In this document: piece after piece, positions 1 through 64,000 of the stretch
How positions within the stretch are numbered: position 1 is the first letter of the stretch
Layout of the letters: every line of letters starts with the position of its first letter
Source: Deltaproteobacteria bacterium
Lineage (GTDB): Bacteria > Desulfobacterota > Binatia > UBA1149 > SPBQ01
Reading direction: 5' to 3'
DNA length: 64,000 nt
Assembly: GCA_029262375.1 (NCBI GenBank)
Contig: JAJCZM010000049.1
Location: 3,992 to 67,991, forward strand
The notes under the pieces: model-generated
The model's database searches: none
Seen by the model: the letters and a program-made list of their open reading frames with translations, nothing else
What the model was told of the DNA's origin: nothing
Program-made: the position numbers and the translations under genes

Positions 1-468
<468 letters not shown>

Positions 469-501
469 CTATGCGGGCAAAGAACGTGATGTCGGGAACC
501 G

Positions 502-1422
502 TCAGGATCCCTTAGCGAGTTGTTCGGCGACCTCTTCGGCGAGATTGGACTCTTTCTTTTCAATGCCTTCGCCGAGTTGATAACGGACAAATCGCCTGAC
601 CTCGAGCTCCGCCCCCGTCTCCTTCCCAACCTGCGCGAGAAGCTTCTCGATCGTGAGATCGGGATCACGAACGTAATCCTGCTCTACGAGACAGATCTCG
701 CGGTAGTACTTCTCAATCTTGCCTTCGATGATTCGGTCGATGACGTTCTCGGGTTTTCCGGAAGCCAAGGCTTGGTTCTTGAATATCTCACGTTCCGCGT
801 CGAGGTCGGCCTCGGGGACGTCTTCGCGACGTGCGTAACGCGGGAAAGCCGCTGCGACTTGCATGGCCAAGGAACGCAACACTTCGCCGTGTTCGGCGTT
901 GGCGCCTCCGACTTCAATGAGTACGCCGATCTTGCCACCAGCGTGCACGTAACTGCCAACGGCGCCGTCAGACTTGATGCGGGTGAAGCGACGCAGACCG
1001 ATGTTCTCACCGATGTTCGCGACGGCCTCGTTGATTACTGCAGACAGGCTCGCACCGTTGACGTCGATCTCGGCAACGTCTTCACCGGTGCCCTCGCTCG
1101 GAATATCGCTGGAAAGAAGCGCGTTCGAAATGTTCGTCAGAATCGCGACGAAGTTATCGGTCTTCGCGACGAAATCGGTCTCGCAATTGAGCTCGAGAAG
1201 TACCGCTTCGCTGGCATCGTCGCTCGACAGCACGCCAACCAGCCCTTCGGCTGCGACGCGACCTGCCTTCTTGGCGGCGCTGGCCAGGCCCTTCTCTCGA
1301 AGCAGCGCAACGGCCGCCTCGAGATCGGCCTCGGTCTCCTGAAGCGCACGCTTGCAGTCCATCATGCCTGCGCCGGTGCGATCGCGGAGATCCTTTACGA
1401 GAGAAGCGGTAATCGTGCTCAT
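502..1422 (-). CDS. tsf: Translation elongation factor Ts
   Basis: 306-aa ORF. The N-terminus [45 protein letters not shown] is the EF-Ts N-terminal signature. 4-nt ATGA overlap with the rpsB stop. Confidence 0.95.
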
Positions 1423-2333
1423 TGAGTCGTTCCAGGCGTCGTAGGTTCGGTCGGTGCGGCTTCGGCTTCCGGGGCTGCTTCTGCTTCGGGCGCTGCTGCC
1501 GGTGTCGCTGCCGCTTGGGTCGCGGCTGCTACGGGCTCTGCGGAAGCGCCTGCAGGAACTTCGTCGGCGGCCGTTGCCGGCTCGGACGGCGTAGCCGTCA
1601 CGCCGAACTCGGCAGCCATGTCGCCCTTGCCTTTCAGTCGCTCTTCACGCGCGGCCTGTCCCTCGAGATGCGCATCGGCAATCGCGGAACAGAACAGTCG
1701 GATAGCACGGATCGCATCGTCGTTGCCGGGGATGCAATGAGAGATGTTGTCGGGATCACAGTTCGAATCGACGACCGCGATGACCGGAATGGCGAGCCGG
1801 TTCGCTTCGTGAATTGCGATCGCCTCGCGATCGGGATCGATGACGAACATCGCGTCCGGCAATCGCTTCATGTCGCGCACACCCTGAAGGTTGCCTTTCA
1901 GTTTGTCGCACTCGCGCTGAAGCATGAGCCGCTCTTTCTTCTTGAGAAGCGACATGGCCGCTTCGTCTTCGAGCTGCTCTTCGACCTTCTTGAGTCGTTC
2001 GATCGACAGCTTGATCGTCTGGAAGTTGGTGAGCGTTCCGCCGAGCCAACGCGCGTTGACGTAGGTCTGACCACAACGCGCCGCTTCAGCCTTGACCGGC
2101 TCTTGCGCCTGCTTCTTCGTACCGACGAAGAGTAAGTTGCCGCCATTTGCCGCGATCTCTTTGACGACGTCGCACGCGGTACGGAAAAGCGTGACCGTCT
2201 GCTGAAGGTCGATGATGTGAATTCCGTTTCGTGCGCCGAAGATGTACGGGCGCATCTTGGGATTCCAACGGCTCGTCTGGTGTCCAAAGTGGACGCCCGC
2301 TTCGAGCAGCTGCTTCATACTAACTTGGCTCAT
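1419..2333 (-). CDS. rpsB: 30S ribosomal protein S2 with an Ala/Pro/Glu-rich C-terminal tail
   Basis: 304-aa ORF starting [46 protein letters not shown] (S2 signature). The last ~60 residues (about 1422-1598) are an A/P/E low-complexity tail. Confidence 0.95.
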
Positions 2334-2406
2334 TCAGACCTCTTTCTAGATTCCATCGTTGAGATTCCTTCTGTTTCCGGCTCCGCAGTTTCAGACGGTA
2401 CACAAT

Positions 2407-2494
2407 CGAAGCACACTGGCGCGCGAAGCACACTGGCGCGCGAAGCACAGCTAGCGCGCGAAGCGCAGCTCGCCGGCGAAGCGCGGTTGGCGCG
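2407..2494. repeat. Five tandem copies of a 17-18 bp GC-rich unit in the rho-rpsB spacer
   Basis: CGAAGCACACTGGCGCG is exact at 2407-2423 and 2424-2440. Diverged copies follow: CGAAGCACAGCTAGCGCG, CGAAGCGCAGCTCGCCGG, CGAAGCGCGGTTGGCGCG. Confidence 0.8.
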
Positions 2495-2601
2495 TCACGT
2501 GCGACCTGCGGGCCCCCCGGAAAAACGCATAAACACCGGACATAACAAAACATTAGGGGGGATGCAATGTGTCAATAAGCCCCGCCCCGCCTGCATTTAG
2601 C

Positions 2602-4089
2602 CTACGAGTTCATCGACGATAGGAAGTCGTCGTTGTCCTTGGTCCCCTTCATCTTTCCGAGCAGGAACTCCATCGCCTCGACCGTATTGAGCTGGGTAAG
2701 CAGCTTTCGCAAGACGTGTACCCGAGTGAGCGCATCCTTCGGGACGAGCAGGTCCTCTTTTCGGGTTCCGGACTTCTGGATATCGATGCAGGGGTAGATG
2801 CGTCGATCCATCAGCTTGCGGTCCAAGTGGATCTCGCAGTTGCCGGTTCCCTTGAACTCTTCGAAAATGACCTCGTCCATACGGCTGCCGGTATCGATCA
2901 GGGCGGTACCGATGATCGTCAAACTGCCGCCGTCTTCGATATTACGGGCCGCACCGAAGAACTTCTTCGGTCCGCGTAGCGCGTTAGAGTCGACACCACC
3001 ACTGAGGATCTTGCCGCTCGGCGGCACCGTCGCGTTGTAGGCGCGCGCCAGGCGGGTAATCGAGTCGAGCAGGATCACGACGTCCTTACCGTGCTCGACC
3101 AGGCGTTTCGCCTTTTCGATAACCATTTCAGCTACCTGCACGTGTCGCGTCGGCGGTTCGTCGAAAGTCGAGGCTATCACCTCGCCCTGAACCGATCGCT
3201 GCATGTCGGTCACTTCCTCGGGCCGCTCGTCGATGAGCAGCACGATGAGAATAACCTCTTTGTGATTCTGGGCGATACCGTGGGCGATGCTCTGCAGCAT
3301 CACGGTCTTACCGGTTCGCGGCGCCGCGACGATCAACGCGCGTTGCCCTTTGCCTACCGGCACCATCAGATCGATCACCCGCGATGTGAACTCGGCAGGG
3401 TCATGCGACAGCGACAACGGCTCATCTGGATAGAGCGGCGTCAGATTGTCGAACAGGACCTTCTTACGAGAGTTCTCGGGCTCTTCGTAGTTGATCGCCG
3501 AGACTTTGAGCAGCGCGAAGTAGCGCTCGCCCTCTTTCGGCGATCGGATCAGCCCCGAGACCACGTCGCCCGTACGCAGGCCGAAACGCCGCACCTGGCT
3601 CGGCGATATATAGATGTCGTCGGGTCCGGGAAGGTAGTTGGAATCGGGGGCACGGAGGAAGCCGAACCCGTCGGGGAGTATCTCTAGAACCCCCTCTCCG
3701 TACACGTTGCCCGACTGCTCGGCCTGGGCGCCGAGGATGCCGAAGATCAGTTCCTGCTTGCGCAGGTTCGACGCCCCTTCGACGTTCAATTCACGAGCGA
3801 TTTCGACGAGTTCTTTCGCCGTCTTCGCCTTCAGTTGCTTGATGTCGAGGGTCGGGGCGTCTGGATTGATTAATGCCTCAGCCGCTTCTTCCGCCTCCGC
3901 CTCGCGGCGCTCACGATTCTCGTCGCGCTCGTCTCTTCTCTTGGGAGCCGTATTGCCCGGTTGACGCTTCTCGCCACCGCCGCCGCCGCCCTTGCCGCGA
4001 TTGGAGTTCCCGCGCGAGCGGGGGGCCGCTTTACTCTTTCTAGTCCTGCCTTCTGTCACAGTGCTCCGTCCGGTTGCCGTACTCGGCAT
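2602..4089 (-). CDS. rho: Transcription termination factor Rho with an Arg/Gly/Lys/Glu-rich N-terminal extension
   Basis: 495-aa ORF. Contains the Rho N-terminal and RNA-binding region ([43 protein letters not shown]), Walker A (PRTGKT) and the C-terminal ATPase. Confidence 0.95.
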
Positions 4090-4486
4090 TTGTTGCGGAT
4101 TGGTTCGGACCCGACTCGCTCGCGAAGCACCCTAAGTTGGTGATTTCGTGATGAATTCGGGCGTGGATTGTGTCGCTGTGGGCGCTCCGCCGAGCCTAAG
4201 AGCCGTATCGCTCGTAGGCCGGTCGCTCCTGGGCCGCCTTGCGGATCGCCGGCGCCTTCAAGTGTAGCCATCAACCGGAGAGAATCTTGGACCGCGCGCC
4301 TGAGAGTGAGCCTAAAAGTCCAGCGTTTGATTGCACAAAGGGGAAAACCCGAACTGGCTGAGAAGTGAACGCTGGCGCCGAGGCGCGGTAGGAATGGTCC
4401 CTCCGGGAGGGTGTTTAGACCGTACTGAATCCCCTTGCGGGAGTCAATAGAATTCGGGATCGGCCCTTATGTGACCCTTGTGATCT

Positions 4487-5479
4487 CTATGGGGCTCGCA
4501 GCGCATCGAGCAGCTCGGTCAGGTCGGCTGGAAGCGGCGCCTCGAGCGTCATCCGACGCCCATCACCGGGATGATCGAAGGCGATTCGCCAGGCGTGCAG
4601 AGCCTGCCGCTTCATACCGACGAGCGCAGCCGCGCGCGGCCCCCACTGCTTGCGCAGACGTGCAAGCGTTTTCGGCCCGGGCGCTCCGTACGTCTTGTCC
4701 CCGACGATCGGCCAGCCCTGCGCCGCCAGGTGCACTCGGATCTGGTGGGTACGCCCGGTATGCGGCGACACGCGCAAGAACGTCGCCAGCTCGAAGCGTT
4801 CCTCGACCTCGTACACCGTCAGCGCCGAACGCGATTGGCGCGCGGCGATCGACATCTTCTTTCGTTCGGTAGGATGGCGCCCGATCGGCGCATCGATCTC
4901 GCCGCCCTTGTCTACGTTGCCGCGAACCACTGCCGCATACTCCTTTTTGATCGTACGATCGCGGAACTGCGCAGCGAGCTTCTCGTGCGCGGCGACCGTG
5001 CGCGCAACCAAGATGACTCCCGAAGTATCGCGATCCAAACGGTGGACGATACCGGCGCGATCAGCCGGCCCTGTCCACCCGGTCGGTGGATAGGCATGTA
5101 AGATTGCGTTGACCAATGTACCGGCGCGGTGGCCCGCAGCCGGATGAACGACCATGCCCGCGGCTTTGTTGACGACGACCAGATCGTCGTCGGCGAAGAG
5201 CACTTCCAGCGCAATGTCTTCGGCGACGGCGTCGCCCGGCTGTTCGCGGTGTACGAACCGCAGCACGACGCACTCGCCACCGCGAAGTCGCATCGAAGCC
5301 TTAGCGGGCTTGTCATCGACGGTTACGTCACCGCGCGCAATCGCCGCGGCGATTTGTGAACGCGTCGGCGCATCGTCACGCCCCGCCAACCAGCGGTCGA
5401 GTCGCTGACCGCTGTCGTCGGGATCGACCAGATACGTTCTCCGGTGGTCCGCCTCGCTCGCGTCGCTCGCCTCACTCAC
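4487..5479 (-). CDS. rluD: RluA-family rRNA pseudouridine synthase (RluD-like)
   Basis: 330-aa ORF. Has an S4-like N-terminus (RLDRWLA) and the catalytic HRLDRDTSGVILVAR motif. 4-nt overlap with ribF. Confidence 0.85.
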   Translation of the reverse strand: MSEASDASEADHRRTYLVDPDDSGQRLDRWLAGRDDAPTRSQIAAAIARGDVTVDDKPAKASMRLRGGECVVLRFVHREQPGDAVAEDIALEVLFADDDLVVVNKAAGMVVHPAAGHRAGTLVNAILHAYPPTGWTGPADRAGIVHRLDRDTSGVILVARTVAAHEKLAAQFRDRTIKKEYAAVVRGNVDKGGEIDAPIGRHPTERKKMSIAARQSRSALTVYEVEERFELATFLRVSPHTGRTHQIRVHLAAQGWPIVGDKTYGAPGPKTLARLRKQWGPRAAALVGMKRQALHAWRIAFDHPGDGRRMTLEAPLPADLTELLDALRAP

Positions 5480-6426
5480 CCCGATAGTCCGGTCGCAGAT
5501 GGAAGCGACAGGAGAATGTCTTTTGCGCGTGCAACGTCGCTGGCGATCTGTGCCGTGAGTTCATCGGGGCCGCTGAACTTCTTCTGCTCGCGCAGCTTCT
5601 CGTAGAACTCCAACGCCATGGGACGCGCATAGAAGTCTTCCCACTCGGTGAACAGATGCGCCTCGATCACGGTTTCGGTGCCGCCGAAGGTCGGCGTGTG
5701 ACCGATCGAGGTAACCCCGTCGATGGTACGCTCGCCGACGACGGCGCGCGTCGCGTACACGCCGTCGGGCGGTACCAGCTGCGTCTTGGGCTTGAGGTTC
5801 GCGGTCGCGAATCCGAGACTGCGCCCGCGCCCTGCCCCCTTGACGACACGTCCGCGGACGACATGCGGACGACCGAGCAATTTCGCCGCCATCGCCACGT
5901 CTCCCGAAGCCACTTTCTCGCGCACGAGGCTGGAATGAACGATCAAGCCTTCGGCTTCTACCGGGCTGATGACTTCGACTGCGAACCCGTGTGTGCCACC
6001 GGCTTCGATGAGTTTCTCGACATTGCCCCCACGCGCTTTGCCGAAATTGAGATCGTGACCGACGATGATCTTGTCGGCGTCGAGTATCTCGACGAGAAAC
6101 CGACGAATGAACTCGTCGGCCGTAATGTCGGCGAACGCGCGAGAGAAGCGCTGCACGACGACACCGTCCATGCCGTAGTCGTGCAACGAGTGCAGCCGAT
6201 CGCCGAGCGGCATCAGCAAGCGCGGCGCCGCTTCCGGCCTCAGAATCGAAATGGGATGCGGCTCGAACGTCAGCGCGACGGCATCGCTACCGCGATGATC
6301 TGCGTCTTCACGCACCTGTCGCAGGATGTACTGGTGACCGCGGTGAACGCCGTCGAAGTTCCCGATGGTGAGAACGGGGCGCCGAAACGCACCGCGCGCA
6401 CGCTCGAGACTACGAAAGACGCGCAT
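5476..6426 (-). CDS. ribF: Bifunctional riboflavin kinase / FMN adenylyltransferase
   Basis: 316-aa ORF. Has the N-terminal GNFDGVHRGHQ nucleotidyltransferase motif and a C-terminal riboflavin-kinase half (PTANL-like GFATANL). Confidence 0.9.
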   Translation of the reverse strand: MRVFRSLERARGAFRRPVLTIGNFDGVHRGHQYILRQVREDADHRGSDAVALTFEPHPISILRPEAAPRLLMPLGDRLHSLHDYGMDGVVVQRFSRAFADITADEFIRRFLVEILDADKIIVGHDLNFGKARGGNVEKLIEAGGTHGFAVEVISPVEAEGLIVHSSLVREKVASGDVAMAAKLLGRPHVVRGRVVKGAGRGRSLGFATANLKPKTQLVPPDGVYATRAVVGERTIDGVTSIGHTPTFGGTETVIEAHLFTEWEDFYARPMALEFYEKLREQKKFSGPDELTAQIASDVARAKDILLSLPSATGLSG

Positions 6427-6445
6427 CGTTTGTTGATCTGGCGGA

Positions 6446-7468
6446 CTAGCCGCCCATCTGCCTCAGCAAGGAGTTCGCGCGCTCGGCTTCCTGCGACCCG
6501 GGGTAGCGGTTGACGAGCTTCTGAAGGCTAAGACGCGCATCGACATCGTCACCGATCTTGCTGAACACGTTCGCTAGCTTGAGCAATGCTGCGGCGCTGC
6601 GATCGCCGGAACCGTAGCGCAGAACCACCTGATTGAACTCTTTGATCGCGTTCGAATACAGGCCCTTCCGCAAGTACGACTCGCCAATCCAGTACTGCGC
6701 GTCGTCCGAATAGGCGGACGATGGGGATCGATGAATGAAGTCTCGGAAGTATTGGATCGCATCGTCGTAGTTGCGATCTACGAACGCGCGTACACCGTCG
6801 TCGAAACCGCTTCCGCGCAGCGATACCGGAACATGCGGCACGTCTTTGTCGAGTCCCGACTCACCGGGTTCCACCCATGCACCGCCGCCGCGAATTCCGG
6901 CAACGATGCCGCCGCTGCTATCGCGCGAAACGTCACCGCCAACGGGCGCACCGGGCTGCCCATCTTGGATAGCGTCGGGAGTCCCTGGGTACGCGCTACC
7001 GCCGGGAAAACCCGACGGGATGCCGGGCGCCGAAGCCATGCGGCCATCGGCACTGTCGCCGACCGCCGGTCCGCCGTCGGGCGAAGCGGCGCTGCCGTCG
7101 CCCTCACCTTGATAAGACCACGCCGAAGAATCCGTTGAACCACCACGCCAACGCGGATCGGAAGAACCGGCCGGTGCCGTCGGATAGGCACTCGGCGCAC
7201 CGCCGCGCCCCCCATCGGCGTACTGCATGTACTCGACGAGCGCGCGCAGACGTTCTTGATCGCGACGTACCGCTTCCAGCTCCTCTCGCGTCTCGACGAC
7301 CATGCGCCGTAGCTCGCGATCGTTGGTCTGCATCTGAGCCGTCGCCGCGCAGCCGGTGAGACCGAATGCAACGATTGCCACAACGGCGGCGTTCACAGCA
7401 GTAGGCAATTGCGCGATGCAACGCGGTTGCGGGCTATGCGCGCGATCCAAAGAATCCGGGGTGTTCAT
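6446..7468 (-). CDS. cpoB: Tol-Pal system protein CpoB/YbgF (coiled coil, G/P/S-rich linker, C-terminal TPR)
   Basis: 340-aa ORF. The C-terminus is AIQYFRDFIHRSPSSAYSDDAQYWIGESYLRKGLYSNAIKEFNQVVLRYGSGDRSAAALLKLANVF, typical of YbgF. It lies directly downstream of pal. Confidence 0.8.
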   Translation of the reverse strand: MNTPDSLDRAHSPQPRCIAQLPTAVNAAVVAIVAFGLTGCAATAQMQTNDRELRRMVVETREELEAVRRDQERLRALVEYMQYADGGRGGAPSAYPTAPAGSSDPRWRGGSTDSSAWSYQGEGDGSAASPDGGPAVGDSADGRMASAPGIPSGFPGGSAYPGTPDAIQDGQPGAPVGGDVSRDSSGGIVAGIRGGGAWVEPGESGLDKDVPHVPVSLRGSGFDDGVRAFVDRNYDDAIQYFRDFIHRSPSSAYSDDAQYWIGESYLRKGLYSNAIKEFNQVVLRYGSGDRSAAALLKLANVFSKIGDDVDARLSLQKLVNRYPGSQEAERANSLLRQMGG

Positions 7469-7475
7469 GACTGGT

Positions 7476-8033
7476 TCAGCGCCTCAGTTCTACGAGATGG
7501 CAGCGTCGGTTTTCAGACCAGCATTTGTCGCTCGTGTCTTTGCAAAGCGGAAGCTCTTCGCCGTAGCTCACGGTCGACATGCGCTCGTGGCTGACGCCGA
7601 GGCCGATCATCGCGTCGCGCACGGCACGGGCGCGGCGCGCACCGAGAGCCAAGTTGTATTCCGACGATCCGCGCTCGTCGCAGTGGCCTTCGATCTCCAC
7701 TTTGAGTCCGGGGTTCGATTCCATGATGGCGGCGTTGTTGCGTACCGACTCCATCGCCGACCCGTCGAGGCCGTCCGAATCGAAATCGAATCGTACGTCT
7801 TGGAAGACACCGCCGGCAGCGACTTCTCCGGTCCCTTCAAACTGATCTATGCTCGACGCGGCGGCCATCTGATCGGCCGAAAGCTCGTCGTCATACATGC
7901 CGCCGCCACGCTTGGACGAGCAGCCCGCGGTGGCAAAAGTAACCGCCAGCAAACACGCCGCGATCGCGATCTGCTTCTTGCCCATCATCCTGCCCATCAT
8001 CTTGCCCATCATCGTTCTCTTCCTGATCTTCAT
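7476..8033 (-). CDS. pal: Peptidoglycan-associated lipoprotein Pal (OmpA-like C-domain)
   Basis: The track ORF runs to 8108. I prefer the ATG at 8033 (MKIRKRTMMGKMMGRMMGKKQIAIAACLLAVTFATAGCSS, lipobox AGC), which has a GGAGAGAGG-like RBS just upstream. The OmpA motif is GHCDERGSSEYNLALGARRA. The n-region has an odd MMGK/MMGR triple repeat. Confidence 0.9.
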   Translation of the reverse strand: MKIRKRTMMGKMMGRMMGKKQIAIAACLLAVTFATAGCSSKRGGGMYDDELSADQMAAASSIDQFEGTGEVAAGGVFQDVRFDFDSDGLDGSAMESVRNNAAIMESNPGLKVEIEGHCDERGSSEYNLALGARRARAVRDAMIGLGVSHERMSTVSYGEELPLCKDTSDKCWSENRRCHLVELRR

Positions 8034-8070
8034 GTCAGTGCACCTCTCTCCAACGCCTACAAAGTGGGGC

Positions 8071-9399
8071 TTATTCGAGTCTGCGCGACCAACTTGGGGA
8101 GCTATCATCGCTCGAACCGTCGGTCAATTGCCTCTCTTGCCGTCCTTGTACGTCTATCATGTATAGTTTGCGCGTTCCTGCGCGCTTACTGGAATACGCC
8201 AGATAACGAGAATCCGGCGACCACGTCGGATCCTCGTTCGACCCCGAGCTCGTGAGCCGCCGCGGCGACCCGCCGGATGCCGGCATCACGTGAATCTGAA
8301 AGCGCCCGTTGGCCTGACCAGCGAACGCGATGTACTTGCCGTCGGGCGACCAAACCGGCGAACAATTGTAGTTGCCGTCGAAGGTGAGCCGCCGCAGGTC
8401 GTTGCCGCCGACGGTCATCTCGTAGATCTGGGGCGTACCGGAGCGCGAGGAGCAAAACACCATCCGACGACCGTCTGGCGCCCACGCCGGATCCACGTCG
8501 ATCGCCCAGTGGGTGGTCAGCGCACGCACCTTGCCGGCCGACGGGTCGAGTTCATGGATGTCGGTATTGCCGTTGTCCTCGCGAGCCAGCAGCACGCGTG
8601 AGCCATCGGGAGAATATGCGCCGCCCACGTTCACACCGAGCTTCGACGCCAGGCGACTGTCGTAACCGGTGCGCAGATCGAGGCTGTAAAGAACCGGCGA
8701 CCTGTTGCGGAACGACGTAAACAACAGCGCCTGCGCCGATGGATGCCAAGACGGCGCCATCGTGATCGAGCGATGGTCGGTCACCTTCTTCACTTCGCCG
8801 TCGAAGCTGTAGGTATGGATTTCGCGAAAGTGGCCGCCGCGGTTCGATACGAACGCGATCCGCGAGTCGAAGGGCCCGGGAATGCCGGTCAGGTATTCGA
8901 GCACCGTATCGGCCATTCGATGCGCCATGCGCGCAGCCTCAGAAGCCGAACCGCTCAAACGACGGCCACCGCTAGAGGAATGATCGGCGACATCGAAGGA
9001 GCGCACTTCGACCGCCATGTCGGCGCCCGTGCCCATGACGGATCCGCGGATGAGCGTCATCGCGCCGATACTGCGCCAGTTCTCGAAATTGATGGTGTCG
9101 CTGGTGACGCCCGAAGTCTGCGGATCGTCGATGTAGGCTGCGGGATCGATGACCCGGAAGATTCCCGAGAGTTCGAGATCACCACGCAGGACTTCGACGA
9201 ACTTGCGCGCGGAGGAGTCGTCGACGGCGCCGCTGCGTTTGAGCGCCGGCACGGCAATCGGAATCAGCCGCGCGCCGGCGCCTACGATCTCACCTCGAAT
9301 CTGGGCTTGCGCACTACCTACTGAGCACACGCATGACAGTGTCACGCCCGCGATGGTCATCGCCGCGAATCTTCTCAATCCCCTCTCCTTACCTACCAT
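8071..9399 (-). CDS. tolB: Tol-Pal beta-propeller protein TolB
   Basis: The track ORF runs to 9480. The signal-peptide-like start MVGKERGLRRFAAMTIAGVTLSCVCSVGSAQA is at 9399, so the start is uncertain. The C-terminal half has repeated P.WSPDG beta-propeller blades. Confidence 0.85.
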   Translation of the reverse strand: MVGKERGLRRFAAMTIAGVTLSCVCSVGSAQAQIRGEIVGAGARLIPIAVPALKRSGAVDDSSARKFVEVLRGDLELSGIFRVIDPAAYIDDPQTSGVTSDTINFENWRSIGAMTLIRGSVMGTGADMAVEVRSFDVADHSSSGGRRLSGSASEAARMAHRMADTVLEYLTGIPGPFDSRIAFVSNRGGHFREIHTYSFDGEVKKVTDHRSITMAPSWHPSAQALLFTSFRNRSPVLYSLDLRTGYDSRLASKLGVNVGGAYSPDGSRVLLAREDNGNTDIHELDPSAGKVRALTTHWAIDVDPAWAPDGRRMVFCSSRSGTPQIYEMTVGGNDLRRLTFDGNYNCSPVWSPDGKYIAFAGQANGRFQIHVMPASGGSPRRLTSSGSNEDPTWSPDSRYLAYSSKRAGTRKLYMIDVQGRQERQLTDGSSDDSSPSWSRRLE

Positions 9400-9463
9400 T
9401 CTCGACGGAGTCGCAACGACCCGCACTTGCGTGAACACATTGCGGGCCTCGGTACGCGACCCG

Positions 9464-10441
9464 CTACCATTGCGACGCATCTCCGGCGCTAATCTTCAGT
9501 TCGAAATCACCAAAGTCTGCTCGATACTTCTCCGGAGGCGGTCCTAGATCGACTGTGCTGCGCACCGCGTTGAGTGCCGAGCGGTCGAAATGCACGTTGC
9601 CAGAGGACTCGACGGCCCGCACCGACGTGACGGTACCGTCGGGCAGAATGGAGAACGCCACTACGGTGGCAAGATTCGGATCGGAGTCTTGTCCCCAGAC
9701 GAAGTTGGCCTTTATCGAGCCGAGCACACGGTTGTAGTAGCTCCAGAACGCCGCGCCGCGGATCTGCCCGGTCGTGCTTCCACTGCCCGCGCCGCCACCG
9801 CCGCCGCCGGCTGTGCTGGCGGAGGTACCGGCTGCGCCCCCGCCGCCTGTGGGTTTCGGCGCTTCAGCGGCCGGTTTGGGCGCGGGTTTAGGAGCGGGCT
9901 TAGGCGCCGGTTTGGGCTCGGGCTTGGGAGCCGGCTTCGGTGGCGGCTTCGGCGCCGGCTTCGGCTCGGGCTTCGGCACCGGTTTGGGCTCCGGCTTGGG
10001 CTTGGGCTCAGGCTTCGGCTCGGGCTTGGGCTCCGGCTTGGGCTCCGGCTTGGGTTCCGGCTTGGGAACGGGCTTCGGCTTCGGGGGCGGAGGCGGCTCC
10101 GGCTTCGGTTCCGGTTTGGGCTCAGGCTTAGGTGGTGGCGGTGGCTCGGGCTTCGGTTCGGGTTTCGGCTCGGGCTTCGGGGCCGGCGGCACACCGCCTT
10201 TCGCAAGCGGCCCTACATCCAAGAGTGGCGATCCGGCCGACGGCGAAACCAGGCCTACAACTGCCGCCCGCGGCAACTCACGCTCGCCCCACGAAAACAC
10301 CGCACCGATGGCAACCAGTGCAAAAATAGCGATGTGGACGGCGAGCGAAACCAGCAACGCCAACAACAATTGAGGATCGAATCGGCGGCGGTGAAGAAGC
10401 CGAGGGGCAGGCACGCCGCCCGAGTCCGACTGGCGAAGCAT
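9464..10441 (-). CDS. tolA: TolA-like energy-transducer protein (N-terminal TM anchor, long PEPK repeat, TonB-C-like domain)
   Basis: 325-aa ORF sitting in the tolA position between tolR and tolB. Has a TM helix ([25 protein letters not shown]), then ~100 aa of (PEPK)n, then a C-terminal TonB_C-like fold. Its start overlaps the tolR stop (TGATG). Confidence 0.7.
9870..10190. repeat. Coding 12-nt-periodic repeat (PEPKPEPK...) inside the tolA-like gene
   Basis: Runs of GGCTTCGG/GGCTTGGG units are visible on the plus strand. They translate on the minus strand to [26 protein letters not shown].... Coordinates are approximate. Confidence 0.8.
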
Positions 10442-10854
10442 CAGACGTCCCGAGGCTCGGTAATCATGCCGAGTTTCTCGATGCCGGCCGACTTCAGAGC
10501 CGCGATAACGCCGACCACCGTGCCATAACTCGCGTCGTGGTCGGCGCGTAAGTAAATGATGTGATTGGGCTTTTCGATCGCGATCGCGACCAGCTTCTCC
10601 GTCAGCGTCGCCAACTCGTAGCGCGTGTCGTTGAGATAGACCTGCCCGTCGACGGTCACCGAAACGACCAACGAGATCTCTTCGCTCACCAACTGTTCGC
10701 CGCCGGCTTTCGGCAGATTCACGTTCACGCCCTGCTGAATCATCGGCGTCGTCACCATGAAGATGACGAGTAAGACGAGCATCACGTCGACGAGCGGCGT
10801 TACGTTGATCCCAGAGATCGCGCCGCCGTCACCATCATCGAGTCCGCCTGCCAT
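10441..10854 (-). CDS. tolR: TolR/ExbD biopolymer transport protein
   Basis: 137-aa ORF with the motif [19 protein letters not shown] and the ExbD fold pattern. Confidence 0.85.
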
Positions 10855-10878
10855 GGGTAGGGTCCGTCGCTCCCAGCC

Positions 10879-11577
10879 TCAGGTTAGGAAGTGGCGTTCG
10901 GCTATGTTGAGGAATTCAGAGGCGAAATTGTCCATCTCGATCGACGTGACGCGGGCTTGGCGAGCAAAGTGATTGAACGCGACCAAGGCAGGGATTGCCG
11001 CGGCCAGCCCCATCGCCGTGGCAACGAGCGCTTCGGAAATGCCGGGAGCGACGGCCTGAATGGTGGAGGCACCGGTCTGCGACAATCCGAGGAAGGAATT
11101 CATGATGCCCCACACCGTTCCGAACAGGCCGATGAACGGTGTGACCGAGGCGACGGTAGCCAAAAACGTAAGCATTCTCTCTAGTTCGGTGCGTTCGAGG
11201 CTGGCAGCCCGACGCATGGCGCGCTCGACATTGGCGACGCCGCCGATGTCGGTGGTCAGCGCTTCCCCGCTACCGCTGCGTTTGGCCGAGCGCAGTCTGA
11301 CGAGTTCTTGGTAGCCGGCCTTGAAAACGCCTCCGACGGGATTTCGCGGCGTGTCGTCGCAGACCTTGGCCATTTCGGTCAGGTTGCGGGTCTCCCAGAA
11401 ATGTTTGACGAAACGGTTGGAGCCGCGCCGCGCCGAGCGAATCTGGCGGGCCTTATAAAGAATGACGCCCCAACTGGCGATCGAAGTAAGGATAAGGATG
11501 TAGAGAACCGCCTGCACGACCGGGCCGGAGCCCGAAATCATGTCGAGGACACTCGGAGGTCCTGCGCCGTCGGTCAT
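10879..11577 (-). CDS. tolQ: TolQ/ExbB (MotA/TolQ/ExbB proton channel)
   Basis: 232-aa ORF with three TM segments and the conserved C-terminal GIMNSFLGL...ISEALVATAMGLAAAIPA region. Confidence 0.9.
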   Translation of the reverse strand: MTDGAGPPSVLDMISGSGPVVQAVLYILILTSIASWGVILYKARQIRSARRGSNRFVKHFWETRNLTEMAKVCDDTPRNPVGGVFKAGYQELVRLRSAKRSGSGEALTTDIGGVANVERAMRRAASLERTELERMLTFLATVASVTPFIGLFGTVWGIMNSFLGLSQTGASTIQAVAPGISEALVATAMGLAAAIPALVAFNHFARQARVTSIEMDNFASEFLNIAERHFLT

Positions 11578-11833
11578 CGATTTTCCTTCTTAAGGAGAGT
11601 TGCTGTCCACATCACCGCTACATCCACCACCACATGTACACCCGTCGAAGGTATTCGCCCCCTTACTGGGTGTCAATAAATCCGACGCGCGTAACCCGGC
11701 GCTATTCACGGTTTGACACCTCATCCCGGGCGTGGTGAAAATCCCTGGTTTTCCCGAACAATTCCGGGTGTTTGTAAGCCGGGTGGAGCATGCGTTTACC
11801 GCGCAGGACTCGCACCGCGGCTCGGAGGAATTC

Positions 11834-12835
11834 ATGGCTACTCGTATCGGCATCAATGGTTTTGGACGCATCGGCCGCAACATGTTGCGCGCCAGCTTGA
11901 ACTACGATTTGGACATCGTGGCGGTCAACGATCTGACCGACTCCAAGACTCTCGGCCACCTTTTAAAGTACGACTCGATCCACGGGCACTTTCCCGCCGA
12001 AGTAGTGGTGGACGGCGACGACATCATCGTCAACGGCAAGACGATCAAAGTGCTCAGCGAGCGCAATCCCGCCGATCTGCCCTGGGGCGATCTCGGTGTG
12101 GATGTCGTCGTCGAGTCCACCGGCATCTTTGCCGACAAAGAGAAGGCCTCGGCCCACATCAAGGCCGGCGCGAAGAAGGTCATTATCTCGGCGCCCGCGG
12201 GCGGCGTAGACCTGACGCTGTGCTACGGCGTGAACCACGACCAGTACGACCCGGCGAATCACCACGTCATTTCGAATGCGTCGTGCACGACGAACTGTCT
12301 GTCGCCCGTTGCCAAGGTGTTGCACGAAGAGTTCACCATCAAGCAGGGCCTGATGACGACGATTCACAGCTACACCAACGATCAGCGTATTCTCGATCTG
12401 CCGCACAGCGACATGCGTCGCGCACGTGCCGCCGCGATGTCGATGATTCCGACGTCCACCGGCGCCGCACGCGCCGTCGGCCTGGTACTTCCGGAACTCA
12501 ACGGCAAGCTCGACGGCATGGCGATTCGTGTACCGACGCCGAACGTTTCGGTCGTCGATCTCGTGTTCCGGACCGAGAAGTCACCGAGCGCCGACGACAT
12601 CAACGCCGCGATCAAGGCGGCGGCCGACGGTCCGCTCAAAGGCGTGCTGCAGTACTGCGACGAGCCGCTGGTCTCAATCGACTTCAACGGCAACCCGCAC
12701 AGCTCGATCTTCGACTCGGGTGTTACCAAAGCGATGGACGGCGGCTTCGCCAAGATTCTGTCGTGGTACGACAACGAGATGGGCTTCTCGACGCGTCTGT
12801 GTGACGTGTCGAAAATGATCGGCGCGTCGCTGTAA
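11834..12835 (+). CDS. gap: Type I glyceraldehyde-3-phosphate dehydrogenase
   Basis: The track ORF starts at 11732. The true start is probably the ATG at 11834 ([16 protein letters not shown]), preceded by GGAGGA. The active site is [10 protein letters not shown]. Confidence 0.95.
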
Positions 12836-12872
12836 GCGCTGTAAGCACCTTAAGACGGAGAAGCGAAGTTCG

Positions 12873-14066
12873 TTGCAATCGATCAATCAAGTGGCGCTCA
12901 CGGGGAAGCGCGTATTCATACGCGTCGACTTCAACGTGCCGCTCGATGGCGATCGAGTCACGAACAACTCGCGCATCACCAACGCGTTACCGACCTTGCG
13001 CTTCGCGATCGATGCGGGCGCAAAGGTCGTTCTCGCTTCTCACCTCGGTAGACCCAAAGGCGAGCGTAAGCCCGAGCTATCGCTCGCACCCGTCGCCAAA
13101 GAACTCCAGCGACTGCTCGACCGACCGGTAGCAATAGCGACCGATTGCGTCGGCGCAGACGTCGAAGCGCAAGTCGCCGCGATGAAAGGCGGCGACGTTC
13201 TACTGCTCGAGAACCTGCGCTTTCACGCCGAAGAAGAAAAGAACGATCCGAAGTTCGCCGCCGCGCTAGGACGTTTGGCCGACGTCTATGTGAACGACGC
13301 GTTCGGTACCGCGCATCGCGCGCACGCATCGACCGCGGGGATCGTCGATCACGTCGACACGGCGGTGGCCGGTTTTCTGATGCAACGCGAAGTCGATGCG
13401 CTGTCGGGATTGCTGGCGGGGGCGAAGCATCCGTTCGTCGCCATCGTCGGCGGCGCCAAAGTTTCGGACAAGATCATGTTGCTCGAGAACCTGCTCGAGC
13501 GTGTCGATGCGATTCTCGTCGGCGGCGCCATGGCCTATACTTTTTTGAAGGCGCAAGGGCATGCGGTCGGCACCTCGCGCGTCGAAGAAGACAAACTCGA
13601 TCTCGCCAAGAGCCTGCTCGAGAAGGCGGCGGCGAAGAACGTCGCGATCGAACTACCGAGCGATCACGTCGTTGCAGCCGAGTTCAGCGAAACGGCGAAA
13701 GCCGAAACCATTGCCGGCATAGACATCCCCGACGGCAAAATGGGCCTGGACATCGGCCCCTTTTCTCGAGGAAGATACGGCGATCGCATCATCCAGGCCG
13801 CGACCATCTTGTGGAACGGCCCAATGGGCGTGTTCGAGTGGGAAGCGTTCAGCGCCGGAACCATGTCGGTTGCCGAAGCAGTCGCGAACAGCCCTGCGAT
13901 TTCGGTCGTAGGCGGCGGCGATTCGGTTGCAGCACTCATGAAGTCAGGCCGCAGCGAAGACGTCACTCACGTCTCTACCGGCGGCGGGGCTTCTCTAGAA
14001 TTTTTGGAAGGCAAACACCTTCCGGGCATCGCCGCGCTCGACGCGAAAGCGGCCCGGTCGGCATAG
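12873..14066 (+). CDS. pgk: Phosphoglycerate kinase
   Basis: 397-aa ORF with a TTG start. Contains KRVFIRVDFNVPLDG and the PGK signature, with STGGGASLEFLEGK at the C-terminus. Confidence 0.95.
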   Translation: MQSINQVALTGKRVFIRVDFNVPLDGDRVTNNSRITNALPTLRFAIDAGAKVVLASHLGRPKGERKPELSLAPVAKELQRLLDRPVAIATDCVGADVEAQVAAMKGGDVLLLENLRFHAEEEKNDPKFAAALGRLADVYVNDAFGTAHRAHASTAGIVDHVDTAVAGFLMQREVDALSGLLAGAKHPFVAIVGGAKVSDKIMLLENLLERVDAILVGGAMAYTFLKAQGHAVGTSRVEEDKLDLAKSLLEKAAAKNVAIELPSDHVVAAEFSETAKAETIAGIDIPDGKMGLDIGPFSRGRYGDRIIQAATILWNGPMGVFEWEAFSAGTMSVAEAVANSPAISVVGGGDSVAALMKSGRSEDVTHVSTGGGASLEFLEGKHLPGIAALDAKAARSA

Positions 14067-14091
14067 CCAAGGTTAAGGACGGGGATCATTC

Positions 14092-14847
14092 ATGCGAACA
14101 CCGTTGTTAGCAGGTAACTGGAAACTCAACTGCACACGCGATGAAGCGCGTGCACTCGCTCAAGCGATCGTCGACGGCAGCAAGAACGCCACCGATCGCG
14201 AAGTGATGATCGCGCCGACCTTCGTCAGCCTCGACGTCGTCGCCGACGTCGTCGCAGGCAGCAACGTCGGTCTCGGCGCGCAAGACGTGTACTGGGAAGC
14301 GAGCGGCGCATTCACCGGCGAAGTGTCGGCGCCCATGCTCAAAGACGCACGCTGCACGCACGCGATCATCGGCCACTCGGAGCGCCGACAATTTTTCGGT
14401 GAAACCGACTACACGGTAGCGCGCAAAGTCGCGGCAGCCGTAGAGAACGACCTGAGCCCGGTCGTGTGTGTCGGCGAATCGCTCGACCAACGCGAAGCGG
14501 GCACGACGATGGGTGTGATCGAGAAACAGATCGCAGGCGGCCTGTGCGAACTACCGGCCGAGCACTACCCCAAATTGGTCATCGCCTATGAGCCCGTATG
14601 GGCCATCGGTACGGGTAAGGTCGCCACGCCTGATCAGGCGGAAGACGTCCACGCCCACATACGTAAACTTCTGGAGACGGTCTTGACGCCGGCTGCTGCA
14701 TCCGCGACGCGGATTCTATACGGTGGCAGCGTCAAACCCGACAACGTCGACGAACTCATGACTCGCCCGAACGTCGACGGCGCCCTGGTAGGCGGAGCCA
14801 GCTTGAAGGCGGACGACTTCCTCCGCATAGTCAATTTCGCGAGCTAA
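14092..14847 (+). CDS. tpiA: Triosephosphate isomerase
   Basis: 251-aa ORF. Contains LAGNWKLN, IGHSERR and AYEPVWAIGTG. Confidence 0.95.
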   Translation: MRTPLLAGNWKLNCTRDEARALAQAIVDGSKNATDREVMIAPTFVSLDVVADVVAGSNVGLGAQDVYWEASGAFTGEVSAPMLKDARCTHAIIGHSERRQFFGETDYTVARKVAAAVENDLSPVVCVGESLDQREAGTTMGVIEKQIAGGLCELPAEHYPKLVIAYEPVWAIGTGKVATPDQAEDVHAHIRKLLETVLTPAAASATRILYGGSVKPDNVDELMTRPNVDGALVGGASLKADDFLRIVNFAS

Positions 14848-14865
14848 TTTCGAGGAGCGCAAAGC

Positions 14866-15489
14866 GTGAACGCAGTACTAATCGCAGTAAACATCATCGC
14901 CGGCCTATTTCTGATCGGCGTGGTTCTCTTGCAGTCGGGCAAAGGCGCCGACATGGGCGCAGCGTTCGGCGGTGCGAACTCGACGATGTTCGGCCCCTCG
15001 GGCCCGGGCAACGCCCTCACGAAAGCAACGGCAGGTTTCGCCGCGCTCTTCATGCTGACCTCGCTCGCGCTTGCCGTGATGTCGGCCGATCAACGCTCGG
15101 TCTTCGATGGAACGGCTGCACCGGCCGCCTCTGCACCTGCCCCGTCGAGCGACACCGCCGCAACGACGCCGCCATCGGGCGCGTTCGATCCCGAAGCGGC
15201 AGCCGAAGCAGCCGCCGCAGCCGCAGCCGCGAAAGTGGATTCAGCGATCGATGCCGTCGGCGAAGCAGCGGGCAATGTCGCTGAGAAAGCAGCGGCGGCG
15301 ACCGAGAAAGCAGCCGAAGTTGCGGGCAACGCAGCGGCGGCCGCGAGCGATACAGCAGCAGGTGCGAAGGAAGCAGCTGGCAATGCCGCAGGTTCAGTCG
15401 GCGACGCTGCGAACAAAGCAGCCGCGGGCGCAGCCGACGCCGTCGAGAAGGCAGCCGACGCGGTTGACCCGACCGGCAGCGAACAATAA
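14866..15489 (+). CDS. secG: Preprotein translocase subunit SecG with ~130-aa Ala-rich C-terminal extension
   Basis: The first ~75 aa (LLQSGKGADMGAAFGGANSTMFGPSGPGNALTKAT + second TM) form a complete SecG. The remainder is A/E/K/G/N low complexity. GTG start. Confidence 0.9.
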   Translation: MNAVLIAVNIIAGLFLIGVVLLQSGKGADMGAAFGGANSTMFGPSGPGNALTKATAGFAALFMLTSLALAVMSADQRSVFDGTAAPAASAPAPSSDTAATTPPSGAFDPEAAAEAAAAAAAAKVDSAIDAVGEAAGNVAEKAAAATEKAAEVAGNAAAAASDTAAGAKEAAGNAAGSVGDAANKAAAGAADAVEKAADAVDPTGSEQ

Positions 15490-15538
15490 AAACGCTCGGC
15501 TACGGCACATCGTTCCCTCACGAAGTGCCACACGAATT

Positions 15539-15627
<89 letters not shown>

Positions 15628-15707
15628 CTACAACCGAACCTTTTCAAGAACTTGCGTGCCCCGCGCAATGGTCACGAGGCACAAATCGCCCGCTACCGTC
15701 ATCTCGC

Positions 15708-17033
15708 TTATTCGCCAGCAAGCTCGGGAATGAGATCCGCAAGCAACTCAGCCGGCCAGTAACGCGGGATCTGTCGATCACCGTAGTAGAGCGATGGCCC
15801 GATACGCATTCGGGAGATTTCCTCGGATGTAAGATCGTATGCACTGCGCGTGTGGTTCTCGGCCTCTCGCGCAAGCGCTACGTCAGCTACGATCGCCTGC
15901 AGCGTCTGTTCCGACTCGAAGTCTGTAGCGAATCGATCGGGATCCAGACCGAGCGCATCAGCCAGCTCACTCAGCGAGCGCGATTCAATAGAAGCACAGT
16001 CGGGCAACAACGACTCGTAGGCCTCAATCAGTTGTCCCTGCTTCGCCGCCGCATGGATCATACGCGCTCCCTCGAGCGCTCCCGGAAGCGTCCGCGTGCG
16101 AAAAGAACTATGAACCAGCGACCAGGCCGTGCCTTCAGCCTGCGTCGCATCCATCAGCGAGAATCCACCGCCCACCTGCGCGTAGTCCTCTCGGAATCGC
16201 GCCATGTCGAGTCCAGCACTGCGAGCCGCTTCGAACATCTCCGCCTCACCCAGCGCAAGAAACTTCGGATCAGGTGGGAACTCCGCTAGGAACTCGCGAT
16301 ACTTCCCTTGATTGATCGATGCGAGACCGCCGCGTAGCAACGTCTGATGGTATCGATCGACACCGTCACCGAGAAGCATACGCACCGTGATCGCCAGCCG
16401 ATTCGGATACAGATCAACCAATTCACGAAGTCTGTTGTGGGCATACTCCGGATAGCCGCACGCCGCATCGACGAACGCTGTAAGACGGACCGGAGCATCG
16501 GCGGGACCGAGTCGTGTCCAACCACGGTCCGGCAATTCAGGTGCAGGCAGCTTGGGGACGCGATCCGGACGAAGTTCGTCGAAGCGTTGGATATGACGCG
16601 TTCCCAAAACCTCTGCGATTGACGGCGTACTGCCCAAGGACGGACACGGCCTGTCTTCAACGACCACGTCGACAATGCCGCCCGTCTTCGGATATCCGTC
16701 GCAGCCAGTCCTCGATACGTACTCGACCGTAGACTTATCTGCCGGTGTCAGTCGCGCATTTGGTGTCCGAATCCAAGATGTCTCGCCGCACGGAACACTG
16801 CGAGCACCGAGCGGCCGCAGAGTGACAATCGCCGCGTCTGGCGCCTCATCTAGATGCGCCTCCGTAGCGTCGTTTTCTAGTCGCTCGCGATGCTCGATCG
16901 CCGGAACGCACGAGACCATCTCGGAATGAAAATGGCGGCAGTAGTCTACGCGCTCACAGGACGTGGCCTCAGCATCGTGAGACGAACCCGCAACGAAGAG
17001 TAAGATCGCAAGTCGGACGAGAACTAGCTTCAT
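15708..17033 (-). CDS. Secreted DsbA-like / thioredoxin-fold protein (CxxC position degenerate: ACGYPEY)
   Basis: The track ORF runs to 17129. A signal-peptide start MKLVLVRLAILLFVAGSS lies at 17033. The C-terminal ~250 aa resemble DsbA-family thiol-oxidoreductase domains by eye. A paralogous truncated copy lies at 28819-29496. Confidence 0.6.
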   Translation of the reverse strand: MKLVLVRLAILLFVAGSSHDAEATSCERVDYCRHFHSEMVSCVPAIEHRERLENDATEAHLDEAPDAAIVTLRPLGARSVPCGETSWIRTPNARLTPADKSTVEYVSRTGCDGYPKTGGIVDVVVEDRPCPSLGSTPSIAEVLGTRHIQRFDELRPDRVPKLPAPELPDRGWTRLGPADAPVRLTAFVDAACGYPEYAHNRLRELVDLYPNRLAITVRMLLGDGVDRYHQTLLRGGLASINQGKYREFLAEFPPDPKFLALGEAEMFEAARSAGLDMARFREDYAQVGGGFSLMDATQAEGTAWSLVHSSFRTRTLPGALEGARMIHAAAKQGQLIEAYESLLPDCASIESRSLSELADALGLDPDRFATDFESEQTLQAIVADVALAREAENHTRSAYDLTSEEISRMRIGPSLYYGDRQIPRYWPAELLADLIPELAGE

Positions 17034-17309
17034 CACATGCGGTATATACGATCTGGAGAAGACGCGTCGAGAGTCGCTTCGCCGCCGGGCGAACAGACTC
17101 GAAGCGGAGTGATCGGGGCAGCCAGACACCGAAATCCAATTGGGATGACGGGAAACCGATCAGCGTGGACTAGCGTCGCGTGATTCGCAGCCATCTCCCA
17201 GATACTCAACTCAGCGTCACAGCCATCCGTGCGTTACAGATGGCTGTGACGCTCATACAGCCGGGACATGCGCACCGGTGAGGCGTGCTCGTCAACGACC
17301 AATACGCCC

Positions 17310-18119
17310 CTAGTTCGCGGGCACGATAGACGAAACACTCACCGTCGGCGCCGTCACCGTGTCCGCCATATCAATCCCGACGCTCACGATCGCGAAGTCA
17401 GACGTAGCCGGCGGGCCGCCAGATTTCGCGAAACGGCATGTGAAGATCGAACCAGGACCCTGGATGCCGTCACCCTCGATCATCATCGCGTTGAGAACGC
17501 GAGTGTCGTCTGCATCAAGTAGCGCGACGGCATCAGGATCGACCAGCGGTGTCGTACAGGAAACCGAAGCGCCGCGCCCTTCGAACTCTCCTCCGGCAGC
17601 GCCGTACTGAACATCAACCTGGATACCGAAAAGTTCGGTAGTGTCGTCCAAGCCAAAAGTGACATCGTAGACATCGCCACGCAGAGCGGGCGTACAAATC
17701 AACGAGGTCTTCCATTTCGTGAAACTCCGCGTAGCGAAGCCGTCGGAAAATATCTCTTCGACTATGCCCACCGACGGGCACTTAGCGCGGTAGCAGATCT
17801 TGTAGAATGCGTCCGGGTCGCCATCCAACGTCCCGAAAGGTAGCTCCGATTCGTCGATGCTCATCGAAACCGGCCGGCAGATCTGTTTCGCCTTGAGCTT
17901 CACGCGACAACCGTCTGTATTCGGCAACGTCGCGCCGGCAGCGCTGAGTTCAGCGGAGAACGAGCCCGAGATACCATCGCGAACCCGGAAACACTGCATA
18001 TGGTCCAAGCCTTCAGCCCTGGCCGATGAGATGCCTTGCGGCGGTATGAGCGACGCGGCCAGGAATACGAGTGCAACGAACGAACGACGAACTAATACAT
18101 TGAGCGTAGTGCTATGCAT
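17310..18119 (-). CDS. Secreted two-domain protein; C-terminal half possibly cohesin-like
   Basis: The track ORF runs to 18410, but its first 97 codons are Cys/Arg-rich and overlap the upstream gene. The start MHSTTLNVLVRRSFVALVFLAASLIPPQGISSARA at 18119 is a good signal peptide. The C-terminal region DVTFGLDDTTELFGIQVDVQYG...GSIFTCRFAK...FAIVSV resembles the cohesin sequence pattern. Confidence 0.6.
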   Translation of the reverse strand: MHSTTLNVLVRRSFVALVFLAASLIPPQGISSARAEGLDHMQCFRVRDGISGSFSAELSAAGATLPNTDGCRVKLKAKQICRPVSMSIDESELPFGTLDGDPDAFYKICYRAKCPSVGIVEEIFSDGFATRSFTKWKTSLICTPALRGDVYDVTFGLDDTTELFGIQVDVQYGAAGGEFEGRGASVSCTTPLVDPDAVALLDADDTRVLNAMMIEGDGIQGPGSIFTCRFAKSGGPPATSDFAIVSVGIDMADTVTAPTVSVSSIVPAN

Positions 18120-18178
18120 GACATACCTCCGAATTGTGAAAACGTTTTTAGGAATCGTGACTCGGTCGATCAGAACCG

Positions 18179-19621
18179 CTACGGACCGCAACGGACCGGA
18201 ATCGGAATCTTTCCGACTACAGCATTGATCAGCACCAAGGCATCGGTCGCTGTGATCGCTCCGAATGGCGCAGCAACATCTGAGATGGGATGCGGTGGGG
18301 TCCGTTCGTATCCGGCCGCCATTTGCAGTGCGGCTAGAACATCGAGAATGGTAAGCGCTGTTTTTCCGTCGCTTGCGACGTAGTCTCCACAGACAGCCCT
18401 TGTCGTGCAACTCTTTCCGTCGCTGCTAGACGTCAGGTATTCCGTAATCTCATCGATCGAGCAGGACGAGAATTCCGTCGGCGGCGTCAGTGCCGACGGA
18501 TTCTTCTGCATGATGAACGTCGAGGACGGCTGAGCGGTGCATTCATGCTCATGAAAGGCGATCGTGCAGTCCTCCTGGCCGTCGTGCGCGCACTGCCCAG
18601 CCGAGTGACCAAACTCATGTGCGAGAAGCGACCAGTTGGTTCTGAACAGTGCACCTCCGTGGCGCTTGCCAACAGCCGCACCGTCGGTTCGGCAGAACTG
18701 TTCGGCGAAAGACCCTCCGAGCCCGCCGCCGGTCGGTTGGCCCGTCACCTGATATACGAATGGCGCGCCGCTGAGATGATTCCTCTTCCATGCCCGAACC
18801 TGTGTGGCTCGGGTATCAATGCTGTTCGTCGTCGAGAACTCGTTCGGGTCTTGAACCCACACCCTGACCTGCGTGACCTGGAATCGGACGTTAACTTGCG
18901 AGGCAAGCAGGAAGCTAGCCCCAATCGCGATGTTCACCATGTCACGAACGCTGGATTGCCCACCACCTGACTGCAGTGACGCGCTCGTATCGGAAATCAT
19001 TGTAATCGGTGCAATCGCAAGGCGCCCTGAGATCATCGCGGCTCGCTCGATACTCTCGATGCCCGTCGTAGAGGTCATGTCGGGCCCGGTAGAATCGAGC
19101 CCAAGCGGTAACATCTGAACCTCATGGATGTGTTCCATGCCGTACTGCGCTTCGGATGCCTCCACACCGACCGAGAGCGGCTTCACGCTGTAAGCGCCGG
19201 TTGTAGATAGTATCTGCGCCGTAACGCCCTGGTCGTCGAAGACGGCCGTGACCATGCTGGTCGGTTCGCCCCTTAGAGTTCCGGCATATGCGTTCGCCGG
19301 ACATGGAAACGAATTCTCACCGTCCGGCGATACTATCGTCGCAACGCAGTCCGGAGCGATGACGGGACTCCTCGTGAGCTGGACCACAAAGTCGCGACCA
19401 TGAGCTGAAAACTCCAGGTCTCGGAGGTAGCTGTTCCTCCGAGGCGCGCCGGCGGTTTGGTGCAACCGGCTCTGACTGAGATCGATCGCTACATGATCGA
19501 TTTCGACTTGCTCCTCCATCTTCCGGACGAACTCCAGATCCGCAATCTGAGTCCGGGCATCTGCTAGACGTGGCACAACAAGAGCAAGAGATACGAGAAT
19601 AGGAATCCGCAATATGTTCAC
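18179..19621 (-). CDS. Secreted reprolysin/ADAM-like metzincin metalloprotease with dockerin-like C-terminus
   Basis: 480 aa with a signal peptide (MNILRIPILVSLALVVPRLADA) and a pro-domain-like N-terminus. The zinc site is LLAHEFGHSAGQCAHDG, i.e. HExxHxxG then HD with one extra residue relative to canonical HExxHxxGxxHD. The tail contains CGDYVASDGKTALTILDVLAALQ...GAITATDALVLINAVVG. Confidence 0.75.
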   Translation of the reverse strand: MNILRIPILVSLALVVPRLADARTQIADLEFVRKMEEQVEIDHVAIDLSQSRLHQTAGAPRRNSYLRDLEFSAHGRDFVVQLTRSPVIAPDCVATIVSPDGENSFPCPANAYAGTLRGEPTSMVTAVFDDQGVTAQILSTTGAYSVKPLSVGVEASEAQYGMEHIHEVQMLPLGLDSTGPDMTSTTGIESIERAAMISGRLAIAPITMISDTSASLQSGGGQSSVRDMVNIAIGASFLLASQVNVRFQVTQVRVWVQDPNEFSTTNSIDTRATQVRAWKRNHLSGAPFVYQVTGQPTGGGLGGSFAEQFCRTDGAAVGKRHGGALFRTNWSLLAHEFGHSAGQCAHDGQEDCTIAFHEHECTAQPSSTFIMQKNPSALTPPTEFSSCSIDEITEYLTSSSDGKSCTTRAVCGDYVASDGKTALTILDVLAALQMAAGYERTPPHPISDVAAPFGAITATDALVLINAVVGKIPIPVRCGP

Positions 19622-19738
19622 TTGGAACCTCCAGGTCGAAGCGCGTCCGACGAGCGGCGTTGATACCCGTTAGAACGGGCTCGCCGTTTCGCACGGAGGA
19701 ACCTGAAGCAGCGAACAGAATCGGATTCGGATTCATCG

Positions 19739-20392
19739 CTACCAAGCCCCACCGATTGGAACCGGCGAAGTTGTCAGAACAGAAGGACATCGCGAAGCAC
19801 GCTCCGGACTCGCCGGACCATACTGTGTGAGCGTCAAACTATCGGGGAGTTCGTCAAACGGACCGAAGACAATCACGTCCGATCCGTCGGCGGCACGCGG
19901 CCGTGGGTCGAAGACATCAGCTGGGTCGACCTCTTCTGTCGCAACTGTCGCTTTGTTCTCTAGGGCAAAGGCCCACGAAACGGTGTCGGCGTAGTACAAC
20001 GCTGATGCTGGCCTTTGGGCCGTACGCGCTACGAAGTCCGCCTCTTCGGTGCAAGCACTCCCGCGGTTAGACGGACAGCACTCGATTCGATACCGCAGCC
20101 GCACAAATTCCTTTGGGTCGATGTGAACCGCAATGAAATACGGTTCTGGGTTCATGCCAGCTAGAAGTGCCTCGTTGGCGCGACGTTGTGTATCCGCCGA
20201 CTCGCGATCCGGGGAGTTCGCCAGGATATCACCGGCTCGTGCTTGCCCTCGAGTCATCACCCAGGTCGCTAGGATGGTTTGGCCGGGCTCCGCCGCTCGC
20301 GTAGCGGGACTCGCGCACGCTAGAGTGAGCCCGCTGAGCAGAAGACCGGCAATGACTTTCGTGAATCCCAGTTGATAATCCCTGACATTCAT
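19739..20392 (-). CDS. Hypothetical lipoprotein
   Basis: The track ORF runs to 20569. I prefer the start at 20392: MNVRDYQLGFTKVIAGLLLSGLTLACAS (lipobox LTLAC). I recognise no family. Confidence 0.55.
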   Translation of the reverse strand: MNVRDYQLGFTKVIAGLLLSGLTLACASPATRAAEPGQTILATWVMTRGQARAGDILANSPDRESADTQRRANEALLAGMNPEPYFIAVHIDPKEFVRLRYRIECCPSNRGSACTEEADFVARTAQRPASALYYADTVSWAFALENKATVATEEVDPADVFDPRPRAADGSDVIVFGPFDELPDSLTLTQYGPASPERASRCPSVLTTSPVPIGGAW

Positions 20393-20874
20393 TTCGTTCG
20401 TCTTCGTGAGTACTATGTTTCGTTCCATCTCAGTCACCATGCGAGTAGTCCGCATCTTGATTCTTGGGTGGATACTCACGACAGTTTTCCCCGACGAGCC
20501 CTCCAGTCTCTCGACCGGACGACTATCGTTTGTTGCGCCGGAAGGTAGCTCGGGGATGCCATGGCCCACAAGACACTTTTCCGCACAACGACTGTCGTGA
20601 CGTCACCACGCGTTCTATCTTTCGTTCATGATCTCATCCGATTGTATCCGCTCTGCGCGCGCACACGCGAGGGGGAGTGCCGTAGAAGTGTAACCTTGAG
20701 AGTACGCAGGAGTCGGCGCAAGCAAGAGATACCGCGCCACAGCAGAACGCCGGCTCCACAGCTCGCAAGGTACGAGCGCCGCGCGCGAAAGGAACGGACT
20801 TTAGGAAAGCTCAGGACTGTGGGATGGGAAGAAGCGGAGGGACCAAAATGGGGCACGCAGCCGCGTCCGTTTGA

Positions 20875-21141
20875 TTACTTCGGGCGCGCCACCCGGACGT
20901 CAACCTCAAAGAGCTTCGCAACTGGCTTCTGAAATGCCTCGGCTATGAGCAGCGCATCTTTTGTAGTTGGCCTGACCCGATGGTTCTTGAGCCGATTGAC
21001 TCGCGTACGCGATAGTCCCGTTCGCAGAGCGAGATCGCGATCCGTCCAGCCCCTGGCATACAGTTCTCGCACAAGGGAATTGCGGACGACGATCTCAGTT
21101 TCCCCAGATATCAGACTACAGCGTCGGTCCATCGTGCTCAC
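20875..21141 (-). CDS. Small XRE-family helix-turn-helix regulator
   Basis: 88 aa. The HTH pattern is DLALRTGLSRTRVNRLKNHRVRPTTKDALLIAEAF. Confidence 0.7.
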   Translation of the reverse strand: MSTMDRRCSLISGETEIVVRNSLVRELYARGWTDRDLALRTGLSRTRVNRLKNHRVRPTTKDALLIAEAFQKPVAKLFEVDVRVARPK

Positions 21142-21153
21142 CTCCGTGCGCTG

Positions 21154-21399
21154 CTAGTTCGCCGCAATTCTGTCGAAAGATTCGACCGGCTCGCGTAAAC
21201 GGAACATCTCCTCGACCTGCATACCCAGTAGCCCACTGAGCAGAACGGCGTAGAGTAGCGGCGGATTGGCTTCAACGGACAACGTTCGAAGAACTGATCG
21301 ATATGGAATGCCCGTACGCTCGGCCGCCGCGCTTGCCGACATGCGAATGCTGGATAGTTCTTGTCGGATGTTGTTCTCGATCGTGCCTTGCGAATTCAT
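21154..21399 (-). CDS. Small XRE-family helix-turn-helix regulator
   Basis: 81 aa. The HTH pattern is SASAAAERTGIPYRSVLRTLSVEANPPLLYAVLLSGLLG. Confidence 0.65.
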   Translation of the reverse strand: MNSQGTIENNIRQELSSIRMSASAAAERTGIPYRSVLRTLSVEANPPLLYAVLLSGLLGMQVEEMFRLREPVESFDRIAAN

Positions 21400-21930
21400 G
21401 ATGCTCTCCTCTCTGGTGGCGATTCTTGTGACACGCTACCACGCGCCGAATGCCGCCCGCTTGTTCCGACGGCTACTCGCGACTCGCAACGACGCGGAAG
21501 ATAGCGCCGAGAAATGTTGTCGCTCAAGCGGTTTCACTTGCTGTACGACAAGTCCCCGCCGTCGTTCGGCCGCGACGGCATGTCACGGGCCGCAACGACC
21601 GTCAGGAAGCCGACCATCGTTCGTCAGCGAGTGTTTTGGCGATAGACGCCTCTGTGCGCGCACGAGGGGATCTGGTCGGGAACGTTGCCGTCGCGCTGGG
21701 CGATGTTCCAGCCCTGTGGCGGCTGACGACGACCGAGCCGAGTCGACCCAGGTTGGCAATTCGGTGCAGGCAACTCGCGCGCCCACCCGTTCGCGGCCCG
21801 TAGCGTGCCGTGGCAGCGTGGCACGCCCCCGAATGCCCGTCGATTCGTTGACACGACTGCTTACGCGCGGCTACTACAGATACTTACGAGCCGCGTGTTG
21901 CGGCCAGTCACATTGCGGGAGGGGAAGAAC

Positions 21931-22764
21931 ATGGGCTTCGACAATGATCAGGATACTGGAGACGGCAGACTAGATCTGATCTTGCAGTTCTTGTTGCTAC
22001 GTCGGCTCAGCCAATTCGACTGGCCCGTGCAAAGCATCGAACTCTTCAATTCCTTGTTCAAAACTCGTAGCTCTAAACAGCTCCCAGGCTGGCTGAGCAA
22101 AGGAACTAGAGAACGCGCGCTGGCAAACCTGACCGGGCTCGGCTTCGTAGATTCCGTACAACTCAGCGGCCAGGGTGCATGCACGCCGCACGGATATCGC
22201 ATCACGACGCAGGGGCGGGACGCGCGTGCGCGCATCGCGCACGAACTACTACGAACGCCCGCCTTCTGGCTGCACGCTCGGCCCTGGCCATACCTGATGA
22301 TGGAAGTGCAGGACGAGATCGGCGCTGACGATATCGACGCAAGCATCCTCGCACTGGAGACTTACCGTCAACACTGGTGGGACTGGTTCTCGCTAGGCTC
22401 GCAGCTTGTGGCGACCTTCAGAACACAGAACAATGAAGGTGAGATCGAATTCGCCGTCGAAGGATGTCATCAGGCGCACCTCGCGGCCGTGAAGGCCATT
22501 ACCCGCGAACTCGACGCGACGATCGACGAACTCCGCGCACGTCGGTCAGAGCGCGAGAGCGAACAGATACGGAACGGCACGAGCTATGAGCAAGGACATC
22601 ATCGAACTCTCCGAGGTGACAAAGGTCTACGGTCGGGGATCCACACAGGTCACCGCGATCAAGAGCCTGAACCTGACGATCCCGCAGGGGCAGATGTGCG
22701 CGATCACTGGCCCGAGCGGATCAGGCAAAAGCACGGTGATGCATCTCGTCGCAGGATTGGCTAG
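21931..22764 (+). CDS. Hypothetical protein with winged-helix-like N-terminus
   Basis: ATG at 21931 preceded by GGGAGGGGAAG. MGFDNDQDTGDGRLDLILQFLLLRRL...GYRITTQGRDARARIAHELL looks like a MarR/PadR-type wHTH. The last ~60 codons overlap the ABC ATPase gene out of frame. Confidence 0.55.
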   Translation: MGFDNDQDTGDGRLDLILQFLLLRRLSQFDWPVQSIELFNSLFKTRSSKQLPGWLSKGTRERALANLTGLGFVDSVQLSGQGACTPHGYRITTQGRDARARIAHELLRTPAFWLHARPWPYLMMEVQDEIGADDIDASILALETYRQHWWDWFSLGSQLVATFRTQNNEGEIEFAVEGCHQAHLAAVKAITRELDATIDELRARRSERESEQIRNGTSYEQGHHRTLRGDKGLRSGIHTGHRDQEPEPDDPAGADVRDHWPERIRQKHGDASRRRIG

Positions 22765-23377
22765 ACCGACCCACGGCCGAATTGTCGTCGACGGAATTGA
22801 CCTGACCAACGCCAAGGACGACGAGGTCACCGTGATGCGGCGCCAGCGCGTCGCAATGATTTTCCAAACCTTCAATCTGCAAGCCGCTTGGACCGCAGCC
22901 GAGAACATCGCCTTCCAGCTCAAGCTCGCTGGATTTCCGAAGAATGAGCGCAAAGGAAAGGTAGACGCGGTGCTGGGCCGGATGGGATTGAGCCATCGTC
23001 GCAATCACTACCCTGACGAAATGTCTCGTGGCGAACAGCAGCGTGTCGCCATCGCACGGGCTCTTGTAGTCGAGCCGCGTATTCTACTCGCCGATGAACC
23101 GACGGGGAGTTTGGACTCGATTGCCTCTGATGAGATCGTCCAGAGTCTCGTGGACCTCTCCCACGAAGATAAAGTGACCACGCTACTCATAACGCACGAT
23201 CCGGCGGCGGCGGCGCTCGCCGATCGCCAGATCCGTCTGAAAGATGGGCAGATCATCTCGGATCGGACTCGGAACTATGAGTACAGCGAGATCGTAGACG
23301 CGCAAAGAGCGACAGCCGAGCAAGAAGCGGTCGAGTCATTGGAACTCACCGATAAAGAACGGAAGCTACTGAACTAA
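22586..23377 (+). CDS. ABC transporter ATP-binding protein (MacB/LolD-type)
   Basis: 263 aa. Walker A GPSGSGKST, signature MSRGEQQRVAIARAL, Walker B ILLADEPTGSLD. Confidence 0.9.
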   Translation: MSKDIIELSEVTKVYGRGSTQVTAIKSLNLTIPQGQMCAITGPSGSGKSTVMHLVAGLARPTHGRIVVDGIDLTNAKDDEVTVMRRQRVAMIFQTFNLQAAWTAAENIAFQLKLAGFPKNERKGKVDAVLGRMGLSHRRNHYPDEMSRGEQQRVAIARALVVEPRILLADEPTGSLDSIASDEIVQSLVDLSHEDKVTTLLITHDPAAAALADRQIRLKDGQIISDRTRNYEYSEIVDAQRATAEQEAVESLELTDKERKLLN

Positions 23378-23393
23378 GAGAGACGAAGCTCGT

Positions 23394-24407
23394 CTACCAA
23401 ACGACCGCTGCGCCGCCGAGCGATAGTCCCGCGGACCCTGCACCCAGAAAAACCTTCTTCCCCACCTCGAGCACGCCTTCCTTACGGGCCTTCTCCAGCG
23501 CTAGTGGAAGATTCGCCGATGCGCAGTTGCCGCACTCGACGAGCGTAGAAATGGCCTCTTCGGGCGCGCGACCAAAGAGGCCCGCAGCGAATGCAGTTAG
23601 TCGTGGGCTTACCTGATGCGGAACGAGGACTTCGACGTCATCGGCGCTCCAACCGGCTGCCTCGAGCGTGGCCTGGACAACACCGGGCGCGAGTTCATGC
23701 ACGGCGGCGGCCATCGGTTTCATATCGCAAATGAGATAGTCGCGACCCTTGTCCGAGAGATCTAGCGAACCGCGCCCTTTCGCCAGGCAGTGCGGCCACA
23801 GATCGCTGCGGGCAACCGTATGGCTCGCGTAGATTCCACGATCCGGGTCATCACCCGCGCGGTGGTCGCGCACGAGAATCGCTCCGCCTGCGTCTCCGAT
23901 AGTAAACGAGGCGATATGCTTCATCGGATCGGCACCGTCCGCGATCAAGGGCCAGGGGATGCCATGGCTGAGCACCTCTCCGGAGGCGACCAGAACCGTT
24001 CGGTACATCCCCGAGCGGATGAAGGCTTCAGCAATTCGGACACCGTCAAAAACTCCGTTGCACGCATTCCCGGCATCGAAACACGGTACACAGTCCCAAC
24101 CTAGCTTGGCTTGTAGAATGTGCGCCGTTGCAGGTTCGATAACATCAGAGAACGCCGCACCGTAGATCAGACAATCGATCTCAGCAGGAGCGACGGACGC
24201 TCGAGTCAGCAGATCTTGCACTGCCAGCAGCGCCAGATCCGACCCGTCATCCGCATCATCACTGATGTGTCGCTGACGCACGCCGGTAATCGCCTCAATC
24301 CAACCCGGCTCAACGTCACCGGGTAACCGTCGCTCGAGCTCTCGGGTAGTTTCGACGGTCGGCGGAAGGTACGAGCCCACCGCATCAATGATCGGTCGTT
24401 TAGTCAT
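23394..24407 (-). CDS. 3-oxoacyl-ACP synthase III (FabH/KAS III-like) enzyme
   Basis: 337 aa. Has a Cys (DAGNACNG), His (VPHQVS) and Asn (GNCASANLP) triad context. Its ATG overlaps the permease stop (ATGA at 24404-24407). Confidence 0.8.
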   Translation of the reverse strand: MTKRPIIDAVGSYLPPTVETTRELERRLPGDVEPGWIEAITGVRQRHISDDADDGSDLALLAVQDLLTRASVAPAEIDCLIYGAAFSDVIEPATAHILQAKLGWDCVPCFDAGNACNGVFDGVRIAEAFIRSGMYRTVLVASGEVLSHGIPWPLIADGADPMKHIASFTIGDAGGAILVRDHRAGDDPDRGIYASHTVARSDLWPHCLAKGRGSLDLSDKGRDYLICDMKPMAAAVHELAPGVVQATLEAAGWSADDVEVLVPHQVSPRLTAFAAGLFGRAPEEAISTLVECGNCASANLPLALEKARKEGVLEVGKKVFLGAGSAGLSLGGAAVVW

Positions 24408-26998
24408 GCATCCTCAGCAACGGCTGCGGCTACGTCGAGTTGGCGCAGCTGCCAAAGCGGCAGGAGCAACGCCAGCGAACAAACGCCGAGAATCGTCGAT
24501 ACACCTCTCAGAGAAATTGCCCATGGAAATCCGAAGTCCAATACCCATCCTAACAAATAGGCCAGATGGTATTTCACCCAAAGGGATCCCGATACGAAGC
24601 CGCCACCTAGACCGAGGCCCAGACCGGCAATCATGACGACACCAAGTTCGAGAACAATCGCGGTCACGAGCTGCTTTCGTGTCACGCCCTGCCCCACGAG
24701 CCGTGCGATATCGCGGCGTCGATCGTGAAAATTAGTGAAGAGGAACAACAGTAATCCCACGCCCGTCGGTACGAGAAGCACCGTGTAGAGCACATCGACC
24801 GAACCGAAAGCCACATAGAGTCGCTCTCGGTGGTAGTCGAGCAACTCCGCTACAGGCAGGACTTTGTACGCGGATTCGTCGCCAAGACTGGCCGTGATTC
24901 CCGCTCGAACAGAATCTACGGTCACGCCCCGCTCAACCCGCACAAGAAAACGCGTTACGCGATCGTCACGCCACCATTTCTCTAGCGTATCGGCAGAAAG
25001 CAGCACAACTCCTCTATCATTCGCGTAGTCGACTACAATTCCGCTTACCGGCACGCGCAAGCGTCCGGAAGGTGTCGTAAGCTCGAGCACGTCACCGACA
25101 CTCACGTTCGTGTGCCGCGTGACCGATTCGGAAATCAGAACGCCTTTGCCTTCGCGCACGTCGCGCAACGCGCGCCCAACATCGCCGTCAACGAACCAGC
25201 GCGCATAGTTCTCGCCTATCAGGAAACTCTTCGAGACTGCCTGGATGCCGATGCGCACCCCACCCATGTCCTGGCCTGGGATAAGGCGCCAGGTATCGAC
25301 CGACTCGACACCATCAACTGCCGCAATGGTTTCCAGCAACGCCCGCGCTTGTGGTTCTTCGAGCCAGCCTCCACGCGTGTGCGTCGAGGACACCGTCAGA
25401 TCGCCGGCCAGATAGTCGCCAACCCAGCTCTCGGCACTGGTTTCGAAACTGCGGAACACACCGCCCAGCGAGATAATCGCTGTCATGACCAATGCGATCA
25501 GCCCGACAACCCAGGACGTCCGCGGAGCCGATGACGACATGTGCATCGTCGCGACCTCTCCTGCAGCGCCGAACCAACGGTCGATCACCGGCGATAGTCT
25601 GCGAGATACCAAAGCGAGGGCGGCCGGGCAGAGACAGGCGATCCCGGCAAAGCAGATTACGGCTGCAACATTGCCGAGAACTTGAGACCGATACGCCGAC
25701 TCCAAATAGATGACCGGCACCAGTAGGATCCAAAAGACGAGGGCGAGTAATGTAGGCTTCCACACGTCCATCCCATGCGGCCGGTACTCGTTCTTCACAT
25801 TCGATACGGCCTCGACTGGATCGAGTTGAGACACGCGCTGTGCAGGTATCAACGCCGCCACGATCGCGGTAGAGACTCCGCCGGCGAACGCGAGTCCGAT
25901 ATCCATAGATGTTGCTGTCAATTCCGCCGTGGAAAGTCGCGTTAGATAGACGATCTCCATCGTACGAAGGAGCGCGTCGGAAAGAACGCGGGCGAGAGCC
26001 AAGCCTGCTACCACGCCTAACGCCGATGCTAAGACGCCAATGATCGCGGCCTCGCCTAAGACCATCAGTCGAATTTCGCTGCGCCGGACCCCAGCTGTTC
26101 GCAGCTGGCCCACCATTCGCCCGCGCGTCACCATCGCTGTAGAGATCGCCGAGTACGCGATGAACGCTGCAACCATTAGCGCCATTAAGACATAGCCGTC
26201 GACGATGGTCTGGAAAGCAGAGAGAGCTCGCTCTCGGTAGCCGGCGCGACCGAGCGGCTCATCTACGTCGTAAGTTGCACCGACAGCCGAGTTCAACTGG
26301 CTCCGCAACTCTACCAACGAAGTCTGCGGCCGCGGAACGATATCGATGTACGACGCTACGTCGCCGCGCAGACCCAGGAGCGCCTGCGCAGCAAACAGGT
26401 CCAGGACGGCAACAGGCTGGTTCAGCCCGCCGAGCGCACCGGGCTGGCTAAGCACACCGGCTACACGCAGATCCGTGGGACCGGTCGGCGCAACCACACG
26501 AATCGTATCGCCAACCTGAAGGGAAGCTCCCGGCGGCACGAGGATCGCCTTCGGATCGTTCAGAAGTTCGAGTGGATCATCGATACCGGCAATGCTGACG
26601 CGGTAGATCTCTTCTATGCGATCAACACTGAAGTCCATGCCGATCAGACGAAGGCCCTCACCGTTGTCAGCTCGTGGCACCGTCGCATCGATGATCGCGA
26701 TGGCAGCGGCCACGCCCGGATGCGCACGGACCTGAGCCAAGGCGCCCATGTCGACCGCCAGCTCGCCGCCTGGAGCGGTGAGCTGGAGTTCGGCCTCGCC
26801 GACAACCGCCATGATGTTCGCCTCGAATGCGACGTTGACCGCTTGGATTACAACTCGAAACCCGACCATCACCGACACGCCTGCAGCGAGCCCGACAATC
26901 ATCAGTAAGGTGCGGAATCGATTTCGTCGCAGTTCGCTGAGGGAGAAACTACGAAGGAGCGTAAGGGTGGCGTTTCGGCCTACTGGGAGATGGACCAT
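24404..26998 (-). CDS. FtsX-family ABC transporter permease with two FtsX domains (864 aa)
   Basis: Shows the N-terminal TM + large periplasmic domain + 3 TM pattern twice, typical of fused MacB/YbbP-like permeases. Confidence 0.8.
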   Translation of the reverse strand: MVHLPVGRNATLTLLRSFSLSELRRNRFRTLLMIVGLAAGVSVMVGFRVVIQAVNVAFEANIMAVVGEAELQLTAPGGELAVDMGALAQVRAHPGVAAAIAIIDATVPRADNGEGLRLIGMDFSVDRIEEIYRVSIAGIDDPLELLNDPKAILVPPGASLQVGDTIRVVAPTGPTDLRVAGVLSQPGALGGLNQPVAVLDLFAAQALLGLRGDVASYIDIVPRPQTSLVELRSQLNSAVGATYDVDEPLGRAGYRERALSAFQTIVDGYVLMALMVAAFIAYSAISTAMVTRGRMVGQLRTAGVRRSEIRLMVLGEAAIIGVLASALGVVAGLALARVLSDALLRTMEIVYLTRLSTAELTATSMDIGLAFAGGVSTAIVAALIPAQRVSQLDPVEAVSNVKNEYRPHGMDVWKPTLLALVFWILLVPVIYLESAYRSQVLGNVAAVICFAGIACLCPAALALVSRRLSPVIDRWFGAAGEVATMHMSSSAPRTSWVVGLIALVMTAIISLGGVFRSFETSAESWVGDYLAGDLTVSSTHTRGGWLEEPQARALLETIAAVDGVESVDTWRLIPGQDMGGVRIGIQAVSKSFLIGENYARWFVDGDVGRALRDVREGKGVLISESVTRHTNVSVGDVLELTTPSGRLRVPVSGIVVDYANDRGVVLLSADTLEKWWRDDRVTRFLVRVERGVTVDSVRAGITASLGDESAYKVLPVAELLDYHRERLYVAFGSVDVLYTVLLVPTGVGLLLFLFTNFHDRRRDIARLVGQGVTRKQLVTAIVLELGVVMIAGLGLGLGGGFVSGSLWVKYHLAYLLGWVLDFGFPWAISLRGVSTILGVCSLALLLPLWQLRQLDVAAAVAEDA

Positions 26999-27011
26999 GG
27001 GTAGAATATAT

Positions 27012-27121
27012 AAGGAGCGGATGCTCGCCTTACGGGAACGTTACCCCACAGCCAGCAGGGCCACAAACATCTGATTCTGAAGGAAAAATTCGCCACCGCC
27101 CGGTTTGTGGCGGCCCTTTTT
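27012..27121 (+). promoter_or_regulatory. Leader-peptide-like mini-ORF (27021-27074) with two mutually exclusive hairpins and a T5 run
   Basis: AAGGAG at 27012-27017 precedes ATG 27021 (MLALRERYPTASRATNI, stop 27072-27074). GCCACAAAC (27060-27068) can pair with GTTTGTGGC (27103-27111). Alternatively CGCCAC (27091-27096) pairs with GTGGCG (27107-27112), followed by CCCTTTTT. Confidence 0.3.
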
Positions 27122-27186
27122 CATCGGAGAGCAGAGGGTAGATCAGGCGGATCATTGCGCGAGCGAGTAGCGGATCGCGCGTTCCG

Positions 27187-27281
27187 CATTTGTGCCCTGA
27201 GGCACAATTCCCGCCCAACCATGCCCAACAGTGCCTAACCCGATTCGCGAAAACGTTTACTTTTCGCGGCGCGTTCTTGGG
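27187..27281 (+). repeat. Island right-end element, copy a (palindrome TGTGCC-CTGA-GGCACA + ATTCCCGCCCAACCATGCCC + GCCTAAC + hairpin)
   Basis: Homologous by eye to 31818-31910 and 32716-32800. The internal hairpin is CGCGAAAA/TTTTCGCG. Confidence 0.7.
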
Positions 27282-27305
27282 TTCAAGTCCCCCTCCTCGC
27301 ACCAC
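27282..27305 (+). repeat. Direct copy 2 of the tRNA-Leu 3' end (att-like)
   Basis: TTCAAGTCCCCCTCCTCGCACCAC is identical to 15605-15628. The match extends 3 nt further to the left (GGG). Confidence 0.9.
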
Positions 27306-27432
27306 TTTAAGCCCTGATAGATCTGGCTTTCCCGACGCCTCATCATCTGCGACGGACAATTCGACGGACACTCTTTTTCAAACAATAAAAAGTTGCGGCC
27401 TTTACGGTCCGGTTGCAACGGTCGCGCCGCTA

Positions 27433-28584
27433 CTAGTCGAGTCCACAGATTCCCCAGTTCGACGCCGCCGATTCACAAAGGCCGCTAGTGTCACAGGCAA
27501 GGTTGGAGGCTTTCGGCTCCACGCAGCTACCGATGTCGACGCACAACGCAATATCGACGGGCGTATGGCAGCTGCCGCTGACTGTTGAGTGCTTGATGGA
27601 GAACTTCCCGCTTAGGTCCGGGTCCGGCACCTGCACGCCGTAGTTTCCGCTATTCGTAACGGTGACCCGCGTGAGAGAAATCTTCTCTTCGTTGTTTTGA
27701 AGGAGGCGAATACCGTCGCCGAGATTGTTGTCGACCACAACATCTCTTGCCTGCAGCCGGCTCGCTACGACCCCGTCTCCAAGGTTGTTGCTGACGACGG
27801 CCCCTTTGAGTTTCATATGACGGCCGTCGACTGCGTCTCCGAGATTCTCGGAGACATTGATCTCCTTGAGACTCGCGGTGCGCAGCACGCAGCCTCCACC
27901 GTCGTTTCGCAGAACGTCTACGCGCTTGAGTGAAGACTTCCCGATGGAGTCGATTCCAACGCTCCCGTTATCCGTAATCGCGGAATCTTTCAGGCGCAGC
28001 GTGCCCAGCTGTAGGGCGGTGCCGGGTATTTTGAACTGAACAATCCCGCTGGCGCCGTTGCCGACAATGGTCAAACCGGAGCCGTTGATGCGAGGAGCCG
28101 AGACGCCGTTGGCGCCGTTCCCCGTGATCACGAGATCGGTGAGTTTGAGCTTGAACGACGATGTGATGCCGACCAGCCCCCCTGTGATTGTTCCCGGTCC
28201 GTCGATACGCGATAGGCCGGCTAGGATCGATCGCTCGTTCGGATTGCCGGTCAGTGTGAAGCCAGCAAGGTTCAGACGGTGGTTGACGATTAGTGCAGGA
28301 CCGTCGGTGTATCCAGAGCAATCGAGATCGCCGGTGAGAAAACCGTTGTTGACGATTTGTCCGCAGGTGGTGACTGGTTCCTGAGCGGCGAGCGTCAGTA
28401 CGGGGAGAAGGAGTAAACTCGAGAGTGCCGCAGCTGCCGCGAGCGATGCTCGGAGGCCAGTGCGCGAGGCGAGTATGCGGGACTGAATCACAGCGATACC
28501 GGGTTCAGTATGGGCCCTGGCGCGAAGGTCAGTCAACGACGTTGCGGGCCCGGCACCAGGCAGGGCGTCGTCGCATACCGGCAC
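27433..28584 (-). CDS. Secreted right-handed parallel beta-helix repeat protein with Cys-rich C-terminus
   Basis: 383 aa. Has repeating ~22-aa units of the type NG..GI....G.L.L.DS.IT.N and a hydrophobic signal region (ASLAAAAALSSLLLLPVLTLAAQ). The start is uncertain. Confidence 0.7.
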   Translation of the reverse strand: MPVCDDALPGAGPATSLTDLRARAHTEPGIAVIQSRILASRTGLRASLAAAAALSSLLLLPVLTLAAQEPVTTCGQIVNNGFLTGDLDCSGYTDGPALIVNHRLNLAGFTLTGNPNERSILAGLSRIDGPGTITGGLVGITSSFKLKLTDLVITGNGANGVSAPRINGSGLTIVGNGASGIVQFKIPGTALQLGTLRLKDSAITDNGSVGIDSIGKSSLKRVDVLRNDGGGCVLRTASLKEINVSENLGDAVDGRHMKLKGAVVSNNLGDGVVASRLQARDVVVDNNLGDGIRLLQNNEEKISLTRVTVTNSGNYGVQVPDPDLSGKFSIKHSTVSGSCHTPVDIALCVDIGSCVEPKASNLACDTSGLCESAASNWGICGLD

Positions 28585-28623
28585 TCCTGCTTTCCGCCAG
28601 CGATCATCCGTTGATAACTTTCG

Positions 28624-28643
28624 ATTGTCCGTCGACGGACAAT
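28624..28643. promoter_or_regulatory. Perfect 20-bp palindrome ATTGTCCGTCGACGGACAAT upstream of the beta-helix gene
   Basis: Lies 40-59 nt upstream of the annotated start at 28584. The half-site GACGGACAAT recurs downstream of the gene at 27351-27360. Confidence 0.5.
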
Positions 28644-28715
28644 CGGTGCCCTACCCTGACCTACTGTGACCAACCGAGCGCACGAAAAGCCCTATCTCTT
28701 GCGCTTCCTATGGCC

Positions 28716-28739
28716 TTCAAGTCCCCCTCCTCGCACCAC
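28716..28739 (+). repeat. Direct copy 3 of the tRNA-Leu 3' end (att-like)
   Basis: Identical 24-mer. Homology to the region downstream of the real tRNA continues rightward to about 29520. Confidence 0.9.
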
Positions 28740-28818
28740 TACAACCAAACCTTTTCAATAACTTGCGTGCCGCGCGCAATGGTCGCGAGGCACAAGTCGC
28801 CCGCTACCATCATCTCGC

Positions 28819-29496
28819 TTATTCGCCGGCAAGCTCGGGAATGAGATCCGCAAGCAACTCAGCAGGCCAGTAACGCGGGATCAGACGATTGCCGTAGTAG
28901 AGCGACGGCCCGATAGGCATTCGGGAGATCTGCTCGGAGGTTAGATCGTATGCACTGCGCGTGTGGATCTCGGCCTCTTGCGCAAGCTCAACGTCAGCTA
29001 CGATCGCCTGCAGCGTCTGTTCCGACTCGAAGTCTGTAACGAATCGATCGGGATCCAAATCGAGCGCATCAGCCAGCTCACTCAGCGAGCGCGATTCAAT
29101 AGAAGCACAGTCGGGCAACAACGACTCGTAGGCCTCGAGCAGTTGTCCCTGCTTCGCCGCCGCATGGATTATACGCGCTCCTTTGAGCGCTCCCGGAAGC
29201 GTCCGCGTGCGAAAAGAACTATGAACCAGCGACCAAGCCGTGCCTTCAGCCTCCGTCGCATCCATCAGCGAGAACCCGCCACCCACCTGCGCGTAGTCCT
29301 CTCGGAATCGCGCCATGTCGAGTCCAGCACTGCTAGCCGCTTCGAACATCTCCGTCTCGCCCATCACAAGAAACTTCGGATCAGCTGGGAACTCCGATAG
29401 GAACTCGCGATGCTTCCCTTGATTGATCGATGCGAGACCACCGCGTAGCAACGTACGATGGAATCGAGCGTCACCATCACCGAGAAGCGTGCGCAC
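28819..29496 (-). pseudogene. N-terminally truncated paralogue of the DsbA-like gene at 15708-17033
   Basis: The 225-aa ORF aligns by eye, at roughly nine identical residues in ten, with the C-terminal 225 aa of the 15708 product. It lacks the signal peptide and the N-terminal half. Homology breaks near 29500-29520. Confidence 0.65.
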
Positions 29497-29650
29497 CGTG
29501 ATCGCCAGTCGATACGGTATTCCTTCGATGGACGGCTCATCGGCTCAGCTTGCCGCGGCGCCGGCTAACGCAACAATACCCCACGGAGTATTGTCCGTAG
29601 CGGCGATCCCGTCGTAAAGGATTGAAGATGGCGCGCACCAACGGGGTTCT

Positions 29651-30682
29651 ATGATCGAAAGCGGACGACGTCGCGAGATTGCCCAGACGATCGGGTCGAT
29701 CATGCTCGCCGGAGGACTGGCCGGCGCGCTCTACGGCCTGTTCTTCGAACGTTTCCACATCACCACGGAGATCCTGCAGGGCGCGGCAACGGGCCTAGTG
29801 CTGGGGTTCGTGCTGGCGAGCATCGACGCCGCGCTGATGTTTACCCGTACTGGCGAGTGGATACGCAGCGCGCGCTTCGGCGTGCTGCTCTCGATCCGCA
29901 CCAGCATCTACGTGTTCGTGATCGTCAGTGGCTTAATCCTGAGCGATATCGTTTTCGATCGCGACTCGATGTCGGAGGTCATGGCCGACGACAGCTTCGG
30001 CCACGACATTGCCTTCGCGCTGACGATCGCGATCACCGTCAACTTCGTCATTCTGCTGCGCGGCCTCCTCGGTCAGCGCGTTCTTTCGAACTTCCTGTTG
30101 GGCCGCTACCACACGCCCGTGATCGAGAGACGTGTCTTCCTGGTCGTCGATCTAATCGATTCGACCGGGATGGCCGAGCGTTTGGGCGACAGCCGGTTTC
30201 TCGAGCTGCTCAACCAGTTCTTCACCGACATTGCGGCCGCGGTGCTGGAAACGCGGGGTGAGATCTACAAGTACGTCGGAGACGCCGTCATCATTTCGTG
30301 GAGCGAAGTAGCCGCCCGTCGCAGCTCTCGGTGTCTCGTCTGCTACATCGAGATGCGGCGGCGACTCGAGGCACGAGCCGGCCGTTACATCGAACGGTTC
30401 GGCGAAGCGCCCCGGTTTAGAGCAGCGTTGCACGGTGGGCCCGTCGCCGCGGGCGAAATCGGAGATCTGAAACGCGAGATCGTTTTTCTCGGCGACACGC
30501 TCAATGCGACATTCCGAATCGAAGAGCTGTGCAAAGCACACGGCGTCGCAGGCATGGCTTCGGCCGCCACGGTGGCAGAGCTGCAGGTGCCGGACGGCAT
30601 CCGTCTCGAACCCATCGACGACGTGGTGCTGCGCGGCAAGAGCGGCCCGACGGGCCTAGTCGCATTCGATCTCACGCGTTAG
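29651..30682 (+). CDS. Membrane-anchored class III adenylate/guanylate cyclase
   Basis: 343 aa with ~5 N-terminal TM helices. The catalytic domain follows: VFLVVDLIDSTGMAERLGD...KYVGDAVIISW...FLGDTLNATFRIEE. Confidence 0.85.
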   Translation: MIESGRRREIAQTIGSIMLAGGLAGALYGLFFERFHITTEILQGAATGLVLGFVLASIDAALMFTRTGEWIRSARFGVLLSIRTSIYVFVIVSGLILSDIVFDRDSMSEVMADDSFGHDIAFALTIAITVNFVILLRGLLGQRVLSNFLLGRYHTPVIERRVFLVVDLIDSTGMAERLGDSRFLELLNQFFTDIAAAVLETRGEIYKYVGDAVIISWSEVAARRSSRCLVCYIEMRRRLEARAGRYIERFGEAPRFRAALHGGPVAAGEIGDLKREIVFLGDTLNATFRIEELCKAHGVAGMASAATVAELQVPDGIRLEPIDDVVLRGKSGPTGLVAFDLTR

Positions 30683-31256
30683 GCACAATCCTGCAAGCTG
30701 AAATCTTATGCGGCCGCGTTCAGGGACCTGGGCCTATCGGCCCGTCACCATTGTCAAAGCTATGAGCAGCTTCAGTTGCTTTTCATCAACGCTAGCTCCG
30801 AGAAGTTCTTCCTCGGGAGAAGTCCCGTTTTGAACGAGAATGATCTGTGTGATGATGGTCTTCCAAGAACCGCCGAGGCCTGGTTTGATGGTGGTCTTTA
30901 CGACTCCATCCGTGACACCATCTTTCGTCTTGTAGGTGCTCTGTGTCCGTCGAGAACATCCACACGCACCACCACGGCGCAGACGGCATTATCATTCATC
31001 ACCCGTTGCTCACCGAAGCGTCAGATCCGACGCCCCACCACCGGCTACCAACTGGTACGTCGCCGACGAAACGATATCCAAGACGAACGTTTGTATTGAC
31101 GGACCTTATGTCAGATGGGGCGGAACAGCGGGGCCGATCGGGTGTCTTCCCTAACGCCGAGGCGCTTCTCAGGTAAGCGGCGTCTATCGATCCTCTGGCA
31201 GCGGGAATTGTGCCCAACGGCACAAATCGGGGCATTCCCGACCCGCGCGGTCGCGC

Positions 31257-31526
31257 TCAATCATCGTAGACCTCTCGCCGATGACCGATCTTCACGATCA
31301 GCACGGAGTTCGGCGGTTCGATCGTATAGACAACGCGGTAGTCACCGACGCGCAGTCGTCGCGCACCTTTGAAGCTGTAGCGCAGCGGCTTGCCGAACTC
31401 GATAGGACTCGAGCCGAGCTTTTGCTCGATCGCCCTGCGGACGCGTCGCTTGGCCGTGGTCGAGAGTTTCGGAATGTCGTCACGAACAACGCTTTCCAAG
31501 TACTCGATCCGGTACTTCAATCCCAA
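31257..31526 (-). CDS. relE: RelE/ParE-family type II toxin
   Basis: 89 aa. GKPLRYSFKGARRLRVGDYRVVYTIEPPNSVLIVKIGHRREVY matches the RelE/StbE pattern. Confidence 0.85.
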   Translation of the reverse strand: MGLKYRIEYLESVVRDDIPKLSTTAKRRVRRAIEQKLGSSPIEFGKPLRYSFKGARRLRVGDYRVVYTIEPPNSVLIVKIGHRREVYDD

Positions 31527-31738
31527 GCCTTGTCGTGAGAGATTCGCTTCTGCTTCTTAGCGATTCGGTCGTCGGCTATCCGTGAGAAGTGCAGGTCCTC
31601 TTGATACTCCAACGCCTCCTCGATCAAACTCAAACCGACGCCCGCTACAGATTGGTCGCGTTGGCCCGAGAGGCGCTCGAGCGCCTTGTAAACATCGTCA
31701 TCGACCGTGATGTTGATCCGCTTTTTCGTTGTCGGCAT
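31517..31738 (-). CDS. Ribbon-helix-helix antitoxin (RelB/CopG-like)
   Basis: 73 aa. The N-terminal KKRINITVDDDVYKALERLS is an RHH strand-helix. 10-nt overlap with the toxin gene. Confidence 0.75.
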   Translation of the reverse strand: MPTTKKRINITVDDDVYKALERLSGQRDQSVAGVGLSLIEEALEYQEDLHFSRIADDRIAKKQKRISHDKAWD

Positions 31739-31817
31739 CGCTCACTACCTCGATTGTGAGTGTAACACCAGTGCGACACCTCGGTCAAGCACATCCGCGG
31801 CCTGCCGCGTAGTTCAG

Positions 31818-31990
31818 CGAATTGTGCCCCGAGGCACAGTTCCCGCCCAACCATGCTCGACGGGGCCTAACCGGATTCGCGAAGACGCAGTCTCTTCGTG
31901 GCACGTTCTTCCGCGCGACGCGCTGAGATAACTACTAGGCGGTTGCTTCGCGTGACCAGTACTCTCGCCCTCGCCATGTCGGGCCCAGGA
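31818..31990 (+). repeat. Island right-end element, copy c (with ~75-bp insertion before the att-like copy)
   Basis: GAATTGTGCC-CCGA-GGCACAGTTC palindrome at 31820-31842, then CCGCCCAACCATGC, GCCTAAC and the hairpin CGAAGA/TCTTCG. Confidence 0.7.
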
Positions 31991-32014
31991 TTCAAGTCCC
32001 CCTCCTCGCACCAC
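31991..32014 (+). repeat. Direct copy 4 of the tRNA-Leu 3' end (att-like)
   Basis: Identical 24-mer. The next ~24 nt (CTTCAGCTGAACTTTTTCAACACG) still resemble the sequence after the real tRNA (CTACAACCGAACCTTTTCAAGAAC). Confidence 0.9.
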
Positions 32015-32041
32015 TTCAGCTGAACTTTTTCAACACGGTAC

Positions 32042-32122
32042 ATTCCGCGCGGAATACACATGGGGCACAAATTGCCCAGCTCAACCCAAAAGCGCCTTGC
32101 GGGAATTATCGCATTCCGATAA
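32042..32122. promoter_or_regulatory. higBA-1 promoter region with two inverted repeats (candidate HigA operators)
   Basis: ATTCCGCGCGGAAT is a perfect palindrome at 32042-32055. TTATCG-CATTC-CGATAA lies at 32106-32122, 10 nt before the higB ATG. A related TATCG-C-CGATA lies at 35051-35061, upstream of higBA-2. Confidence 0.45.
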
Positions 32123-32131
32123 CCTAGTAAT

Positions 32132-32422
32132 ATGATCGAGTCCTTCGGGAATCGCCTGGCCGAAGATCTGTTCGCCGACCGACGCTCGAAGGTGATCCGG
32201 AGGTTCCCGCAGGAGCTGTATCGTGCAGCACGACGCAAACTGCTCTATCTGCACGACGCGGCGGCTCTCGGCGATCTGCGCGTGCCACCTGGCAACCGCC
32301 TGGAGGTATTGCGCGGCGAATGGAAAGGGTTCCATTCTATTCGGATCAATGATCAGTGGCGCGTGGTATTTCTGTGGTCGCCCGGAGTCGCAACGGAAGT
32401 ACATGTAATCGACTATCACTAA
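32132..32422 (+). CDS. higB: HigB-family type II toxin (plasmid maintenance system killer)
   Basis: 96 aa. MIESF...LRVPPGNRLEVLRGEWKGFHSIRINDQWRVVFLWSPGVATEVHVIDYH is the HigB hallmark. Confidence 0.9.
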   Translation: MIESFGNRLAEDLFADRRSKVIRRFPQELYRAARRKLLYLHDAAALGDLRVPPGNRLEVLRGEWKGFHSIRINDQWRVVFLWSPGVATEVHVIDYH

Positions 32423-32449
32423 GCGCGCAGGTCTAGAGGCACACTAACG

Positions 32450-32716
32450 ATGAAGACACCGAAGAACCCGTTCCATCCTGGAGAGATACTGCTCGAAGAG
32501 TTTCTCGAGCCGGCAGGCATCACCCAAGCTGCGTTCGCCGAAAAGATCGGTTGGACGCGCGCGCGACTCAACGAACTCATCCGCGGCAAACGTGGCATCA
32601 CGGCCGACGCAGCTCTCGACCTTTCCGAGGCATTGAAGACCACACCCAACTTGTGGATGAACCTACAGTCGACGTGGGACCTGGATCAGGCAAGTCGCAG
32701 GCGCAAGGCGGCGTAA
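32450..32716 (+). CDS. higA: HigA-family antitoxin (XRE HTH)
   Basis: 88 aa. HPGEILLEEFLEPAGITQAAFAEKIGWTRARLNELIRGKRGITADAALDLSEAL. Confidence 0.9.
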   Translation: MKTPKNPFHPGEILLEEFLEPAGITQAAFAEKIGWTRARLNELIRGKRGITADAALDLSEALKTTPNLWMNLQSTWDLDQASRRRKAA

Positions 32717-32800
32717 ATCTGTACCCAAAGGCACAATTCCCGCCCAACCATGCCCGATAGTCCCTAACTGAAATCGCGAAGACGAATACTCAGGCACCTC
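32716..32800 (+). repeat. Island right-end element, copy d (no att-like copy attached)
   Basis: TGTACC-CAAA-GGCACA, then ATTCCCGCCCAACCATGCCC, CCCTAAC and GCGAAGA...TCTTCGC. Starts at the higA stop and runs into the 3' end of the amidase gene. Confidence 0.6.
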
Positions 32801-32833
32801 TTGCCCATCTTCGCTCAAAAATTGCCCCGCTGT

Positions 32834-34255
32834 TCATGGACACAAAGGCCACGGTCGGGCTTCCTCGAGCGCGAACGCAAGTTCCAGCAAACGTCTATCG
32901 TTACCGAGCGGTGCGGCAAACTGGACTCCGACGGGGAGCCCCTTCGGGCTTCGCCCCATCGGCAACGCGATGGCTGGAGCTCCGGAGATATTTTCCATCG
33001 GCGTAAACGGGATGAAGTGCGCAAGGCGCTCGAGCGCCGTGTCGAACGCAACGTCGGTGCGCAAGTAACCGAGCTCGGGCGTTTCGTGCGCGACTACCGG
33101 ACTCAACAACACGTCGAACCGTTCGAAGGCGCGCGCATATTGCGCACCGAACTTGCGCAACCGCGCGATGCTAAACGGGGCGGAGGCGAGGTGCGTTCGG
33201 AAGTAGCGGCTGAGGCCGTGAGTGAACGCCTCGAGCTTTTCCTTTTCGACGCGCACGCCGAGTGAGAGCTTGCCGAAATTCCTAATCGCGAACGCCAACG
33301 CACCCCAATAGACGAAGAAGTCCTCGAGGATGTCGGGTTGAAACGGATTCGGCCCTGCTTCGACCGAGTGGCCGAGCTTCTCGCAAAGCGCTGCCGTGTC
33401 TTGCACGACACCCGCGATAGCCGGATCGCACGCGCTTCCATCGGGAGCATCGGTGAACCACCCGATGCGCAACTTCTCTCGTCCCGGACCTTCGACTCGA
33501 CCGAGCGCGGGTAAGGCGGTGTTGCGAGAATACTGCTCGGCTGCTTCGCAGAACACCGCCGTGTCTCGAACACTACGGCTGACGACACCGTGGGTCACCA
33601 GGGCGACCGGCATGAACTCGGAACCGTGCACCGCGACGAGGCGACCCCGAGACGGCTTGAGACCGACCAAGCCGCAGCACGCCGCCGGGATTCGGATCGA
33701 TCCTCCCCCATCGTTGGCGTGCGCGAGCGGTACAACGCCGGAGGCGACCAGTGCTGCAGCGCCTCCCGACGAGCCGCCCGGCGTGTAGTCCGTGTTCCAA
33801 GGGTTGTGGGTGGGGCCGTTCGCAAGGGGCTCGGTGGTGCCGGTCAATCCGAATTCGGGCGTCGCGCTCTTGCCGAGAGTGATGAGACCGGTCGATTCGT
33901 ACTGCTCGACGAACCCCGAAGACTCTTTCACCGGCACGTTTGCGACCGCGCGAGAGCCGTACAGCGTGGGAAGGCCCTTCACGTCGTCGTTGTCTTTGAC
34001 GAACGTTGGTACACCGCAGAGCAGCCCGGGCCCGAGTGCACCGGGTGCGCCGGCCGCCTCGCGCGCACGATCGAACCCCTTGGTCACGATCGCGCTGAGC
34101 TGCGGGTTCACGCGATCGGCTCGCGCGATCGCTGCATCGACAGCCTCCACTGCACGAATCTCGCCACCAGCGATCCGGCCGGCCAACTCGACGCCGTCCA
34201 TGGTGCCGAGTACGTCGTCGCAGAATGCGGTTACAGTCTTCTGTTCGTTGCTCAC
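32834..34255 (-). CDS. Amidase-signature family amidase
   Basis: 473 aa with the signature GGSSGGAAALVASGVVPLAHANDGGGSIRIPAACCGLVGLKPSRGR. Confidence 0.9.
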   Translation of the reverse strand: MSNEQKTVTAFCDDVLGTMDGVELAGRIAGGEIRAVEAVDAAIARADRVNPQLSAIVTKGFDRAREAAGAPGALGPGLLCGVPTFVKDNDDVKGLPTLYGSRAVANVPVKESSGFVEQYESTGLITLGKSATPEFGLTGTTEPLANGPTHNPWNTDYTPGGSSGGAAALVASGVVPLAHANDGGGSIRIPAACCGLVGLKPSRGRLVAVHGSEFMPVALVTHGVVSRSVRDTAVFCEAAEQYSRNTALPALGRVEGPGREKLRIGWFTDAPDGSACDPAIAGVVQDTAALCEKLGHSVEAGPNPFQPDILEDFFVYWGALAFAIRNFGKLSLGVRVEKEKLEAFTHGLSRYFRTHLASAPFSIARLRKFGAQYARAFERFDVLLSPVVAHETPELGYLRTDVAFDTALERLAHFIPFTPMENISGAPAIALPMGRSPKGLPVGVQFAAPLGNDRRLLELAFALEEARPWPLCP

Positions 34256-34378
34256 AAGCGCGTGTCTAACTCATGGGATCGGCTGATCCAACGAATCGGG
34301 AGAGTGTTCCTCGTCGAAGAAACTCGGACTCGACAGCCCGATATCTTGGTCACACCTGCGGCCGCCAGGGCGTAACGG

Positions 34379-34987
34379 CTAGCCAGTCACCACCGTCGTC
34401 AACGCCAGCTTCTGGACCCGCTCGGCAAGAATCTGGGTGCGGGGGAACTCGAACAGGTGCAGCACGAGCGCGACTGCTCCGAACGGTGCGAACATAACAG
34501 GGTCGCGCGCGATGAAGCCGAGCACCAGACCGTAGATTGCTATCGACTCCTGCAGCGCCAGAACGATGATCGACATTGTATGGCGCGACATCACGACGGC
34601 GAGCACGCGCTGCTCGTCGGCTTCGAGATCGTCGACTCCAGGAAGAGCCGACACGTCGGCTGGGGATGCCGACAGTGCAGCCCGAAGCGCGTCGTCGGAG
34701 AATACGTGACGCTTGAACATCAGCGTACCGATGGCCGTCACGACACTCATTCCCGCCAGGATCGGCAGCATCACGGAAGTGTCGCCGGGTTCACCGGATT
34801 GAGACTGATCGAGTGCGATCATAACTAGGACCGCGCCGTAAAGGAGAATCGCCATACACATGGCAAACCAGATGATGCGACTGGTCCGCTCCTGTGTCGT
34901 CAACAGTTCGGCCAACTTTGGGGAGAACATGGCGCCAGTATACGCGAGGTTGCCGGTGGTGGGCGAGACCGGGAGCACCGCAGGCAT
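34379..34987 (-). CDS. Hypothetical integral membrane protein (4-5 TM)
   Basis: 202 aa with alternating hydrophobic segments. I recognise no family. Confidence 0.55.
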   Translation of the reverse strand: MPAVLPVSPTTGNLAYTGAMFSPKLAELLTTQERTSRIIWFAMCMAILLYGAVLVMIALDQSQSGEPGDTSVMLPILAGMSVVTAIGTLMFKRHVFSDDALRAALSASPADVSALPGVDDLEADEQRVLAVVMSRHTMSIIVLALQESIAIYGLVLGFIARDPVMFAPFGAVALVLHLFEFPRTQILAERVQKLALTTVVTG

Positions 34988-35104
34988 GCGAAGACGGCGT
35001 TGTCAGAAGTTTGCTGGCCCCGAGAGCGAGACGGGAGTTAGGGCTGATGCTATCGCCGATAATAACGCTTGCCGTTACTAACGCACCGCGATACTATATC
35101 ACCA

Positions 35105-35383
35105 ATGATCGTATCGTTCCGGTGCGCCGATACAGAATCTCTCGCTCAGGGTATTCGCGTTCGCCGTTTTCGGAACATCGAATCGGTGGCCCGTCGCAAG
35201 TTGCGGCAGCTTGAGATCTCAACGCGCCTAGACGACCTCCGAGTGCCCCCCGGCAATCGCCTCGAGGCGCTGAAGGGGCGTCGAAAGGGCCAGTACAGCA
35301 TCCGAGTAAACGATCAGTTTCGCGTCTGTTTCCGTTGGACGAGAGCCGGCGCAAGAGATGTTGAAATCGTAGACTACCACTGA
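35105..35383 (+). CDS. higB: HigB-family type II toxin (second copy)
   Basis: The track ORF starts at 35069 (TTG). The ATG at 35105 gives MIVSFRCADTESL..., the usual HigB N-terminus. Contains LRVPPGNRLEALKGRRKGQYSIRVNDQFRVCFRW...VEIVDYH. Confidence 0.9.
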   Translation: MIVSFRCADTESLAQGIRVRRFRNIESVARRKLRQLEISTRLDDLRVPPGNRLEALKGRRKGQYSIRVNDQFRVCFRWTRAGARDVEIVDYH

Positions 35384-35394
35384 GGACGAACATT

Positions 35395-35700
35395 ATGGCT
35401 CGACTTGCTCCAGTAACCCCCGGCGAACTCCTACTCGAAGAGTTCCTCAAGCCAATGGGAATCACGCGCTATCGCCTTGCCAAGGAGATCGGCGTCCCTG
35501 CGCAGCGGATCGGCGAAATCGTAGCCGGTCGTCGAGCAGTCACAGCGGATACCGACCTGCGGCTGTGCCGCTTCCTCGGGCTCTCGAACGGCTACTGGCT
35601 TCGTGCGCAAGCGGCTTACGACACCGAAGTTGCCGAACAGGAACTCGCGGACGAGCTAGACGCGATCCGCCCGTGGCGCCAATCGCGCGCAAACGCGTAG
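35395..35700 (+). CDS. higA: HigA-family antitoxin (second copy)
   Basis: 101 aa. TPGELLLEEFLKPMGITRYRLAKEIGVPAQRIGEIVAGRRAVTADTDLRLCRFLG. Confidence 0.9.
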   Translation: MARLAPVTPGELLLEEFLKPMGITRYRLAKEIGVPAQRIGEIVAGRRAVTADTDLRLCRFLGLSNGYWLRAQAAYDTEVAEQELADELDAIRPWRQSRANA

Positions 35701-35820
35701 ACGTCGTACACGAGTCGGATGTGGGAGGTTCTGCGTTCCCGCCGGGCGAACGAACGCCCCGTACCCTATTAGCATAGGTCTTGGCGATGCCGATGGTGAC
35801 GCCGCTGCCGAAGTACACTA

Positions 35821-38800
35821 TTAAAGCAGCGCCGGGCAGATGAGCGGCACGGGCGTACCAACCGCGACCCTCAATACGAGCAGTGCATCCGCCGATGTCG
35901 TCTCGCCATCGCCGCTCGGGTCGCAGACGGCTATGTCGACTTCGTTGCAGTCGGCCAGACCCACCGCAGCCCGTAACACTCCAAGTGCGTCGCTGGCTTC
36001 CACTATGCCATCGCCGTCATAGTCACCGCATAGCTCGCCGCAGGTCATAGAACAGACATCGCCATTATCGAGGTTTCCGTCGTCGCAGCGCTCTCCCTGT
36101 TCAACGATTCCGTTGCCACACTCGGTGGGAGCGCAAAGACACGTCACTTGGCAACGACCGGGACAAGCGTCGTCATCGTACCCGTCACATTCCTCACCTT
36201 GACTGCCGTCAGCAAAGTGATCACCACACATCGGCGCAACGAATGTCGCGTCGACCACATAGAAAGGAACGGCCTGGCCGTTGTAGCCCGCCACGACGAA
36301 CTCGTAGGTGCCTGGGGCAACGACATGACTCAGAAATGAGCAGTAGCCTGGCCCGCTGTCATCATCGTAGGCTACCTCGACACGCTCTCCAGTCTCATTG
36401 ACGAGATAGAGCGTCATGATCGTATCGTAACTGCAGTCACCTTCGCCATCGCTGGTCTCCAGGACGACGCGCACCTCCGTAGACGTCGTGAACCCGTAGA
36501 CGTCCGATTCTCCATCCTCGAAGCCGCCCTCGAAACGACCACCGTCACCGATTTCGATGGGCTCTACCAGGCAGGACGCATCGCAGCCATCGTCGACGGC
36601 AAGATTTCCGTCATCGCACTCTTCGCCAATCCCGACATCGACTCTCGCATCCCCGCACCCCGGATTTTCGAATTCGACATCGAGCAGGTAGGTATCAGAG
36701 CTGGCGACAGAGTAGGTTGAAACCACAAGCTCATACTCTCCTGGCGACAACGCACGGACGATCGTGCGACAGCCGATCTCATTGAAATCGCCCCTATCAA
36801 CGTACGTAACTTCGACGCCCGTAGTCACATCGAAAAGAATCATGTCGTGGTGATAGGGGACACCACATCCTCCGACATCGTTTGTCATCTCGGCGAGAAC
36901 TCGCGTGTTCTCGTCGACACTGAGAGTAAATATATCGAAGACGCGGGGGGCGGTGCCTGATTCGAAGATACCGCCTTCGGTGATGTCGATGGGTTCTACA
37001 TCGCAAGCTGCATCGCAGCCGTCTCCACCGGCCACGCCACCGTCATCGCACGTCTCCTCGGCGGCGAGATCGACCACGCCGTCGCCGCAGGCGAACGGCT
37101 CAAACACCACCTCGAAGACATAGGGCCCCAAGTCCTCAATGTCGTAGCTGCGAACCTCGATGACGTATTCGCCCGCCTCGAGTGCCTCCACAAGCAGGGC
37201 GCAGCCTAGGTCGTTTCTGGTGCCCGACGCCACGTATTTATCGGGCCGGCCGGACTCTGCCTCATACAAGGTCATCTCCCCGTCAAAGGGGAAGGGACAG
37301 CCTCCCGAACCATCTTGAACTTCAGCGCTTACGCGCAGCGACTCCTCCAAGGTGAATGTGAACAGATCGAACGAACGAGGCTCGAACCGGCCGTCGAAGC
37401 TCCCCCCGCCGGTGACGTCGGTCGCCTCTACTATGCAGGCGTCGTCACATCCATCGCCCGAGCTAAGATTGCCATCGTCGCATTCTTCCGCGATATCGAG
37501 ACCGACATCCACAATTCCATCCCCGCACTGAGGGTCCGAGAATGAAACGTCGAGGACGTAGGCTGGAAGCGTGTCGTAGAAACGCGAGTCAATGACGAGT
37601 TCGTACTCCCCCTGCTCTATCGTCATCACTAGCACCGGACAGCCGCCTGCGTTTATATCGCCCGACCTTACCCAGAACCCCGAGTCCGTAAACTCGTAAA
37701 GTCTCATCTCAATGTCGTAGGGATCCGGACAACCTTCGATACCGTCGCTCACAAGGGCCTCAATGCGCTGGAGGGAAGCGACTGTAAACGAGTAGCGGTC
37801 GAAGGACCCCGACGTCCGACCTCCCTCGAAGCGACCACCTCCGGAGATGTCCAAGCTCTCCACTTCGCACACAGGGCTACACCCGTCGCCGGCGTCGGTA
37901 TTGCCATCGTCGCACTCTTCGGACTCGGCAAGCGAGACGGATGCAGCGCTGCTCCCGACCCCGATGAGAGGGTTGGAATCGTCTGTTCCCGTTCCGCCAC
38001 TGCCGACGCCCACTGGATCACGTGTTCCGTCACCGCACGTCGGAACGGGCATCGAGGCTTCCAACACGTAGGAGCCGCCGGCACCGCCGTCTCTACCCGA
38101 TACGATGAGTTCGTAGCGGCCGGCATCAAGTTGCCGTACAACCGTCGAACAGCCCAACGCATTTGTCGTGCCGCCGGCAACGAACGACACGGAACCATCC
38201 GACTCTGTGAAAAACAGCATCGTCTCCGTGTCGTACGGAATCGGGCATCCATCAATTCCATCATTGATCTCAGCAGAGAATCGCCGCACGTCGCTCAACA
38301 AGAACGTGAATCGATTGAGAGCGCCGGGACCGATGGAGGCGGAAAACTGGCCGCCGCCGCTAATGTCGATGGGTTCGGCCCGGCAGAACGAGTCGCAACC
38401 ATCACCGTCCGTGAGGCCACTATCATCGCACTCTTCGAGCGCATCGACGATACCGTCGCCACAAAACGGATCCTCGAAGGTGACATCGAGCGTGTAGTAC
38501 GGTAGCGCTCGGTCGCGTGACTGGACGACGACCTCGTAGGTTCCTTCGGGCAATGATCGGCGCATGAGCGCGCACCGATCATCGTCTCTGTCGCTGTAGC
38601 CGATCCTGTTCCGCTGCCCGTCGGAACCGACAGCGAACAAAGTCAAGTCCTCCGTGTAGGAACAGGGAACAGGCGAAGAATCCAGACGCGCGTCGAGTCT
38701 AGCGGGACTCGAAAGCGTGAAGGCGAACAAGCCGAATGATCCGGCCTTGAAACCGCCGACGAATCGCCCACCATCGCCGATATCCACCGATTCTACGTTG

Positions 38801-39456
38801 CATTCGGCATCGCAGCCATCGAGATCCGCGCTGTTGCCATCATCGCATTCCTCTCCCGGACCGATATCTCCGTCGCCACACGTAACCAGACCTACGACGA
38901 TGTCGACTACGTACGCCTCGACGGCCCGACCACCAAAACCGCTGACGATGACTTCGTACGAACCGGACACCAAGGACACCTCGAGCGCCGAGCAGGGCCC
39001 CACTCCAGAGTCGTCATCGCGCTCGAGTGTATCGCGGTCCCCGTTGGGGGAGACGGAAAAGATAGCGATCGCCGTATCTGCCGGACACCCTCCCAGGCCG
39101 TCGCTGGTCTCGATCGCCACGCGCGACGCGCCGGTCAACGACAAACTGAACAGATCGAAGGAGCCGTCCGAGAATGCACCGTCGAAGCGACCGCCACCGC
39201 TGGCATCTACCGCCTCGACCATACACTCAGGATCACATCCGTCGCCTGCCACAAAGTTGCCGTCGTCGCACTGCTCAGAGGCATCCACGCTACCGTTGCC
39301 GCAACTCACAACGACCTGACGGTAGCCCGTCCCGTCGGTCGCGAGATCTTGATATCCCTGCTGGGTCCAGCCGACGACGAACGTCGAGCCAGGAGTGGGC
39401 AGCGCTAAGCAAAAGAGAACGAGGAAGGTCAGAAAGACCGAGACCGGCCGATACAT
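35821..39456 (-). CDS. Giant secreted modular protein: ~9 Cys-rich CDDGN-type repeats alternating with ~100-aa beta-sandwich-like modules, C-terminal dockerin-like pair
   Basis: The track ORF runs to 39684. A signal-peptide start MYRPVSVFLTFLVLFCLALPTPG lies at 39456. Repeats are of the form CGDG..D.GEECDDGN...GDGCD..C.VE (Myxococcus cysteine-rich repeat type). The tail is CGDYDGDGIVEASDALGVLRAAVG...CDPSGDGETTSADALLVLRVAVG. Confidence 0.85.
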   Translation of the reverse strand: MYRPVSVFLTFLVLFCLALPTPGSTFVVGWTQQGYQDLATDGTGYRQVVVSCGNGSVDASEQCDDGNFVAGDGCDPECMVEAVDASGGGRFDGAFSDGSFDLFSLSLTGASRVAIETSDGLGGCPADTAIAIFSVSPNGDRDTLERDDDSGVGPCSALEVSLVSGSYEVIVSGFGGRAVEAYVVDIVVGLVTCGDGDIGPGEECDDGNSADLDGCDAECNVESVDIGDGGRFVGGFKAGSFGLFAFTLSSPARLDARLDSSPVPCSYTEDLTLFAVGSDGQRNRIGYSDRDDDRCALMRRSLPEGTYEVVVQSRDRALPYYTLDVTFEDPFCGDGIVDALEECDDSGLTDGDGCDSFCRAEPIDISGGGQFSASIGPGALNRFTFLLSDVRRFSAEINDGIDGCPIPYDTETMLFFTESDGSVSFVAGGTTNALGCSTVVRQLDAGRYELIVSGRDGGAGGSYVLEASMPVPTCGDGTRDPVGVGSGGTGTDDSNPLIGVGSSAASVSLAESEECDDGNTDAGDGCSPVCEVESLDISGGGRFEGGRTSGSFDRYSFTVASLQRIEALVSDGIEGCPDPYDIEMRLYEFTDSGFWVRSGDINAGGCPVLVMTIEQGEYELVIDSRFYDTLPAYVLDVSFSDPQCGDGIVDVGLDIAEECDDGNLSSGDGCDDACIVEATDVTGGGSFDGRFEPRSFDLFTFTLEESLRVSAEVQDGSGGCPFPFDGEMTLYEAESGRPDKYVASGTRNDLGCALLVEALEAGEYVIEVRSYDIEDLGPYVFEVVFEPFACGDGVVDLAAEETCDDGGVAGGDGCDAACDVEPIDITEGGIFESGTAPRVFDIFTLSVDENTRVLAEMTNDVGGCGVPYHHDMILFDVTTGVEVTYVDRGDFNEIGCRTIVRALSPGEYELVVSTYSVASSDTYLLDVEFENPGCGDARVDVGIGEECDDGNLAVDDGCDASCLVEPIEIGDGGRFEGGFEDGESDVYGFTTSTEVRVVLETSDGEGDCSYDTIMTLYLVNETGERVEVAYDDDSGPGYCSFLSHVVAPGTYEFVVAGYNGQAVPFYVVDATFVAPMCGDHFADGSQGEECDGYDDDACPGRCQVTCLCAPTECGNGIVEQGERCDDGNLDNGDVCSMTCGELCGDYDGDGIVEASDALGVLRAAVGLADCNEVDIAVCDPSGDGETTSADALLVLRVAVGTPVPLICPALL

Positions 39457-39856
39457 GGCGATTCTCCTGCAGTCGCTCGGGGCGGCGACGCCAGCCCGCA
39501 ACAATACCGTAGCGCTTCCAACAAGGCCGCGAACGAACCCGACTGCCGGGGCAGTGTCCAGCCGATCAAGCGTTGTCACAAGCTTGGCGGGCCTGACGGC
39601 TGTGACCGCGGGCACGTCTCGGTAGAATCCAAGGCCCCATGTCTTGGAGAAGCACGACTCGAACCGCAAACCCGAGGACATCAAGTTGGCCGTAGCACGT
39701 TATGAAGCTGAGCAGATGCGCCGGTAACGTGAACCGGCGCATCCGCTCCGCATGTCGACGGCACCTTCCTTGACATACGCTCGGTGGAGCCGTTAGCGTC
39801 CCTTACTGCAGGCCTTAACGCGCTTATCCACGTAGAGGCGTAGAGGCTCAGTAGGT

Positions 39857-41695
39857 ATGCGCTCGGGTTGGCCTCTGGCCAACCCAGTTCGCGAATTGCT
39901 CACTCAAAGGGGATCCCCTGTGCTGCGCAAAACACTCAAGCACGCGACAACCACGCTTCTCTCCCTGTTGATCTTGCTACTTCCGACAACTCCGCTGCCC
40001 GCGGATCTCGTACCGTTGGGGCCGGCCGTGGACGCAGGCGGCCAGAGCGTTGGGGCCTCCAACCGAGGACTCTGCGCAGAAGCCGCCGGCGGTTACGTCA
40101 GCCTGTTGAGCGAGCAGTCCACAGGCCCTTGGGTGCAGCTGTTCGACGCCAGCGGCGCTGCAGTCGGCCTGCCGTTCGTCGCCTTTACCGCCAACGGTCC
40201 CGGCCGAGCGCGAGAGATCGCATGCTTTGATACAGGGGGCTTCATCGTAACGTGGACGGCCAATGGTTCATCCGCGTTTCACGAAATCTACTTCCAGCGC
40301 TTCACTGGCGCGGGCGCCAAGATCGGCCCAGAAACGTTGGTGGGAGACGGCGATCACGGTACTTCACAGCAGCACGCCTTGGCAGTGGCACCAGACGGTA
40401 GTTTCGCGCTGGCCTGGAACCAAAACGTGCCGTCTGGAAACGAAGTCGCGATACGGCGCTTCTCACCCGGCGGCATCCCCACGACCAGTGAAATCGGAAC
40501 AGAGATCCCCATGTATCTTAACGACGACATCACTGCCGCAATCGACCCGGTAAGCGACGCGCTCCTCATACGTTGCGAACGCGAGGCACGTGGATTCGAC
40601 GCTGCTGGAACACCGCTCGGGCCCACCGTTTTGGTTGACGTCGAGTATCCTGGTGGTCTCGATCTCTGTTTCACTCCGACTGGAGAAGCGTTGGGCGTTT
40701 CGATCCGAAACTATTACCCAGGCGTCAAGGGACAGCGATTGGACACGACCGGAAACCCGATCGGTACCGAGTTCGCCATCAACACCTACACCAGCGGCTC
40801 ACACGGTGCTCCCGTGATCGACTGCCTACCGACGGGGGACTTCATCGTCGCATGGGCGCAGGATGGAGACCGATTCGCTCAGGATGGCAGCGGTTCGGGC
40901 ACCTTCATGCGTCGTCTCGACGCTCTCGGGGCACCCCTCGGTCAGGAACGGGCGGTGAACAACTATAGGCGCTCAAACCAGGTTCCGGCAGGAATCTCGA
41001 TGCAGACGGATCGAATCTTCGTTTCCTACGACGGTGTCGTGCGCATGTTCTGCGAGGATACCGACCCAACATGCATATTCCGCTGCGCACCGGGTGGATC
41101 GGATACAGATACGGACGGGGACGGGCTGCCCGATGAATGTGATCCGTGCTTGAACTTGGCGGGAAGCGCAGAGATCACAGTCAAGCCAAAGATCGCGTTG
41201 CGTACGAGCAACGAGAACGACTCCGGCCTCACCAAGATGAGTTTCTCAGGCGACGTGACAATACCAGGCGGCTTCTCGAGCATCGACCCCGCATCGGCTC
41301 CCACACGCATCGTCGTTGGCTCCCAAGCGGGCGAGATTATCGACGTGGTCCTGCCCGGCGGACCACCTTGGTCTCTCAACGGACCCGGCACCTCGTGGAA
41401 ATACAAGGACAAGACGTTGGCGCCGATAGACGGCGTAACGAGCATCAAGATCACCGACCGTTCCGCCAAGGAAATCGACCAGGTCCGATTCAAGGTGAAG
41501 GCGAAGGGCAGCCGAAAGTTCTCGATCCACGTTCAGTACCCACTCATCCCGGCGGACGTTCCGCCTACCGCAACCATCGTGTTCGGCGACGATGCTGCCG
41601 GCGCTGCAGGCCGTTGCGGCGAGACAGACTTCAATGCCGGCGATTGCAAATTCTCCGACACGCTCGTCCGACGCCTAAGCTGTAAGAAAAAATAG
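39857..41695 (+). CDS. Secreted repeat protein (degenerate ~45-aa G.F.V.W...R.F repeats, TSP3-like DTDGDGLPDECDPC, K-rich C-terminal module)
   Basis: 612 aa. A hydrophobic signal segment LLSLLILLLPTTPLPA is present. An alternative GTG start near 39920 is preceded by AAGGGGA. Confidence 0.7.
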   Translation: MRSGWPLANPVRELLTQRGSPVLRKTLKHATTTLLSLLILLLPTTPLPADLVPLGPAVDAGGQSVGASNRGLCAEAAGGYVSLLSEQSTGPWVQLFDASGAAVGLPFVAFTANGPGRAREIACFDTGGFIVTWTANGSSAFHEIYFQRFTGAGAKIGPETLVGDGDHGTSQQHALAVAPDGSFALAWNQNVPSGNEVAIRRFSPGGIPTTSEIGTEIPMYLNDDITAAIDPVSDALLIRCEREARGFDAAGTPLGPTVLVDVEYPGGLDLCFTPTGEALGVSIRNYYPGVKGQRLDTTGNPIGTEFAINTYTSGSHGAPVIDCLPTGDFIVAWAQDGDRFAQDGSGSGTFMRRLDALGAPLGQERAVNNYRRSNQVPAGISMQTDRIFVSYDGVVRMFCEDTDPTCIFRCAPGGSDTDTDGDGLPDECDPCLNLAGSAEITVKPKIALRTSNENDSGLTKMSFSGDVTIPGGFSSIDPASAPTRIVVGSQAGEIIDVVLPGGPPWSLNGPGTSWKYKDKTLAPIDGVTSIKITDRSAKEIDQVRFKVKAKGSRKFSIHVQYPLIPADVPPTATIVFGDDAAGAAGRCGETDFNAGDCKFSDTLVRRLSCKKK

Positions 41696-41824
41696 AGAGG
41701 CGACGGCATCGAAGCGATAGCTGAGAACGGGCGCGTGATCACACGTCGAGTTCAGTCGGCTAATTGTTGGTAGGTGGCAGACATGACGATTCAGGATCGC
41801 CGAAAGCTTCTCCATCTGCATCCC

Positions 41825-41889
41825 GGCTTCGTGCGCAAGCGGCTTGCAGCACCGAAGTTGCCGAACAGGAACTCGCGTACGGGCTCGAC
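41825..41889 (+). pseudogene. Remnant of a higA 3' end
   Basis: GGCTTCGTGCGCAAGCGGCTTGCAGCACCGAAGTTGCCGAACAGGAACTCGCGTACGGGCTCGA matches 35596-35660 of higA-2 with only a handful of mismatches. No upstream higA/higB sequence remains. Confidence 0.7.
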
Positions 41890-42806
41890 TAATAAGAACG
41901 AAGCCGACGGGCCATGTCGCGGACAATTGCGTCGAGCAGCGAATCGTACTTCTTACGATCTCGTGACGTGCGCGAGTCATCCCGATAGACGGCAGAAGGG
42001 TCGCGACTTCGCTTCATCCGCTGTCGCTCGGCAACCGTTCCCCAAGGTTTGCAGTCGCCGGTCCGATCGCAGGCCCATTTGGTAGAGTAGCGGCCGCTGG
42101 GTGTTTCGCCACCGGCCAGCGGGACTTTCCAATCGTAGAACCAGATCGCCTCGCCCGTCTTCGTAGACATCGCTGTGGCGCTGAGGTTCACGCTGTAGAA
42201 GCTGCCGCGCATCCAGTGAGTGCGTTCATAATTATCTACAATCTCACCCGCCTCTCTGACGCGCCGTCGCCGCCCGTCCGCGATGGGCTTTCCGCGCGCC
42301 CCGAATTTATCCGACGAAAAGTATTTCCTGTCCCAATCCGTGACGTCGTCGGTGTCTGTCGTCATCTCGAGAGAGTTGATTACCAGCAACAAGTCCGCTC
42401 CCAAGTCTCCGGCGACCTCAGCAGAGCTACTCGCGCTGTCATGAACCCGATCCTTGATCGCCTTCGACGAGACGACTCGGTACCCCTCGTCCACCAATGC
42501 GCGCTCAACGTGCGACATCTCTCGCCCGCAGCTCGACAGCAGTCGTGCGGTCGTGTCGCCGGAGATGCTGGCCTCAGGGGTTCGGTAACTCGGCCCACTG
42601 GCGCAAGCTTCGGGCGCACTCACCGCAATGGTCTGCGCGCTTGAAATCGCCTCCCGAGACTTCTCCGACTCGGAGACTCGTGGAGAATTGTCGCTGCGTG
42701 TCGGGCCGAGTACGTAGCTCGACTCTATTTCGTAAAACTTCCAGCCCGAGCAACCGGCGATCAACACGATGCACGCACCAACGATTGTTCTCGATATTCC
42801 GTTCAT
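41889..42806 (-). CDS. Hypothetical lipoprotein
   Basis: 305 aa. MNGISRTIVGACIVLIAGCSG carries the lipobox LIAGC. I recognise no family. Confidence 0.65.
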   Translation of the reverse strand: MNGISRTIVGACIVLIAGCSGWKFYEIESSYVLGPTRSDNSPRVSESEKSREAISSAQTIAVSAPEACASGPSYRTPEASISGDTTARLLSSCGREMSHVERALVDEGYRVVSSKAIKDRVHDSASSSAEVAGDLGADLLLVINSLEMTTDTDDVTDWDRKYFSSDKFGARGKPIADGRRRRVREAGEIVDNYERTHWMRGSFYSVNLSATAMSTKTGEAIWFYDWKVPLAGGETPSGRYSTKWACDRTGDCKPWGTVAERQRMKRSRDPSAVYRDDSRTSRDRKKYDSLLDAIVRDMARRLRSY

Positions 42807-42884
42807 TGAGCCCCCAATACTCCCAGAGTCCTCTATGCGGCAGCACTACTCCTACGTCTCTGCCGTGCTCGTCAGCGTCTGTCG

Positions 42885-43622
42885 TCAGCCGCCGATATTG
42901 ACCGTGCAGGAGTCCGGCGCTCGCGGTGTCCCATCGGCGGGCAACGCACAATTGAGTCGGACCTTCTTGCTCATGTCCGCACCGATGCTCATCGCCAAGG
43001 TCCCATGGCCGTAGGTGCCTGACGTTCCTCGCCAACTGCAATGTACTCGAGTCGGTTCCGATCGGCATTCGGAGGGGGCATCCCCCATCAACGTGCTGAG
43101 TTCAAAGGCAGTACGTAAACCCGCGAGGTGCTGCTTGGCTTCGACGGCAAGTCTCTCCATTGCGCCCGAAAGCCGCCGCGTTGGGCGTCCGAAGCGCTCT
43201 GCCCCGCTCGCCTCGCGCCGGTAGTACGTTCGATTCGAGCGCTGCGAGTGTACGCTGCACGAGTCTTTGCCTCGCGGAGATTCATCGGGCGGGAGTTCAC
43301 ACACCAGATTCAAACGATCGCCGGTGCGCAACACCTTGGCCAGGGCGCGCCAACCGCTCTCCTTACTGCCGAGGTGCCACACGCAGATGCTCGCTCCGCG
43401 CGGAACCCCCTGGCAACGCGCCGGCGTGTTGCCGACAAACGCACTGATGTCTGTGAGCGTTCGGTGGGGTGCCAGAGTCTCGCGCACGGTCTCGATCGAT
43501 CCACGGTACTCTTCGGCCGGTGTCAGTCCGGCGAGCCCGTCGGCTCGGGCCGAAGACGCGACAAGGACACTGATCGAAGCAGCAACAACGATGGTGACGT
43601 AAACGTGAATCTTGGTCGGCAT
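42885..43622 (-). CDS. Secreted hypothetical protein with internal duplication
   Basis: 245 aa with a signal peptide (VYVTIVVAASISVLVASSARA). Contains two similar ~75-aa halves ending ...LNLVCELPPDESPRGKDSCSVH and ...VRLNCALPADGTPRAPDSCTVN. Confidence 0.6.
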   Translation of the reverse strand: MPTKIHVYVTIVVAASISVLVASSARADGLAGLTPAEEYRGSIETVRETLAPHRTLTDISAFVGNTPARCQGVPRGASICVWHLGSKESGWRALAKVLRTGDRLNLVCELPPDESPRGKDSCSVHSQRSNRTYYRREASGAERFGRPTRRLSGAMERLAVEAKQHLAGLRTAFELSTLMGDAPSECRSEPTRVHCSWRGTSGTYGHGTLAMSIGADMSKKVRLNCALPADGTPRAPDSCTVNIGG

Positions 43623-43964
43623 ATTGACGGTCTCCTCGATGTGAGAATCCTGATCGGAACTTCACGCTAGCGGTTGGTATGCCCTATCGCGCATGCCGAC
43701 CTGAAACCACTTGTGCCTCAAGGCACTGTTCCCGTCAGCGGTCATCCGCCACACCGTCTGCCTCTCCCGTTCTCGCAGAGTTATCGAGGCGTCGAAGCGC
43801 TGCCGGCCGAGCAGCGAGATGAGGGATCCCCCTCATACACGCTTCGCTCTCCTCGCGACTATTCTCGCCTCCCTCGTCTTGGTTCGAGACGAGTGAACTC
43901 GCTCACAGTTCGGCCGTGCGTCGCGGCTCGCTTCTGCTACGGTCGGGTCACGCGGAGGGACATC

Positions 43965-46310
43965 ATGGGGACATTCCACACGCAGGCGATCCGTTTCAAA
44001 AACATCTTTGTCGTTGTCGGTTTCGCTATATCGATTGCGACGCTGATGCCGCTTCATTTGGCTCACGCCACTCACGAAACGAGCGCCGGTGAGATAGAAG
44101 GCCGGCCGGCAGCTGTGTTTCGTCGCGTCTGTCTTGCAGGCACGAGCGCTGGTTCACTTTGCAAACAGGACTCGGAGTGTCCGGGATCCTCGTGCGCCGA
44201 GAAGAACATCTTCAACATCTCGGTCGCGTTCGAATATGACGCACCCACAGCAGACATCGACTCGATCAAAAAGCTGATTACAGACACGTCCGCGGTCCTG
44301 CTTGACGTCACCGACGGACAGGCGGAGATCGGCCAAGCGACCATCCACAATAACGCGAGCTCGACTACTCAGGCAGACCTGCGCGTTTATCCGAGCACCA
44401 ATGACAATTGGTGGTGGGCGATGTCCGGGCACTATCGCACCGGCGGAAGCATGAACGTGTCGATCAACTACGTGAGTTCGACCGTCAACCAGGGAGCTAT
44501 CCTGGCGCATGAGTTCGTTCACCTCGTGTTCGACGCACGCGACGAGTACGAAACACGACCCGGATGCGGTGCAACAACCGGGAACGCGACTTGTCCCGAT
44601 ACGACCACGATCACCGGTGGCGAGACCGTATGCTTGATGGACAGCAACGGCAGTGAGCTGTGCTGGGGACAGGGAGATTCGACGGACCTCACTGACATCT
44701 CGGGCGGGAACCACGACGCAACCAACGTGACAGAACAGTCCGAGTGCAGATCGGACCGGTCGTGTTGGGATCAGGTCGTGCACTCATGGCCGAGTACATT
44801 CCTCAAGCCGACCGGTGCACCGGAGGCAGGCACAAACGGGCGTAGCGTCGTTCCGCCCAAGTTCATCGAGACCGACGAAACCGTACGGGTCGTTCTCGTC
44901 TTGGACGAATCGGGAAGTATGAATCTCGAGTCTCCGTCGCGCATGGAGAGGCTGAAGGTAGCCGCGAAAGACTTCGTGGCGTTGGCGGAGGACGATACCG
45001 AAGTCGGAATAGTCTCGTATTCAACAGACGCTCTAGGCACGAGCGGGCGCGTCAACGTCCCGATCGCTGCACTCACGTCCAATCGCGCAACGTGGACGAA
45101 CGCGATCGATGGAATGTCTCCCGACGACATGACGAACATCGGGGACGGGCTGCGCGAAGCAAAACAGATGATCGTTGACGCCGGTGGTGTGACCGGCAGC
45201 ACTTTCGTGGTGCTGATGACTGACGGCCTCAACAACCAGCCGCCTCCACAGTCCAACGCCGATTCCGACCTCCAGAGCGCGATCGACGACCTACTCGCTT
45301 CGAGTATTCCTGTTTACGTTACTTGTACTGGAGGCGATCTCGGCGTGCAGTCACAGTGCTCCGAGATAGCGACCGGGACTGGCGGCTTTTACGTGGACTC
45401 CGCCGACGCCGCGAGATTGCCGGAAGCGTTTGTCGGTTTTCACGAGCGCGTAGCGGGAAGAGAAGGGATCAGCTCGACAGAGGGCGTGTTCTCAAAAGCA
45501 TCGTCACTCGGAACTACGACCTTCTACGTCGACGAGGGCTCTGAGTTGGCGACGTTCACGCTGGTCTGGTCGGATCCGTCGACGAGCGCGGCGATGTTCG
45601 CAATCGACCCCGACGGCAACAGTTACCGCAGCCTCAGCATGCCGCAGGGACGCTACGTGCGCGTGCAAACACCAAAACCCGGCGACTGGACTCTGCGGAT
45701 CGATCCCAGCGGTGTGTCGGACAGCCCTTTCGTTGCGCGGGCATTTACCGAGAATCGAGTAAATAGCCTCCACGCTGCGGTACGTTACGCGTCCGTCTTG
45801 CCCGGCGGCGAGATCTACATTTACGGCTTTCCCAGAAGCCACCGTGGGGCGGTGACCCACGATAGTGCGACCCTCGATGCTACGATCACACGCCCGGACG
45901 GTACGAAAGAAATGGTCGAGCTGCACGACCGCGGGCGAGATGCGACCGGCCATGGCGACGATATTCCAGCCGACGGCGTGTTCACTGGGATCTATCGAAA
46001 CGCCTCGCTGAAGGGTGCCTACACGATCCTCGTTAGCGCCGACGTTAACGAATGGGAGCAGGGACACGACGCGCACGAACGCGACCCAGACTACAAGAGT
46101 CCCCGATTTACGCGCGAGATTCGCCTATCGGCCGCAGTTGGGGACCCCGATGACGTCGTGGTCCGACCGGAAGATCGGCCGGACGACAAGCCGACGCCGA
46201 CCGAGTTCGAGAAGTGGGTCCGATGCGTGCTCATCGCGATCGTAGTGCTGCTGATTCTGATTCTGCTGATGACCTGGTTCTGTTGCTGTGGCAGGAGGGC
46301 GCGGGGTTGA
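43965..46310 (+). CDS. CLCA-like zinc metalloprotease + von Willebrand A domain protein with C-terminal TM anchor
   Basis: The track ORF starts at 43674. The ATG at 43965 follows GGAGGGA and gives a signal/TM start. HEFVHLVFDARDEYE has the same HExxH-x7-E spacing as HEWAHLRWGVFDEY of CLCA proteins. The VWA MIDAS motif is VLVLDESGSM. The tail is CVLIAIVVLLILILLMTWFCCCGRRARG. Confidence 0.75.
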   Translation: MGTFHTQAIRFKNIFVVVGFAISIATLMPLHLAHATHETSAGEIEGRPAAVFRRVCLAGTSAGSLCKQDSECPGSSCAEKNIFNISVAFEYDAPTADIDSIKKLITDTSAVLLDVTDGQAEIGQATIHNNASSTTQADLRVYPSTNDNWWWAMSGHYRTGGSMNVSINYVSSTVNQGAILAHEFVHLVFDARDEYETRPGCGATTGNATCPDTTTITGGETVCLMDSNGSELCWGQGDSTDLTDISGGNHDATNVTEQSECRSDRSCWDQVVHSWPSTFLKPTGAPEAGTNGRSVVPPKFIETDETVRVVLVLDESGSMNLESPSRMERLKVAAKDFVALAEDDTEVGIVSYSTDALGTSGRVNVPIAALTSNRATWTNAIDGMSPDDMTNIGDGLREAKQMIVDAGGVTGSTFVVLMTDGLNNQPPPQSNADSDLQSAIDDLLASSIPVYVTCTGGDLGVQSQCSEIATGTGGFYVDSADAARLPEAFVGFHERVAGREGISSTEGVFSKASSLGTTTFYVDEGSELATFTLVWSDPSTSAAMFAIDPDGNSYRSLSMPQGRYVRVQTPKPGDWTLRIDPSGVSDSPFVARAFTENRVNSLHAAVRYASVLPGGEIYIYGFPRSHRGAVTHDSATLDATITRPDGTKEMVELHDRGRDATGHGDDIPADGVFTGIYRNASLKGAYTILVSADVNEWEQGHDAHERDPDYKSPRFTREIRLSAAVGDPDDVVVRPEDRPDDKPTPTEFEKWVRCVLIAIVVLLILILLMTWFCCCGRRARG

Positions 46311-46389
46311 AGCATCGAGCCTACCCCCAAACCGCTCCAGAACACTTCGCGCAGCGGCAAGGATCCCACTCTCGCTCAGCAACGCCGTT

Positions 46390-47547
46390 CTACTGATCCG
46401 CGCAAAGCGCCCCGTCGCAGAAGTCGGTCAGGCAATCGGCGTTTACCGTACAAGCCGTGGGGGCCTGGCAGCGGTACAGCAGCCCGCCCGCGTTTAGGTC
46501 GTAGTTGCACGTCAGCGACCCGCAACAGGTTCGCGCAACGCCGGCGCCAAAGGCATCGCCGCAGAAAGTGCCCTCGCCGCCGCAACAGGTGAAGTCGGGC
46601 AAGCAGGTGTCACCTTCTTCGCACTCAAACGGTTCGGCGCATGAGTTCGAGATGCACTGGAGGTTGCCGCCGAATAATCCACCCGGCATCGAGATCACGA
46701 TTGAGGGTACGCAGCAGGGCAGTCCAGGGATAGAAGGGCTGAACTGGCTGCAGCACAGACACTCGTTGCCGGCCTCGAGCGTGCCACAGCCCACGAACGG
46801 ATCTTGATGGATAGGGTTCCCGGAGAGATCGCAGGAGGACGGCCCGTCGCATTCTTCGCTCCCCGAGACGACCCCGTCGCCGCAGACGGCCGGCGAGATG
46901 ACGCCGACGATACTCTCTTCGTCACAATCGGCGAAAGCCGGGATGGGCGCGTCGGCGCCCGAGAAGCTACCGGCTTGATCTTTGCTGATGCTCGCACCGG
47001 TGAAGGCTGCGCAAAGGCGTTCGGCTTCGCCTGCTACGTCCCAGCGCCACCGTATCGCGACACCTCCCGTGGGTGCGTCGAGCGGAAGGACAGCATCCTT
47101 CAGTTTGATCTTCAAGCCACGCCCCTGTCGCCACAGAACCAACTTGACGTCGGACTGTTCATCCGGCGCGCCCTTGTGGCGAAACCTGTGCTTGAACTTG
47201 CCGCCGCTGCCAGAGAACTCCAGATATGGATCAGAAGAACCACCCGCGGAGGGATCATCCTTTCGCAACGGCGCGACACCACCGTTCGGTCCCGCCAGCG
47301 AGAACACGCTAATTCCGACGTCGAACGCTGAGAGCGCAGACGAAGGCGGTGTCGGGAACGGGATGTTCACATCCTTCGCAATGAACAGCAGGCTCGATTT
47401 ACCCGTTGCCGAGCGCTTCAGGCGAATCTTCTTGCCGGCGATCACGTGGTCGGCTGCGGTCGTCGTCGACGCCGACAAAAACGTCCCACAAACCGCGAAA
47501 ATCGCGACCATCATCACTCCCCTGAGGTCGGTATGACTTGCAATCAT
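46390..47547 (-). CDS. Secreted protein: K-rich N-terminal module + Cys-rich C-terminal half
   Basis: 385 aa with a signal peptide (VMMVAIFAVCGTFLSASTTTA). Has one CGDGVVSGSEECDG repeat followed by a dense Cys region. Confidence 0.65.
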   Translation of the reverse strand: MIASHTDLRGVMMVAIFAVCGTFLSASTTTAADHVIAGKKIRLKRSATGKSSLLFIAKDVNIPFPTPPSSALSAFDVGISVFSLAGPNGGVAPLRKDDPSAGGSSDPYLEFSGSGGKFKHRFRHKGAPDEQSDVKLVLWRQGRGLKIKLKDAVLPLDAPTGGVAIRWRWDVAGEAERLCAAFTGASISKDQAGSFSGADAPIPAFADCDEESIVGVISPAVCGDGVVSGSEECDGPSSCDLSGNPIHQDPFVGCGTLEAGNECLCCSQFSPSIPGLPCCVPSIVISMPGGLFGGNLQCISNSCAEPFECEEGDTCLPDFTCCGGEGTFCGDAFGAGVARTCCGSLTCNYDLNAGGLLYRCQAPTACTVNADCLTDFCDGALCADQ

Positions 47548-48107
47548 GGCGCGACCTTAACGGCACGCCCACTGCCTTGGCAAGCTAGAGGCTTTCCCAC
47601 AAGCTTGGAAGCCACGACGACCGGTCTGCAGAGTCCGCTGATGCCAATTCGGGGGCTGCAACGGAACGCTGACAGAACAGGGCTACTGCGACGGTCTCGT
47701 CCTCCCAGGGGGCAGGCCCACGATATCGTGCGCTACCAACACCCACTGCGCAGCGGTCGGACCGGAAGCCGGGTTCTGCACGCTCGTCGAACCCTTGGCG
47801 TGCTTCGACTACCCGATCGTACCCGAATCGTTCGCCTCGCCGCACGCCGGACAGCTATCGACAGCGACCTGCCGCGCGCCCAGCATGAGCGCGTTCATCA
47901 ATGGTTCGGTCGGCCTGCCGGGTCCGACGTTGTATCAACTCGACTACGAGTTGCTCACTGCCTGCCCGAACGGCCGTCGCTACGAAGGACCCGGCGGTAC
48001 GATTTGCGCTGTGCCCTAGGCGGAGACACGCGGAGCATCGCGGCCGCTTGCCAAGTTCCCCATCGATGCGAAAGTAGCAGCAGAGCAACCTCAATCAGGA
48101 GATTCCG

Positions 48108-48617
48108 ATGGCAGATGCATCCGTCTTAATGGCCACCAGCGAGAATCGGCGCGAGTTCGTGCAACGCTATCGCACCTGCGTCTTCGCGTTCAATCGCAAA
48201 CAAGGGCCACCGTCGATGTCGATCGTCTACTACGTGTGCGACGGCGACGACATCCTTATTGCAACGATGGCCGCGCGCGCGAAGTCCAAGGCGGTCGCGC
48301 GTCTTGGCGAAGCGTCGCTGTGCATTCTCGACGAGAAGTGGCCGATGACCTACATGCAGGTGTTGGGGCCGACCGTCGTCGATCGCGACTTCGACAAGAC
48401 GGTAGACGTGATGAAGAAGGTCGGCGAGATCATGAGCGGCAACCCCATACCGGACGAAGCCCGTCCGGTGATCGAGGACATGGCTCGGCGCGAAGACCGC
48501 GTGCTCCTGCGCATGACGCCCGAGTGGACCGTCTACACGCCGCCCGTACATCTGAACGCAGGTGACGATGGCGCCAAGCTCCAGCACGGTCTCGCGGCGA
48601 GACTGCCCTGGCGTTAG
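48108..48617 (+). CDS. PPOX-class (pyridoxamine 5'-phosphate oxidase-like, probably F420/FMN-binding) protein
   Basis: 169 aa. ...CVFAFNRKQGPPSMSIVYYVCDGDDILIATMAARAKSKAVARLGEASLCILDE... fits the split-barrel PPOX pattern by eye. Confidence 0.65.
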   Translation: MADASVLMATSENRREFVQRYRTCVFAFNRKQGPPSMSIVYYVCDGDDILIATMAARAKSKAVARLGEASLCILDEKWPMTYMQVLGPTVVDRDFDKTVDVMKKVGEIMSGNPIPDEARPVIEDMARREDRVLLRMTPEWTVYTPPVHLNAGDDGAKLQHGLAARLPWR

Positions 48618-48695
48618 GACGTCGCACAGCACGCACGCAGATCAACTCCCGAGGTTGAATGAGCACGACTACCGTACCGCCACGTTCGAATGCCG

Positions 48696-49727
48696 TCAGT
48701 CCCGCGTCACTACCAGCTTGATGCTGTCCTCGAGCCACGCCGTCGGCGCTTCTTCCCAATCGACGACGCGCGTCGTCACTTCCTCGGGGCGCAGGCGACG
48801 CTCGGCAATCAGCGGCATTACTTCGGGCAAGAGCGAAACGGCATGCGCACGGCCGATGTGGAACTGGATCCCCAGCGTGTAAAGCTTGCCGACCGGCAGC
48901 GCCAAATCGCCGCCGGGTAGATAGGTCGCACTGTGACAGATGCCTTCGGGTTCGGTGGATTCGATCGCGTAGCGCAGACCTTCGCCGCGGACTCCGCAAT
49001 CGGCCACGATCGGATAGCGCTTCTGCCGACGTGCGAAATCGGTTTCGATCGGGTGGGCACCCAGCTTGCTCGCGAGAGAGCGCGCGTCTGCATCATCGCT
49101 CGCGAAGTCTACGCTCGAAGCACCGAGCGCAATCGCGGTTTGGACGGCATAGAGCGAAATGCTCCGCGAGCCGTGGCTGACGACGAGCACCTCGGAACCC
49201 GGACGCTGGGCGAGATGAGATGCCACGGTTCGATAACCGTCCAGCACATTGTCGGAAACACTCGCGAGCCCGACGGGGTCGAGCCCTTCGGGTATCGGAC
49301 ACAGCATCGCCGCAGCATGCGGCACGCGGACCGCGTCGGAGAGCATGCCTCCGTACTCGACACCGGAGAGCGGTTGCATTCCGTAGTCGGAAAGCACCGG
49401 ATACTCGTCGCAATTTCCCGAGTGCCCCGCACCGCAAGAACGACAGCGGCCGCAACTCAATTGAAACGCGACGACCGCGAGCTTGCCGACAGCGAGCGCC
49501 GAGTTGCTCGAGACGCCGTCGGCCAACTCGACGATCTCGACCACCGCTTCGTGCCCGACCGCAAAGGGCGCCTTCATGGGAAACAGACCCGACGTCAAAA
49601 ACGGATCGATCTCGCACCGCGCAACGGCGCGCGGCCGAACGATGGCATCGCCGTCGTGTTGGAGCCGAGGTTGGGGCACCTCATGCCACTGGAGTTCGCG
49701 CGCGCCGGTACAGACGAGTTGTCTCAT
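48696..49727 (-). CDS. Zinc-dependent medium-chain alcohol dehydrogenase family protein
   Basis: The track ORF runs to 49895. The ATG at 49727 gives MRQLVCTGARELQWHEVPQPRL. Has the GHE motif (AVGHEAVVEIV) and the structural-zinc Cys cluster CGRCRSCGAGHSGNC. Confidence 0.8.
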   Translation of the reverse strand: MRQLVCTGARELQWHEVPQPRLQHDGDAIVRPRAVARCEIDPFLTSGLFPMKAPFAVGHEAVVEIVELADGVSSNSALAVGKLAVVAFQLSCGRCRSCGAGHSGNCDEYPVLSDYGMQPLSGVEYGGMLSDAVRVPHAAAMLCPIPEGLDPVGLASVSDNVLDGYRTVASHLAQRPGSEVLVVSHGSRSISLYAVQTAIALGASSVDFASDDADARSLASKLGAHPIETDFARRQKRYPIVADCGVRGEGLRYAIESTEPEGICHSATYLPGGDLALPVGKLYTLGIQFHIGRAHAVSLLPEVMPLIAERRLRPEEVTTRVVDWEEAPTAWLEDSIKLVVTRD

Positions 49728-49822
49728 GTTGCCAGCGTCGGACGTCACCCCGCTCAAAGCAAACGATTTTCCGGCATGCGTGGTTGCGAAAAACGCAACG
49801 CCCGGCGCTTCGCTCAATATAG

Positions 49823-50707
49823 TCAGTCGGGCGTCGAAACGAGCCAGTCTCGGAAGGCCACAATCCGCGGATCGTCGAGGCTCTCCGGACGACATACGAG
49901 GTGATAGGTCTGTTCAGATCTCACCTTGGCATCAAAAGGAGTGCACAGCCGCCCGTCTTCGATTTCGGCCGAACAAAGAAGCCGAGCGCTGAGCGCCACG
50001 CCCTGTCCTGACTCGGCTGCACTGAGCGCGATCCCGACGTGGTCGTACTCGATCGCGCGGCTTCCGTGCGCAGGCGCACCGTCGGTCGCCTGCACCCATT
50101 CGTTCCAGGCGTCCGGGACCTGACTCACATAAATCCACGGGTGGTTGGCAAGATCGCGCAGCGAACGAATCGGCTCGGGGCCGTCGCGCAATTCCGGGCT
50201 GCAGACGGGGAAGACATCGAGGTCGACGATCGGCTCGCTGTGTAGATCCGCCCACGGGCCCGTTCCAAAGCGAATGGCGACATCAACCGGATCGCGATCG
50301 AAGTCGGCGTAGCGAAGCGTGGCTTCGATTCGAAGCTCGATTGCCGGATGTGCCGCTATGAAATCCGAGAGACGCGGGACGAGCCAGCGGGCGCTGAACG
50401 ACTCGAGCGCGCTTACGCGCAGTGAGCCTTCGCGCACTTCCGAACGAAGCTCATCGCGCGCCGCTCGTAGCTCGCGCAAAACCCGCGCCGCAGTCTCGAG
50501 GTAGCGCGCGCCGGCCGGCGTCAGCTCGATGCCCGGATTGCCCCGCAGGAAGAGTCGCGTGTCGAGGAGTTCTTCGAGCCCCATCACCTGGCGGCTCACG
50601 GCCGACGCCGATAGGTGCAGCCGCGCAGCCGCTTCTTTGAAACTCAAAGTCTCGGCTGCGGTCACGAACGCGCGCAACGAAGAAATCGAGGGAAGCTCAT
50701 CATGCAT
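49823..50707 (-). CDS. LysR-family transcriptional regulator
   Basis: 294 aa. The N-terminal HTH is LRAFVTAAETLSFKEAAARLHLSASAVSRQVMGLEELL. Confidence 0.9.
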   Translation of the reverse strand: MHDELPSISSLRAFVTAAETLSFKEAAARLHLSASAVSRQVMGLEELLDTRLFLRGNPGIELTPAGARYLETAARVLRELRAARDELRSEVREGSLRVSALESFSARWLVPRLSDFIAAHPAIELRIEATLRYADFDRDPVDVAIRFGTGPWADLHSEPIVDLDVFPVCSPELRDGPEPIRSLRDLANHPWIYVSQVPDAWNEWVQATDGAPAHGSRAIEYDHVGIALSAAESGQGVALSARLLCSAEIEDGRLCTPFDAKVRSEQTYHLVCRPESLDDPRIVAFRDWLVSTPD

Positions 50708-50866
50708 CGATCACAGGAAGTATCGAGAAATCGGTACTCGCGCCAGTGCCGCCGGCGGTGGAGTTCAAGGGTCCGATCTCCTGAACTCCGCCGCCGGCCA
50801 ACGTCGTGACAAAGCCCCGCCGATGGCGTAACCCTACCGACTACCGAACGGCTGGGGGGAATCATC

Positions 50867-51553
50867 ATGACTCGAAACGCAATGTACGTACTGTGGGCAG
50901 CCACATGCATGTTCGTTCTAAGCGGCACGTCCAGTGCACGCGCCGTATGTGGCGACGTAAACGCAAGCGGCGATGTTACAGCCACGGACGCGCTCGTCGT
51001 TCTCAACGAGGCCGTCGGACTCAATCCTGATCTCGCTTGCGATACAGAGTTTGAGACTCGCGTCTCTGAGCTGGAACGAAGCGCGTCGCCGATCGTTCGT
51101 GACCGCGAGGGCGCGGAGATCGGCGTCCTCGTCCTGGACATTCGGGCTATAGATGGGCTTTCGTTGGTAGTTCGCGACACCGTCCAACAACGGCAACTGC
51201 GTATCGACACATACTGGGGCTCCCAGGGGGAATTGATCAACAATCCCAGCGAGCTTCCTTTCTTCGCAACCCCAGACTGTTCCGGCCCTGCGTACGTCGA
51301 CACGAGTACGACACTGGTCGTCTCGGGATCTTCAGACACCGAGTACCGGGTCTGGAGATCCAGTGCCCCGATCTCGTCGCCAACGACTATCATGAGCCAT
51401 ATCGATTCCGAGGAGTGTATCCTTCTCCCCGAGCAGTACAGATCCACCGTCACAGACATGGGCCTCGATCAGTTCGGCAACGCGTGGTACACGGCTACGG
51501 AAGTCGAGCTGACCTACATGGTTCCGATACGATTCCCCATCACGATCGACTAG
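50867..51553 (+). CDS. Secreted hypothetical protein with a single N-terminal dockerin-like segment
   Basis: 228 aa with a signal peptide. This is followed by CGDVNASGDVTATDALVVLNEAVG. Confidence 0.6.
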   Translation: MTRNAMYVLWAATCMFVLSGTSSARAVCGDVNASGDVTATDALVVLNEAVGLNPDLACDTEFETRVSELERSASPIVRDREGAEIGVLVLDIRAIDGLSLVVRDTVQQRQLRIDTYWGSQGELINNPSELPFFATPDCSGPAYVDTSTTLVVSGSSDTEYRVWRSSAPISSPTTIMSHIDSEECILLPEQYRSTVTDMGLDQFGNAWYTATEVELTYMVPIRFPITID

Positions 51554-51573
51554 CCAGGGTCTGCGCTGTGACC

Positions 51574-52332
51574 TCACACTGTGACAACAAAGAAGTGGTA
51601 CCCGTACGACGCACCGTGGCGCCGACGCATGTCGATCTCTCTTTCCGTCATGGCGACGATTTCGAGTGCGTCGTCGTGCATCGCGTACTTTGCCTTGAGC
51701 GAAGGAAGCTTGCTCTGCAACGGCGTGTAGTAGTCGTCCCACCACGCAGAGTCCGGCAGCGTGAAGTCTGCGACCGCGATATATCCGCACTCGCGAATCA
51801 GTTCGGAGATGGAACGGGCCATGGTCATGGCCGGGTACGCCTCTTCGAAGAAGGCGAGTACTTCATCCGGCGGACTGTCGTCTAGCCAGACCAACTCCGT
51901 GAAGGCAAGGCAGCCGCGTGGACGTAGTAGCCGACGCCACGCCGTCAGCGCTTCGCGGATACCGAGGATGTACGCGGCCCCTTCGCACCAGATTAAGTCG
52001 AACGACTCGGGGGGAAACTCCAGTTTCGCCATGTCGCCGATCTTCGCGACAACGCGATCGGTAACGCACGCCCGTTCGGCGTCTCTGCGAAGCTGCGTAA
52101 GGTATTCTTCACAGTTGTCGACGGCGACAACGTGCCCGGCCAATGCCGTAGCCAGAGCTATCGTCTGCATGCCCGGACCGCAGCCGATATCCAGCACCGC
52201 CGGCTCGCTCGGAAGGCCCGCGCAGAACGCGAGCGCCTGGAGCGTGCTCTCGTTGAGTCCTGGTCCCTGCCGCGGCAATCCGCGCTGAACCTCGTAGAAG
52301 ATCTCGCTAAGCCTGGTGTCAACGCCATCCAC
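51574..52332 (-). CDS. Class I SAM-dependent methyltransferase
   Basis: 252 aa. Motif I is VLDIGCGPGMQT, with post-I AVD and DLIWCEGA. Confidence 0.85.
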   Translation of the reverse strand: MDGVDTRLSEIFYEVQRGLPRQGPGLNESTLQALAFCAGLPSEPAVLDIGCGPGMQTIALATALAGHVVAVDNCEEYLTQLRRDAERACVTDRVVAKIGDMAKLEFPPESFDLIWCEGAAYILGIREALTAWRRLLRPRGCLAFTELVWLDDSPPDEVLAFFEEAYPAMTMARSISELIRECGYIAVADFTLPDSAWWDDYYTPLQSKLPSLKAKYAMHDDALEIVAMTEREIDMRRRHGASYGYHFFVVTV

Positions 52333-52419
52333 AATCGCTGACCCTTACCCGAAGTTGAGAGGTGAGTCGCCTATCGTCGTCCTCGGGGATTGGTGACAAG
52401 GCCTGCCGACGAAGCGACG

Positions 52420-54318
52420 CTAGCTCGCCAACTCGTCGGGCGAGAGTTCTTCCACCCTAACATCGACCGTCAGCGTTTCGGTTCCGGTGTCACCCTTGTA
52501 GATGGTCCCGGCAGTCGGTGTGGCATCGCGATAGTTACGACCGCATGCCACTCGAACATGATCGACACCGGCGATACACCCGTTCGTTGGATCGAATCCG
52601 CGCCAGCCGTTCCACGGTAGATAGAGTTCCGCCCACGCGTGCGATGCTTCGGACTGAATCTTATTCTCGTAGTTGCTGCCGGTGAAGATGTAACCGACGC
52701 GATATCGCGCCGGGAGCCCCAACAGCCGCGCAAGACAGATCATCAGATTCGCAAAGTCTTGGCAGACGCCTTGCCGACTCACGAACACGTCGTACGGCGT
52801 GGTTTCGAGCGTCGTCGATCCCGAGACGTACGCGAAGTCTCTATAGATGGTTTCGTTGAGCTCGAGAACGGTACAGTTCAAATCGTTATCGTTTCGTGCG
52901 GCGATGCTCAGCGCGAACTCGTTGAGCTCTTGCAGCTCGGTTTCGGGAAGCTCGACCGGCAGCAAATAGGGCGACATCATCTGCCGCTGCCACGGCATCC
53001 ACACGAGCGGCAACGTATCGCGTCGAGCCGACGATCTACCTGCCAGCGGTGGAGGCTCGAGAACGCGAATGACCGATCTCGCCGCAATCGTCAGTTCCGA
53101 GTATGGCATCGAGAGTTCGACGTAGCGCGAATGGTTGCCGAATACGTCCTCGAAGTCTTTGCTGGGCCCGTCTACCGAGTGCAGCAAGGAATGCTCGATA
53201 ACTGACTGGTAGTCATCGTGAACGGGGCGAAGCCGGTACACGTGAGCGCTGTGTTCCACAGGGCCGGTGTACTTGTAATTCGTCTCATGCGTGACCGACA
53301 GAATCCGCTCGGACGGGAGCGGCGAAACTCCCGGCGCGGACTGCGTCCCCGGGGCGTGAACGGAAACGGAATCGCCGACCTGCACAATCGGTCGAGTGAG
53401 TGCCGGGTCGGTCGATACTACGGAGCCTTGGGGCGACGTCGACACCGCGGCTTGTTGCGCATCAAGCTGTCGCGAACCAGCGAACGACCCGACCCCGGGA
53501 GACGAATTCTCGACCTGCTGATTGGGTGCGCTGTTCCAAACCACGGCGCCGCCGCGCAAGACGAGCGTTTGGCCGGGCAGCATGCGGATCCATGGCTCAT
53601 CGGACTGCGGCGCATTCGAAATGATGCTCATCGTCCGATTGCGGTCGAGCGAGCCCGTCAGCGCGATGACGAGTTCATCAAAATGCATTTCCTCAGTCGC
53701 GTGAGGCGGAACGCGCCGCAACCAATACAACGGATTGAAGTCGTTGCGGTCGCTTCGAACGATGATGTGACGACCGTCGGTGAAGACCATGTTGGCACTT
53801 CCCAGGTCGTTCACTTGGTCGAACATCGTTACAAGGTTCTCCCAACCGTACTCTTCGAGCGTCCTCGCTCCCTCCGTCCTCAACAGGGTCAACAACCAGC
53901 ACACGAGATGCTCGCTGTCGGTCTTGCCGATCGGCTCGAAAACGGGATTCACTCCGAGCGAAAAACTCTCGCGGAAGTCGTCGCGGAGGTCGCCGTTGTG
54001 CGCGAAGATCCAGTGGCGGCCCGCGTAGCTCTTGAGAAATGGCTGGGCATCTCGCTGGAGAGCCTTCTTGGTGGAACCGCGCAGGTGGCACACGAAACTA
54101 CTGGAGCGGAACCGTTCCCACTCGCGCAGCAACCCTGACATCGCGTCCTGCTCCGACGAATCGGGGTTCTTCAACACCACGGCGGTTTCGTCGTCGTTGG
54201 GGTACCAACCAAAGCCCCAGCCGAACTGGCCGGTCATCGCTTTCGGGCTGGAGTCTCGTCGAATCGTGAAGCCCGGTGAGGCTTCGTTATCGAAGGATAT
54301 GGCGATGAGGGTGCTCAT
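52420..54318 (-). CDS. Fusion protein: class II (Ntn) glutamine-amidotransferase-like domain + Bact_transglu_N + transglutaminase-core domain
   Basis: 632 aa. The N-terminus has MSTLIAISF...HLRGSTKK...WIFAHNGDL (GATase-II pattern). The C-terminus has GVCQDFANL...SHAWAELYL...GFDPTNG (Cys-His-Asp transglutaminase triad). Confidence 0.8.
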   Translation of the reverse strand: MSTLIAISFDNEASPGFTIRRDSSPKAMTGQFGWGFGWYPNDDETAVVLKNPDSSEQDAMSGLLREWERFRSSSFVCHLRGSTKKALQRDAQPFLKSYAGRHWIFAHNGDLRDDFRESFSLGVNPVFEPIGKTDSEHLVCWLLTLLRTEGARTLEEYGWENLVTMFDQVNDLGSANMVFTDGRHIIVRSDRNDFNPLYWLRRVPPHATEEMHFDELVIALTGSLDRNRTMSIISNAPQSDEPWIRMLPGQTLVLRGGAVVWNSAPNQQVENSSPGVGSFAGSRQLDAQQAAVSTSPQGSVVSTDPALTRPIVQVGDSVSVHAPGTQSAPGVSPLPSERILSVTHETNYKYTGPVEHSAHVYRLRPVHDDYQSVIEHSLLHSVDGPSKDFEDVFGNHSRYVELSMPYSELTIAARSVIRVLEPPPLAGRSSARRDTLPLVWMPWQRQMMSPYLLPVELPETELQELNEFALSIAARNDNDLNCTVLELNETIYRDFAYVSGSTTLETTPYDVFVSRQGVCQDFANLMICLARLLGLPARYRVGYIFTGSNYENKIQSEASHAWAELYLPWNGWRGFDPTNGCIAGVDHVRVACGRNYRDATPTAGTIYKGDTGTETLTVDVRVEELSPDELAS

Positions 54319-54372
54319 GAGTACTTGCTTCTCGAGGTCGGCTTAGCCGCTTGCCTCTGCCGGCGCAACGTC

Positions 54373-55353
54373 TCAGCCACTCGCCTCGGCCGGCGCGATG
54401 TTGGCCTCCCATTCGAAGAAATCGTCTTCGATCGTGTGACAGAGCTCTGCAGACGCGTCGATCACCCAGGTGAGCAGTTCGTGCATACCCTCCGCGATCG
54501 CTTCGTCGATCGTCAGCGCATTGAGACGCACCAGCATGTCCTGCACAGCCCGCGCAGATGCGGCACCGATCTTCGGGCTACTCGACAGCCGCACAGCCTC
54601 CAGGCGGAGCGCCGTCCGGTCTAGGTTGTGACGTATCGATCTCGGGAAGCCAGGGTCGAACAATAGGAATCCGGCAACCGTTCGCGCCTCGAGTTCGTTG
54701 GCCGCCCGCTTGAAGAACGGTTCGACCGCGCTACACGAACGCAGTGCCGCCAGCCACTGCGCTGTCTCGACGGGTGTCTCACGCTCGGTGTCGGGCCCAA
54801 GGCTGTGATACTTCACGTCCAGGATGCGTGCGGTCTGCGATACGCGCTCCAGCGCCGCTCCGATCTGCATGAATTCGTAGGCCTCTTCGTGCAGCATCGT
54901 TGCGTGGCGCACTCCTTCGAACAGCATGCCGCGTTCGCGCAGATGCAGGTAGAAACGGTGACGGTCCTCGTCGTACATTCGCTGGGCGGAGCGGCTGCAC
55001 AGCCACAACCACAAATCGTTGATCGTCTCCCACATCTCCAGACTGCCCGTCTCGCGAATCGTCCGCATGGTTTCGCGTGCGGAACGCACCGAGCTGTAGA
55101 TGGACATGGGACTGTCCGCGTTCCACGTCAGATAGCGAAGCACCACCTCTTCGTCACTCATCGCTTCGACGCCGAATGATTTGGTGAACGGTTCCTCTTC
55201 GCCGCTGACGATGACCAACGGACGCCACTGATCTGTCGCGAGACTTCCGTCCAAGGCGAGAGTGGCCGTCACGTCGAGAAGGCGAGCGTAGGTCTCAGCA
55301 CGCTCAGTGTAACGAGCCAGCCAAAAGCAGTTTTGCGCGACTCGAGAGATCAT
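54373..55353 (-). CDS. Alpha-E domain protein
   Basis: 326 aa. [28 protein letters not shown] is the typical alpha-E start. 4-nt overlap with the ATP-grasp gene. Confidence 0.85.
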
Positions 55354-56882
55354 CGCTGGGCCTCACGCAGTACCCAAGTGTCTTTACTACCGCCGCCCTG
55401 GCTCGAATTGACGACGTACGAACCTTTGACCAGCGCCACCCGTGTCAGCCCTCCAGGCAATACCCAACTGCCGTCGGTACCGGTGACGACATAAGGCCGA
55501 AGGTCGACGCGCCTGGGAGCTACGCCGCGCGGCGTCCACGCCGGACAGGTCGATAGTTCCACACGCGGCTGCGCGATGTAGTTGCGCGGCGAGGCTTTGA
55601 TCTTTTCACGAAACTCATCGCACTGGCGACGCGTCGCCTGAGGTCCGATGAGCATACCGTAGCCACCCGACTCGTTGACCGCTTTGACCACCAACTTGTC
55701 GATGTTCTCCAGGACGTAGGCGCGATCCTTTTCGCGGGCGCAGACGTAGGTCTCAACCTGTTGCAGACGCGGCTCCTCGGAGAGATAAAATCGGATCATC
55801 TCCGGCACATAGGGGTACACGGCCTTGTCGTCGGCAACCCCGTTCCCGATCCCGTTAGCCAGCGCAACGTTCCCTTTGGCATAGGCGGAAACGAGCCCCT
55901 TCACGCCCAAGAGACTGTCGGGATTGAACGCTGCAGGATCGAGGAATTCGTCATCGATTCGACGGTAGATCACATGCACCGCGCGCGGGCCGCGTGTCGT
56001 CTTGACGTACACCTTGTCGTCATCGACGAACAGATCGCTGCCCTCGACCAGCTCGGCTCCCATTCGGCGCGCCAAGAAACTGTGTTCGAAGTACGCCGAG
56101 TTGAAAGCCCCTGGTGTCAGCACCGCGGTTTGCGCGGCTGGGTCGCGGATCGGTGCGATCGAAGCCAACGCCCGACGCAGTCTCCCGGTGTATTCCTCGA
56201 CCGGAACCACCTGGGCGCGGCCGAAGATGCGCGGGAAAACCTTCTTCATCACCATGCGGTTCTCGAGCACGTAAGACACGCCCGAAGGCGTACGGACGTT
56301 GTCCTCGAGGACGCAAAATTCACCGTCATGATCGCGGATGAGATCTATTCCGGCGATGCAGACGCGCACGCCGCCGGCCGGCTTGATGCCGCGCATCTGC
56401 GGGAGATACCCGCTTGCCCCCTCGATGAGTTCGCGAGGAATGATGCCCTCGTCAAGGATTCGCTGGTCGCCGTAGATGTCCGAGAGGAACATGTTGATGG
56501 CGGTGACGCGCTGCTGGAGCCCGCTCTCGAGCCTGGCCCACTCATCCGGCAATACGAGGCGTGGAATGAGATCAAAAGGGAAGATTCGCTCTCCGCCCTT
56601 CGCGTCCGAGTACACCGAAAAGGTGATACCGCCTCTCAGGAAGGTGTTCTCGGCGAGCTTCTGTCGGTCGCGGAACGCCGTGCGTCCCATCTCGTCCAAC
56701 AGCGCGACGAGCCGGCGTGCCACGGGGCGACTCTCGCTACGCCCCGAAAAGAACTCGTCGTACGTCCCTGGCTCGGGACAGTAGTCTTCGAAAAGCGGGA
56801 CGCTATCGCCACCGCGCCGAGGGCGCCCTATGCCGTCCGTCATCGTCGTGTTCGCTGCCGCGCGTGCATTGCGATCATGCAA
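55350..56882 (-). CDS. Circularly permuted ATP-grasp (type 2) protein
   Basis: 510 aa. ...[31 protein letters not shown]...[21 protein letters not shown]... is typical of this family. Confidence 0.85.
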
Positions 56883-57019
56883 GCGCAGGGAGAGGGACTC
56901 ACCATTGTGGTCATATCCGTCTGAGTATACACCGGGCGCAAACGGATATACAAAATGGAAATCACTGCGCAGGCACTAAACGTCGTGTTTCGTAAAGCCT
57001 GTTGAGAGGCGCCCAACCG

Positions 57020-60000
57020 ATGTCTATTCGTGTCGCACTACACCACCGCACTACGTATCGATACGATCGTCCGGTCGGGCTCGCCGCTCAACTCGTCCGT
57101 CTCCGCCCTGCTCCACATTGCCGCACACCGATCCTCAGTTACTCGCTGACCGTTCACCCCGACGACCACTTCGTTAACTGGCAGCAGGATCCGCACGGCA
57201 ATTTCTTGGCCCGGCTGGTCTTTCCCGAGAAGGTAAACGAGCTGCAGCTAGAGGTAGACTTGATCGCCGAGATGACGGTGGTCAACCCGTTCGACTTTTT
57301 CGTCGAAGAGTCGGCCGAGCACTTTCCATTCCGCTACGAAGACTGGCTCGAGAAGGAGCTGGCACCGTTCCTCGAACCCGAGGCAACCGGTCCGCTCTTC
57401 ACCAAGTACCTGGCCGGCGTCGAGCGGGAAGCACCGAACACGGTGTTGTTCCTGGTCGCGCTAAACCAGCGACTCTCTGAAGACATCGACTATCTCGTCC
57501 GCCTGGAACCGGGCGTGCAGACCCCCGAAGAGACGTTGTCGCTCGGCTCGGGCTCATGCAGGGACACCGGATGGTTGCTCGTCCAGATCTTGCGCAACTT
57601 GGGCCTGGCCGCGCGGTTCGTTTCCGGCTACCTCGTTCAGCTCGTTGCCGACGTGAAGTCACTCGACGGACCGTCCGGAACCGAAGTCGATTTCACGGAC
57701 CTGCACGCGTGGTGCGAGGTTTACCTGCCTGGCGCGGGCTGGGTCGGATTGGATCCGACCTCCGGCCTGTTCGCGGGTGAGGGGCACATTCCGCTCGCCT
57801 GTACGCCCACCCCCACCAATGCCGCGCCTATAACCGGCGGTGTCGAGGACTGCGAGACCGAGTTCAGCTTCGAGACCACGGTCACTCGCATTCGGGAAGA
57901 CCCGCGAGTGACCAAGCCCTACACCGACAAACAGTGGGACGACATCGAGGCGCTCGGCGACCGCGTGGACCTCCGTCTGCAGGACAGCGACGTTCGTCTG
58001 ACGATGGGCGGGGAACCCACCTTCGTCTCTATCGACGACATGGAGGGCGAAGAATGGACGACGGCCGCCGTCGGTCCGCACAAGCGCAAGCTGTCGGCCG
58101 AGTTGTTGCTGCGTCTGTACGATCGCTTCGGCGCCGGCGGACTCCTGCACTACGGCCAGGGTAAATGGTATCCGGGCGAGCAACTGCCGCGTTGGGCGCT
58201 GACGGTATTGTGGCGCAAAGACGGAGAGCCGATCTGGAACGACCCTGCGCTGATCGCGGACGAGACGAAGGACTACGGATTCGGCCCGGATGACGCACAA
58301 TCACTACTCGAACGCACAGCAGAAATTCTCGGCGTATCCGACCAGTGGATCGTCCCGGCCTATGAAGATGTGTTCCACTACCTCTGGAAAGAACAGCGCC
58401 TGCCGGTAAACGTCGATCCGTTCGACTCAAAGCTCTCCGATCCTGAGGAACGTGCCCGGCTGGCTCAGACCTTCGACCGCGGCCTCGACACGCCCACCGG
58501 CTTCGTCATGCCGCTGCAGCGGCAATGGTGGCAAGCAAAGGACCGCCGTCGCGTATGGGCCAGCGGAGCGTGGCCGACACGCGGCGGACGCATGTTCTTG
58601 CTGCCCGGCGATTCTCCTTTGGGACTGCGTCTGCCGCTCGACACCCTCCCCTGGGTTGACGACGATGAGCGTCCGACCATCGTCGAAGCGGATCCGTCAC
58701 AGCCACGCCCGCCCTTGCCTTCATATTTGCCGAAGATTTCCGTTCCCCGGAGTCGCCCCGAGTCGCGCCAGCGTATCCACGAACAATCGCTCCCGGCTGC
58801 GCAGGGTTCGGACAAAGCGGGCGGAGCGGCCGCCCCCGGCCCGGGGACGGTTGCGGAAACATCGGCGCCACACGTTGCTCGCACCGCACTGAGTGTGGAA
58901 GCCCGCGACGGGCGCCTGTACGTGTTCATGCCGCCGGTGGAAACGCTCGAAGACTACTTGGAGCTGATCTCCGCAGTCGAACGAGCGGCATCGGAAACGA
59001 AAACGCCGGTCATCATAGAAGGCTACCTTCCTCCGACCGATCATCGGATCGATCTGATCAAGGTCACCCCCGATCCCGGCGTCATAGAAGTCAACGTCCA
59101 TCCGGCGAAATCCTGGCGAGAACTCGTCGACAACACGACGACGTTCTACGAAGAAGCACGCCAATGCCGCCTAGGCACGGAGAAATTCGACCTCGACGGT
59201 CAACATACCGGCACCGGCGGCGGCAACCACGTCGTACTCGGTGGCGCGACCCCCGAAGATAGTCCCTTTCTGCGACGTCCGGATCTGCTTCGGAGCATGC
59301 TCGGTTGTTGGATCAACCATCCGTCGCTCTCCTACCTGTTCAGCGGGCGATTCATCGGCCCCACCAGCCAAGCACCGCGCGTGGACGAAGGACGTCGCGA
59401 CGCACTGTACGAACTCGAGATTGCGTTCGAGCAAGTGGCGATGCCGCCCGAGATCTCACCGCCATGGCTCGTTGATCGAATCTTTCGAAATCTCCTCGTC
59501 GATCTCACGGGCAACACGCATCGGGCGGAGTTCTGTATCGACAAACTATACTCGCCCGATTCGGCAACGGGTCGACTGGGATTGCTCGAACTTCGTGCAC
59601 TCGAGATGCCGCCTCACGCTCGGATGAGCCTGACCCAGCAGCTGCTGATACGTGCAATGGTCGCCAAGTTCTGGGAACGACCGTGGCAGGGACGCCTGGT
59701 CGAGTGGGGAACGGCACTGCACGATCGCTTTCTTCTCCCCTACTTCGTATGGCGCGACTTCGCTGAGGTGTTGGACGAGCTCGGCGTCGATGGATTCGAA
59801 TTCGAGCGTGATTGGTTCGCCGCGCATTTCGAGTTCCGCTTTCCGCTCATCGGCGAGATCAATCGCAACGACATTCACATCGAGCTGCGCACCGCGATCG
59901 AGCCCTGGTACGTGCTCGGTGAGGAAGGCGACGCCGGTGGCACGGTCAGGTTCGTCGACTCGTCGCTGGAGCGCCTGCAGGTTCGCGCAACCGGACTCGT

Positions 60001-60376
60001 AGACCGACGCCATATCGTAACCTGCAATGGTCGGCGTGTTCCTCTCACTCCGACCGACACGCCCGGCGAATTCGTAGCCGGGGTACGCTATCGCGCGTGG
60101 CAGCCTCCGGCGTGCCTGCAGCCGACGATTCCGGTGCACACACCCCTCAAAATCGACCTGCTCGACACGTGGTCCGGACGTTCGATCGGCGGATGCACGT
60201 ATCACGTCTCCCACCCTGCCGGCCGCAACTACGAAACATTCCCCGTAAACGCTTTCGAAGCGGAAGCCCGACGCGCGGCCCGCTTCTTCGATACGGGACA
60301 TACGCCGGGCCCGATGGAAGTACCCACCGACGATCGCAATTCGGCGTTCCCGCTGACTCTCGACCTGCGGCGCTAG
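57020..60376 (+). CDS. Large transglutaminase-like protein with DUF2126-type C-terminal region
   Basis: The track ORF starts at 57002 (TTG). The ATG at 57020 gives MSIRVALHHRTTYRYDRPV, the usual family start. The transglutaminase core is GSGSCRDTGWLLVQILRNLGLAARFVSGY...DLHAWCEVYLPGAGWVGLDPTSG. Confidence 0.85.
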   Translation: MSIRVALHHRTTYRYDRPVGLAAQLVRLRPAPHCRTPILSYSLTVHPDDHFVNWQQDPHGNFLARLVFPEKVNELQLEVDLIAEMTVVNPFDFFVEESAEHFPFRYEDWLEKELAPFLEPEATGPLFTKYLAGVEREAPNTVLFLVALNQRLSEDIDYLVRLEPGVQTPEETLSLGSGSCRDTGWLLVQILRNLGLAARFVSGYLVQLVADVKSLDGPSGTEVDFTDLHAWCEVYLPGAGWVGLDPTSGLFAGEGHIPLACTPTPTNAAPITGGVEDCETEFSFETTVTRIREDPRVTKPYTDKQWDDIEALGDRVDLRLQDSDVRLTMGGEPTFVSIDDMEGEEWTTAAVGPHKRKLSAELLLRLYDRFGAGGLLHYGQGKWYPGEQLPRWALTVLWRKDGEPIWNDPALIADETKDYGFGPDDAQSLLERTAEILGVSDQWIVPAYEDVFHYLWKEQRLPVNVDPFDSKLSDPEERARLAQTFDRGLDTPTGFVMPLQRQWWQAKDRRRVWASGAWPTRGGRMFLLPGDSPLGLRLPLDTLPWVDDDERPTIVEADPSQPRPPLPSYLPKISVPRSRPESRQRIHEQSLPAAQGSDKAGGAAAPGPGTVAETSAPHVARTALSVEARDGRLYVFMPPVETLEDYLELISAVERAASETKTPVIIEGYLPPTDHRIDLIKVTPDPGVIEVNVHPAKSWRELVDNTTTFYEEARQCRLGTEKFDLDGQHTGTGGGNHVVLGGATPEDSPFLRRPDLLRSMLGCWINHPSLSYLFSGRFIGPTSQAPRVDEGRRDALYELEIAFEQVAMPPEISPPWLVDRIFRNLLVDLTGNTHRAEFCIDKLYSPDSATGRLGLLELRALEMPPHARMSLTQQLLIRAMVAKFWERPWQGRLVEWGTALHDRFLLPYFVWRDFAEVLDELGVDGFEFERDWFAAHFEFRFPLIGEINRNDIHIELRTAIEPWYVLGEEGDAGGTVRFVDSSLERLQVRATGLVDRRHIVTCNGRRVPLTPTDTPGEFVAGVRYRAWQPPACLQPTIPVHTPLKIDLLDTWSGRSIGGCTYHVSHPAGRNYETFPVNAFEAEARRAARFFDTGHTPGPMEVPTDDRNSAFPLTLDLRR

Positions 60377-60415
60377 CGGCCGCAGCGCCCGCGACGAGGA
60401 ACGCCGCAGCCTGCG

Positions 60416-61783
60416 TCATCCAGTCAGGCGAGGCAGCAAAGCAGTCGCCAAACTCAGAACGAGAAAGAATCCGAACATGTCGGTTACGGTGGTCAACACG
60501 GGGCCCGACGACACCGCGGGATCAAAGCCTAGGCGTTTGAGCAGCAGAGGGATGGTACCGCCGATCGATACGGCAACCAGCGTATTTACGCAGAGCGCGG
60601 TCGCGACGACCAGCCCCAGATAAACGTTCCCCTTCCATGCCCACGCAGCCGCTCCGAGTAGCAGGCCGAGCACGATGCCGTTGATCAGACCGACGGAGGC
60701 CTCCTGCCACCAGACGCGAAACGCATCGACCGGCTTGATCACGCCGAGCGTCAGTTCCCGCATCGTCACCGCTACTGCCTGATTGCCCGAGCAGCCGCTC
60801 ATGTCCGAGACGATAGGAAGGAATACCGCCAGTGCGATGACGCTGCTCAGTGTGTCCTCGAACGAGGCAATCACGCTGGCGGCGATGATGTTCAAGACGA
60901 TGTTCAACGACAGCCAAGCCAGTCGGCGCCCGGCGCGTGTAAACAACGGCATCGAACGGAGTTCCTCACCGCCGATGATGCCCTGCGACTTCAAGTGCTC
61001 TACGCTGGCCTTCTCGCTCAGCGCGTCGATGACGGCGTCGCGTCGCAGCACGCCGACCATCGCATTCCTGGAATCGACGACGGGAAGAGCCGGCAGGTCG
61101 GCAGCCTCGAATACATCGGTGAGTTCCGGCAGAGGAGTCTCTACCGAGATCGACTGCACCGGCTTCATCACGGCGCGCAACTTCGAACCTGGGACCGCCA
61201 GGACTACGTCGCGGAAACGCGCGACGCCGAGCAATCGCTTGAGGCGCGCGGTAACGACGTAGGTGTATTGCACGTTGTAAAGTGCGTAGTCGTTGCTGTG
61301 CCCCACCACCGCATCGAGCGCCTCTGCCACATCCGCGGACGGCGGCAACGACACGTATTCCGTCATCATCAAACCGCCGGCGGAGTTCGGCTCGTAGCTG
61401 ATGAGCTGTCGAGCCCGCTCGGCCTCATCAGGATCGAGGTACTCGAGGATGGCCTCGGCCTCGTCGGCCTCGAGCGCGGCGAGCACGTCGGCCTGCTCGT
61501 CGCTGGGCAACTCGGACACGATCGCTGCGGCTTCATCTGCGGGCAACCCATCGATGAGGTCGGCGGCCTGAAGGTCGGGGACCTCCTCGATGAGATAGGC
61601 CGCCGTCTCGGCCGGCAATTGGCGCAGCAGGCGTTCCCGCTCTTCGTGCGACAGGCGAGACAGGGCACGCAACAGTACGCTTGCGGGCAAGGAACCGACG
61701 TACGCGCCGAGGAGCTCGTCGTCGTCCGCCTCGAGTAGCTCGAGGATCGCCTCCCAGGCTGTCATTCGATTGGGCTCCGCCAT
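60416..61783 (-). CDS. mgtE: Magnesium transporter MgtE
   Basis: 455 aa with the acidic MgtE_N region, a CBS pair and a C-terminal 5-TM domain (DMSGCSGNQAVAV...). Confidence 0.9.
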   Translation of the reverse strand: MAEPNRMTAWEAILELLEADDDELLGAYVGSLPASVLLRALSRLSHEERERLLRQLPAETAAYLIEEVPDLQAADLIDGLPADEAAAIVSELPSDEQADVLAALEADEAEAILEYLDPDEAERARQLISYEPNSAGGLMMTEYVSLPPSADVAEALDAVVGHSNDYALYNVQYTYVVTARLKRLLGVARFRDVVLAVPGSKLRAVMKPVQSISVETPLPELTDVFEAADLPALPVVDSRNAMVGVLRRDAVIDALSEKASVEHLKSQGIIGGEELRSMPLFTRAGRRLAWLSLNIVLNIIAASVIASFEDTLSSVIALAVFLPIVSDMSGCSGNQAVAVTMRELTLGVIKPVDAFRVWWQEASVGLINGIVLGLLLGAAAWAWKGNVYLGLVVATALCVNTLVAVSIGGTIPLLLKRLGFDPAVSSGPVLTTVTDMFGFFLVLSLATALLPRLTG

Positions 61784-61858
61784 GGAGCTGACAGTGACCG
61801 TTTGTGAGGAGAATCGCAGCCGATGAACGCACCGCTCCCCGGTCGGGCAGCGACGGGG

Positions 61859-62896
61859 TTAGACGATCTCTACGTCGTCCAATACCGGATCGTCTTCCAG
61901 GTCTTGCTCAAGGTGCCCGAGGCGCCCCTCCGCCTTGTCGGCGTCGAAGACCTCAGCGACATGGAAAAGCGCGTCGCCTTGATTGACGATGGGAAGGTTC
62001 GTTCTGCCGATCACGATACCGGGGATGCTACTAAGCACGTCGGTACCGCCTTTGCCGAAGGGGTCGGAAATGACGCCCAACAGTTCGTTCTTGGCGACGA
62101 GATCTCCGAGCGTCTTGTGCGTACGCAGGATTCCGCCGCCTTCGGCGCGAATCCATTTCGTAGAGCGAGCCGACACCGGCGGCCTACTTCGCCCCTTCGG
62201 CGTGCGCTGCTTGAGCATCGACAACGAGCGCATCACCCCGATCACGCCGCGGACTCCTACGCGTATCGCCGTCTCGTCGAAGCGCAGCGCTTCACCGGCC
62301 TCGTAGAGCAGGGCCTCGACCCCCATCTCTCTGGCAGTCGCACGCAAGGAGCCGTCACGCAGCGTCGAATGCACGATCACGGGTGCCGAGAAGGCGCGCG
62401 CAAGCTCGCGGAATCCTTCCCGGTCGAGATCTCCGCGGATCTGCGGAAGGTTCGCGCGATGCACGGCCGCACTGTGAAGATCGATGCTGTAGTCCGCTTG
62501 GGTAAGGAGCTGCGTGACCAGGACATCGGCAAGTTGCGAAGCCAGTGCACCGTTCGGACTGCCCGGGAAACATCTGTTGAGATCTCGACGATCCGGCGTG
62601 TAGCGTGAATTCGAGATGAACCCGTACACGTTGACGATCGGGACCGCGACCAGTGTACCGGAGATCCCACGGATCGACTTCGAACCGAGAATCCTTCGGA
62701 TGATCTCGACACCGATGATCTCGTCGCCGTGGACCGCGGCAGTGACGAGCAAAGTGGGCCCTTCCTGCCTACCGTGGACCACGTAAACGGGAAGGTTCAT
62801 CGGCGTGTGGTTCGACAAGACGCTCAGCGGAATCTCAACGACACCGCGCTTACCCGCCGCTATTTCTGTATTCGCGATGACAAATGGCGGACGCAT
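61859..62896 (-). CDS. Succinylglutamate desuccinylase/aspartoacylase (AstE/AspA) family metallo-hydrolase
   Basis: The track ORF runs to 63001 and would overlap rimK by 100 nt. The ATG at 62896 (MRPPFVIANTEIAAGKRG) leaves a 4-nt gap. The zinc motif context is LLVTAAVHGDEIIGVEI. Confidence 0.8.
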   Translation of the reverse strand: MRPPFVIANTEIAAGKRGVVEIPLSVLSNHTPMNLPVYVVHGRQEGPTLLVTAAVHGDEIIGVEIIRRILGSKSIRGISGTLVAVPIVNVYGFISNSRYTPDRRDLNRCFPGSPNGALASQLADVLVTQLLTQADYSIDLHSAAVHRANLPQIRGDLDREGFRELARAFSAPVIVHSTLRDGSLRATAREMGVEALLYEAGEALRFDETAIRVGVRGVIGVMRSLSMLKQRTPKGRSRPPVSARSTKWIRAEGGGILRTHKTLGDLVAKNELLGVISDPFGKGGTDVLSSIPGIVIGRTNLPIVNQGDALFHVAEVFDADKAEGRLGHLEQDLEDDPVLDDVEIV

Positions 62897-62900
62897 TCGA

Positions 62901-63806
62901 TCAGCCACGCCCCTTCGTGCCCGTTCGATTCGGACCCGCGTTCTTCTCGATGAATTCGATGATGAGACTTGCGACGTCGATGCCGCTCGCTTCTTCGACA
63001 CCGCGCAGTCCGGGGGACGAGTTGACTTCCATCACGACGGGGCCGTGGTTCGAACGCAGCAGATCGACGCCCGCCACATTGAGTCCCATGATCTTCGCGG
63101 CACGAATCGCCACCGAACGTTCTTCGGGCGTGATCTTCACCGAGTGGGCGCTGCCGCCTCGGTGCAGATTGGAGCGAAACTCACCTTCCGGCCCTTGCCG
63201 CTTCATTGACGCGACGACCTTGCCGCCGACCACGAAACAACGGATGTCGGCGCCGCCCGCTTCCTTGACGTACTCCTGGACCAGGATGTTCGCCTTCAAT
63301 CCACTGAAGGCCTGGATCATCGATTTCGCAGCGGCGGTGGTCTCGCCAAGTACAACCCCCATACCTTGCGTGCCTTCGAGGAGCTTCATGACGACGGGAG
63401 CACCGCCTACCATCTCGAGCACATCGCTCGGCTCGCTCGTCGAGTGCGCGAACACCGTGTAGGGAAGCCCGACACCCTTGCGCGCGAGCAGTTGCAGGCT
63501 TCGCAGCTTGTCGCGCGATCGCGCGATCGCGACCGATTCATTGAGCGGGTAGACGTCCATCATTTCGAACTGGCGCAGTACGGCCGTCCCGAAGAATGTA
63601 ACCGACGCGCCGATTCGCGGAATGACGGCGTCGTAGCCCGTCAACTTCTCGCCCTTGTAACGCATCTCAGGCCGGTGGGCAGCGATGTTAATGTACACCT
63701 TCAGCGTGTTGATGATGTCGAGCGTATGACCGCGCTGGGTAGCCGCTTCCAGCAACCGCTGGTGGGAATACAGAGCCGGATTGCGTGCGAGCATTGCGAG
63801 CTTCAC
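62901..63806 (-). CDS. rimK: RimK-type ATP-grasp alpha-L-glutamate ligase
   Basis: 301 aa. Closely parallels E. coli RimK along its length (e.g. [53 protein letters not shown]). Start is GTG at 63806 or ATG at 63794. Confidence 0.9.
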
Positions 63807-64000
63807 TCGGAAACCTCTACTTCTGATGAACTCGAGGGCTCGGCTGCAACCGTTCGACTGTTGCCGCGGAACGACGCACCCGGATCAACCAGCGCGCGTC
63901 TGCGCAGCGCCTCGCGCCCGAGCAACATCCGAAACCCCATCTCGTCTCTATTAGTCAACGTTACCTCGATCGGCCAGCTATGGCCGAGAATTTCTACATC
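63803..64000 (-). CDS. C-terminal part of a DUF785 / retropepsin-like putative zinc protease (RimB-like); gene runs off the right edge
   Basis: Manual reverse translation gives ...[75 protein letters not shown]...VDP is typical of the family. Its stop overlaps the rimK start (GTGA). Confidence 0.65.

Follow-up and report, generated by a model that had tools for sequence, protein, structure and literature searches.

We conclude that a hidden system of cohesin-dockerin assembly probably exists in an uncultured bacterial lineage. Specifically, a domain at the C terminus of a secreted protein (the C-domain) had a cohesin-like predicted fold, and its relatives shared proteins with dockerin modules. 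The system is a probable new variant that is divergent in sequence from known cohesin-dockerin pairs. The DNA that we analyzed was a single stretch of 64,000 nucleotides, which is referred to here as the window, and the features that entered the argument are as follows.

17310 to 18119, minus strand: two-domain gene (P0001) encoding a secreted product of 269 aa, from the ORF and its start codon
17670 to 18029, minus strand: N-domain of this product (residues ~31-150), cysteine-rich and of the DUF7450 type
17313 to 17681, minus strand: C-domain of this product (residues ~147-269), member of a beta-sandwich family whose predicted fold is cohesin-like
18179 to 19621, minus strand: gene for a predicted M12B reprolysin-type metzincin, 480 aa and secreted (Pfam Reprolysin)
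18422 to 18958, minus strand: putative catalytic domain of the metzincin (residues 222-400, the best Pfam Reprolysin stretch)
18182 to 18397, minus strand: C-terminal tail of the metzincin, dockerin-like but divergent (residues ~409-480; lineage dockerin HMM)
18299-18385 and 18203-18289, minus strand: repeats of the metzincin tail (six-frame regex scan)
35821 to 39456, minus strand: gene for a large secreted repeat protein of ~1211 aa (Pfam DUF4215, PPC, and Dockerin_1; TIGR02232)
35848 to 36039, minus strand: two-repeat, cysteine-stapled, C-terminal dockerin of the large protein (Pfam Dockerin_1)
35947-36033 and 35845-35931, minus strand: repeats of the large-protein dockerin (six-frame regex scan)
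50867 to 51553, plus strand: gene for a 228-aa secreted protein, whose translation has an N-terminal signal-like segment followed by a dockerin repeat
50942 to 51067, plus strand: single dockerin repeat of the 50867 product (CGDVNASGDVTATDALVVLNEAVGL...C), from Pfam and the lineage HMM (regex match at 50942-51031)

The 269-aa product begins with MHSTT and contains, in order, an N-terminal hydrophobic signal-like segment, the N-domain, and the C-domain. An identical 269-aa gene was called on a public contig. A TTG-started ORF at 17310-18410, which overlaps the metzincin gene, was rejected; the ATG at 18119 agreed with the public-contig gene calls and with all homologues. The product is small, secreted, and all-beta, and it had no sequence match in Pfam, NCBIfam, or the PDB. 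Word-indexed homologue searches with the two-domain protein and with the metzincin each retrieved the query alone, and the relatives came from an exhaustive search of representatives. In this search, phmmer matched 793 proteins among 1.84 billion representatives to the 269-aa product. The N half and the C half of the query matched independently, the C half often in tandem repeats; residues ~147-269 are thus a separable domain, in line with the C-terminal domain of ~120 aa that was proposed earlier.

The N-domain follows the pattern DHxxC[FY][KR]V.D ... CY..KCP ... D.FG.R ... C.P and was matched independently in 100 of the 150 relatives listed. Pfam DUF7450 (PF24247; cut-off, 27 bits) was matched by 66 of the 92 relatives that contained only the N-domain, and the family consensus scored 42.4 bits. 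The copy in the window had no Pfam DUF7450 match and was matched by the family HMM at an E value of 1e-35. In these bacteria, numerous secreted proteins that have nothing else in common begin with the N-domain.

The C-domain belongs to a large family of several hundred representative clusters that is without a Pfam or NCBIfam model, and the sole match to the family HMM in the window was the two-domain ORF. Single-sequence AlphaFold2 modeling of the entire 269-aa protein was unusable (pLDDT, 43). When the C-domain was modeled with 86 relatives, AlphaFold2 produced a confident beta-sandwich with eight DSSP strands (pLDDT, 93.7; pTM, 0.88); the usable structure model covers the C-domain. We compared this model with 350,542 PDB chains using Foldseek, and ranks 1 to 9 were all cohesins, from five different organisms. 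The scores of these nine matches were moderate (probability, 0.96-1.00; TM, 0.41-0.60; E, 0.004-0.11), and the best TM of 0.60 was to 2xdh, a non-cellulosomal cohesin of Archaeoglobus fulgidus. No carbohydrate-binding module was found among the 50 best PDB fold matches. The predicted C-domain has the flattened, jelly-roll type of beta-sandwich that is characteristic of cohesins, which have about nine strands; this assignment comes from the strand count and the Foldseek comparison of the predicted model. Beta-sandwich folds are common, and moderate Foldseek scores for such folds call for caution.

Profile searches gave a different answer from the fold comparison. Pfam Cohesin (PF00963) did not match the window protein at E values of up to 1 or the family consensus at E values of up to 10, and it had a single marginal match among the 86 relatives (E = 0.0026), which is not significant after 86 tests. 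The C-domain family profile matched nothing among PDB sequences, and hhalign did not match the family to CipA Coh2, either alone or as a shallow CipA alignment. The cohesin template alignment was shallow rather than a deep profile because a search seeded with CipA Coh2 gave 10 close relatives, and a PDB search with P0160 for more diverse cohesins yielded mainly CipA copies. A CipA-type cohesin HMM matched neither the window nor the C-domain family, so the dockerins of this lineage are without a recognized partner. The preliminary description had likened the C-domain to cohesin modules and proposed searches with dockerin and cohesin profiles as a check. In the dockerin half of that check, the large protein alone passed the Pfam cut-off and the lineage HMM matched all three proteins; in the cohesin half (PF00963), the window protein had no match. 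For residues ~150-269, for which a significant profile or fold match had been made the test, moderate fold matches were obtained (TM up to 0.60; E, 0.004-0.11), and no sequence-profile match was found. We infer that the C-domain is homologous to cohesins.

The dockerin modules were located with a six-frame regex scan and two profiles. Pfam Dockerin_1 (PF00404) has a curated cut-off of 22.9 bits. The lineage dockerin HMM was built from 31 dockerins of relatives plus the large protein of the window and was run against every six-frame ORF of 40 aa or longer (964 in total); its training set was taken from C-domain proteins, and the Pfam Dockerin_1 counts are independent of it. The consensus of this HMM scored 48.8 bits on Pfam Dockerin_1, and the lineage dockerins are type I dockerins that carry additional cysteine staples. 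The regex scan found dockerin-like segments on all three proteins that were previously said to carry them. The profile matches showed that these segments do not merely arise by chance, and the lineage HMM matched exactly these three ORFs (the large protein, the 50867 product, and the metzincin tail), with the next ORF at an E value of 0.5. A regex match at 45225-45311 had no support from the dockerin HMM and was dropped.

Dockerins have two repeats of ~22 residues, each consisting of a calcium-binding D.[DN].[DN]....D loop and a helix. The large protein, in which eight DUF4215/myxo_disulf_rpt repeats alternate with PPC-like domains (Pfam DUF4215 in 8 stretches; TIGR02232 at 201.7 bits), has two full repeats at its end, as had been described. 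It was the only window ORF above the Pfam Dockerin_1 cut-off (23.1 bits, residues 1144-1194); its score with the lineage HMM was 66 bits, but its sequence belongs to the model itself. The 50867 product has one repeat, also in line with the earlier description, directly after its signal-like segment. The lineage HMM matched it at an E value of 3e-13 over HMM positions 3-47, and the second repeat is absent. Its Pfam Dockerin_1 score of 16.8 bits was below the cut-off and covered only profile positions 2-21 (the first repeat), and no further Pfam or NCBIfam match was found.

In the case of the metzincin, the reported two terminal segments both aligned to the lineage HMM (E value, 1e-5; 21 bits; HMM positions 3-60), but Pfam Dockerin_1 gave no match. 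Both helices are kept and both calcium loops are degenerate, loop 1 having an insertion and loop 2 lacking acidic residues, and most calcium-ligand residues have been lost. The tail is conserved in two divergent metzincins (loci L002 and L008), in which the calcium loop of the first repeat retains acidic residues. The first loop at L008, GDVDGDGQIDSTD, follows the lineage dockerin consensus pattern, and the first loop at L002, DHDNEDAITAVD, has acidic residues at the corresponding positions. Judged from its sequence, the metzincin tail is a degenerate dockerin relative of the same dockerin lineage. Atypical dockerins include the naturally truncated dockerins of Ruminococcus flavefaciens (PMC12270676) and the clasped ScaA dockerin (PMC3821032). 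The window modules resemble these in that the metzincin tail keeps its helices with degenerate loops and the 50867 product has a single repeat, but they belong to a lineage unrelated to those of the atypical dockerins. The metzincin tail is bracketed by CG...RCGP, and these terminal cysteines could clasp the module.

The predicted metzincin matched Pfam Reprolysin (PF01421) at 40.9 bits (cut-off, 20.8 bits) and four related models. Like M12B reprolysin/adamalysin metzincins, it has a zinc motif of the HExxHxxG type (HEFGHSAGQCAHD) and a candidate Met-turn, FIM; the equivalent sites in its orthologues read FIM and GIM. The profile match, zinc motif, and candidate Met-turn identified the product as an M12B reprolysin metzincin. 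The canonical metzincin zinc motif is HExxHxxGxxHD; in HEFGHSAGQCAHD, an extra residue precedes the third histidine, which therefore lies one residue further along. The window metzincin also differs from M12B enzymes in its ancillary domain, which is the dockerin-like tail and not a disintegrin or Cys-rich domain.

Evidence for a link between the C-domain and dockerins came from the relatives. The C-domain occurs in relatives in two to four tandem copies together with a dockerin in one protein, and a recurrent layout is a signal peptide, two or three C-domains, DUF4215, a dockerin, and a final C-domain. Tandem copies, with dockerins in the same proteins or in adjoining genes, are thus found in the C-domain family as they are for cohesins. 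Pfam Dockerin_1 was present in 24 of 58 C-domain proteins and did not appear in the list of families for the 92 N-only proteins. Among the relatives listed, the lineage dockerin HMM matched 35/58 C-domain proteins and 0/92 N-only proteins (Fisher p = 5e-19), the two groups being drawn from the same set of phmmer matches. This difference indicated that the dockerin association was specific to the C-domain and not a property of secreted proteins generally. A gene with a dockerin module was located within about 3 kb at every informative two-domain locus, and P0013 has its dockerin in cis. The window derives from a biofilm metagenome, and relatives in the C-domain family that bear names are labeled Candidatus Binatia. 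Pgk was not informative for taxonomy, with a best match of 61% to a "Deltaproteobacteria bacterium" MAG. The co-occurrence is mostly inside one polypeptide, and shared use in extracellular proteins could account for it.

These data bear on the alternative that the C-domain, as an extracellular beta-sandwich of a generic kind, does not bind dockerins and serves, for instance, as a spacer or in adhesion or glycan binding. Under this explanation, both modules would be common building blocks of secreted proteins, and the dockerins would bind other things or act as calcium-stabilized modules. The missing sequence-profile link between the C-domain and cohesins and the moderate fold scores are consistent with it, as are the many bacteria beyond cellulosome producers that reportedly have dockerin-like modules without detectable cohesins. 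However, a generic domain would not be expected to differ so sharply from the N-only proteins in its association with dockerins, cohesins and not carbohydrate-binding modules were its closest fold matches, and tandem C-domains with a single dockerin are the scaffoldin pattern. We consider the generic explanation unlikely, yet still worth serious attention.

The pairing of the metzincin with the two-domain protein was also informative. As previously described, the two genes adjoin: both are on the minus strand, with the metzincin gene 59 nt upstream, and no terminator-like site was found on the minus strand in the 59-nt gap. Three divergent loci have the pair, adjoining or near: L002, L008, and the window. 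These are the only three metzincin pairs known. Identity across these loci is 23-32% for the metzincins and 30-41% for the two-domain proteins, and an extra gene lies between the pair members in L002 and L008. That the pair persists at such identities, with differing intervening and flanking genes, points to selection on the pair. No RNA runs containing the locus were found; the public runs with the locus were all DNA.

We place roughly even weight on the idea that the divergent C-domain family stands in for cohesin and that the two-domain protein is a secreted adaptor for the dockerin-tailed metzincin. After export, the cohesin-like C-domain would bind the dockerin-like tail of the protease one to one, and the N-domain would direct or anchor the resulting complex. 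The other two dockerin proteins of the window might dock to cohesin-like modules whose genes lie outside the window; proteins with two to four such modules, as seen in relatives, are candidates. Binding itself, the matching of dockerins to modules, a dependence on calcium, and the function of the N-domain are inferred. The preliminary description had proposed a small scaffold that tethers a protease and other cargo. This part of it was not upheld; the two-domain protein has a single cohesin-like module, which suits an adaptor or anchor with room for a single partner at any time and not a multi-enzyme scaffold.

Alternatively, the two-domain protein might serve the metzincin as a secreted inhibitor, chaperone, or immunity-like partner, on the model of the small beta-proteins encoded beside serralysin-type metzincins, in which case the dockerin-like tail would have no part in the pairing. 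Inhibitor genes often adjoin metzincin genes, and the synteny in three divergent loci and the small, secreted, all-beta nature of the protein fit such a role. It nevertheless seemed improbable because both domains are common in proteins that have no metzincin in their neighborhood (L007, L092, L089, and L090 are examples), the C-domain is found mostly in multi-copy proteins with dockerins, and known metalloprotease inhibitors were not among the PDB fold matches listed for the C-domain. There is similarly little chance that the adjacency is meaningless, with independent genes in a small variable region by tRNA-Leu and synteny from common descent of the cassette, since the pair is kept at 23-41% identity while its surroundings differ, even though the window cassette sits between tRNA-Leu and HTH genes, an extra gene splits the pair in two loci, and recombinase, integrase, or transposase genes lie beside homologous cassettes in L002, L005, L007, and L008.

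Dockerin-like modules are common outside cellulosome producers, usually without a recognizable cohesin. The C-domain family is a concrete candidate partner because of its predicted fold, its scaffoldin-like architecture, and its conserved pairing with a dockerin-tailed protease. A broader and more tentative proposal, to which we give somewhat less than even weight, is a lineage-wide extracellular assembly in Candidatus Binatia and relatives. It would comprise cysteine-stapled dockerins, profile-invisible cohesins, scaffoldin-like proteins with two to four modules and their own dockerin, and DUF7450-cohesin adaptors for a dockerin-tailed metalloprotease. Such an assembly would be the equivalent of a cellulosome for proteolysis, not for carbohydrates, in a phylum with no previously described example. 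If binding is confirmed, cohesin-dockerin assembly would extend to proteases in a yet-uncultured phylum, new orthogonal pairs would become available for protein engineering, and many "hypothetical" or "DUF4215" proteins would become annotatable.

In predicted fold, the C-domain most resembles cellulosomal cohesins and their non-cellulosomal counterparts, which include the A. fulgidus cohesin (2xdh), the cohesin-like modules of Clostridium perfringens glycoside hydrolases and toxins (2jh2 and 2vo8), and the cohesins of the Ruminococcus bromii amylosome (7urp). As in non-cellulosomal pairs, the proposed cargo is something other than a cellulase, secreted proteins carry the modules, and dockerins are found in the same region or proteins. 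Unlike non-cellulosomal cohesins, the C-domain has no Pfam Cohesin similarity, is ~120 aa long versus ~135-160 aa in the matched chains, and belongs to a family with two nearly invariant cysteines, and its candidate partner dockerins have extra cysteine staples. The lineage, labeled Candidatus Binatia, also appears to be uncultured. The CipA and ScaA scaffoldins combine several cohesins with one dockerin of another specificity, and relatives with two to four tandem C-domains and one dockerin share this layout. In contrast, the window protein contains a single cohesin-like module and lacks a dockerin, neither a CBM nor an SLH anchor was found, and the window contains no dockerin-bearing glycoside hydrolase. 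The relatives also differ from these scaffoldins in that their last C-domain comes after the dockerin.

The two adjacent genes that the preliminary description had read as a possible dockerin-cohesin pair were arranged head to tail, with the metzincin gene first, and the 59-nt gap between them contained no terminator-like site on the minus strand. Both genes were also called on a public 12.5-kb contig. These genes, the gene that follows them and the homologous metzincin genes at two related loci (L002 and L008, from other metagenomes) are listed below.

18179-19621, minus strand: ORF, 480-aa metzincin
17310-18119, minus strand: ORF with its start at MHSTT, 269-aa two-domain protein
15708-17129, minus strand: gene immediately downstream of that for the two-domain protein, encoding 473 aa, with a C-terminal region that weakly resembles DsbA/thioredoxin (below threshold)
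L002, 3858-5327: homologous metzincin gene
L008, 3111-4808: homologous metzincin gene

The 480-aa protein was an M12B metzincin (Pfam Reprolysin, 40.9 bits, residues 222-400) with the zinc motif HEFGHSAGQCAHD and a candidate Met-turn, FIM. One extra residue was located ahead of the third histidine in this motif and in that of L008 (HEIGHQVGVTLHD); in the L002 orthologue (HEYGHLLGADEDG), acidic residues occupied the expected place of the third ligand.

Searches of Pfam, NCBIfam and PDB sequences gave no match for the 269-aa product, and a word-indexed homologue search returned only the protein itself. An exhaustive phmmer search of 1.84 billion representatives yielded 793 matching proteins, which divided the product into two independent domains. 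The N-domain (residues ~31-150) was cysteine-rich, and many secreted proteins with no other relationship carried it directly behind their N-terminal signal-like region; its consensus and 66 of 92 relatives matched Pfam DUF7450. The C-domain (residues ~147-269) lacked any family model. A family HMM search found a single copy in the window, and tandem arrays of two to four copies were frequent in relatives. Named relatives were called "DUF4215 domain-containing protein", "hypothetical protein [Candidatus Binatia bacterium]" or "cysteine-rich repeat protein", and none was labeled as a cohesin.

Single-sequence structure prediction of the 269-aa product was unusable (pLDDT 43). When AlphaFold2 was supplied with an alignment of 86 C-domains, the C-domain was predicted to be an eight-strand beta-sandwich (pLDDT 93.7, pTM 0.88). 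In a Foldseek search of 350,542 PDB chains, ranks 1 to 9 were all cohesins, including Clostridium thermocellum type II cohesins and scaffoldin fragments, Ruminococcus bromii Sca5 and three Clostridium perfringens cohesin-like modules; probabilities were 0.96-1.00, with E-values of just 0.004-0.11. The best TM score, 0.60, was to the non-cellulosomal Archaeoglobus fulgidus cohesin, with 108 columns aligned at an rmsd of 3.3 Å. YcnI, pilins and p53 followed at lower probability, and no CBM was present in the top 50. The match of the predicted fold to cohesins was consistent and rank-specific, with a moderate score.

The preliminary description of the C-domain as a possible cohesin was supported by this predicted fold but not by Pfam Cohesin or hhalign. 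Pfam Cohesin matched neither the window C-domain nor the family consensus, and it gave only one marginal hit among the 86 relatives (E = 0.0026). The C-domain family profile found nothing among PDB sequences, and hhalign of the 86-domain alignment found nothing against CipA Coh2 (sequence checked against 1OHZ/1ANU before use) or a shallow CipA alignment. No CipA-type cohesin was found in the window. Because these sequence-level tests were negative, homology of the C-domain to cohesins was not demonstrated, and the cohesin assignment rests on the predicted fold and on context.

All of the dockerin-like segments previously reported on three secreted proteins were found where they had been placed. 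Only the large repeat protein (35821-39456, minus strand) passed the curated Pfam Dockerin_1 cut-off (23.1 versus 22.9 bits); the first repeat of the 228-aa product of 50867-51553 (plus strand) scored 16.8 bits, and the metzincin had no match. We built a lineage dockerin HMM from 31 dockerins of relatives and that of the large protein. Its consensus scored 48.8 bits against Dockerin_1, which indicated that the model represents a true dockerin subfamily, one with extra cysteines (CGD...C...CD). Among the 964 six-frame ORFs of the window, exactly three matched (next ORF, E 0.5): the large protein, itself a member of the model; the 228-aa product, with a single repeat (E 3e-13); and the metzincin tail, with an alignment spanning both repeats (E 1e-5). 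The dockerin-like segments were therefore confirmed, as dockerins of three grades: a complete one, one with a single repeat and a degenerate one.

In the residue alignment, the metzincin tail retained both dockerin helices (LTILDVLAALQ and ITATDALVLINAVVG) and the outer cysteine pair (CG...RCGP); it had an insertion in loop 1 and lacked the inner cysteines and the acidic residues of loop 2. The same tail was present on the L002 and L008 metzincins. The first loop in L008, GDVDGDGQIDSTD, matched the lineage consensus pattern, and that in L002, DHDNEDAITAVD, retained acidic residues at the corresponding positions.

In the large protein, a cysteine-rich DUF4215/myxo_disulf_rpt unit was repeated eight times, and some of the repeats had PPC (pre-peptidase C-terminal)-like beta domains; the protein also matched the DVUA0089 (FDP) family in NCBIfam. 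The 228-aa ORF was almost wholly overlapped by a 265-aa minus-strand ORF (50662-51459) that had no Pfam match; we favored the plus-strand ORF as the real gene because of its strong dockerin match and N-terminal signal-like segment. Its half dockerin (50942-51067) directly followed that segment, and single-repeat dockerins near the N-terminus recurred in unrelated proteins of the lineage (L092, 3-1247; L007, 9528-10046).

Dockerins also accompanied the C-domain in relatives. Pfam Dockerin_1 matched 24 of 58 C-domain proteins and was absent from the families listed for 92 N-only proteins; the lineage HMM matched 35 of 58 and 0 of 92, respectively (Fisher p = 5e-19). Since the N-only proteins were secreted proteins from the same search, the association was specific to the C-domain. 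The usual multi-copy relative had a scaffoldin-like layout (signal peptide, two or three C-domains, DUF4215, dockerin, C-domain), and the multi-copy genes occupied a conserved housekeeping locus beside a second C-plus-dockerin gene. On two distant contigs, genes at this locus (L089, 9953-13140; L090, 7839-12352) encoded three to four cohesin-like domains plus a dockerin; the locus was bordered at one end by BNR-repeat and FBPase genes and at the opposite end by those for Tyr-deacylase, DUF1285 and SpoU. A single gene separated each of the nearest two-domain homologues, P0002 (41% identical) and P0007 (30%), from a metzincin homologue (28% and 32% identical) that shared the dockerin-like tail. 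Another homologue, P0013, carried a dockerin in cis, the two-domain gene of L092 had dockerin genes on both sides (one with a Doc-C-Doc layout), and that of L007 had a single-repeat dockerin gene at 2.7 kb.

These data suggested that the C-domain family may bind dockerins, to which we gave an even chance; specific pairing of the 269-aa product with the degenerate metzincin tail seemed somewhat less probable. For the dockerins of this lineage, the family would take the functional place of cohesin, to which it may also be very distantly related. The 269-aa product would be a monovalent adaptor that, once secreted, attaches through its cohesin-like domain to the tail of the co-encoded metzincin, and its DUF7450-type domain would localize the complex. 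We judged it less likely that the C-domain is a generic sandwich module. We regarded a protease inhibitor or chaperone role for the two-domain protein as improbable, and adjacency without meaning in a variable cassette as equally so.

Non-cellulosomal cohesin-dockerin systems (PDB 2xdh, 2jh2, 2vo8 and 7urp, all among the fold matches) are already known, so this kind of system is not new; the A. fulgidus pair has served as a working pair (PMC12484212). What is new is a cohesin-like family undetected by current profiles, its putative cysteine-stapled dockerin partners, the conserved pairing of its gene with a metalloprotease gene and the lineage in which the candidate system occurs. Full-text literature searches found no paper linking Binatota or DUF4215 with dockerin.

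The cassette was flanked by tRNA-Leu (15539-15627) and a pair of small HTH genes (20875-21399), and the GC content of its region (15539-22000) was 0.58-0.59, slightly below that of the flanks. Homologous cassettes (L002, L005, L007 and L008) adjoined resolvase/recombinase, rve integrase or transposase genes, and the cassette may be within a small variable or mobile region. The 473-aa DsbA-like product could form disulfides in its cysteine-rich secreted neighbors, which would fit their many cysteines. Genes for an ABC ATPase (22586-23377, plus strand) and a long FtsX-type (MacB-like) permease (24404-26998, minus strand) were less than 5 kb from the metzincin gene, and in L008 such genes (1-2898) immediately preceded the homologous metzincin gene. 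The window also contained two transglutaminase-like genes clustered with genes for a circularly permuted ATP-grasp protein, Alpha-E and DUF2126, as well as gap, pgk and tpiA of glycolysis, rpsB/tsf and rho, which identified it as chromosomal core DNA.

Follow-up and report, generated by a model that had tools for sequence, protein, structure and literature searches.

Lambda attP, the model for the attachment sites of heterobivalent tyrosine integrases, carries arm sites in both P and P', with three Xis sites and IHF sites from arm to core; its order is P1-H1-P2-X1-X1.5-X2/F-H2 in the P arm, C-O-C' in the core and H'-P'1-P'2-P'3 in the P' arm (PMC4880445). CIMEs and the tandem accretion of ICE- and IME-derived islands have been described, for instance, for ICESt1-related elements of Streptococcus thermophilus (PMC5704250), and some ssrA-specific islands of Dehalococcoides are devoid of an integration module and have been proposed to be CIMEs (PMC3146451). 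Tycheposons of Prochlorococcus, in turn, have tyrosine recombinases and replication modules of their own as defining features (bioRxiv 10.1101/2020.12.28.424599).

The locus described here, part of a 64-kb stretch of DNA (the window), shares features with each of these systems. Like CIMEs, its islands keep attL and attR, are devoid of integration and transfer genes, and form tandem stacks at the 3' end of a target gene as through successive site-specific integrations; unlike the ICESt1-related CIMEs, all of the roughly 14 islands considered here are without an integrase, no functional partner was found in the array, host phylum and target (tRNA-Leu GAG) differ, and mobilization is putative. 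As in Dehalococcoides, several islands lie in tandem downstream of one small-RNA gene, are bounded by a repeat of about 20 bp from the 3' end of that gene, with insertion in the T-loop, and show a conserved motif immediately 5' of each repeat. In Dehalococcoides, however, the recombinase is a serine enzyme of the CcrB type with its gene beside attL, and the upstream motif measures 15 bp, as against a 90-nt multi-site arm here. With tycheposons the array has in common cargo islands at tRNA genes that are separated solely by partial tRNA copies, degenerate remnants beside rare intact elements and populations that are heterogeneous at the site; it differs in lineage and has no recombinase or replication module.

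The array starts at a tRNA-Leu(GAG) gene that follows secG, the upstream core genes being gap-pgk-tpiA-secG. Four islands follow in tandem (A, 15628-27304; B, 27305-28738; C, 28739-32013; D, 32014 to about 32817), and at every junction the tRNA 3' end recurs exactly, from the T-loop (TTCAAGT...) onward; this part of the gene is the shared attB/attL core. The att-like copies of the first-pass annotation are these repeats of the last 23 nt of the gene (Table 1). Between them lies cargo typical of such islands, namely DsbA-like, M12 protease, ABC/FtsX, beta-helix, cyclase, ParE/RHH and HigBA genes. A related genome has the empty site, with the same tRNA and no island (L024/L025).

Table 1. Features of the tRNA-Leu(GAG) array and its surroundings, in window positions; arm assignments are putative.
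Feature	Start	End	Strand	Detail
tRNA-Leu(GAG) gene	15539	15627	+	ARAGORN; Rfam tRNA, 51 bits
Left (P') arm, island A	15628	15700	+	GTGCC..GGCACAAAT; direct GGCACAA +51 from tRNA end
Copy a, right (P) arm, island A	27189	27281	+	Repeat and profile searches
Palindrome, copy a	27189	27208		TTTGTGCC-CTGA-GGCACAAT
Phased repeats (three, 10 nt), copy a	27213	27242
A-tract hairpin, copy a	27246	27268		CGCGAAAA/TTTTCGCG
Exact tRNA 3'-end repeat	27282	27304	+	attR core of A and attL core of B
Left (P') arm, island B	27306	27372	+	Two tandem direct CGACGGACA, 12 nt apart, 27350-27371
Type 2 copy, right (P) arm, island B	28622	28715	+	Profile search
Palindrome, type 2	28622	28645		CGATTGTCCG-TCGA-CGGACAATCG
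Phased repeats, type 2	28648	28677
Hairpin, type 2	28678	28704
Exact tRNA 3'-end repeat	28716	28738	+	Core between B and C
Left (P') arm, island C	28739	28811	+	GGCACAAGT at +51; 92% identical to that of A
Inverted 27-nt head of element	31202	31240	-	Palindrome plus TTCCCGC; isolated
Copy c, right (P) arm, island C	31819	31913	+	Repeat and profile searches
Palindrome, copy c	31819	31842		GAATTGTGCC-CCGA-GGCACAGTTC
Phased repeats, copy c	31845	31874
Hairpin, copy c	31878	31900		CGCGAAGA/TCTTCGTG
Insert, unrelated, 77 nt	31914	31990	+	Between copy c and its core repeat
Exact tRNA 3'-end repeat	31991	32013	+	Core between C and D
Left (P') arm, island D	32014	32080	+	GGCACAAAT at +51; upstream of higB
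Copy d, right (P) arm, island D	32719	32817	+	Repeat and profile searches
Palindrome, copy d	32719	32737		CTGTACC-CAAA-GGCACAAT; imperfect, degenerate
Phased repeats, copy d	32742	32771
Hairpin, copy d	32776	32814		GCGAAGA/TCTTCGC; loop enlarged to 25 nt
Partial head	43710	43734	+	TTGTGCC-TCAA-GGCACtgTTCCCG (CTTGTGCC-TCAA-GGCACTGTTCCCG); nhmmer E 0.15

The three homologous copies of an element of about 90 nt that the first-pass annotation had reported were recovered both by repeat search (27190-27278; 31822-31910, 83% identity; 32719-32807, 66% identity) and by nhmmer profile search (E values of 1e-30, 9e-25 and 8e-21 for copies a, c and d), and each contains the described palindrome, the common block TTCCCGCCCAACCATGC and a hairpin. 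The count itself fell short, as a diverged fourth copy (type 2; nhmmer E 5e-24) at the right end of island B had been overlooked. Chance is excluded for the palindrome, with three occurrences of TGTGCC-N(2-24)-GGCACA observed against 0.05 expected; GGCACAA alone occurs 13 times against six expected, ten of these within 15.6-32.8 kb. Copy a directly adjoins its repeat, and the insert proposed to follow copy c, put at about 75 bp, is present and has no relatives among the fetched loci. Copy d begins 3 nt past the higA stop codon and, in keeping with its suggested loss of att, is followed by no core repeat.

In all contexts, unrelated as these are, the element is the island-side DNA immediately 5' of each tRNA 3'-end repeat, and its parts keep fixed distances to the T-loop. 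The inverted motif pair has its direct half-site at -80/-81 and its inverted half at -91/-92, three repeats GCCCAACnnn, that is G(C/A)CC(A/T/C)AC-N3, follow in 10-nt phase at -70/-60/-50, and the A-tract hairpin occupies about -36 to -14. Full elements were found only directly 5' of tRNA repeats, in the window and in L001, L013-L016, L028 and L030, and the phased triple repeat had no further occurrence in about 310 kb of related sequence. At the left ends, in turn, the right-end motif recurs in direct orientation, once or twice, at +49..+51 and +61..+63. Which variant of the motif is present co-varies between both ends of one island, in the window as well as in related metagenome loci: GGCACAA marks both ends of islands A, C and D, CGGACAA those of island B, GTGACAA those of L017, GGTCCAA those of L030 island 1 and (G/T)GGACAA those of L030 island 3. 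Of 720 permutations, none did better than the observed left/right pairing (p = 0.003). In L013, the left and right motif types of two islands do not match, which counts against an attP-arm reading; with two mismatched islands added, the permutation test gave p = 0.004.

This layout matches that of a lambda-type attP, and we therefore consider it likely that the element represents the attR-side half (P arm) of the attP of integrative islands targeting the tRNA-Leu(GAG) T-loop. As in lambda, the core is shared with the bacterial site, and the arms measure about 90-100 nt and about 65 nt. Both arms contain a short motif; its P' copies are tandem and follow one another every 10-12 nt, and in P it points the other way. 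Three phased sites lead from the P-arm motif to the core, and an AT-rich bend site lies beside the core. Differences are that the core here is the T-loop of a tRNA gene, that the sites in the P arm combine into an almost perfect palindrome around a 4-nt spacer, and that the sites, predicted from sequence, come without an int or xis gene. Right-end arms of stacked tRNA islands are an ordinary kind of feature, except that no island here has its own integrase. Among the roles first proposed, that of recombinase or accessory-factor arm sites is supported by the fixed T-loop distances, the left-arm motif and the two-arm co-variation.

The islands would accordingly be elements of Gemmatimonadota-like bacteria whose insertion site is the tRNA-Leu(GAG) T-loop. 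By pure analogy with lambda, the motif pair at -92/-81 and the direct left-arm copies at +49..+63 would be arm-type sites that a tyrosine integrase binds through its N-terminal domain, or that some other type-specific factor binds; the phased repeats would be sites for a cooperative, DNA-bending accessory protein of the Xis/RDF type, and the A-tract hairpin may provide an additional bend or an IHF-like site. The core sites would be the T-stem halves around TTCAAGT, with strand exchange within the T-loop. Neither the window nor the approximately 14 islands inspected in relatives contained an integrase or any other recombinase gene; the islands are therefore CIME-like, either mobilized in trans or decayed, and may be cis-mobilisable cassettes using an integrase encoded elsewhere or relics left after integrase loss. 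An analogous array (L012) has a frameshifted tyrosine integrase whose 3' end adjoins an att copy, and an intact 9.3-kb element at tRNA-Leu(TAG) (L032) encodes an integrase of the same family and an Xis-like HTH_17 protein, with a 48-nt direct repeat and, in both arms, tandem repeats CTGCTACCG with an 11-12-nt period.

That the arms are functionless relics of once-autonomous elements whose integrase genes were deleted, conserved merely through recent insertion or transfer, appears unlikely. Besides the missing integrases and the frameshift in the sister array L012, such decay would fit the insert that parts copy c from its core, the coreless copy d with its degenerate palindrome, and island C, which looks as if part of island A had been duplicated and which has a truncated DsbA-like gene. 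No excision, circular or other alternative junctions are seen in the source-run contigs either; this is weak evidence, as contigs hide rare forms. However, the arms are 68-84% identical between hosts whose SecG proteins are just 51-59% identical and whose cargo is unrelated, and type-2 arms in the window and L013 are 92% identical beside different cargo; recent transfer, as opposed to selection, could account for such conservation between distant hosts. L020, L021 and L023 have identical SecG and tRNA followed immediately by differing DNA, and the preceding island differs between L015 and L013/L014, pointing to recent reshuffling at att sites. A structured small RNA with a regulatory or island-maintenance role, formed by two hairpins around a C-rich single-stranded region with a tRNA-like T-arm/CCA tail at its end, is improbable. 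Most copies are predicted to form both hairpins, types 1 and 2 differ by a G-C to C-G flip at two pairs of hairpin 1, copy c has a G-U pair that fits the + strand only, and a 151-nt contig from an estuary metatranscriptome (X21) covers element and repeat, so that transcription of the element is conceivable. Yet RNAalifold gives an unfavourable covariation term (+1.61), Rfam yields no match even at E <= 1, and neither a promoter-like nor a terminator-like signal flanks the element. Each flip is one lineage-level event, equally expected for a palindromic protein site, and hairpin 2 changes register in type 2; its proposed covariation holds in that pairing is kept, but reduces to one A-T (A-U) to G-C change common to copies c and d. 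Folding also cannot explain why the motif recurs, co-varying, kilobases away in the left arm. In L017 and L030 island 1 the hairpin-forming palindrome is absent and the direct motif persists at about -81 to -90, which favours a protein site over a folded strand.

Two further explanations were considered. We give very little weight to the palindrome as an operator through which a local factor, RHH or a HigA/XRE antitoxin, controls the last operon of the island. The palindrome does precede the RHH-parE start by about 85-95 nt in island C and L001/L013 and higB by about 100 nt in L014, a second, inverted copy sits downstream of parE, and copy d adjoins higA. Binding by the local XRE/HigA proteins is nonetheless unlikely, with islands A, B, L028 and L030 carrying the element and no antitoxin or HTH gene. 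The promoter-like site of RHH-parE is located between palindrome and gene and does not overlap the palindrome, RHH-ParE homologues elsewhere (L011) are without it, and the spacing is constant relative to the tRNA repeat but variable relative to genes. Least credible of all is a self-spreading, REP- or MITE-like dispersed repeat that came to lie near island ends by happenstance, even though the unit is short, palindromic and multi-copy, has isolated heads away from att (31202-31240, 43710-43734) and occurs in many differing upstream contexts in sediment metagenome contigs (X22). Its confinement to islands, with no copies among the core genes at 1-15.5 kb and 46-64 kb of the window, argues against the REP-like role of the initial proposal within the available sequence, as do full copies that lie only beside tRNA-Leu repeats and always in one orientation, and the absence of target-site duplications, RAYT or transposase.

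The dispersed palindromes of the first-pass annotation are of several kinds. Two of those with a wide spacer, at 15656-15686 and 28768-28796, are in fact sites of the left arms (15654-15698 and 28765-28809), and the third, at 21804-21825 (GCGTGCC..GGCACGC), is without the ACAA part and looks unrelated. The isolated palindrome at 43712-43727 is real and part of the longer partial head, which is intergenic, lies outside the array and may, with some uncertainty, be a relic. That at 31209-31224 is likewise real but belongs to the inverted 27-nt head, located just 3' of parE, which together with copy c brackets the RHH-ParE cassette; the same position is occupied in L001.

A repeat search of the window recovered three homologous copies of a ~90-nt element, each returned by a profile built from the copies with an E value between 1e-30 and 8e-21, confirming that the ~90-bp repeats proposed in the first-pass annotation are real; its palindrome, C-rich block and hairpin were likewise all found where that annotation had placed them. 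Palindromes of the form TGTGCC-N(2-24)-GGCACA occur three times against 0.05 expected, and GGCACAA 13 times against six expected, with ten of these 13 occurrences lying between 15.6 and 32.8 kb. The only tRNA detected by ARAGORN and Rfam is a tRNA-Leu(GAG) directly downstream of gap-pgk-tpiA-secG. Its last 23 nt, starting with the T-loop (TTCAAGTCCCCCTCCTCGCACCA), recur exactly at three further positions and nowhere else. These recurrences delimit a tandem array of four islands, A to D, three of which (A, C and D) have mutually homologous left ends (repeat families D3 and D4). The same three islands each end in the element, which takes up their final ~90 nt (copies a, c and d, type 1). The last ~95 nt of island B are a diverged homologue identified with the profile (type 2), carrying the palindrome ATTGTCCG-TCGA-CGGACAAT, the repeats GCCCTACCCT/GACCTACTGT/GACCAACCGA and a hairpin of its own.

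Features of the island array and its surroundings (window coordinates) and arm-site distances
Feature	Position	Remarks
12-nt tandem repeats	9837-10214	19 registers, GGCTTCGG-like
tRNA-Leu(GAG)	15539-15627
tRNA 3' end (23 nt), start	15605; 27282, 28716, 31991
Island A	15628-27304	DsbA-like protein, M12 protease, ABC/FtsX transporter, KAS III
Island A left end	15628-16430
CCGCTACC(G/A), left arms of islands A and C	15690-15698; 28801-28809
Inverted CCGCTAC, island A right arm	27166-27174
Element copy a	27190-27278
Island B	27305-28738	beta-helix protein
Type 2 element	28622-28715
Island C	28739-32013	truncated DsbA-like copy, nucleotide cyclase, RHH-ParE
Island C start	28741-29540	93% identical to island A left end
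RHH-ParE cassette	31257-31738, minus strand	between inverted element heads (31202-31842)
Element copy c	31822-31910	83% identity
77-nt insert	31914-31990	between copy c and tRNA repeat
Island D	32014 to about 32817	HigB-HigA
Element copy d	32719-32807	66% identity
65-nt HTH_3 fragment	35597-35661; 41825-41889	91% identity, 6.2 kb apart
1287-aa protein gene	35821-39684	DUF4215, PPC and dockerin domains
Partial element head	43710-43734
Inverted half-site	-91/-92	relative to T-loop
Direct half-site	-80/-81	relative to T-loop
Three phased repeats	-70, -60, -50	relative to T-loop
Conserved C-A-AAA tract	about -36 to -14	relative to T-loop, within second hairpin
Left-arm direct half-site copy	+49 to +51	beyond tRNA end
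Second left-arm copy, often present	+61 to +63	beyond tRNA end, 12 nt after first

Measured from the T-loop, the arm features keep the same distances in unrelated contexts. Three repeats in 10-nt phase and a conserved GAAAA tract, both specific to the element, separate the arm sites from the core; the triple repeat, G[AC]C[CT]NA[CT]-N3, was found in these elements alone when about 310 kb of related sequence was searched. The half-site itself differs among islands (GGCACAA, CGGACAA, GTGACAA, GGTCCAA or (G/T)GGACAA), and both arms of an island carry the identical variant, save for two mismatched islands of the related locus L013. Across six independent islands, the observed left/right pairing was the optimum of 720 permutations (p = 0.003), and adding the two mismatched islands gave p = 0.004. 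Two related islands, in L017 and at the first position in L030, have kept the direct site without the palindrome.

Lambda-type attP sites bear a motif in both arms, in tandem in the P' arm, with accessory sites between arm and core (PMC4880445). The element and its left-arm counterpart resemble lambda attP in having two arms, the motif in both, tandem P' copies, three phased sites and an AT-rich part between arm sites and core, the core here being the sequence shared with the tRNA. The end of the element meets the T-loop; the core matches the bacterial target exactly and is present in duplicate, once at each end of an island, and one motif occupies both arms at fixed distances. From this layout we infer that the element is, by analogy, most likely the P arm (attR side) of a lambda-type attP site. 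Of the roles suggested in the first-pass annotation, that of an arm site is thus best supported, by the motif common to both arms, the fixed core distances and the co-variation of variants. By the same analogy, the T-stem halves would act as core sites and the T-loop as the overlap region of strand exchange, while the palindrome is a candidate site for the integrase arm-binding domain, the phased repeats are candidate sites for an Xis/RDF-like protein, and the A-tract hairpin is a candidate bend or IHF-like site. The repeat would then be explained as the arm of a recombination site, and the bounds of the four window islands are marked as well.

The same annotation had also considered a structured RNA, and RNAalifold indeed recovers both element hairpins, while one unstranded 151-nt contig from an estuary metatranscriptome (X21) covers element and att (window 27189-27308), so that the element may be transcribed. 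However, the RNAalifold covariation term is unfavorable (+1.61), and the five double-change pairs go back to about two lineage events, the type-1/type-2 flip (two pairs) and an A-U to G-C change in copies c and d, the covariation originally seen in the hairpin amounting to the latter change. As hairpin 2 also differs in register between the two types and Rfam returned no match at E <= 1, a structured RNA appears very unlikely. That the palindrome serves as an antitoxin operator is more doubtful still, since islands that have no HTH gene carry the element too and the spacing between element and genes varies. REP/BIME repeats, in turn, are dispersed genome-wide between genes, independently of island ends and often together with a RAYT. 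Full copies of the element are found at tRNA repeats only and in one orientation, none lies in the core-gene parts of the window, and a transposase is absent. Within the window, the motif is restricted to the array (15.6-32.8 kb) and one partial copy at 43.7 kb rather than being spread randomly and irrespective of island ends; the REP-like role raised earlier is therefore scarcely credible.

Several further candidates were rejected. ARAGORN and Rfam give only the genuine tRNA-Leu, without a 5' acceptor partner for a tmRNA, permuted tmRNA or tRNA-like gene. The GG-N10-GC spacing of a sigma-54 promoter is matched by GGCAC-N5-CCGC in type 1 but by nothing in type 2, and the -12 element is poor; type 2 also lacks the ATG of a small conserved minus-strand ORF. 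A guide-RNA-like arrangement, with a scaffold and a tRNA-matching 'spacer' as in TnpB/CAST homing, was discarded because no effector gene was found and copies c and d have no adjoining target. The DsbA-like gene adjoining the left arm is no hidden recombinase, as it encodes a secreted thioredoxin-fold protein and is truncated in island C. Integron attC sites consist of R''-L''/L'-R' boxes ending in GTTRRRY, and intI with attI heads the array; here, the junction is the tRNA 3' end instead, and gap-pgk-tpiA-secG lies upstream.

The source sample is a biofilm metagenome, and contigs from the source run showed no alternative island junctions, although such contigs cannot reveal rare forms. Scanning a genome collection gave one true match, in the Gemmatimonadota MAG L001, plus two chance matches; two metagenome collection scans yielded no further element copies, and viral collection scans yielded chance matches only, or none. 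Protein-anchored look-ups produced more relatives than these scans. Contigs with RHH homologues (L013-L016) hold three-repeat arrays with type-1 and type-2 elements, RHH homologues being widespread across phyla and only partially linked to the element; the RHH protein is at least 90% identical in many unrelated metagenomes. Contigs with SecG homologues present the same secG-tRNA-Leu locus in several states, that is empty (L024/L025), with one island and a variant arm at its end (L017-19; L028) or with three islands (L030). Type 1 arms are 68-84% identical, while the SecG proteins of their hosts share only 51-59% identity and the cargo is unrelated. The locus is polymorphic within populations, because L020, L021 and L023 have identical SecG and tRNA followed by different DNA right behind the tRNA, and because the island preceding a shared island differs between L015 and L013/L014. 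Both the empty site in a relative and these differing alleles may reflect recombination at the site. Short salt-marsh and marine-sediment contigs start exactly at the palindrome with varying upstream sequence, thereby defining the outer boundary of the element. At least nine element-family contigs in different contexts come from one marine-sediment library (X22), and the family is widespread in coastal sediments.

A cognate tyrosine integrase encoded by the element itself is the attP feature that is missing: neither a Phage_integrase match nor any other recombinase gene was found in the 64-kb window, about 14 related islands contain no recombinase, and the SecG neighborhoods of relatives have no integrase adjoining the tRNA. 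Integrases turned up in two other places only, as a pseudogene within the L012 sister array and as an intact gene of L032, a distinct element. CIMEs are defined by att sites that are kept and integration genes that are absent (PMC5704250). The window islands, which retain attL and attR without integrase or transfer genes, fit this definition, and both tycheposon arrays and the tandem ssrA islands found in Dehalococcoides (PMC3146451) are similar to them. Such integrase-less islands may be mobilized in trans or may be relics. It is conceivable, if rather unlikely, that the tRNA-Leu(GAG) locus of these Gemmatimonadota works as an integron would, but with no integrase linked to it. A single recombinase, or a few of them, encoded at other places in the genome would then bring about the insertion, excision and reshuffling of cargo cassettes that have no integrase of their own. 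Every cassette would bear a complete two-armed attP (~95-nt P arm and ~65-nt P' arm), and an array could contain several arm-motif 'specificity classes' side by side. Three findings accord better with an actively maintained system of this kind than with a decayed graveyard, namely that the arms are strongly conserved across distant hosts, that the first islands differ behind an identical secG-tRNA and that all of the about 14 islands are without integrase.

The sister systems L012 and L032 back the general attP picture. L012 (4150-10700, minus strand), from another MAG, is an array with four copies of a different tRNA-Leu-like end (GGTTCAAGTCCCGCTCCTCGCA), each lying behind a 9-bp hairpin (ACACACGCG..CGCGTGTGT) whose loop contains GAAAAG; the tyrosine integrase of this array (about 3050-4092) has at least two frameshifts, and its 3' end faces an att copy. 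L032 (1926-11316) holds an intact 9.3-kb integrative element at a tRNA-Leu(TAG). The element has a direct repeat of 48 nt, and both of its arms contain tandem CTGCTACCG repeats. It encodes a Prim-Pol, a 568-aa protein, an HTH_17 (Xis-like) protein, an HTH_3 protein and an integrase of the L012 family, and has the appearance of a satellite or of a small replicative integrative element.

The only unusual points here are that the arrays consistently lack integrases and that the arm motifs co-vary so cleanly. Should the arms still serve in trans, the locus would be a compact site where cassettes are exchanged independently of an integrase, in a phylum that has been little studied, and the co-varying motifs would provide a natural series on how integrase arm specificity diverges. 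The combination of palindrome, three phased GCCCAAC repeats, A-tract and tRNA T-loop (TTGTNNN-N4-NNNACAA, G[AC]CC[ACT]AC-N3 x3, GAAAA, TTCAAGTCCCCC) offers a signature for finding such islands in Gemmatimonadota metagenomes.

Several minor observations concern the array and its neighborhood. The start of island C duplicates the left end of island A in part, including the gene for the secreted DsbA-like protein, whose copy is truncated at the 5' end. In islands A and C, the left arm has CCGCTACC(G/A) straight after GGCACAA. A similar sequence, CTGCTACC(G/A), is the arm repeat of the elements L032 and L012, which carry integrases; this may be coincidence or the trace of a second arm-site family. 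The inverted heads on both sides of the RHH-ParE toxin-antitoxin cassette are 27 nt long, and in L001 the head downstream of RHH-ParE is of the type-2 kind, within a longer inverted repeat (L001 5060-5150). An 8.1-Mb genome (L011, minus strand 5214-5330 and 16355-16470) carries two degenerate tRNA-Leu-end copies bounding an 11-kb segment with the same RHH-ParE pair, each behind a third kind of arm (GGG(C/G)TAACCAGA, C-rich repeats, a CGCGA..TCGCG hairpin and an intact T-stem). The 77-nt insert behind copy c has no relative in any fetched locus. Past island D, the duplicated fragment derives from the 3' end of a 101-aa HTH_3 (HigA-like) gene and, together with the head at 43.7 kb, may be a relic of an older, longer array. 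The 1287-aa protein gene contains seven ~432-nt internal repeats (family D2), and the 12-nt tandem repeats, located in an ORF adjoining tol/exb genes, probably encode a low-complexity Gly/Ser/Pro-rich linker.

Follow-up and report, generated by a model that had tools for sequence, protein, structure and literature searches.

What does the gene at 43965..46310 of the window (the whole stretch of DNA that was analysed, 64 kb long) encode, and how deep does its likeness to the animal CLCA proteins go? A sequence-only reading had called the product a bacterial CLCA-like protein with the CLCA order of domains, and all of the motifs that it had named are present: HEFVHLVFDARDEYE at aa 182–196, VLVLDESGSM at aa 310–319, a transmembrane (TM) helix and a final CCCGRRARG. 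The gene lies on the + strand, as do all of its features described below, and runs from an ATG at 43965 to a stop codon ending at 46310 (781 aa plus stop). From the sequence we read a Shine-Dalgarno-like GGAGGG at 43954..43959, 5 nt before the ATG. A longer frame from a TTG at 43674 has no support, as homologues begin at the aligned Met, followed by a signal peptide. In our protein, aa 1–35 (43965..44069) are a predicted signal peptide with a hydrophobic helix at aa 4–27 in the model and a putative cleavage site between ...LHLAHA and THE; in homologues, the N-terminus at this position is variable and hydrophobic. A scan for promoters and terminators gave nothing informative, and a search for RNA evidence returned none, the gene being found only in DNA runs from a biofilm metagenome. 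There are more than 280 full-length homologues at 52–73% identity to the 781-aa protein, and the database labels of this subfamily are just "VWA domain-containing protein" or "hypothetical protein".

To place the protein, the sequence-only reading had proposed searches with the CLCA N-terminal and VWA profiles. The VWA profile matches well (PF00092, E 1.5e-12), and the Pfam CLCA N-terminal profile (PF08434) does not match the 781-aa protein at E≤10. Direct Pfam and NCBIfam scans found only the VWA domain and a sub-threshold match to the mammalian CLCA model TIGR00868; this match (E 4.8e-13) covers aa 249–694 and extends beyond the VWA domain on both sides. When the family profile (A1) was aligned by hhalign with a profile of 13 mammalian CLCA1 sequences, we obtained a match of 99.0% probability (E 4e-18, 566 columns) that is collinear from aa 83–692 to CLCA1 residues 33–677, from the catalytic domain through the second beta domain. 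The distance between the family and CLCA1 is bridged by a bacterial group, A4: the N-terminal profile of the family matches A4 at E 4e-35 and A4 matches CLCA1 at E 1.6e-49. TIGR00868 matches all 40 A4 members (best 5e-40) and PF08434 matches 9 of the 40 (best 3e-6), with one member, P0198, as the only one to pass the gathering score (27.3 bits, cutoff 25.6). In our own family, weak PF08434 matches are seen in 4 of 35 members (best 0.007), and in a direct comparison the catalytic domain resembles metazoan CLCA_N only in the active-site helix and in scattered motifs. These profile alignments show homology to animal CLCA1 over its whole N-terminal product, namely over the predicted metallohydrolase, Cys-rich subdomain, VWA, BSR and inhibitory domains, and the central claim of the sequence-only reading is upheld.

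The silence of PF08434 could also mean that the CLCA likeness is convergent or limited to single domains, in which case an M64 (igalysin)-type or other bacterial zincin would have been fused to a generic VWA domain. M64 igalysins (IgA peptidase; PDB 3p1v and 4df9) do share the metzincin fold and the DEY motif, they have a second zinc site such as the one proposed here, their structures are among the fold matches of our catalytic domain, and the C-x-M pattern (C223-L-M225) of the protein resembles the igalysin Met-turn. The M64 profile PF09471 also matches 2 of 35 family members, weakly (E 0.16 or worse), but it gives no match to the 781-aa protein itself, and M64 matches are weaker than CLCA matches in both the family and A4. 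M64 proteins, moreover, lack the VWA, BSR and inhibitory-domain module, and the pattern of occurrence of C223 is that of a disulfide partner of C267 rather than that of an obligatory metal ligand. A fusion of this kind is very hard to reconcile with a single collinear alignment that spans each of the five domains in the N-terminal product of CLCA1, with a TIGR00868 match that reaches past the VWA domain both ways and with the conservation of the CLCA1-specific EFC...NH and inhibitory-domain calcium motifs, and we regard it as extremely improbable. Thus, the best match is not to an unrelated zincin family, and M64 scores far worse than CLCA.

To describe the domains of this CLCA homologue, we counted conservation over 120 full-length homologues. 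Behind the signal peptide, the protein carries a family-specific extension (44070..44210; GEIExRP...RRxC...C...CPGSxC) of 45 aa in which C56, C66, C72 and C77 are kept in 120/120 homologues and E45 in 119/120. This module has no counterpart in A4 or CLCA1, whose alignments begin near aa 83. It is followed by the metallohydrolase (CLCA_N-like metzincin) domain with its Cys-rich C-terminal subdomain (44211..44879), as supported by hhalign against CLCA1 and A4. Because the VWA domain dominates Foldseek results on the whole model, we folded the N-terminal 270 aa separately. The AF2 model of this region has a pLDDT of 85 and a pTM of 0.87, and the top 50 listed Foldseek matches of the catalytic domain are all zinc metalloproteases (MMPs, M64 and ADAMTS), each of them weak (E about 2e-3 or worse, TM about 0.3).

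The zinc motif HEFVHLVFDARDEYE (44508..44552) contains H182, E183, H186, D190, D193, E194 and Y195, which align on CLCA1 H156, E157, H160, G164, D167, E168 and Y169; hhalign superposes HEFVHL on CLCA1 HEWAHL and DEY on DEY. The CLCA-like geometry that had been read from the motif is borne out in its spacing (HExxH-x6-DEY, identical to CLCA) but not in every residue, since the Gly of the animal motif (HExxHxxxGxxDEY) is Asp190 here and in 119/120 homologues, with Gly in one. The other six residues are each kept in 120/120, and conservation of this order, seen also in the MIDAS, greatly exceeds what chance would give. We predict that H182, H186 and D193 bind the catalytic zinc and that E183 acts as general base; the Asp in place of Gly at the Gly-turn could alter the zinc geometry. 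Met225, a candidate Met-turn residue, is kept in 120/120 homologues and nearly invariant in A4, and its placement on the CLCA1 Met-turn residue M238 is ambiguous. Candidate ligands of a second zinc are E194, C210 (or C201), C233 and H250, all kept in 120/120; in CLCA1, the second-zinc ligands are E168, C187, C250 and H255 (Met-turn and ligands from bioRxiv 10.1101/2025.10.18.683246). The Cys-rich region is ambiguous in alignment: CLCA1 C187 aligns with C201 in one alignment and with C210 in another, and ELC...NHD aligns with CLCA1 EFC..NHN in one of the two. In the bacterial protein, a 12-aa insert that animal CLCAs lack separates the EFC-like Cys from the NH(D) His. C223 and C267 are both present in 83 of the homologues, both absent in 35 and discordant in 2; this covariation, together with the several other invariant Cys, points to an oxidising compartment.

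The VWA domain (44880..45455) has a complete MIDAS, as its start VLVLDESGSM had suggested: D314, S316, S318 and T390 are each kept in 120/120 homologues and D420 in 119/120. The closest structure in identity to the VWA model is the CLCA1 VWA domain (6pyx; TM 0.83, 24% identity). Single-sequence and profile searches of the PDB found VWA domains only; no full-length CLCA chain turned up in the copy searched. The first beta-sandwich (45456..45758), seen as beta strands in the AF2 model, is the counterpart of the CLCA1 BSR domain, with an hhalign alignment collinear with CLCA1 residues of about 480–585. The second (45759..46145) is the counterpart of the CLCA1 inhibitory domain, and the alignment reaches CLCA1 residue 677. 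Domain definitions and the inhibitory loop of CLCA1 were taken from the cryo-EM study of the human protein, in which D644, D650 and D655 form a calcium site and the active site is blocked by a long beta6–beta7 loop in which autocatalytic cleavage takes place (bioRxiv 10.1101/2025.10.18.683246). In our protein, the second beta-sandwich has a calcium-site-like motif at aa 651–677, with an Asp cluster (D655, D665, D666 and D670) kept in 120/120 homologues. Its beta6–beta7 loop (aa 693–714), in contrast, is 22 aa long rather than 47 and has no similarity to the CLCA cleavage site. The same domain gives a match to choice-of-anchor X (NF041940) at aa 663–692 with 21 bits (E 2e-4), below the curated cutoff of 25 bits; the protein is a sub-threshold relative of the choice-of-anchor X domain proteins. 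A4 consists of such proteins, annotated merely as "VWA domain-containing protein".

The FnIII-like domain and the mucin-like tail of animal CLCAs are missing: the last beta-sandwich is followed only by a 23-aa linker, the TM helix and a 9-aa tail. The acidic linker (46146..46214) contains a conserved PED (P735, E736 and D737) and has low pLDDT at aa 737–745. The predicted TM helix, at about aa 751–772 (46215..46280), lies within a helix of aa 747–780 in the model, and the predicted cytoplasmic tail CCCGRRARG ends the gene together with the stop codon (46281..46310). About 109 of the 120 homologues likewise have a C-terminal TM helix followed by basic residues, and two have an OmpA-like barrel in place of the TM anchor; both variants would place the ectodomain in the periplasm. 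Within the last 18 aa, CC is found in 70/120 homologues and a lone C in 35/120. The helix and tail are thus as the sequence-only reading described them, but the anchor does not set the protein apart from CLCAs, since human CLCA2 is a type I membrane protein with a C-terminal TM anchor (PMC10669480).

Whether this C-terminus is a permanent anchor can be asked, as helix-plus-basic tails are typical of cleavable sorting signals. The helix, Cys and basic tail could together be a choice-of-anchor-type signal that a dedicated enzyme removes or modifies, passing the protein to the outer membrane or the surface. That related proteins use such signals speaks for this reading: 36/40 A4 members have the choice-of-anchor X motif and their C-terminal sorting signals are interchangeable (JDVT-CTERM, T9SS tails and RTX), and in our family 105/120 homologues have at least one Cys within the last 18 aa, near the helix. 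However, the Cys is not invariant, the NCBIfam C-terminal sorting models do not match the tail and no processing enzyme is conserved in the neighbourhood. Sorting systems normally have several substrates, yet no other ORF in the genome ends in a CCCGRRARG-type tail, and we rejected the tail as a shared sorting signal on this ground. The conserved PED lies at a variable distance of 7–20 aa from the helix and is also kept in the barrel-anchored variants, which likewise argues against this reading. We therefore think a cleavable signal unlikely and continue with the permanent anchor.

Taken together, the sequence evidence suggests that the protein is probably a single-pass, C-terminally anchored extracytoplasmic protein that belongs, as a divergent bacterial representative, to the CLCA ("CLCAsin", MEROPS M87-type) metzincin superfamily; we read it as a predicted membrane-tethered zinc protease with a MIDAS ligand-binding domain. 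It would be exported by Sec and lose its signal peptide, and the C-terminal helix would then hold the ectodomain at the cytoplasmic membrane, on the periplasmic side if the host is a diderm, with the short basic CC tail inside the cell. The zinc site would act as an endopeptidase on an extracytoplasmic protein or glycoprotein, and either the substrate or a ligand with a regulatory role would bind at the VWA MIDAS. By analogy with CLCA1, the active site may be obstructed by the beta6–beta7 loop of the last beta-sandwich, which may also be the place of a cut. The gene context allows no substrate to be proposed.

The perfectly conserved MIDAS would also suit a protein that serves mainly in adhesion or as a scaffold, with the MIDAS binding a partner and the zincin being structural or used for a one-off self-processing, with no other substrate. 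Tethering limits the reach of the ectodomain, the cleavage best documented for CLCA1 is self-cleavage and active-site substitutions are found in many CLCAs (PMC3650047), all of which fits such a role; CLCA1 has, however, been reported to cleave MUC2. In our family, catalytic residues, Met and site-lining residues are kept in 120/120 homologues across phyla, whereas pseudo-enzymes usually drift in sequence. A mainly adhesive role is therefore quite improbable, slightly more so than a cleavable tail, and we favour an active protease.

Compared to animal CLCA1–4 ("CLCAsins", defined by PF08434 plus VWA), the protein has the same order of domains, residues that align with the catalytic-zinc, MIDAS and calcium-site residues of CLCA1 and candidates for its second-zinc ligands, all conserved in 119–120 of the 120 homologues, and, like them, no classical metzincin-type N-terminal pro-domain. 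Prokaryotic CLCA-like sequences had been said to be known already, and this is correct: bacterial homologues were published in 2013 (Lenart et al. 2013, PMC3650047), so that our result is a well-supported annotation rather than the discovery of a new type of system. The Lenart proteins and A4 have the same core module, are exported and are patchy over phyla with no conserved neighbourhood. Unlike the 781-aa protein, they have the Gly in their motif (HEFxHxxYGxxDEY), some of them match PF08434, and they end in varied sorting or surface domains (JDVT-CTERM, T9SS, RTX, PKD and DUF11); the present subfamily, with a plain TM helix at its C-terminal end, varies far less (at least 50% identity across phyla). 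CLCA_X (Lenart et al. 2013), compared here by its published description, shares the Asp at HExxHxxxD; however, it lacks the DEY and the VWA/BSR architecture and is found mostly on phages and plasmids, whereas the 781-aa protein has both DEY and VWA and matched nothing on plasmids at E≤1e-10.

At E≤1e-10, 1916 cluster representatives were found, and their bacterial anchors are of many kinds. The published direction of transfer, from animal to bacterium, was argued from the finding of few such proteins in prokaryotes (Lenart et al. 2013, PMC3650047), an argument that loses weight with bacterial relatives so numerous and varied. We tentatively raise the opposite possibility, which we hold to be rather doubtful: the metallohydrolase-VWA-BSR-inhibitory module may be an old and diverse bacterial invention from which animal CLCAs took their gene, and the TM-anchored subfamily may be a minimal, self-inhibited and ligand-gated periplasmic protease in which MIDAS binding releases the short inhibitory loop. 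If so, the subfamily could offer a tractable bacterial model of CLCA1 activation. Assigning the subfamily to the CLCA metzincins yields predictions, residue by residue, of the two zinc sites, the MIDAS and the calcium site. The protein could also be an easier system for testing control of a CLCA-type protease by its VWA and inhibitory domains: it has no FnIII-like or mucin-like parts, glycosylation of the CLCA1 kind is not normal in bacterial proteins, and an orthologue host is in culture.

In 30 related genomes we found no full-length homologue, in keeping with the accessory status proposed earlier. Across 47 loci there is no conserved gene neighbourhood except for synteny among closely related Verrucomicrobiota, and phyla, over which the homologues are scattered at 50–73% identity, are mixed in the homologue tree. 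The gene is a stand-alone accessory gene and appears to have spread between phyla by horizontal transfer. At least one cultured bacterium, Roseovarius sp. S1116L3, has an orthologue (locus L032).

The palindrome TGTGCC-N4-GGCAC (TGTGCCTCAAGGCAC) that had been noted upstream of the gene is indeed there, at about 43712..43727; it lies 253 nt ahead of the start codon, in the divergent intergenic region, and we found no support for a functional link to the gene. An Rfam scan found tRNA only. Read by eye as a sigma-54 promoter, the palindrome was rejected because two of the four copies lack the –12 GC, and as part of a tRNA-Leu att repeat it was rejected because that repeat is a different sequence 90–165 nt downstream. 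With the repeats at the island ends it has a 24-nt core in common and nothing more. It had been called an isolated copy, but it is not one stray instance of a motif spread over the genome: the 4.8-Mb genome has only four exact sites, and all four lie inside the 64-kb window.

The open frame of the CLCA-like gene spans 781 codons on the forward strand (43965-46310), with GGAGGG in the Shine-Dalgarno position 5 nt upstream of its ATG, in an assembly from a biofilm metagenome. A mechanical ORF list extends this frame to a TTG at 43674, a start that the homologues do not support. The homologues all begin at an aligned Met that precedes a hydrophobic signal sequence, and ATG 43965, as first given in the sequence-only reading, is therefore the correct start. 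The zinc motif (HEFVHLVFDARDEYE, aa 182-196) and the MIDAS start of the VWA domain (VLVLDESGSM, aa 310-319) were both found where that reading had recognized them. A word-indexed search returned over 280 homologues. Almost all of the top 120 are full length (roughly 770-820 aa, with a few reaching 1260 aa) at 52-73% identity, and their source annotation says 'VWA domain-containing' or 'hypothetical' and nothing more.

Direct tests of the proposed CLCA identity were weak. In a Pfam scan of the protein, VWA was the sole match; the Pfam CLCA N-terminal profile (PF08434), proposed as a check, did not match it and gave a weak match in 4 of 35 relatives. TIGR00868, a model built on mammalian CLCA, matched at E 4.8e-13 (aa 249-694 on model positions 254-682), reaching past the VWA domain at both ends. 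The CLCA1 VWA crystal structure was the second-best PDB sequence match, and 6pyx (CLCA1 VWA) was the highest-identity VWA in the fold search (TM 0.83, 24%). When the N-terminal domain was folded separately (pLDDT 85, pTM 0.87), the 50 matches listed for the model were exclusively zinc metalloproteases, all weak (E about 2e-3), among them MMPs, the M64 structures 3p1v, 4df9 and 9qdi, ADAMTS4 and myroilysin.

Stronger evidence came from profile comparisons. An exhaustive profile search over 1.84 billion cluster representatives matched 1916 at E<=1e-10 and 220 at E<=1e-30 (the group with CLCA-type core architecture). Scoring below the family was a large second group, A4, a wider bacterial group that bridges the family to CLCA1; its members are 650-1400 aa and span profile positions of about 84-693. 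The A4 consensus HEFxHxxYGxxDEY is the published CLCA motif, and TIGR00868 matches 40 of 40 sampled members (best 5e-40), the NCBIfam 'choice-of-anchor X' motif 36 and PF08434 9, one of them above the gathering score. A human CLCA1 sequence (464 bits on PF08434) served as a probe to fetch real mammalian CLCA1, of which 13 sequences made up the reference alignment. In the decisive comparison, hhalign placed 566 columns of the family profile collinearly on mammalian CLCA1 (aa 83-692 on CLCA1 33-677; probability 99.0%, E 4e-18), superposing LAHEFVHLVFDARDEYE of the family on FVHEWAHLRWGVFDEYN of CLCA1. A4 aligned to CLCA1 at E 1.6e-49, and the N-terminal domain profile of the family to A4 at E 4e-35. 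At the level of sequence, this establishes homology of the protein to CLCA, with intact catalytic and metal-site residues and predicted export signals.

According to a cryo-EM preprint (bioRxiv 10.1101/2025.10.18.683246), the catalytic zinc of CLCA1 sits on H156, H160 and D167 with Y169 nearby, the Met-turn is at M238, a second zinc is held by C187, C250 and H255, the inhibitory domain has a calcium site (D644, D650, D655), and the beta6-beta7 loop (G680-C727) blocks the active site and carries the G694/A695 self-cleavage site. By analogy with M64, we read E168 as the probable fourth ligand of the second zinc. CLCA1 H156, E157, H160, G164, D167, E168 and Y169 align with H182, E183, H186, D190, D193, E194 and Y195 of the CLCA-like protein, H255 with H250, and EFC250 with ELC233; C187 falls on C210 or C201, as alignments differ. 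All mapped counterparts are kept in 119-120 of the 120 homologues, as are M225, the MIDAS residues (D314, S316, S318, T390, D420) and an Asp cluster (D655, D665/D666, D670). C223 and C267 (44631-44633, 44763-44765) are both present in 83 homologues, both missing in 35 and discordant in 2, and among members sampled from the wider bacterial group, 8 of 9 repeat this pairing. The pattern points to a dispensable disulfide at the base of a predicted helix (aa 267-274) after the active site, which would in turn imply an oxidising, extracytoplasmic location.

The protein also differs from CLCA. Where CLCA has Gly in the zinc motif it has Asp, it carries a subfamily-specific 45-aa, 4-Cys N-terminal module and a 12-aa insert between ELC and NHD, and it lacks the FnIII-like domain. 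Its beta6-beta7 loop spans just 22 aa (aa 693-714) and does not resemble the CLCA cleavage site; by analogy with CLCA1, this short loop may be a site of auto-inhibition or cutting. Beyond the last strand (aa 715-725) the protein has just an acidic linker and a TM helix before it ends in a basic tail of 9 aa. The helix followed by CCCGRRARG had been noticed correctly, but TM anchors do occur among CLCAs; human CLCA2, which has such an anchor in common with the CLCA-like protein, belongs to the type I membrane proteins and is cut at residue 708 (PMC10669480). A helix followed by basic residues ends about 109 of the 120 homologues, and the Cys feature is not invariant (70 have CC and 35 a single Cys within their final 18 residues). 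No other ORF of the genome has a comparable tail, and sorting-signal models gave no match to it, which makes a processed sorting signal less likely than a plain membrane anchor. In two homologues from other metagenomes (P0103 and P0111), an OmpA-like 8-strand outer-membrane barrel (PF13505) replaces the TM helix; it is an alternative tether that likewise leaves the ectodomain in the periplasm. From these features we infer that the protein would be a membrane-tethered, periplasm-facing zinc endopeptidase whose MIDAS binds a substrate or regulatory ligand.

Members of the family are present in named genomes of Gamma-, Alpha- and Betaproteobacteria, Acidobacteriota, Verrucomicrobiota, Thermodesulfobacteriota, Bacteroidales, Schekmanbacteria, Chloroflexia and Gemmatimonadota, including at least one cultured isolate, Roseovarius sp. 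S1116L3. Phyla are intermingled in a quick maximum-likelihood tree (10 label changes needed, minimum 5), which includes a well-supported pair of a Bacteroidales bin and a proteobacterial bin. Since full-length copies are absent from all 30 related genomes examined, homologue loci share no conserved neighbour and the search found no plasmid counterpart, the gene is accessory, stands alone and is patchily distributed. A 2013 study already described bacterial homologues of CLCA and how patchily they are distributed (PMC3650047); the subfamily described here is unannotated and missed by PF08434. That the bacterial groups are so large and diverse weakens the 2013 'paucity in prokaryotes' argument for animal-to-bacteria transfer, and 1916 representatives with many different bacterial C-terminal anchors (in A4: JDVT-CTERM, T9SS tails, RTX, PKD and DUF11) are at odds with its premise of rare prokaryotic CLCAs (PMC3650047).

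The gene is flanked by other exported Cys-rich proteins (35821-39684, reverse; 39857-41695, forward; 41889-43622, reverse; 46390-47547, reverse), none conserved beside the homologues elsewhere. One exported Cys-rich neighbour combines DUF4215 Myxococcus-type repeats with a PPC domain and a dockerin; for four others, Pfam gave no match.

The palindrome TGTGCCTCAAGGCAC noticed upstream of the gene is present at 43712-43726, but nothing connects it to the gene functionally. TTGTGCC-N4-GGCAC has four exact copies in the whole 4.8-Mb genome, all within the window (27191-27206, 31209-31224, 31823-31838 and 43712-43727). The palindrome stands at the head of three repeats of 75-100 nt that are 81-82% identical (27181-27278, 31812-31910 and 32717-32790), in one of them as a degenerate copy; the copy at 43712 has a 24-nt core alone in common with these, and neither palindrome nor repeats match Rfam. 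The first two repeats lie 90-165 nt upstream of the tRNA-Leu 3'-end copies that bound the island segments. The palindrome copies at 31209 and 31823 lie on either side of two small overlapping ORFs of 89 and 73 aa (31257-31738, reverse), which look like a toxin-antitoxin pair.
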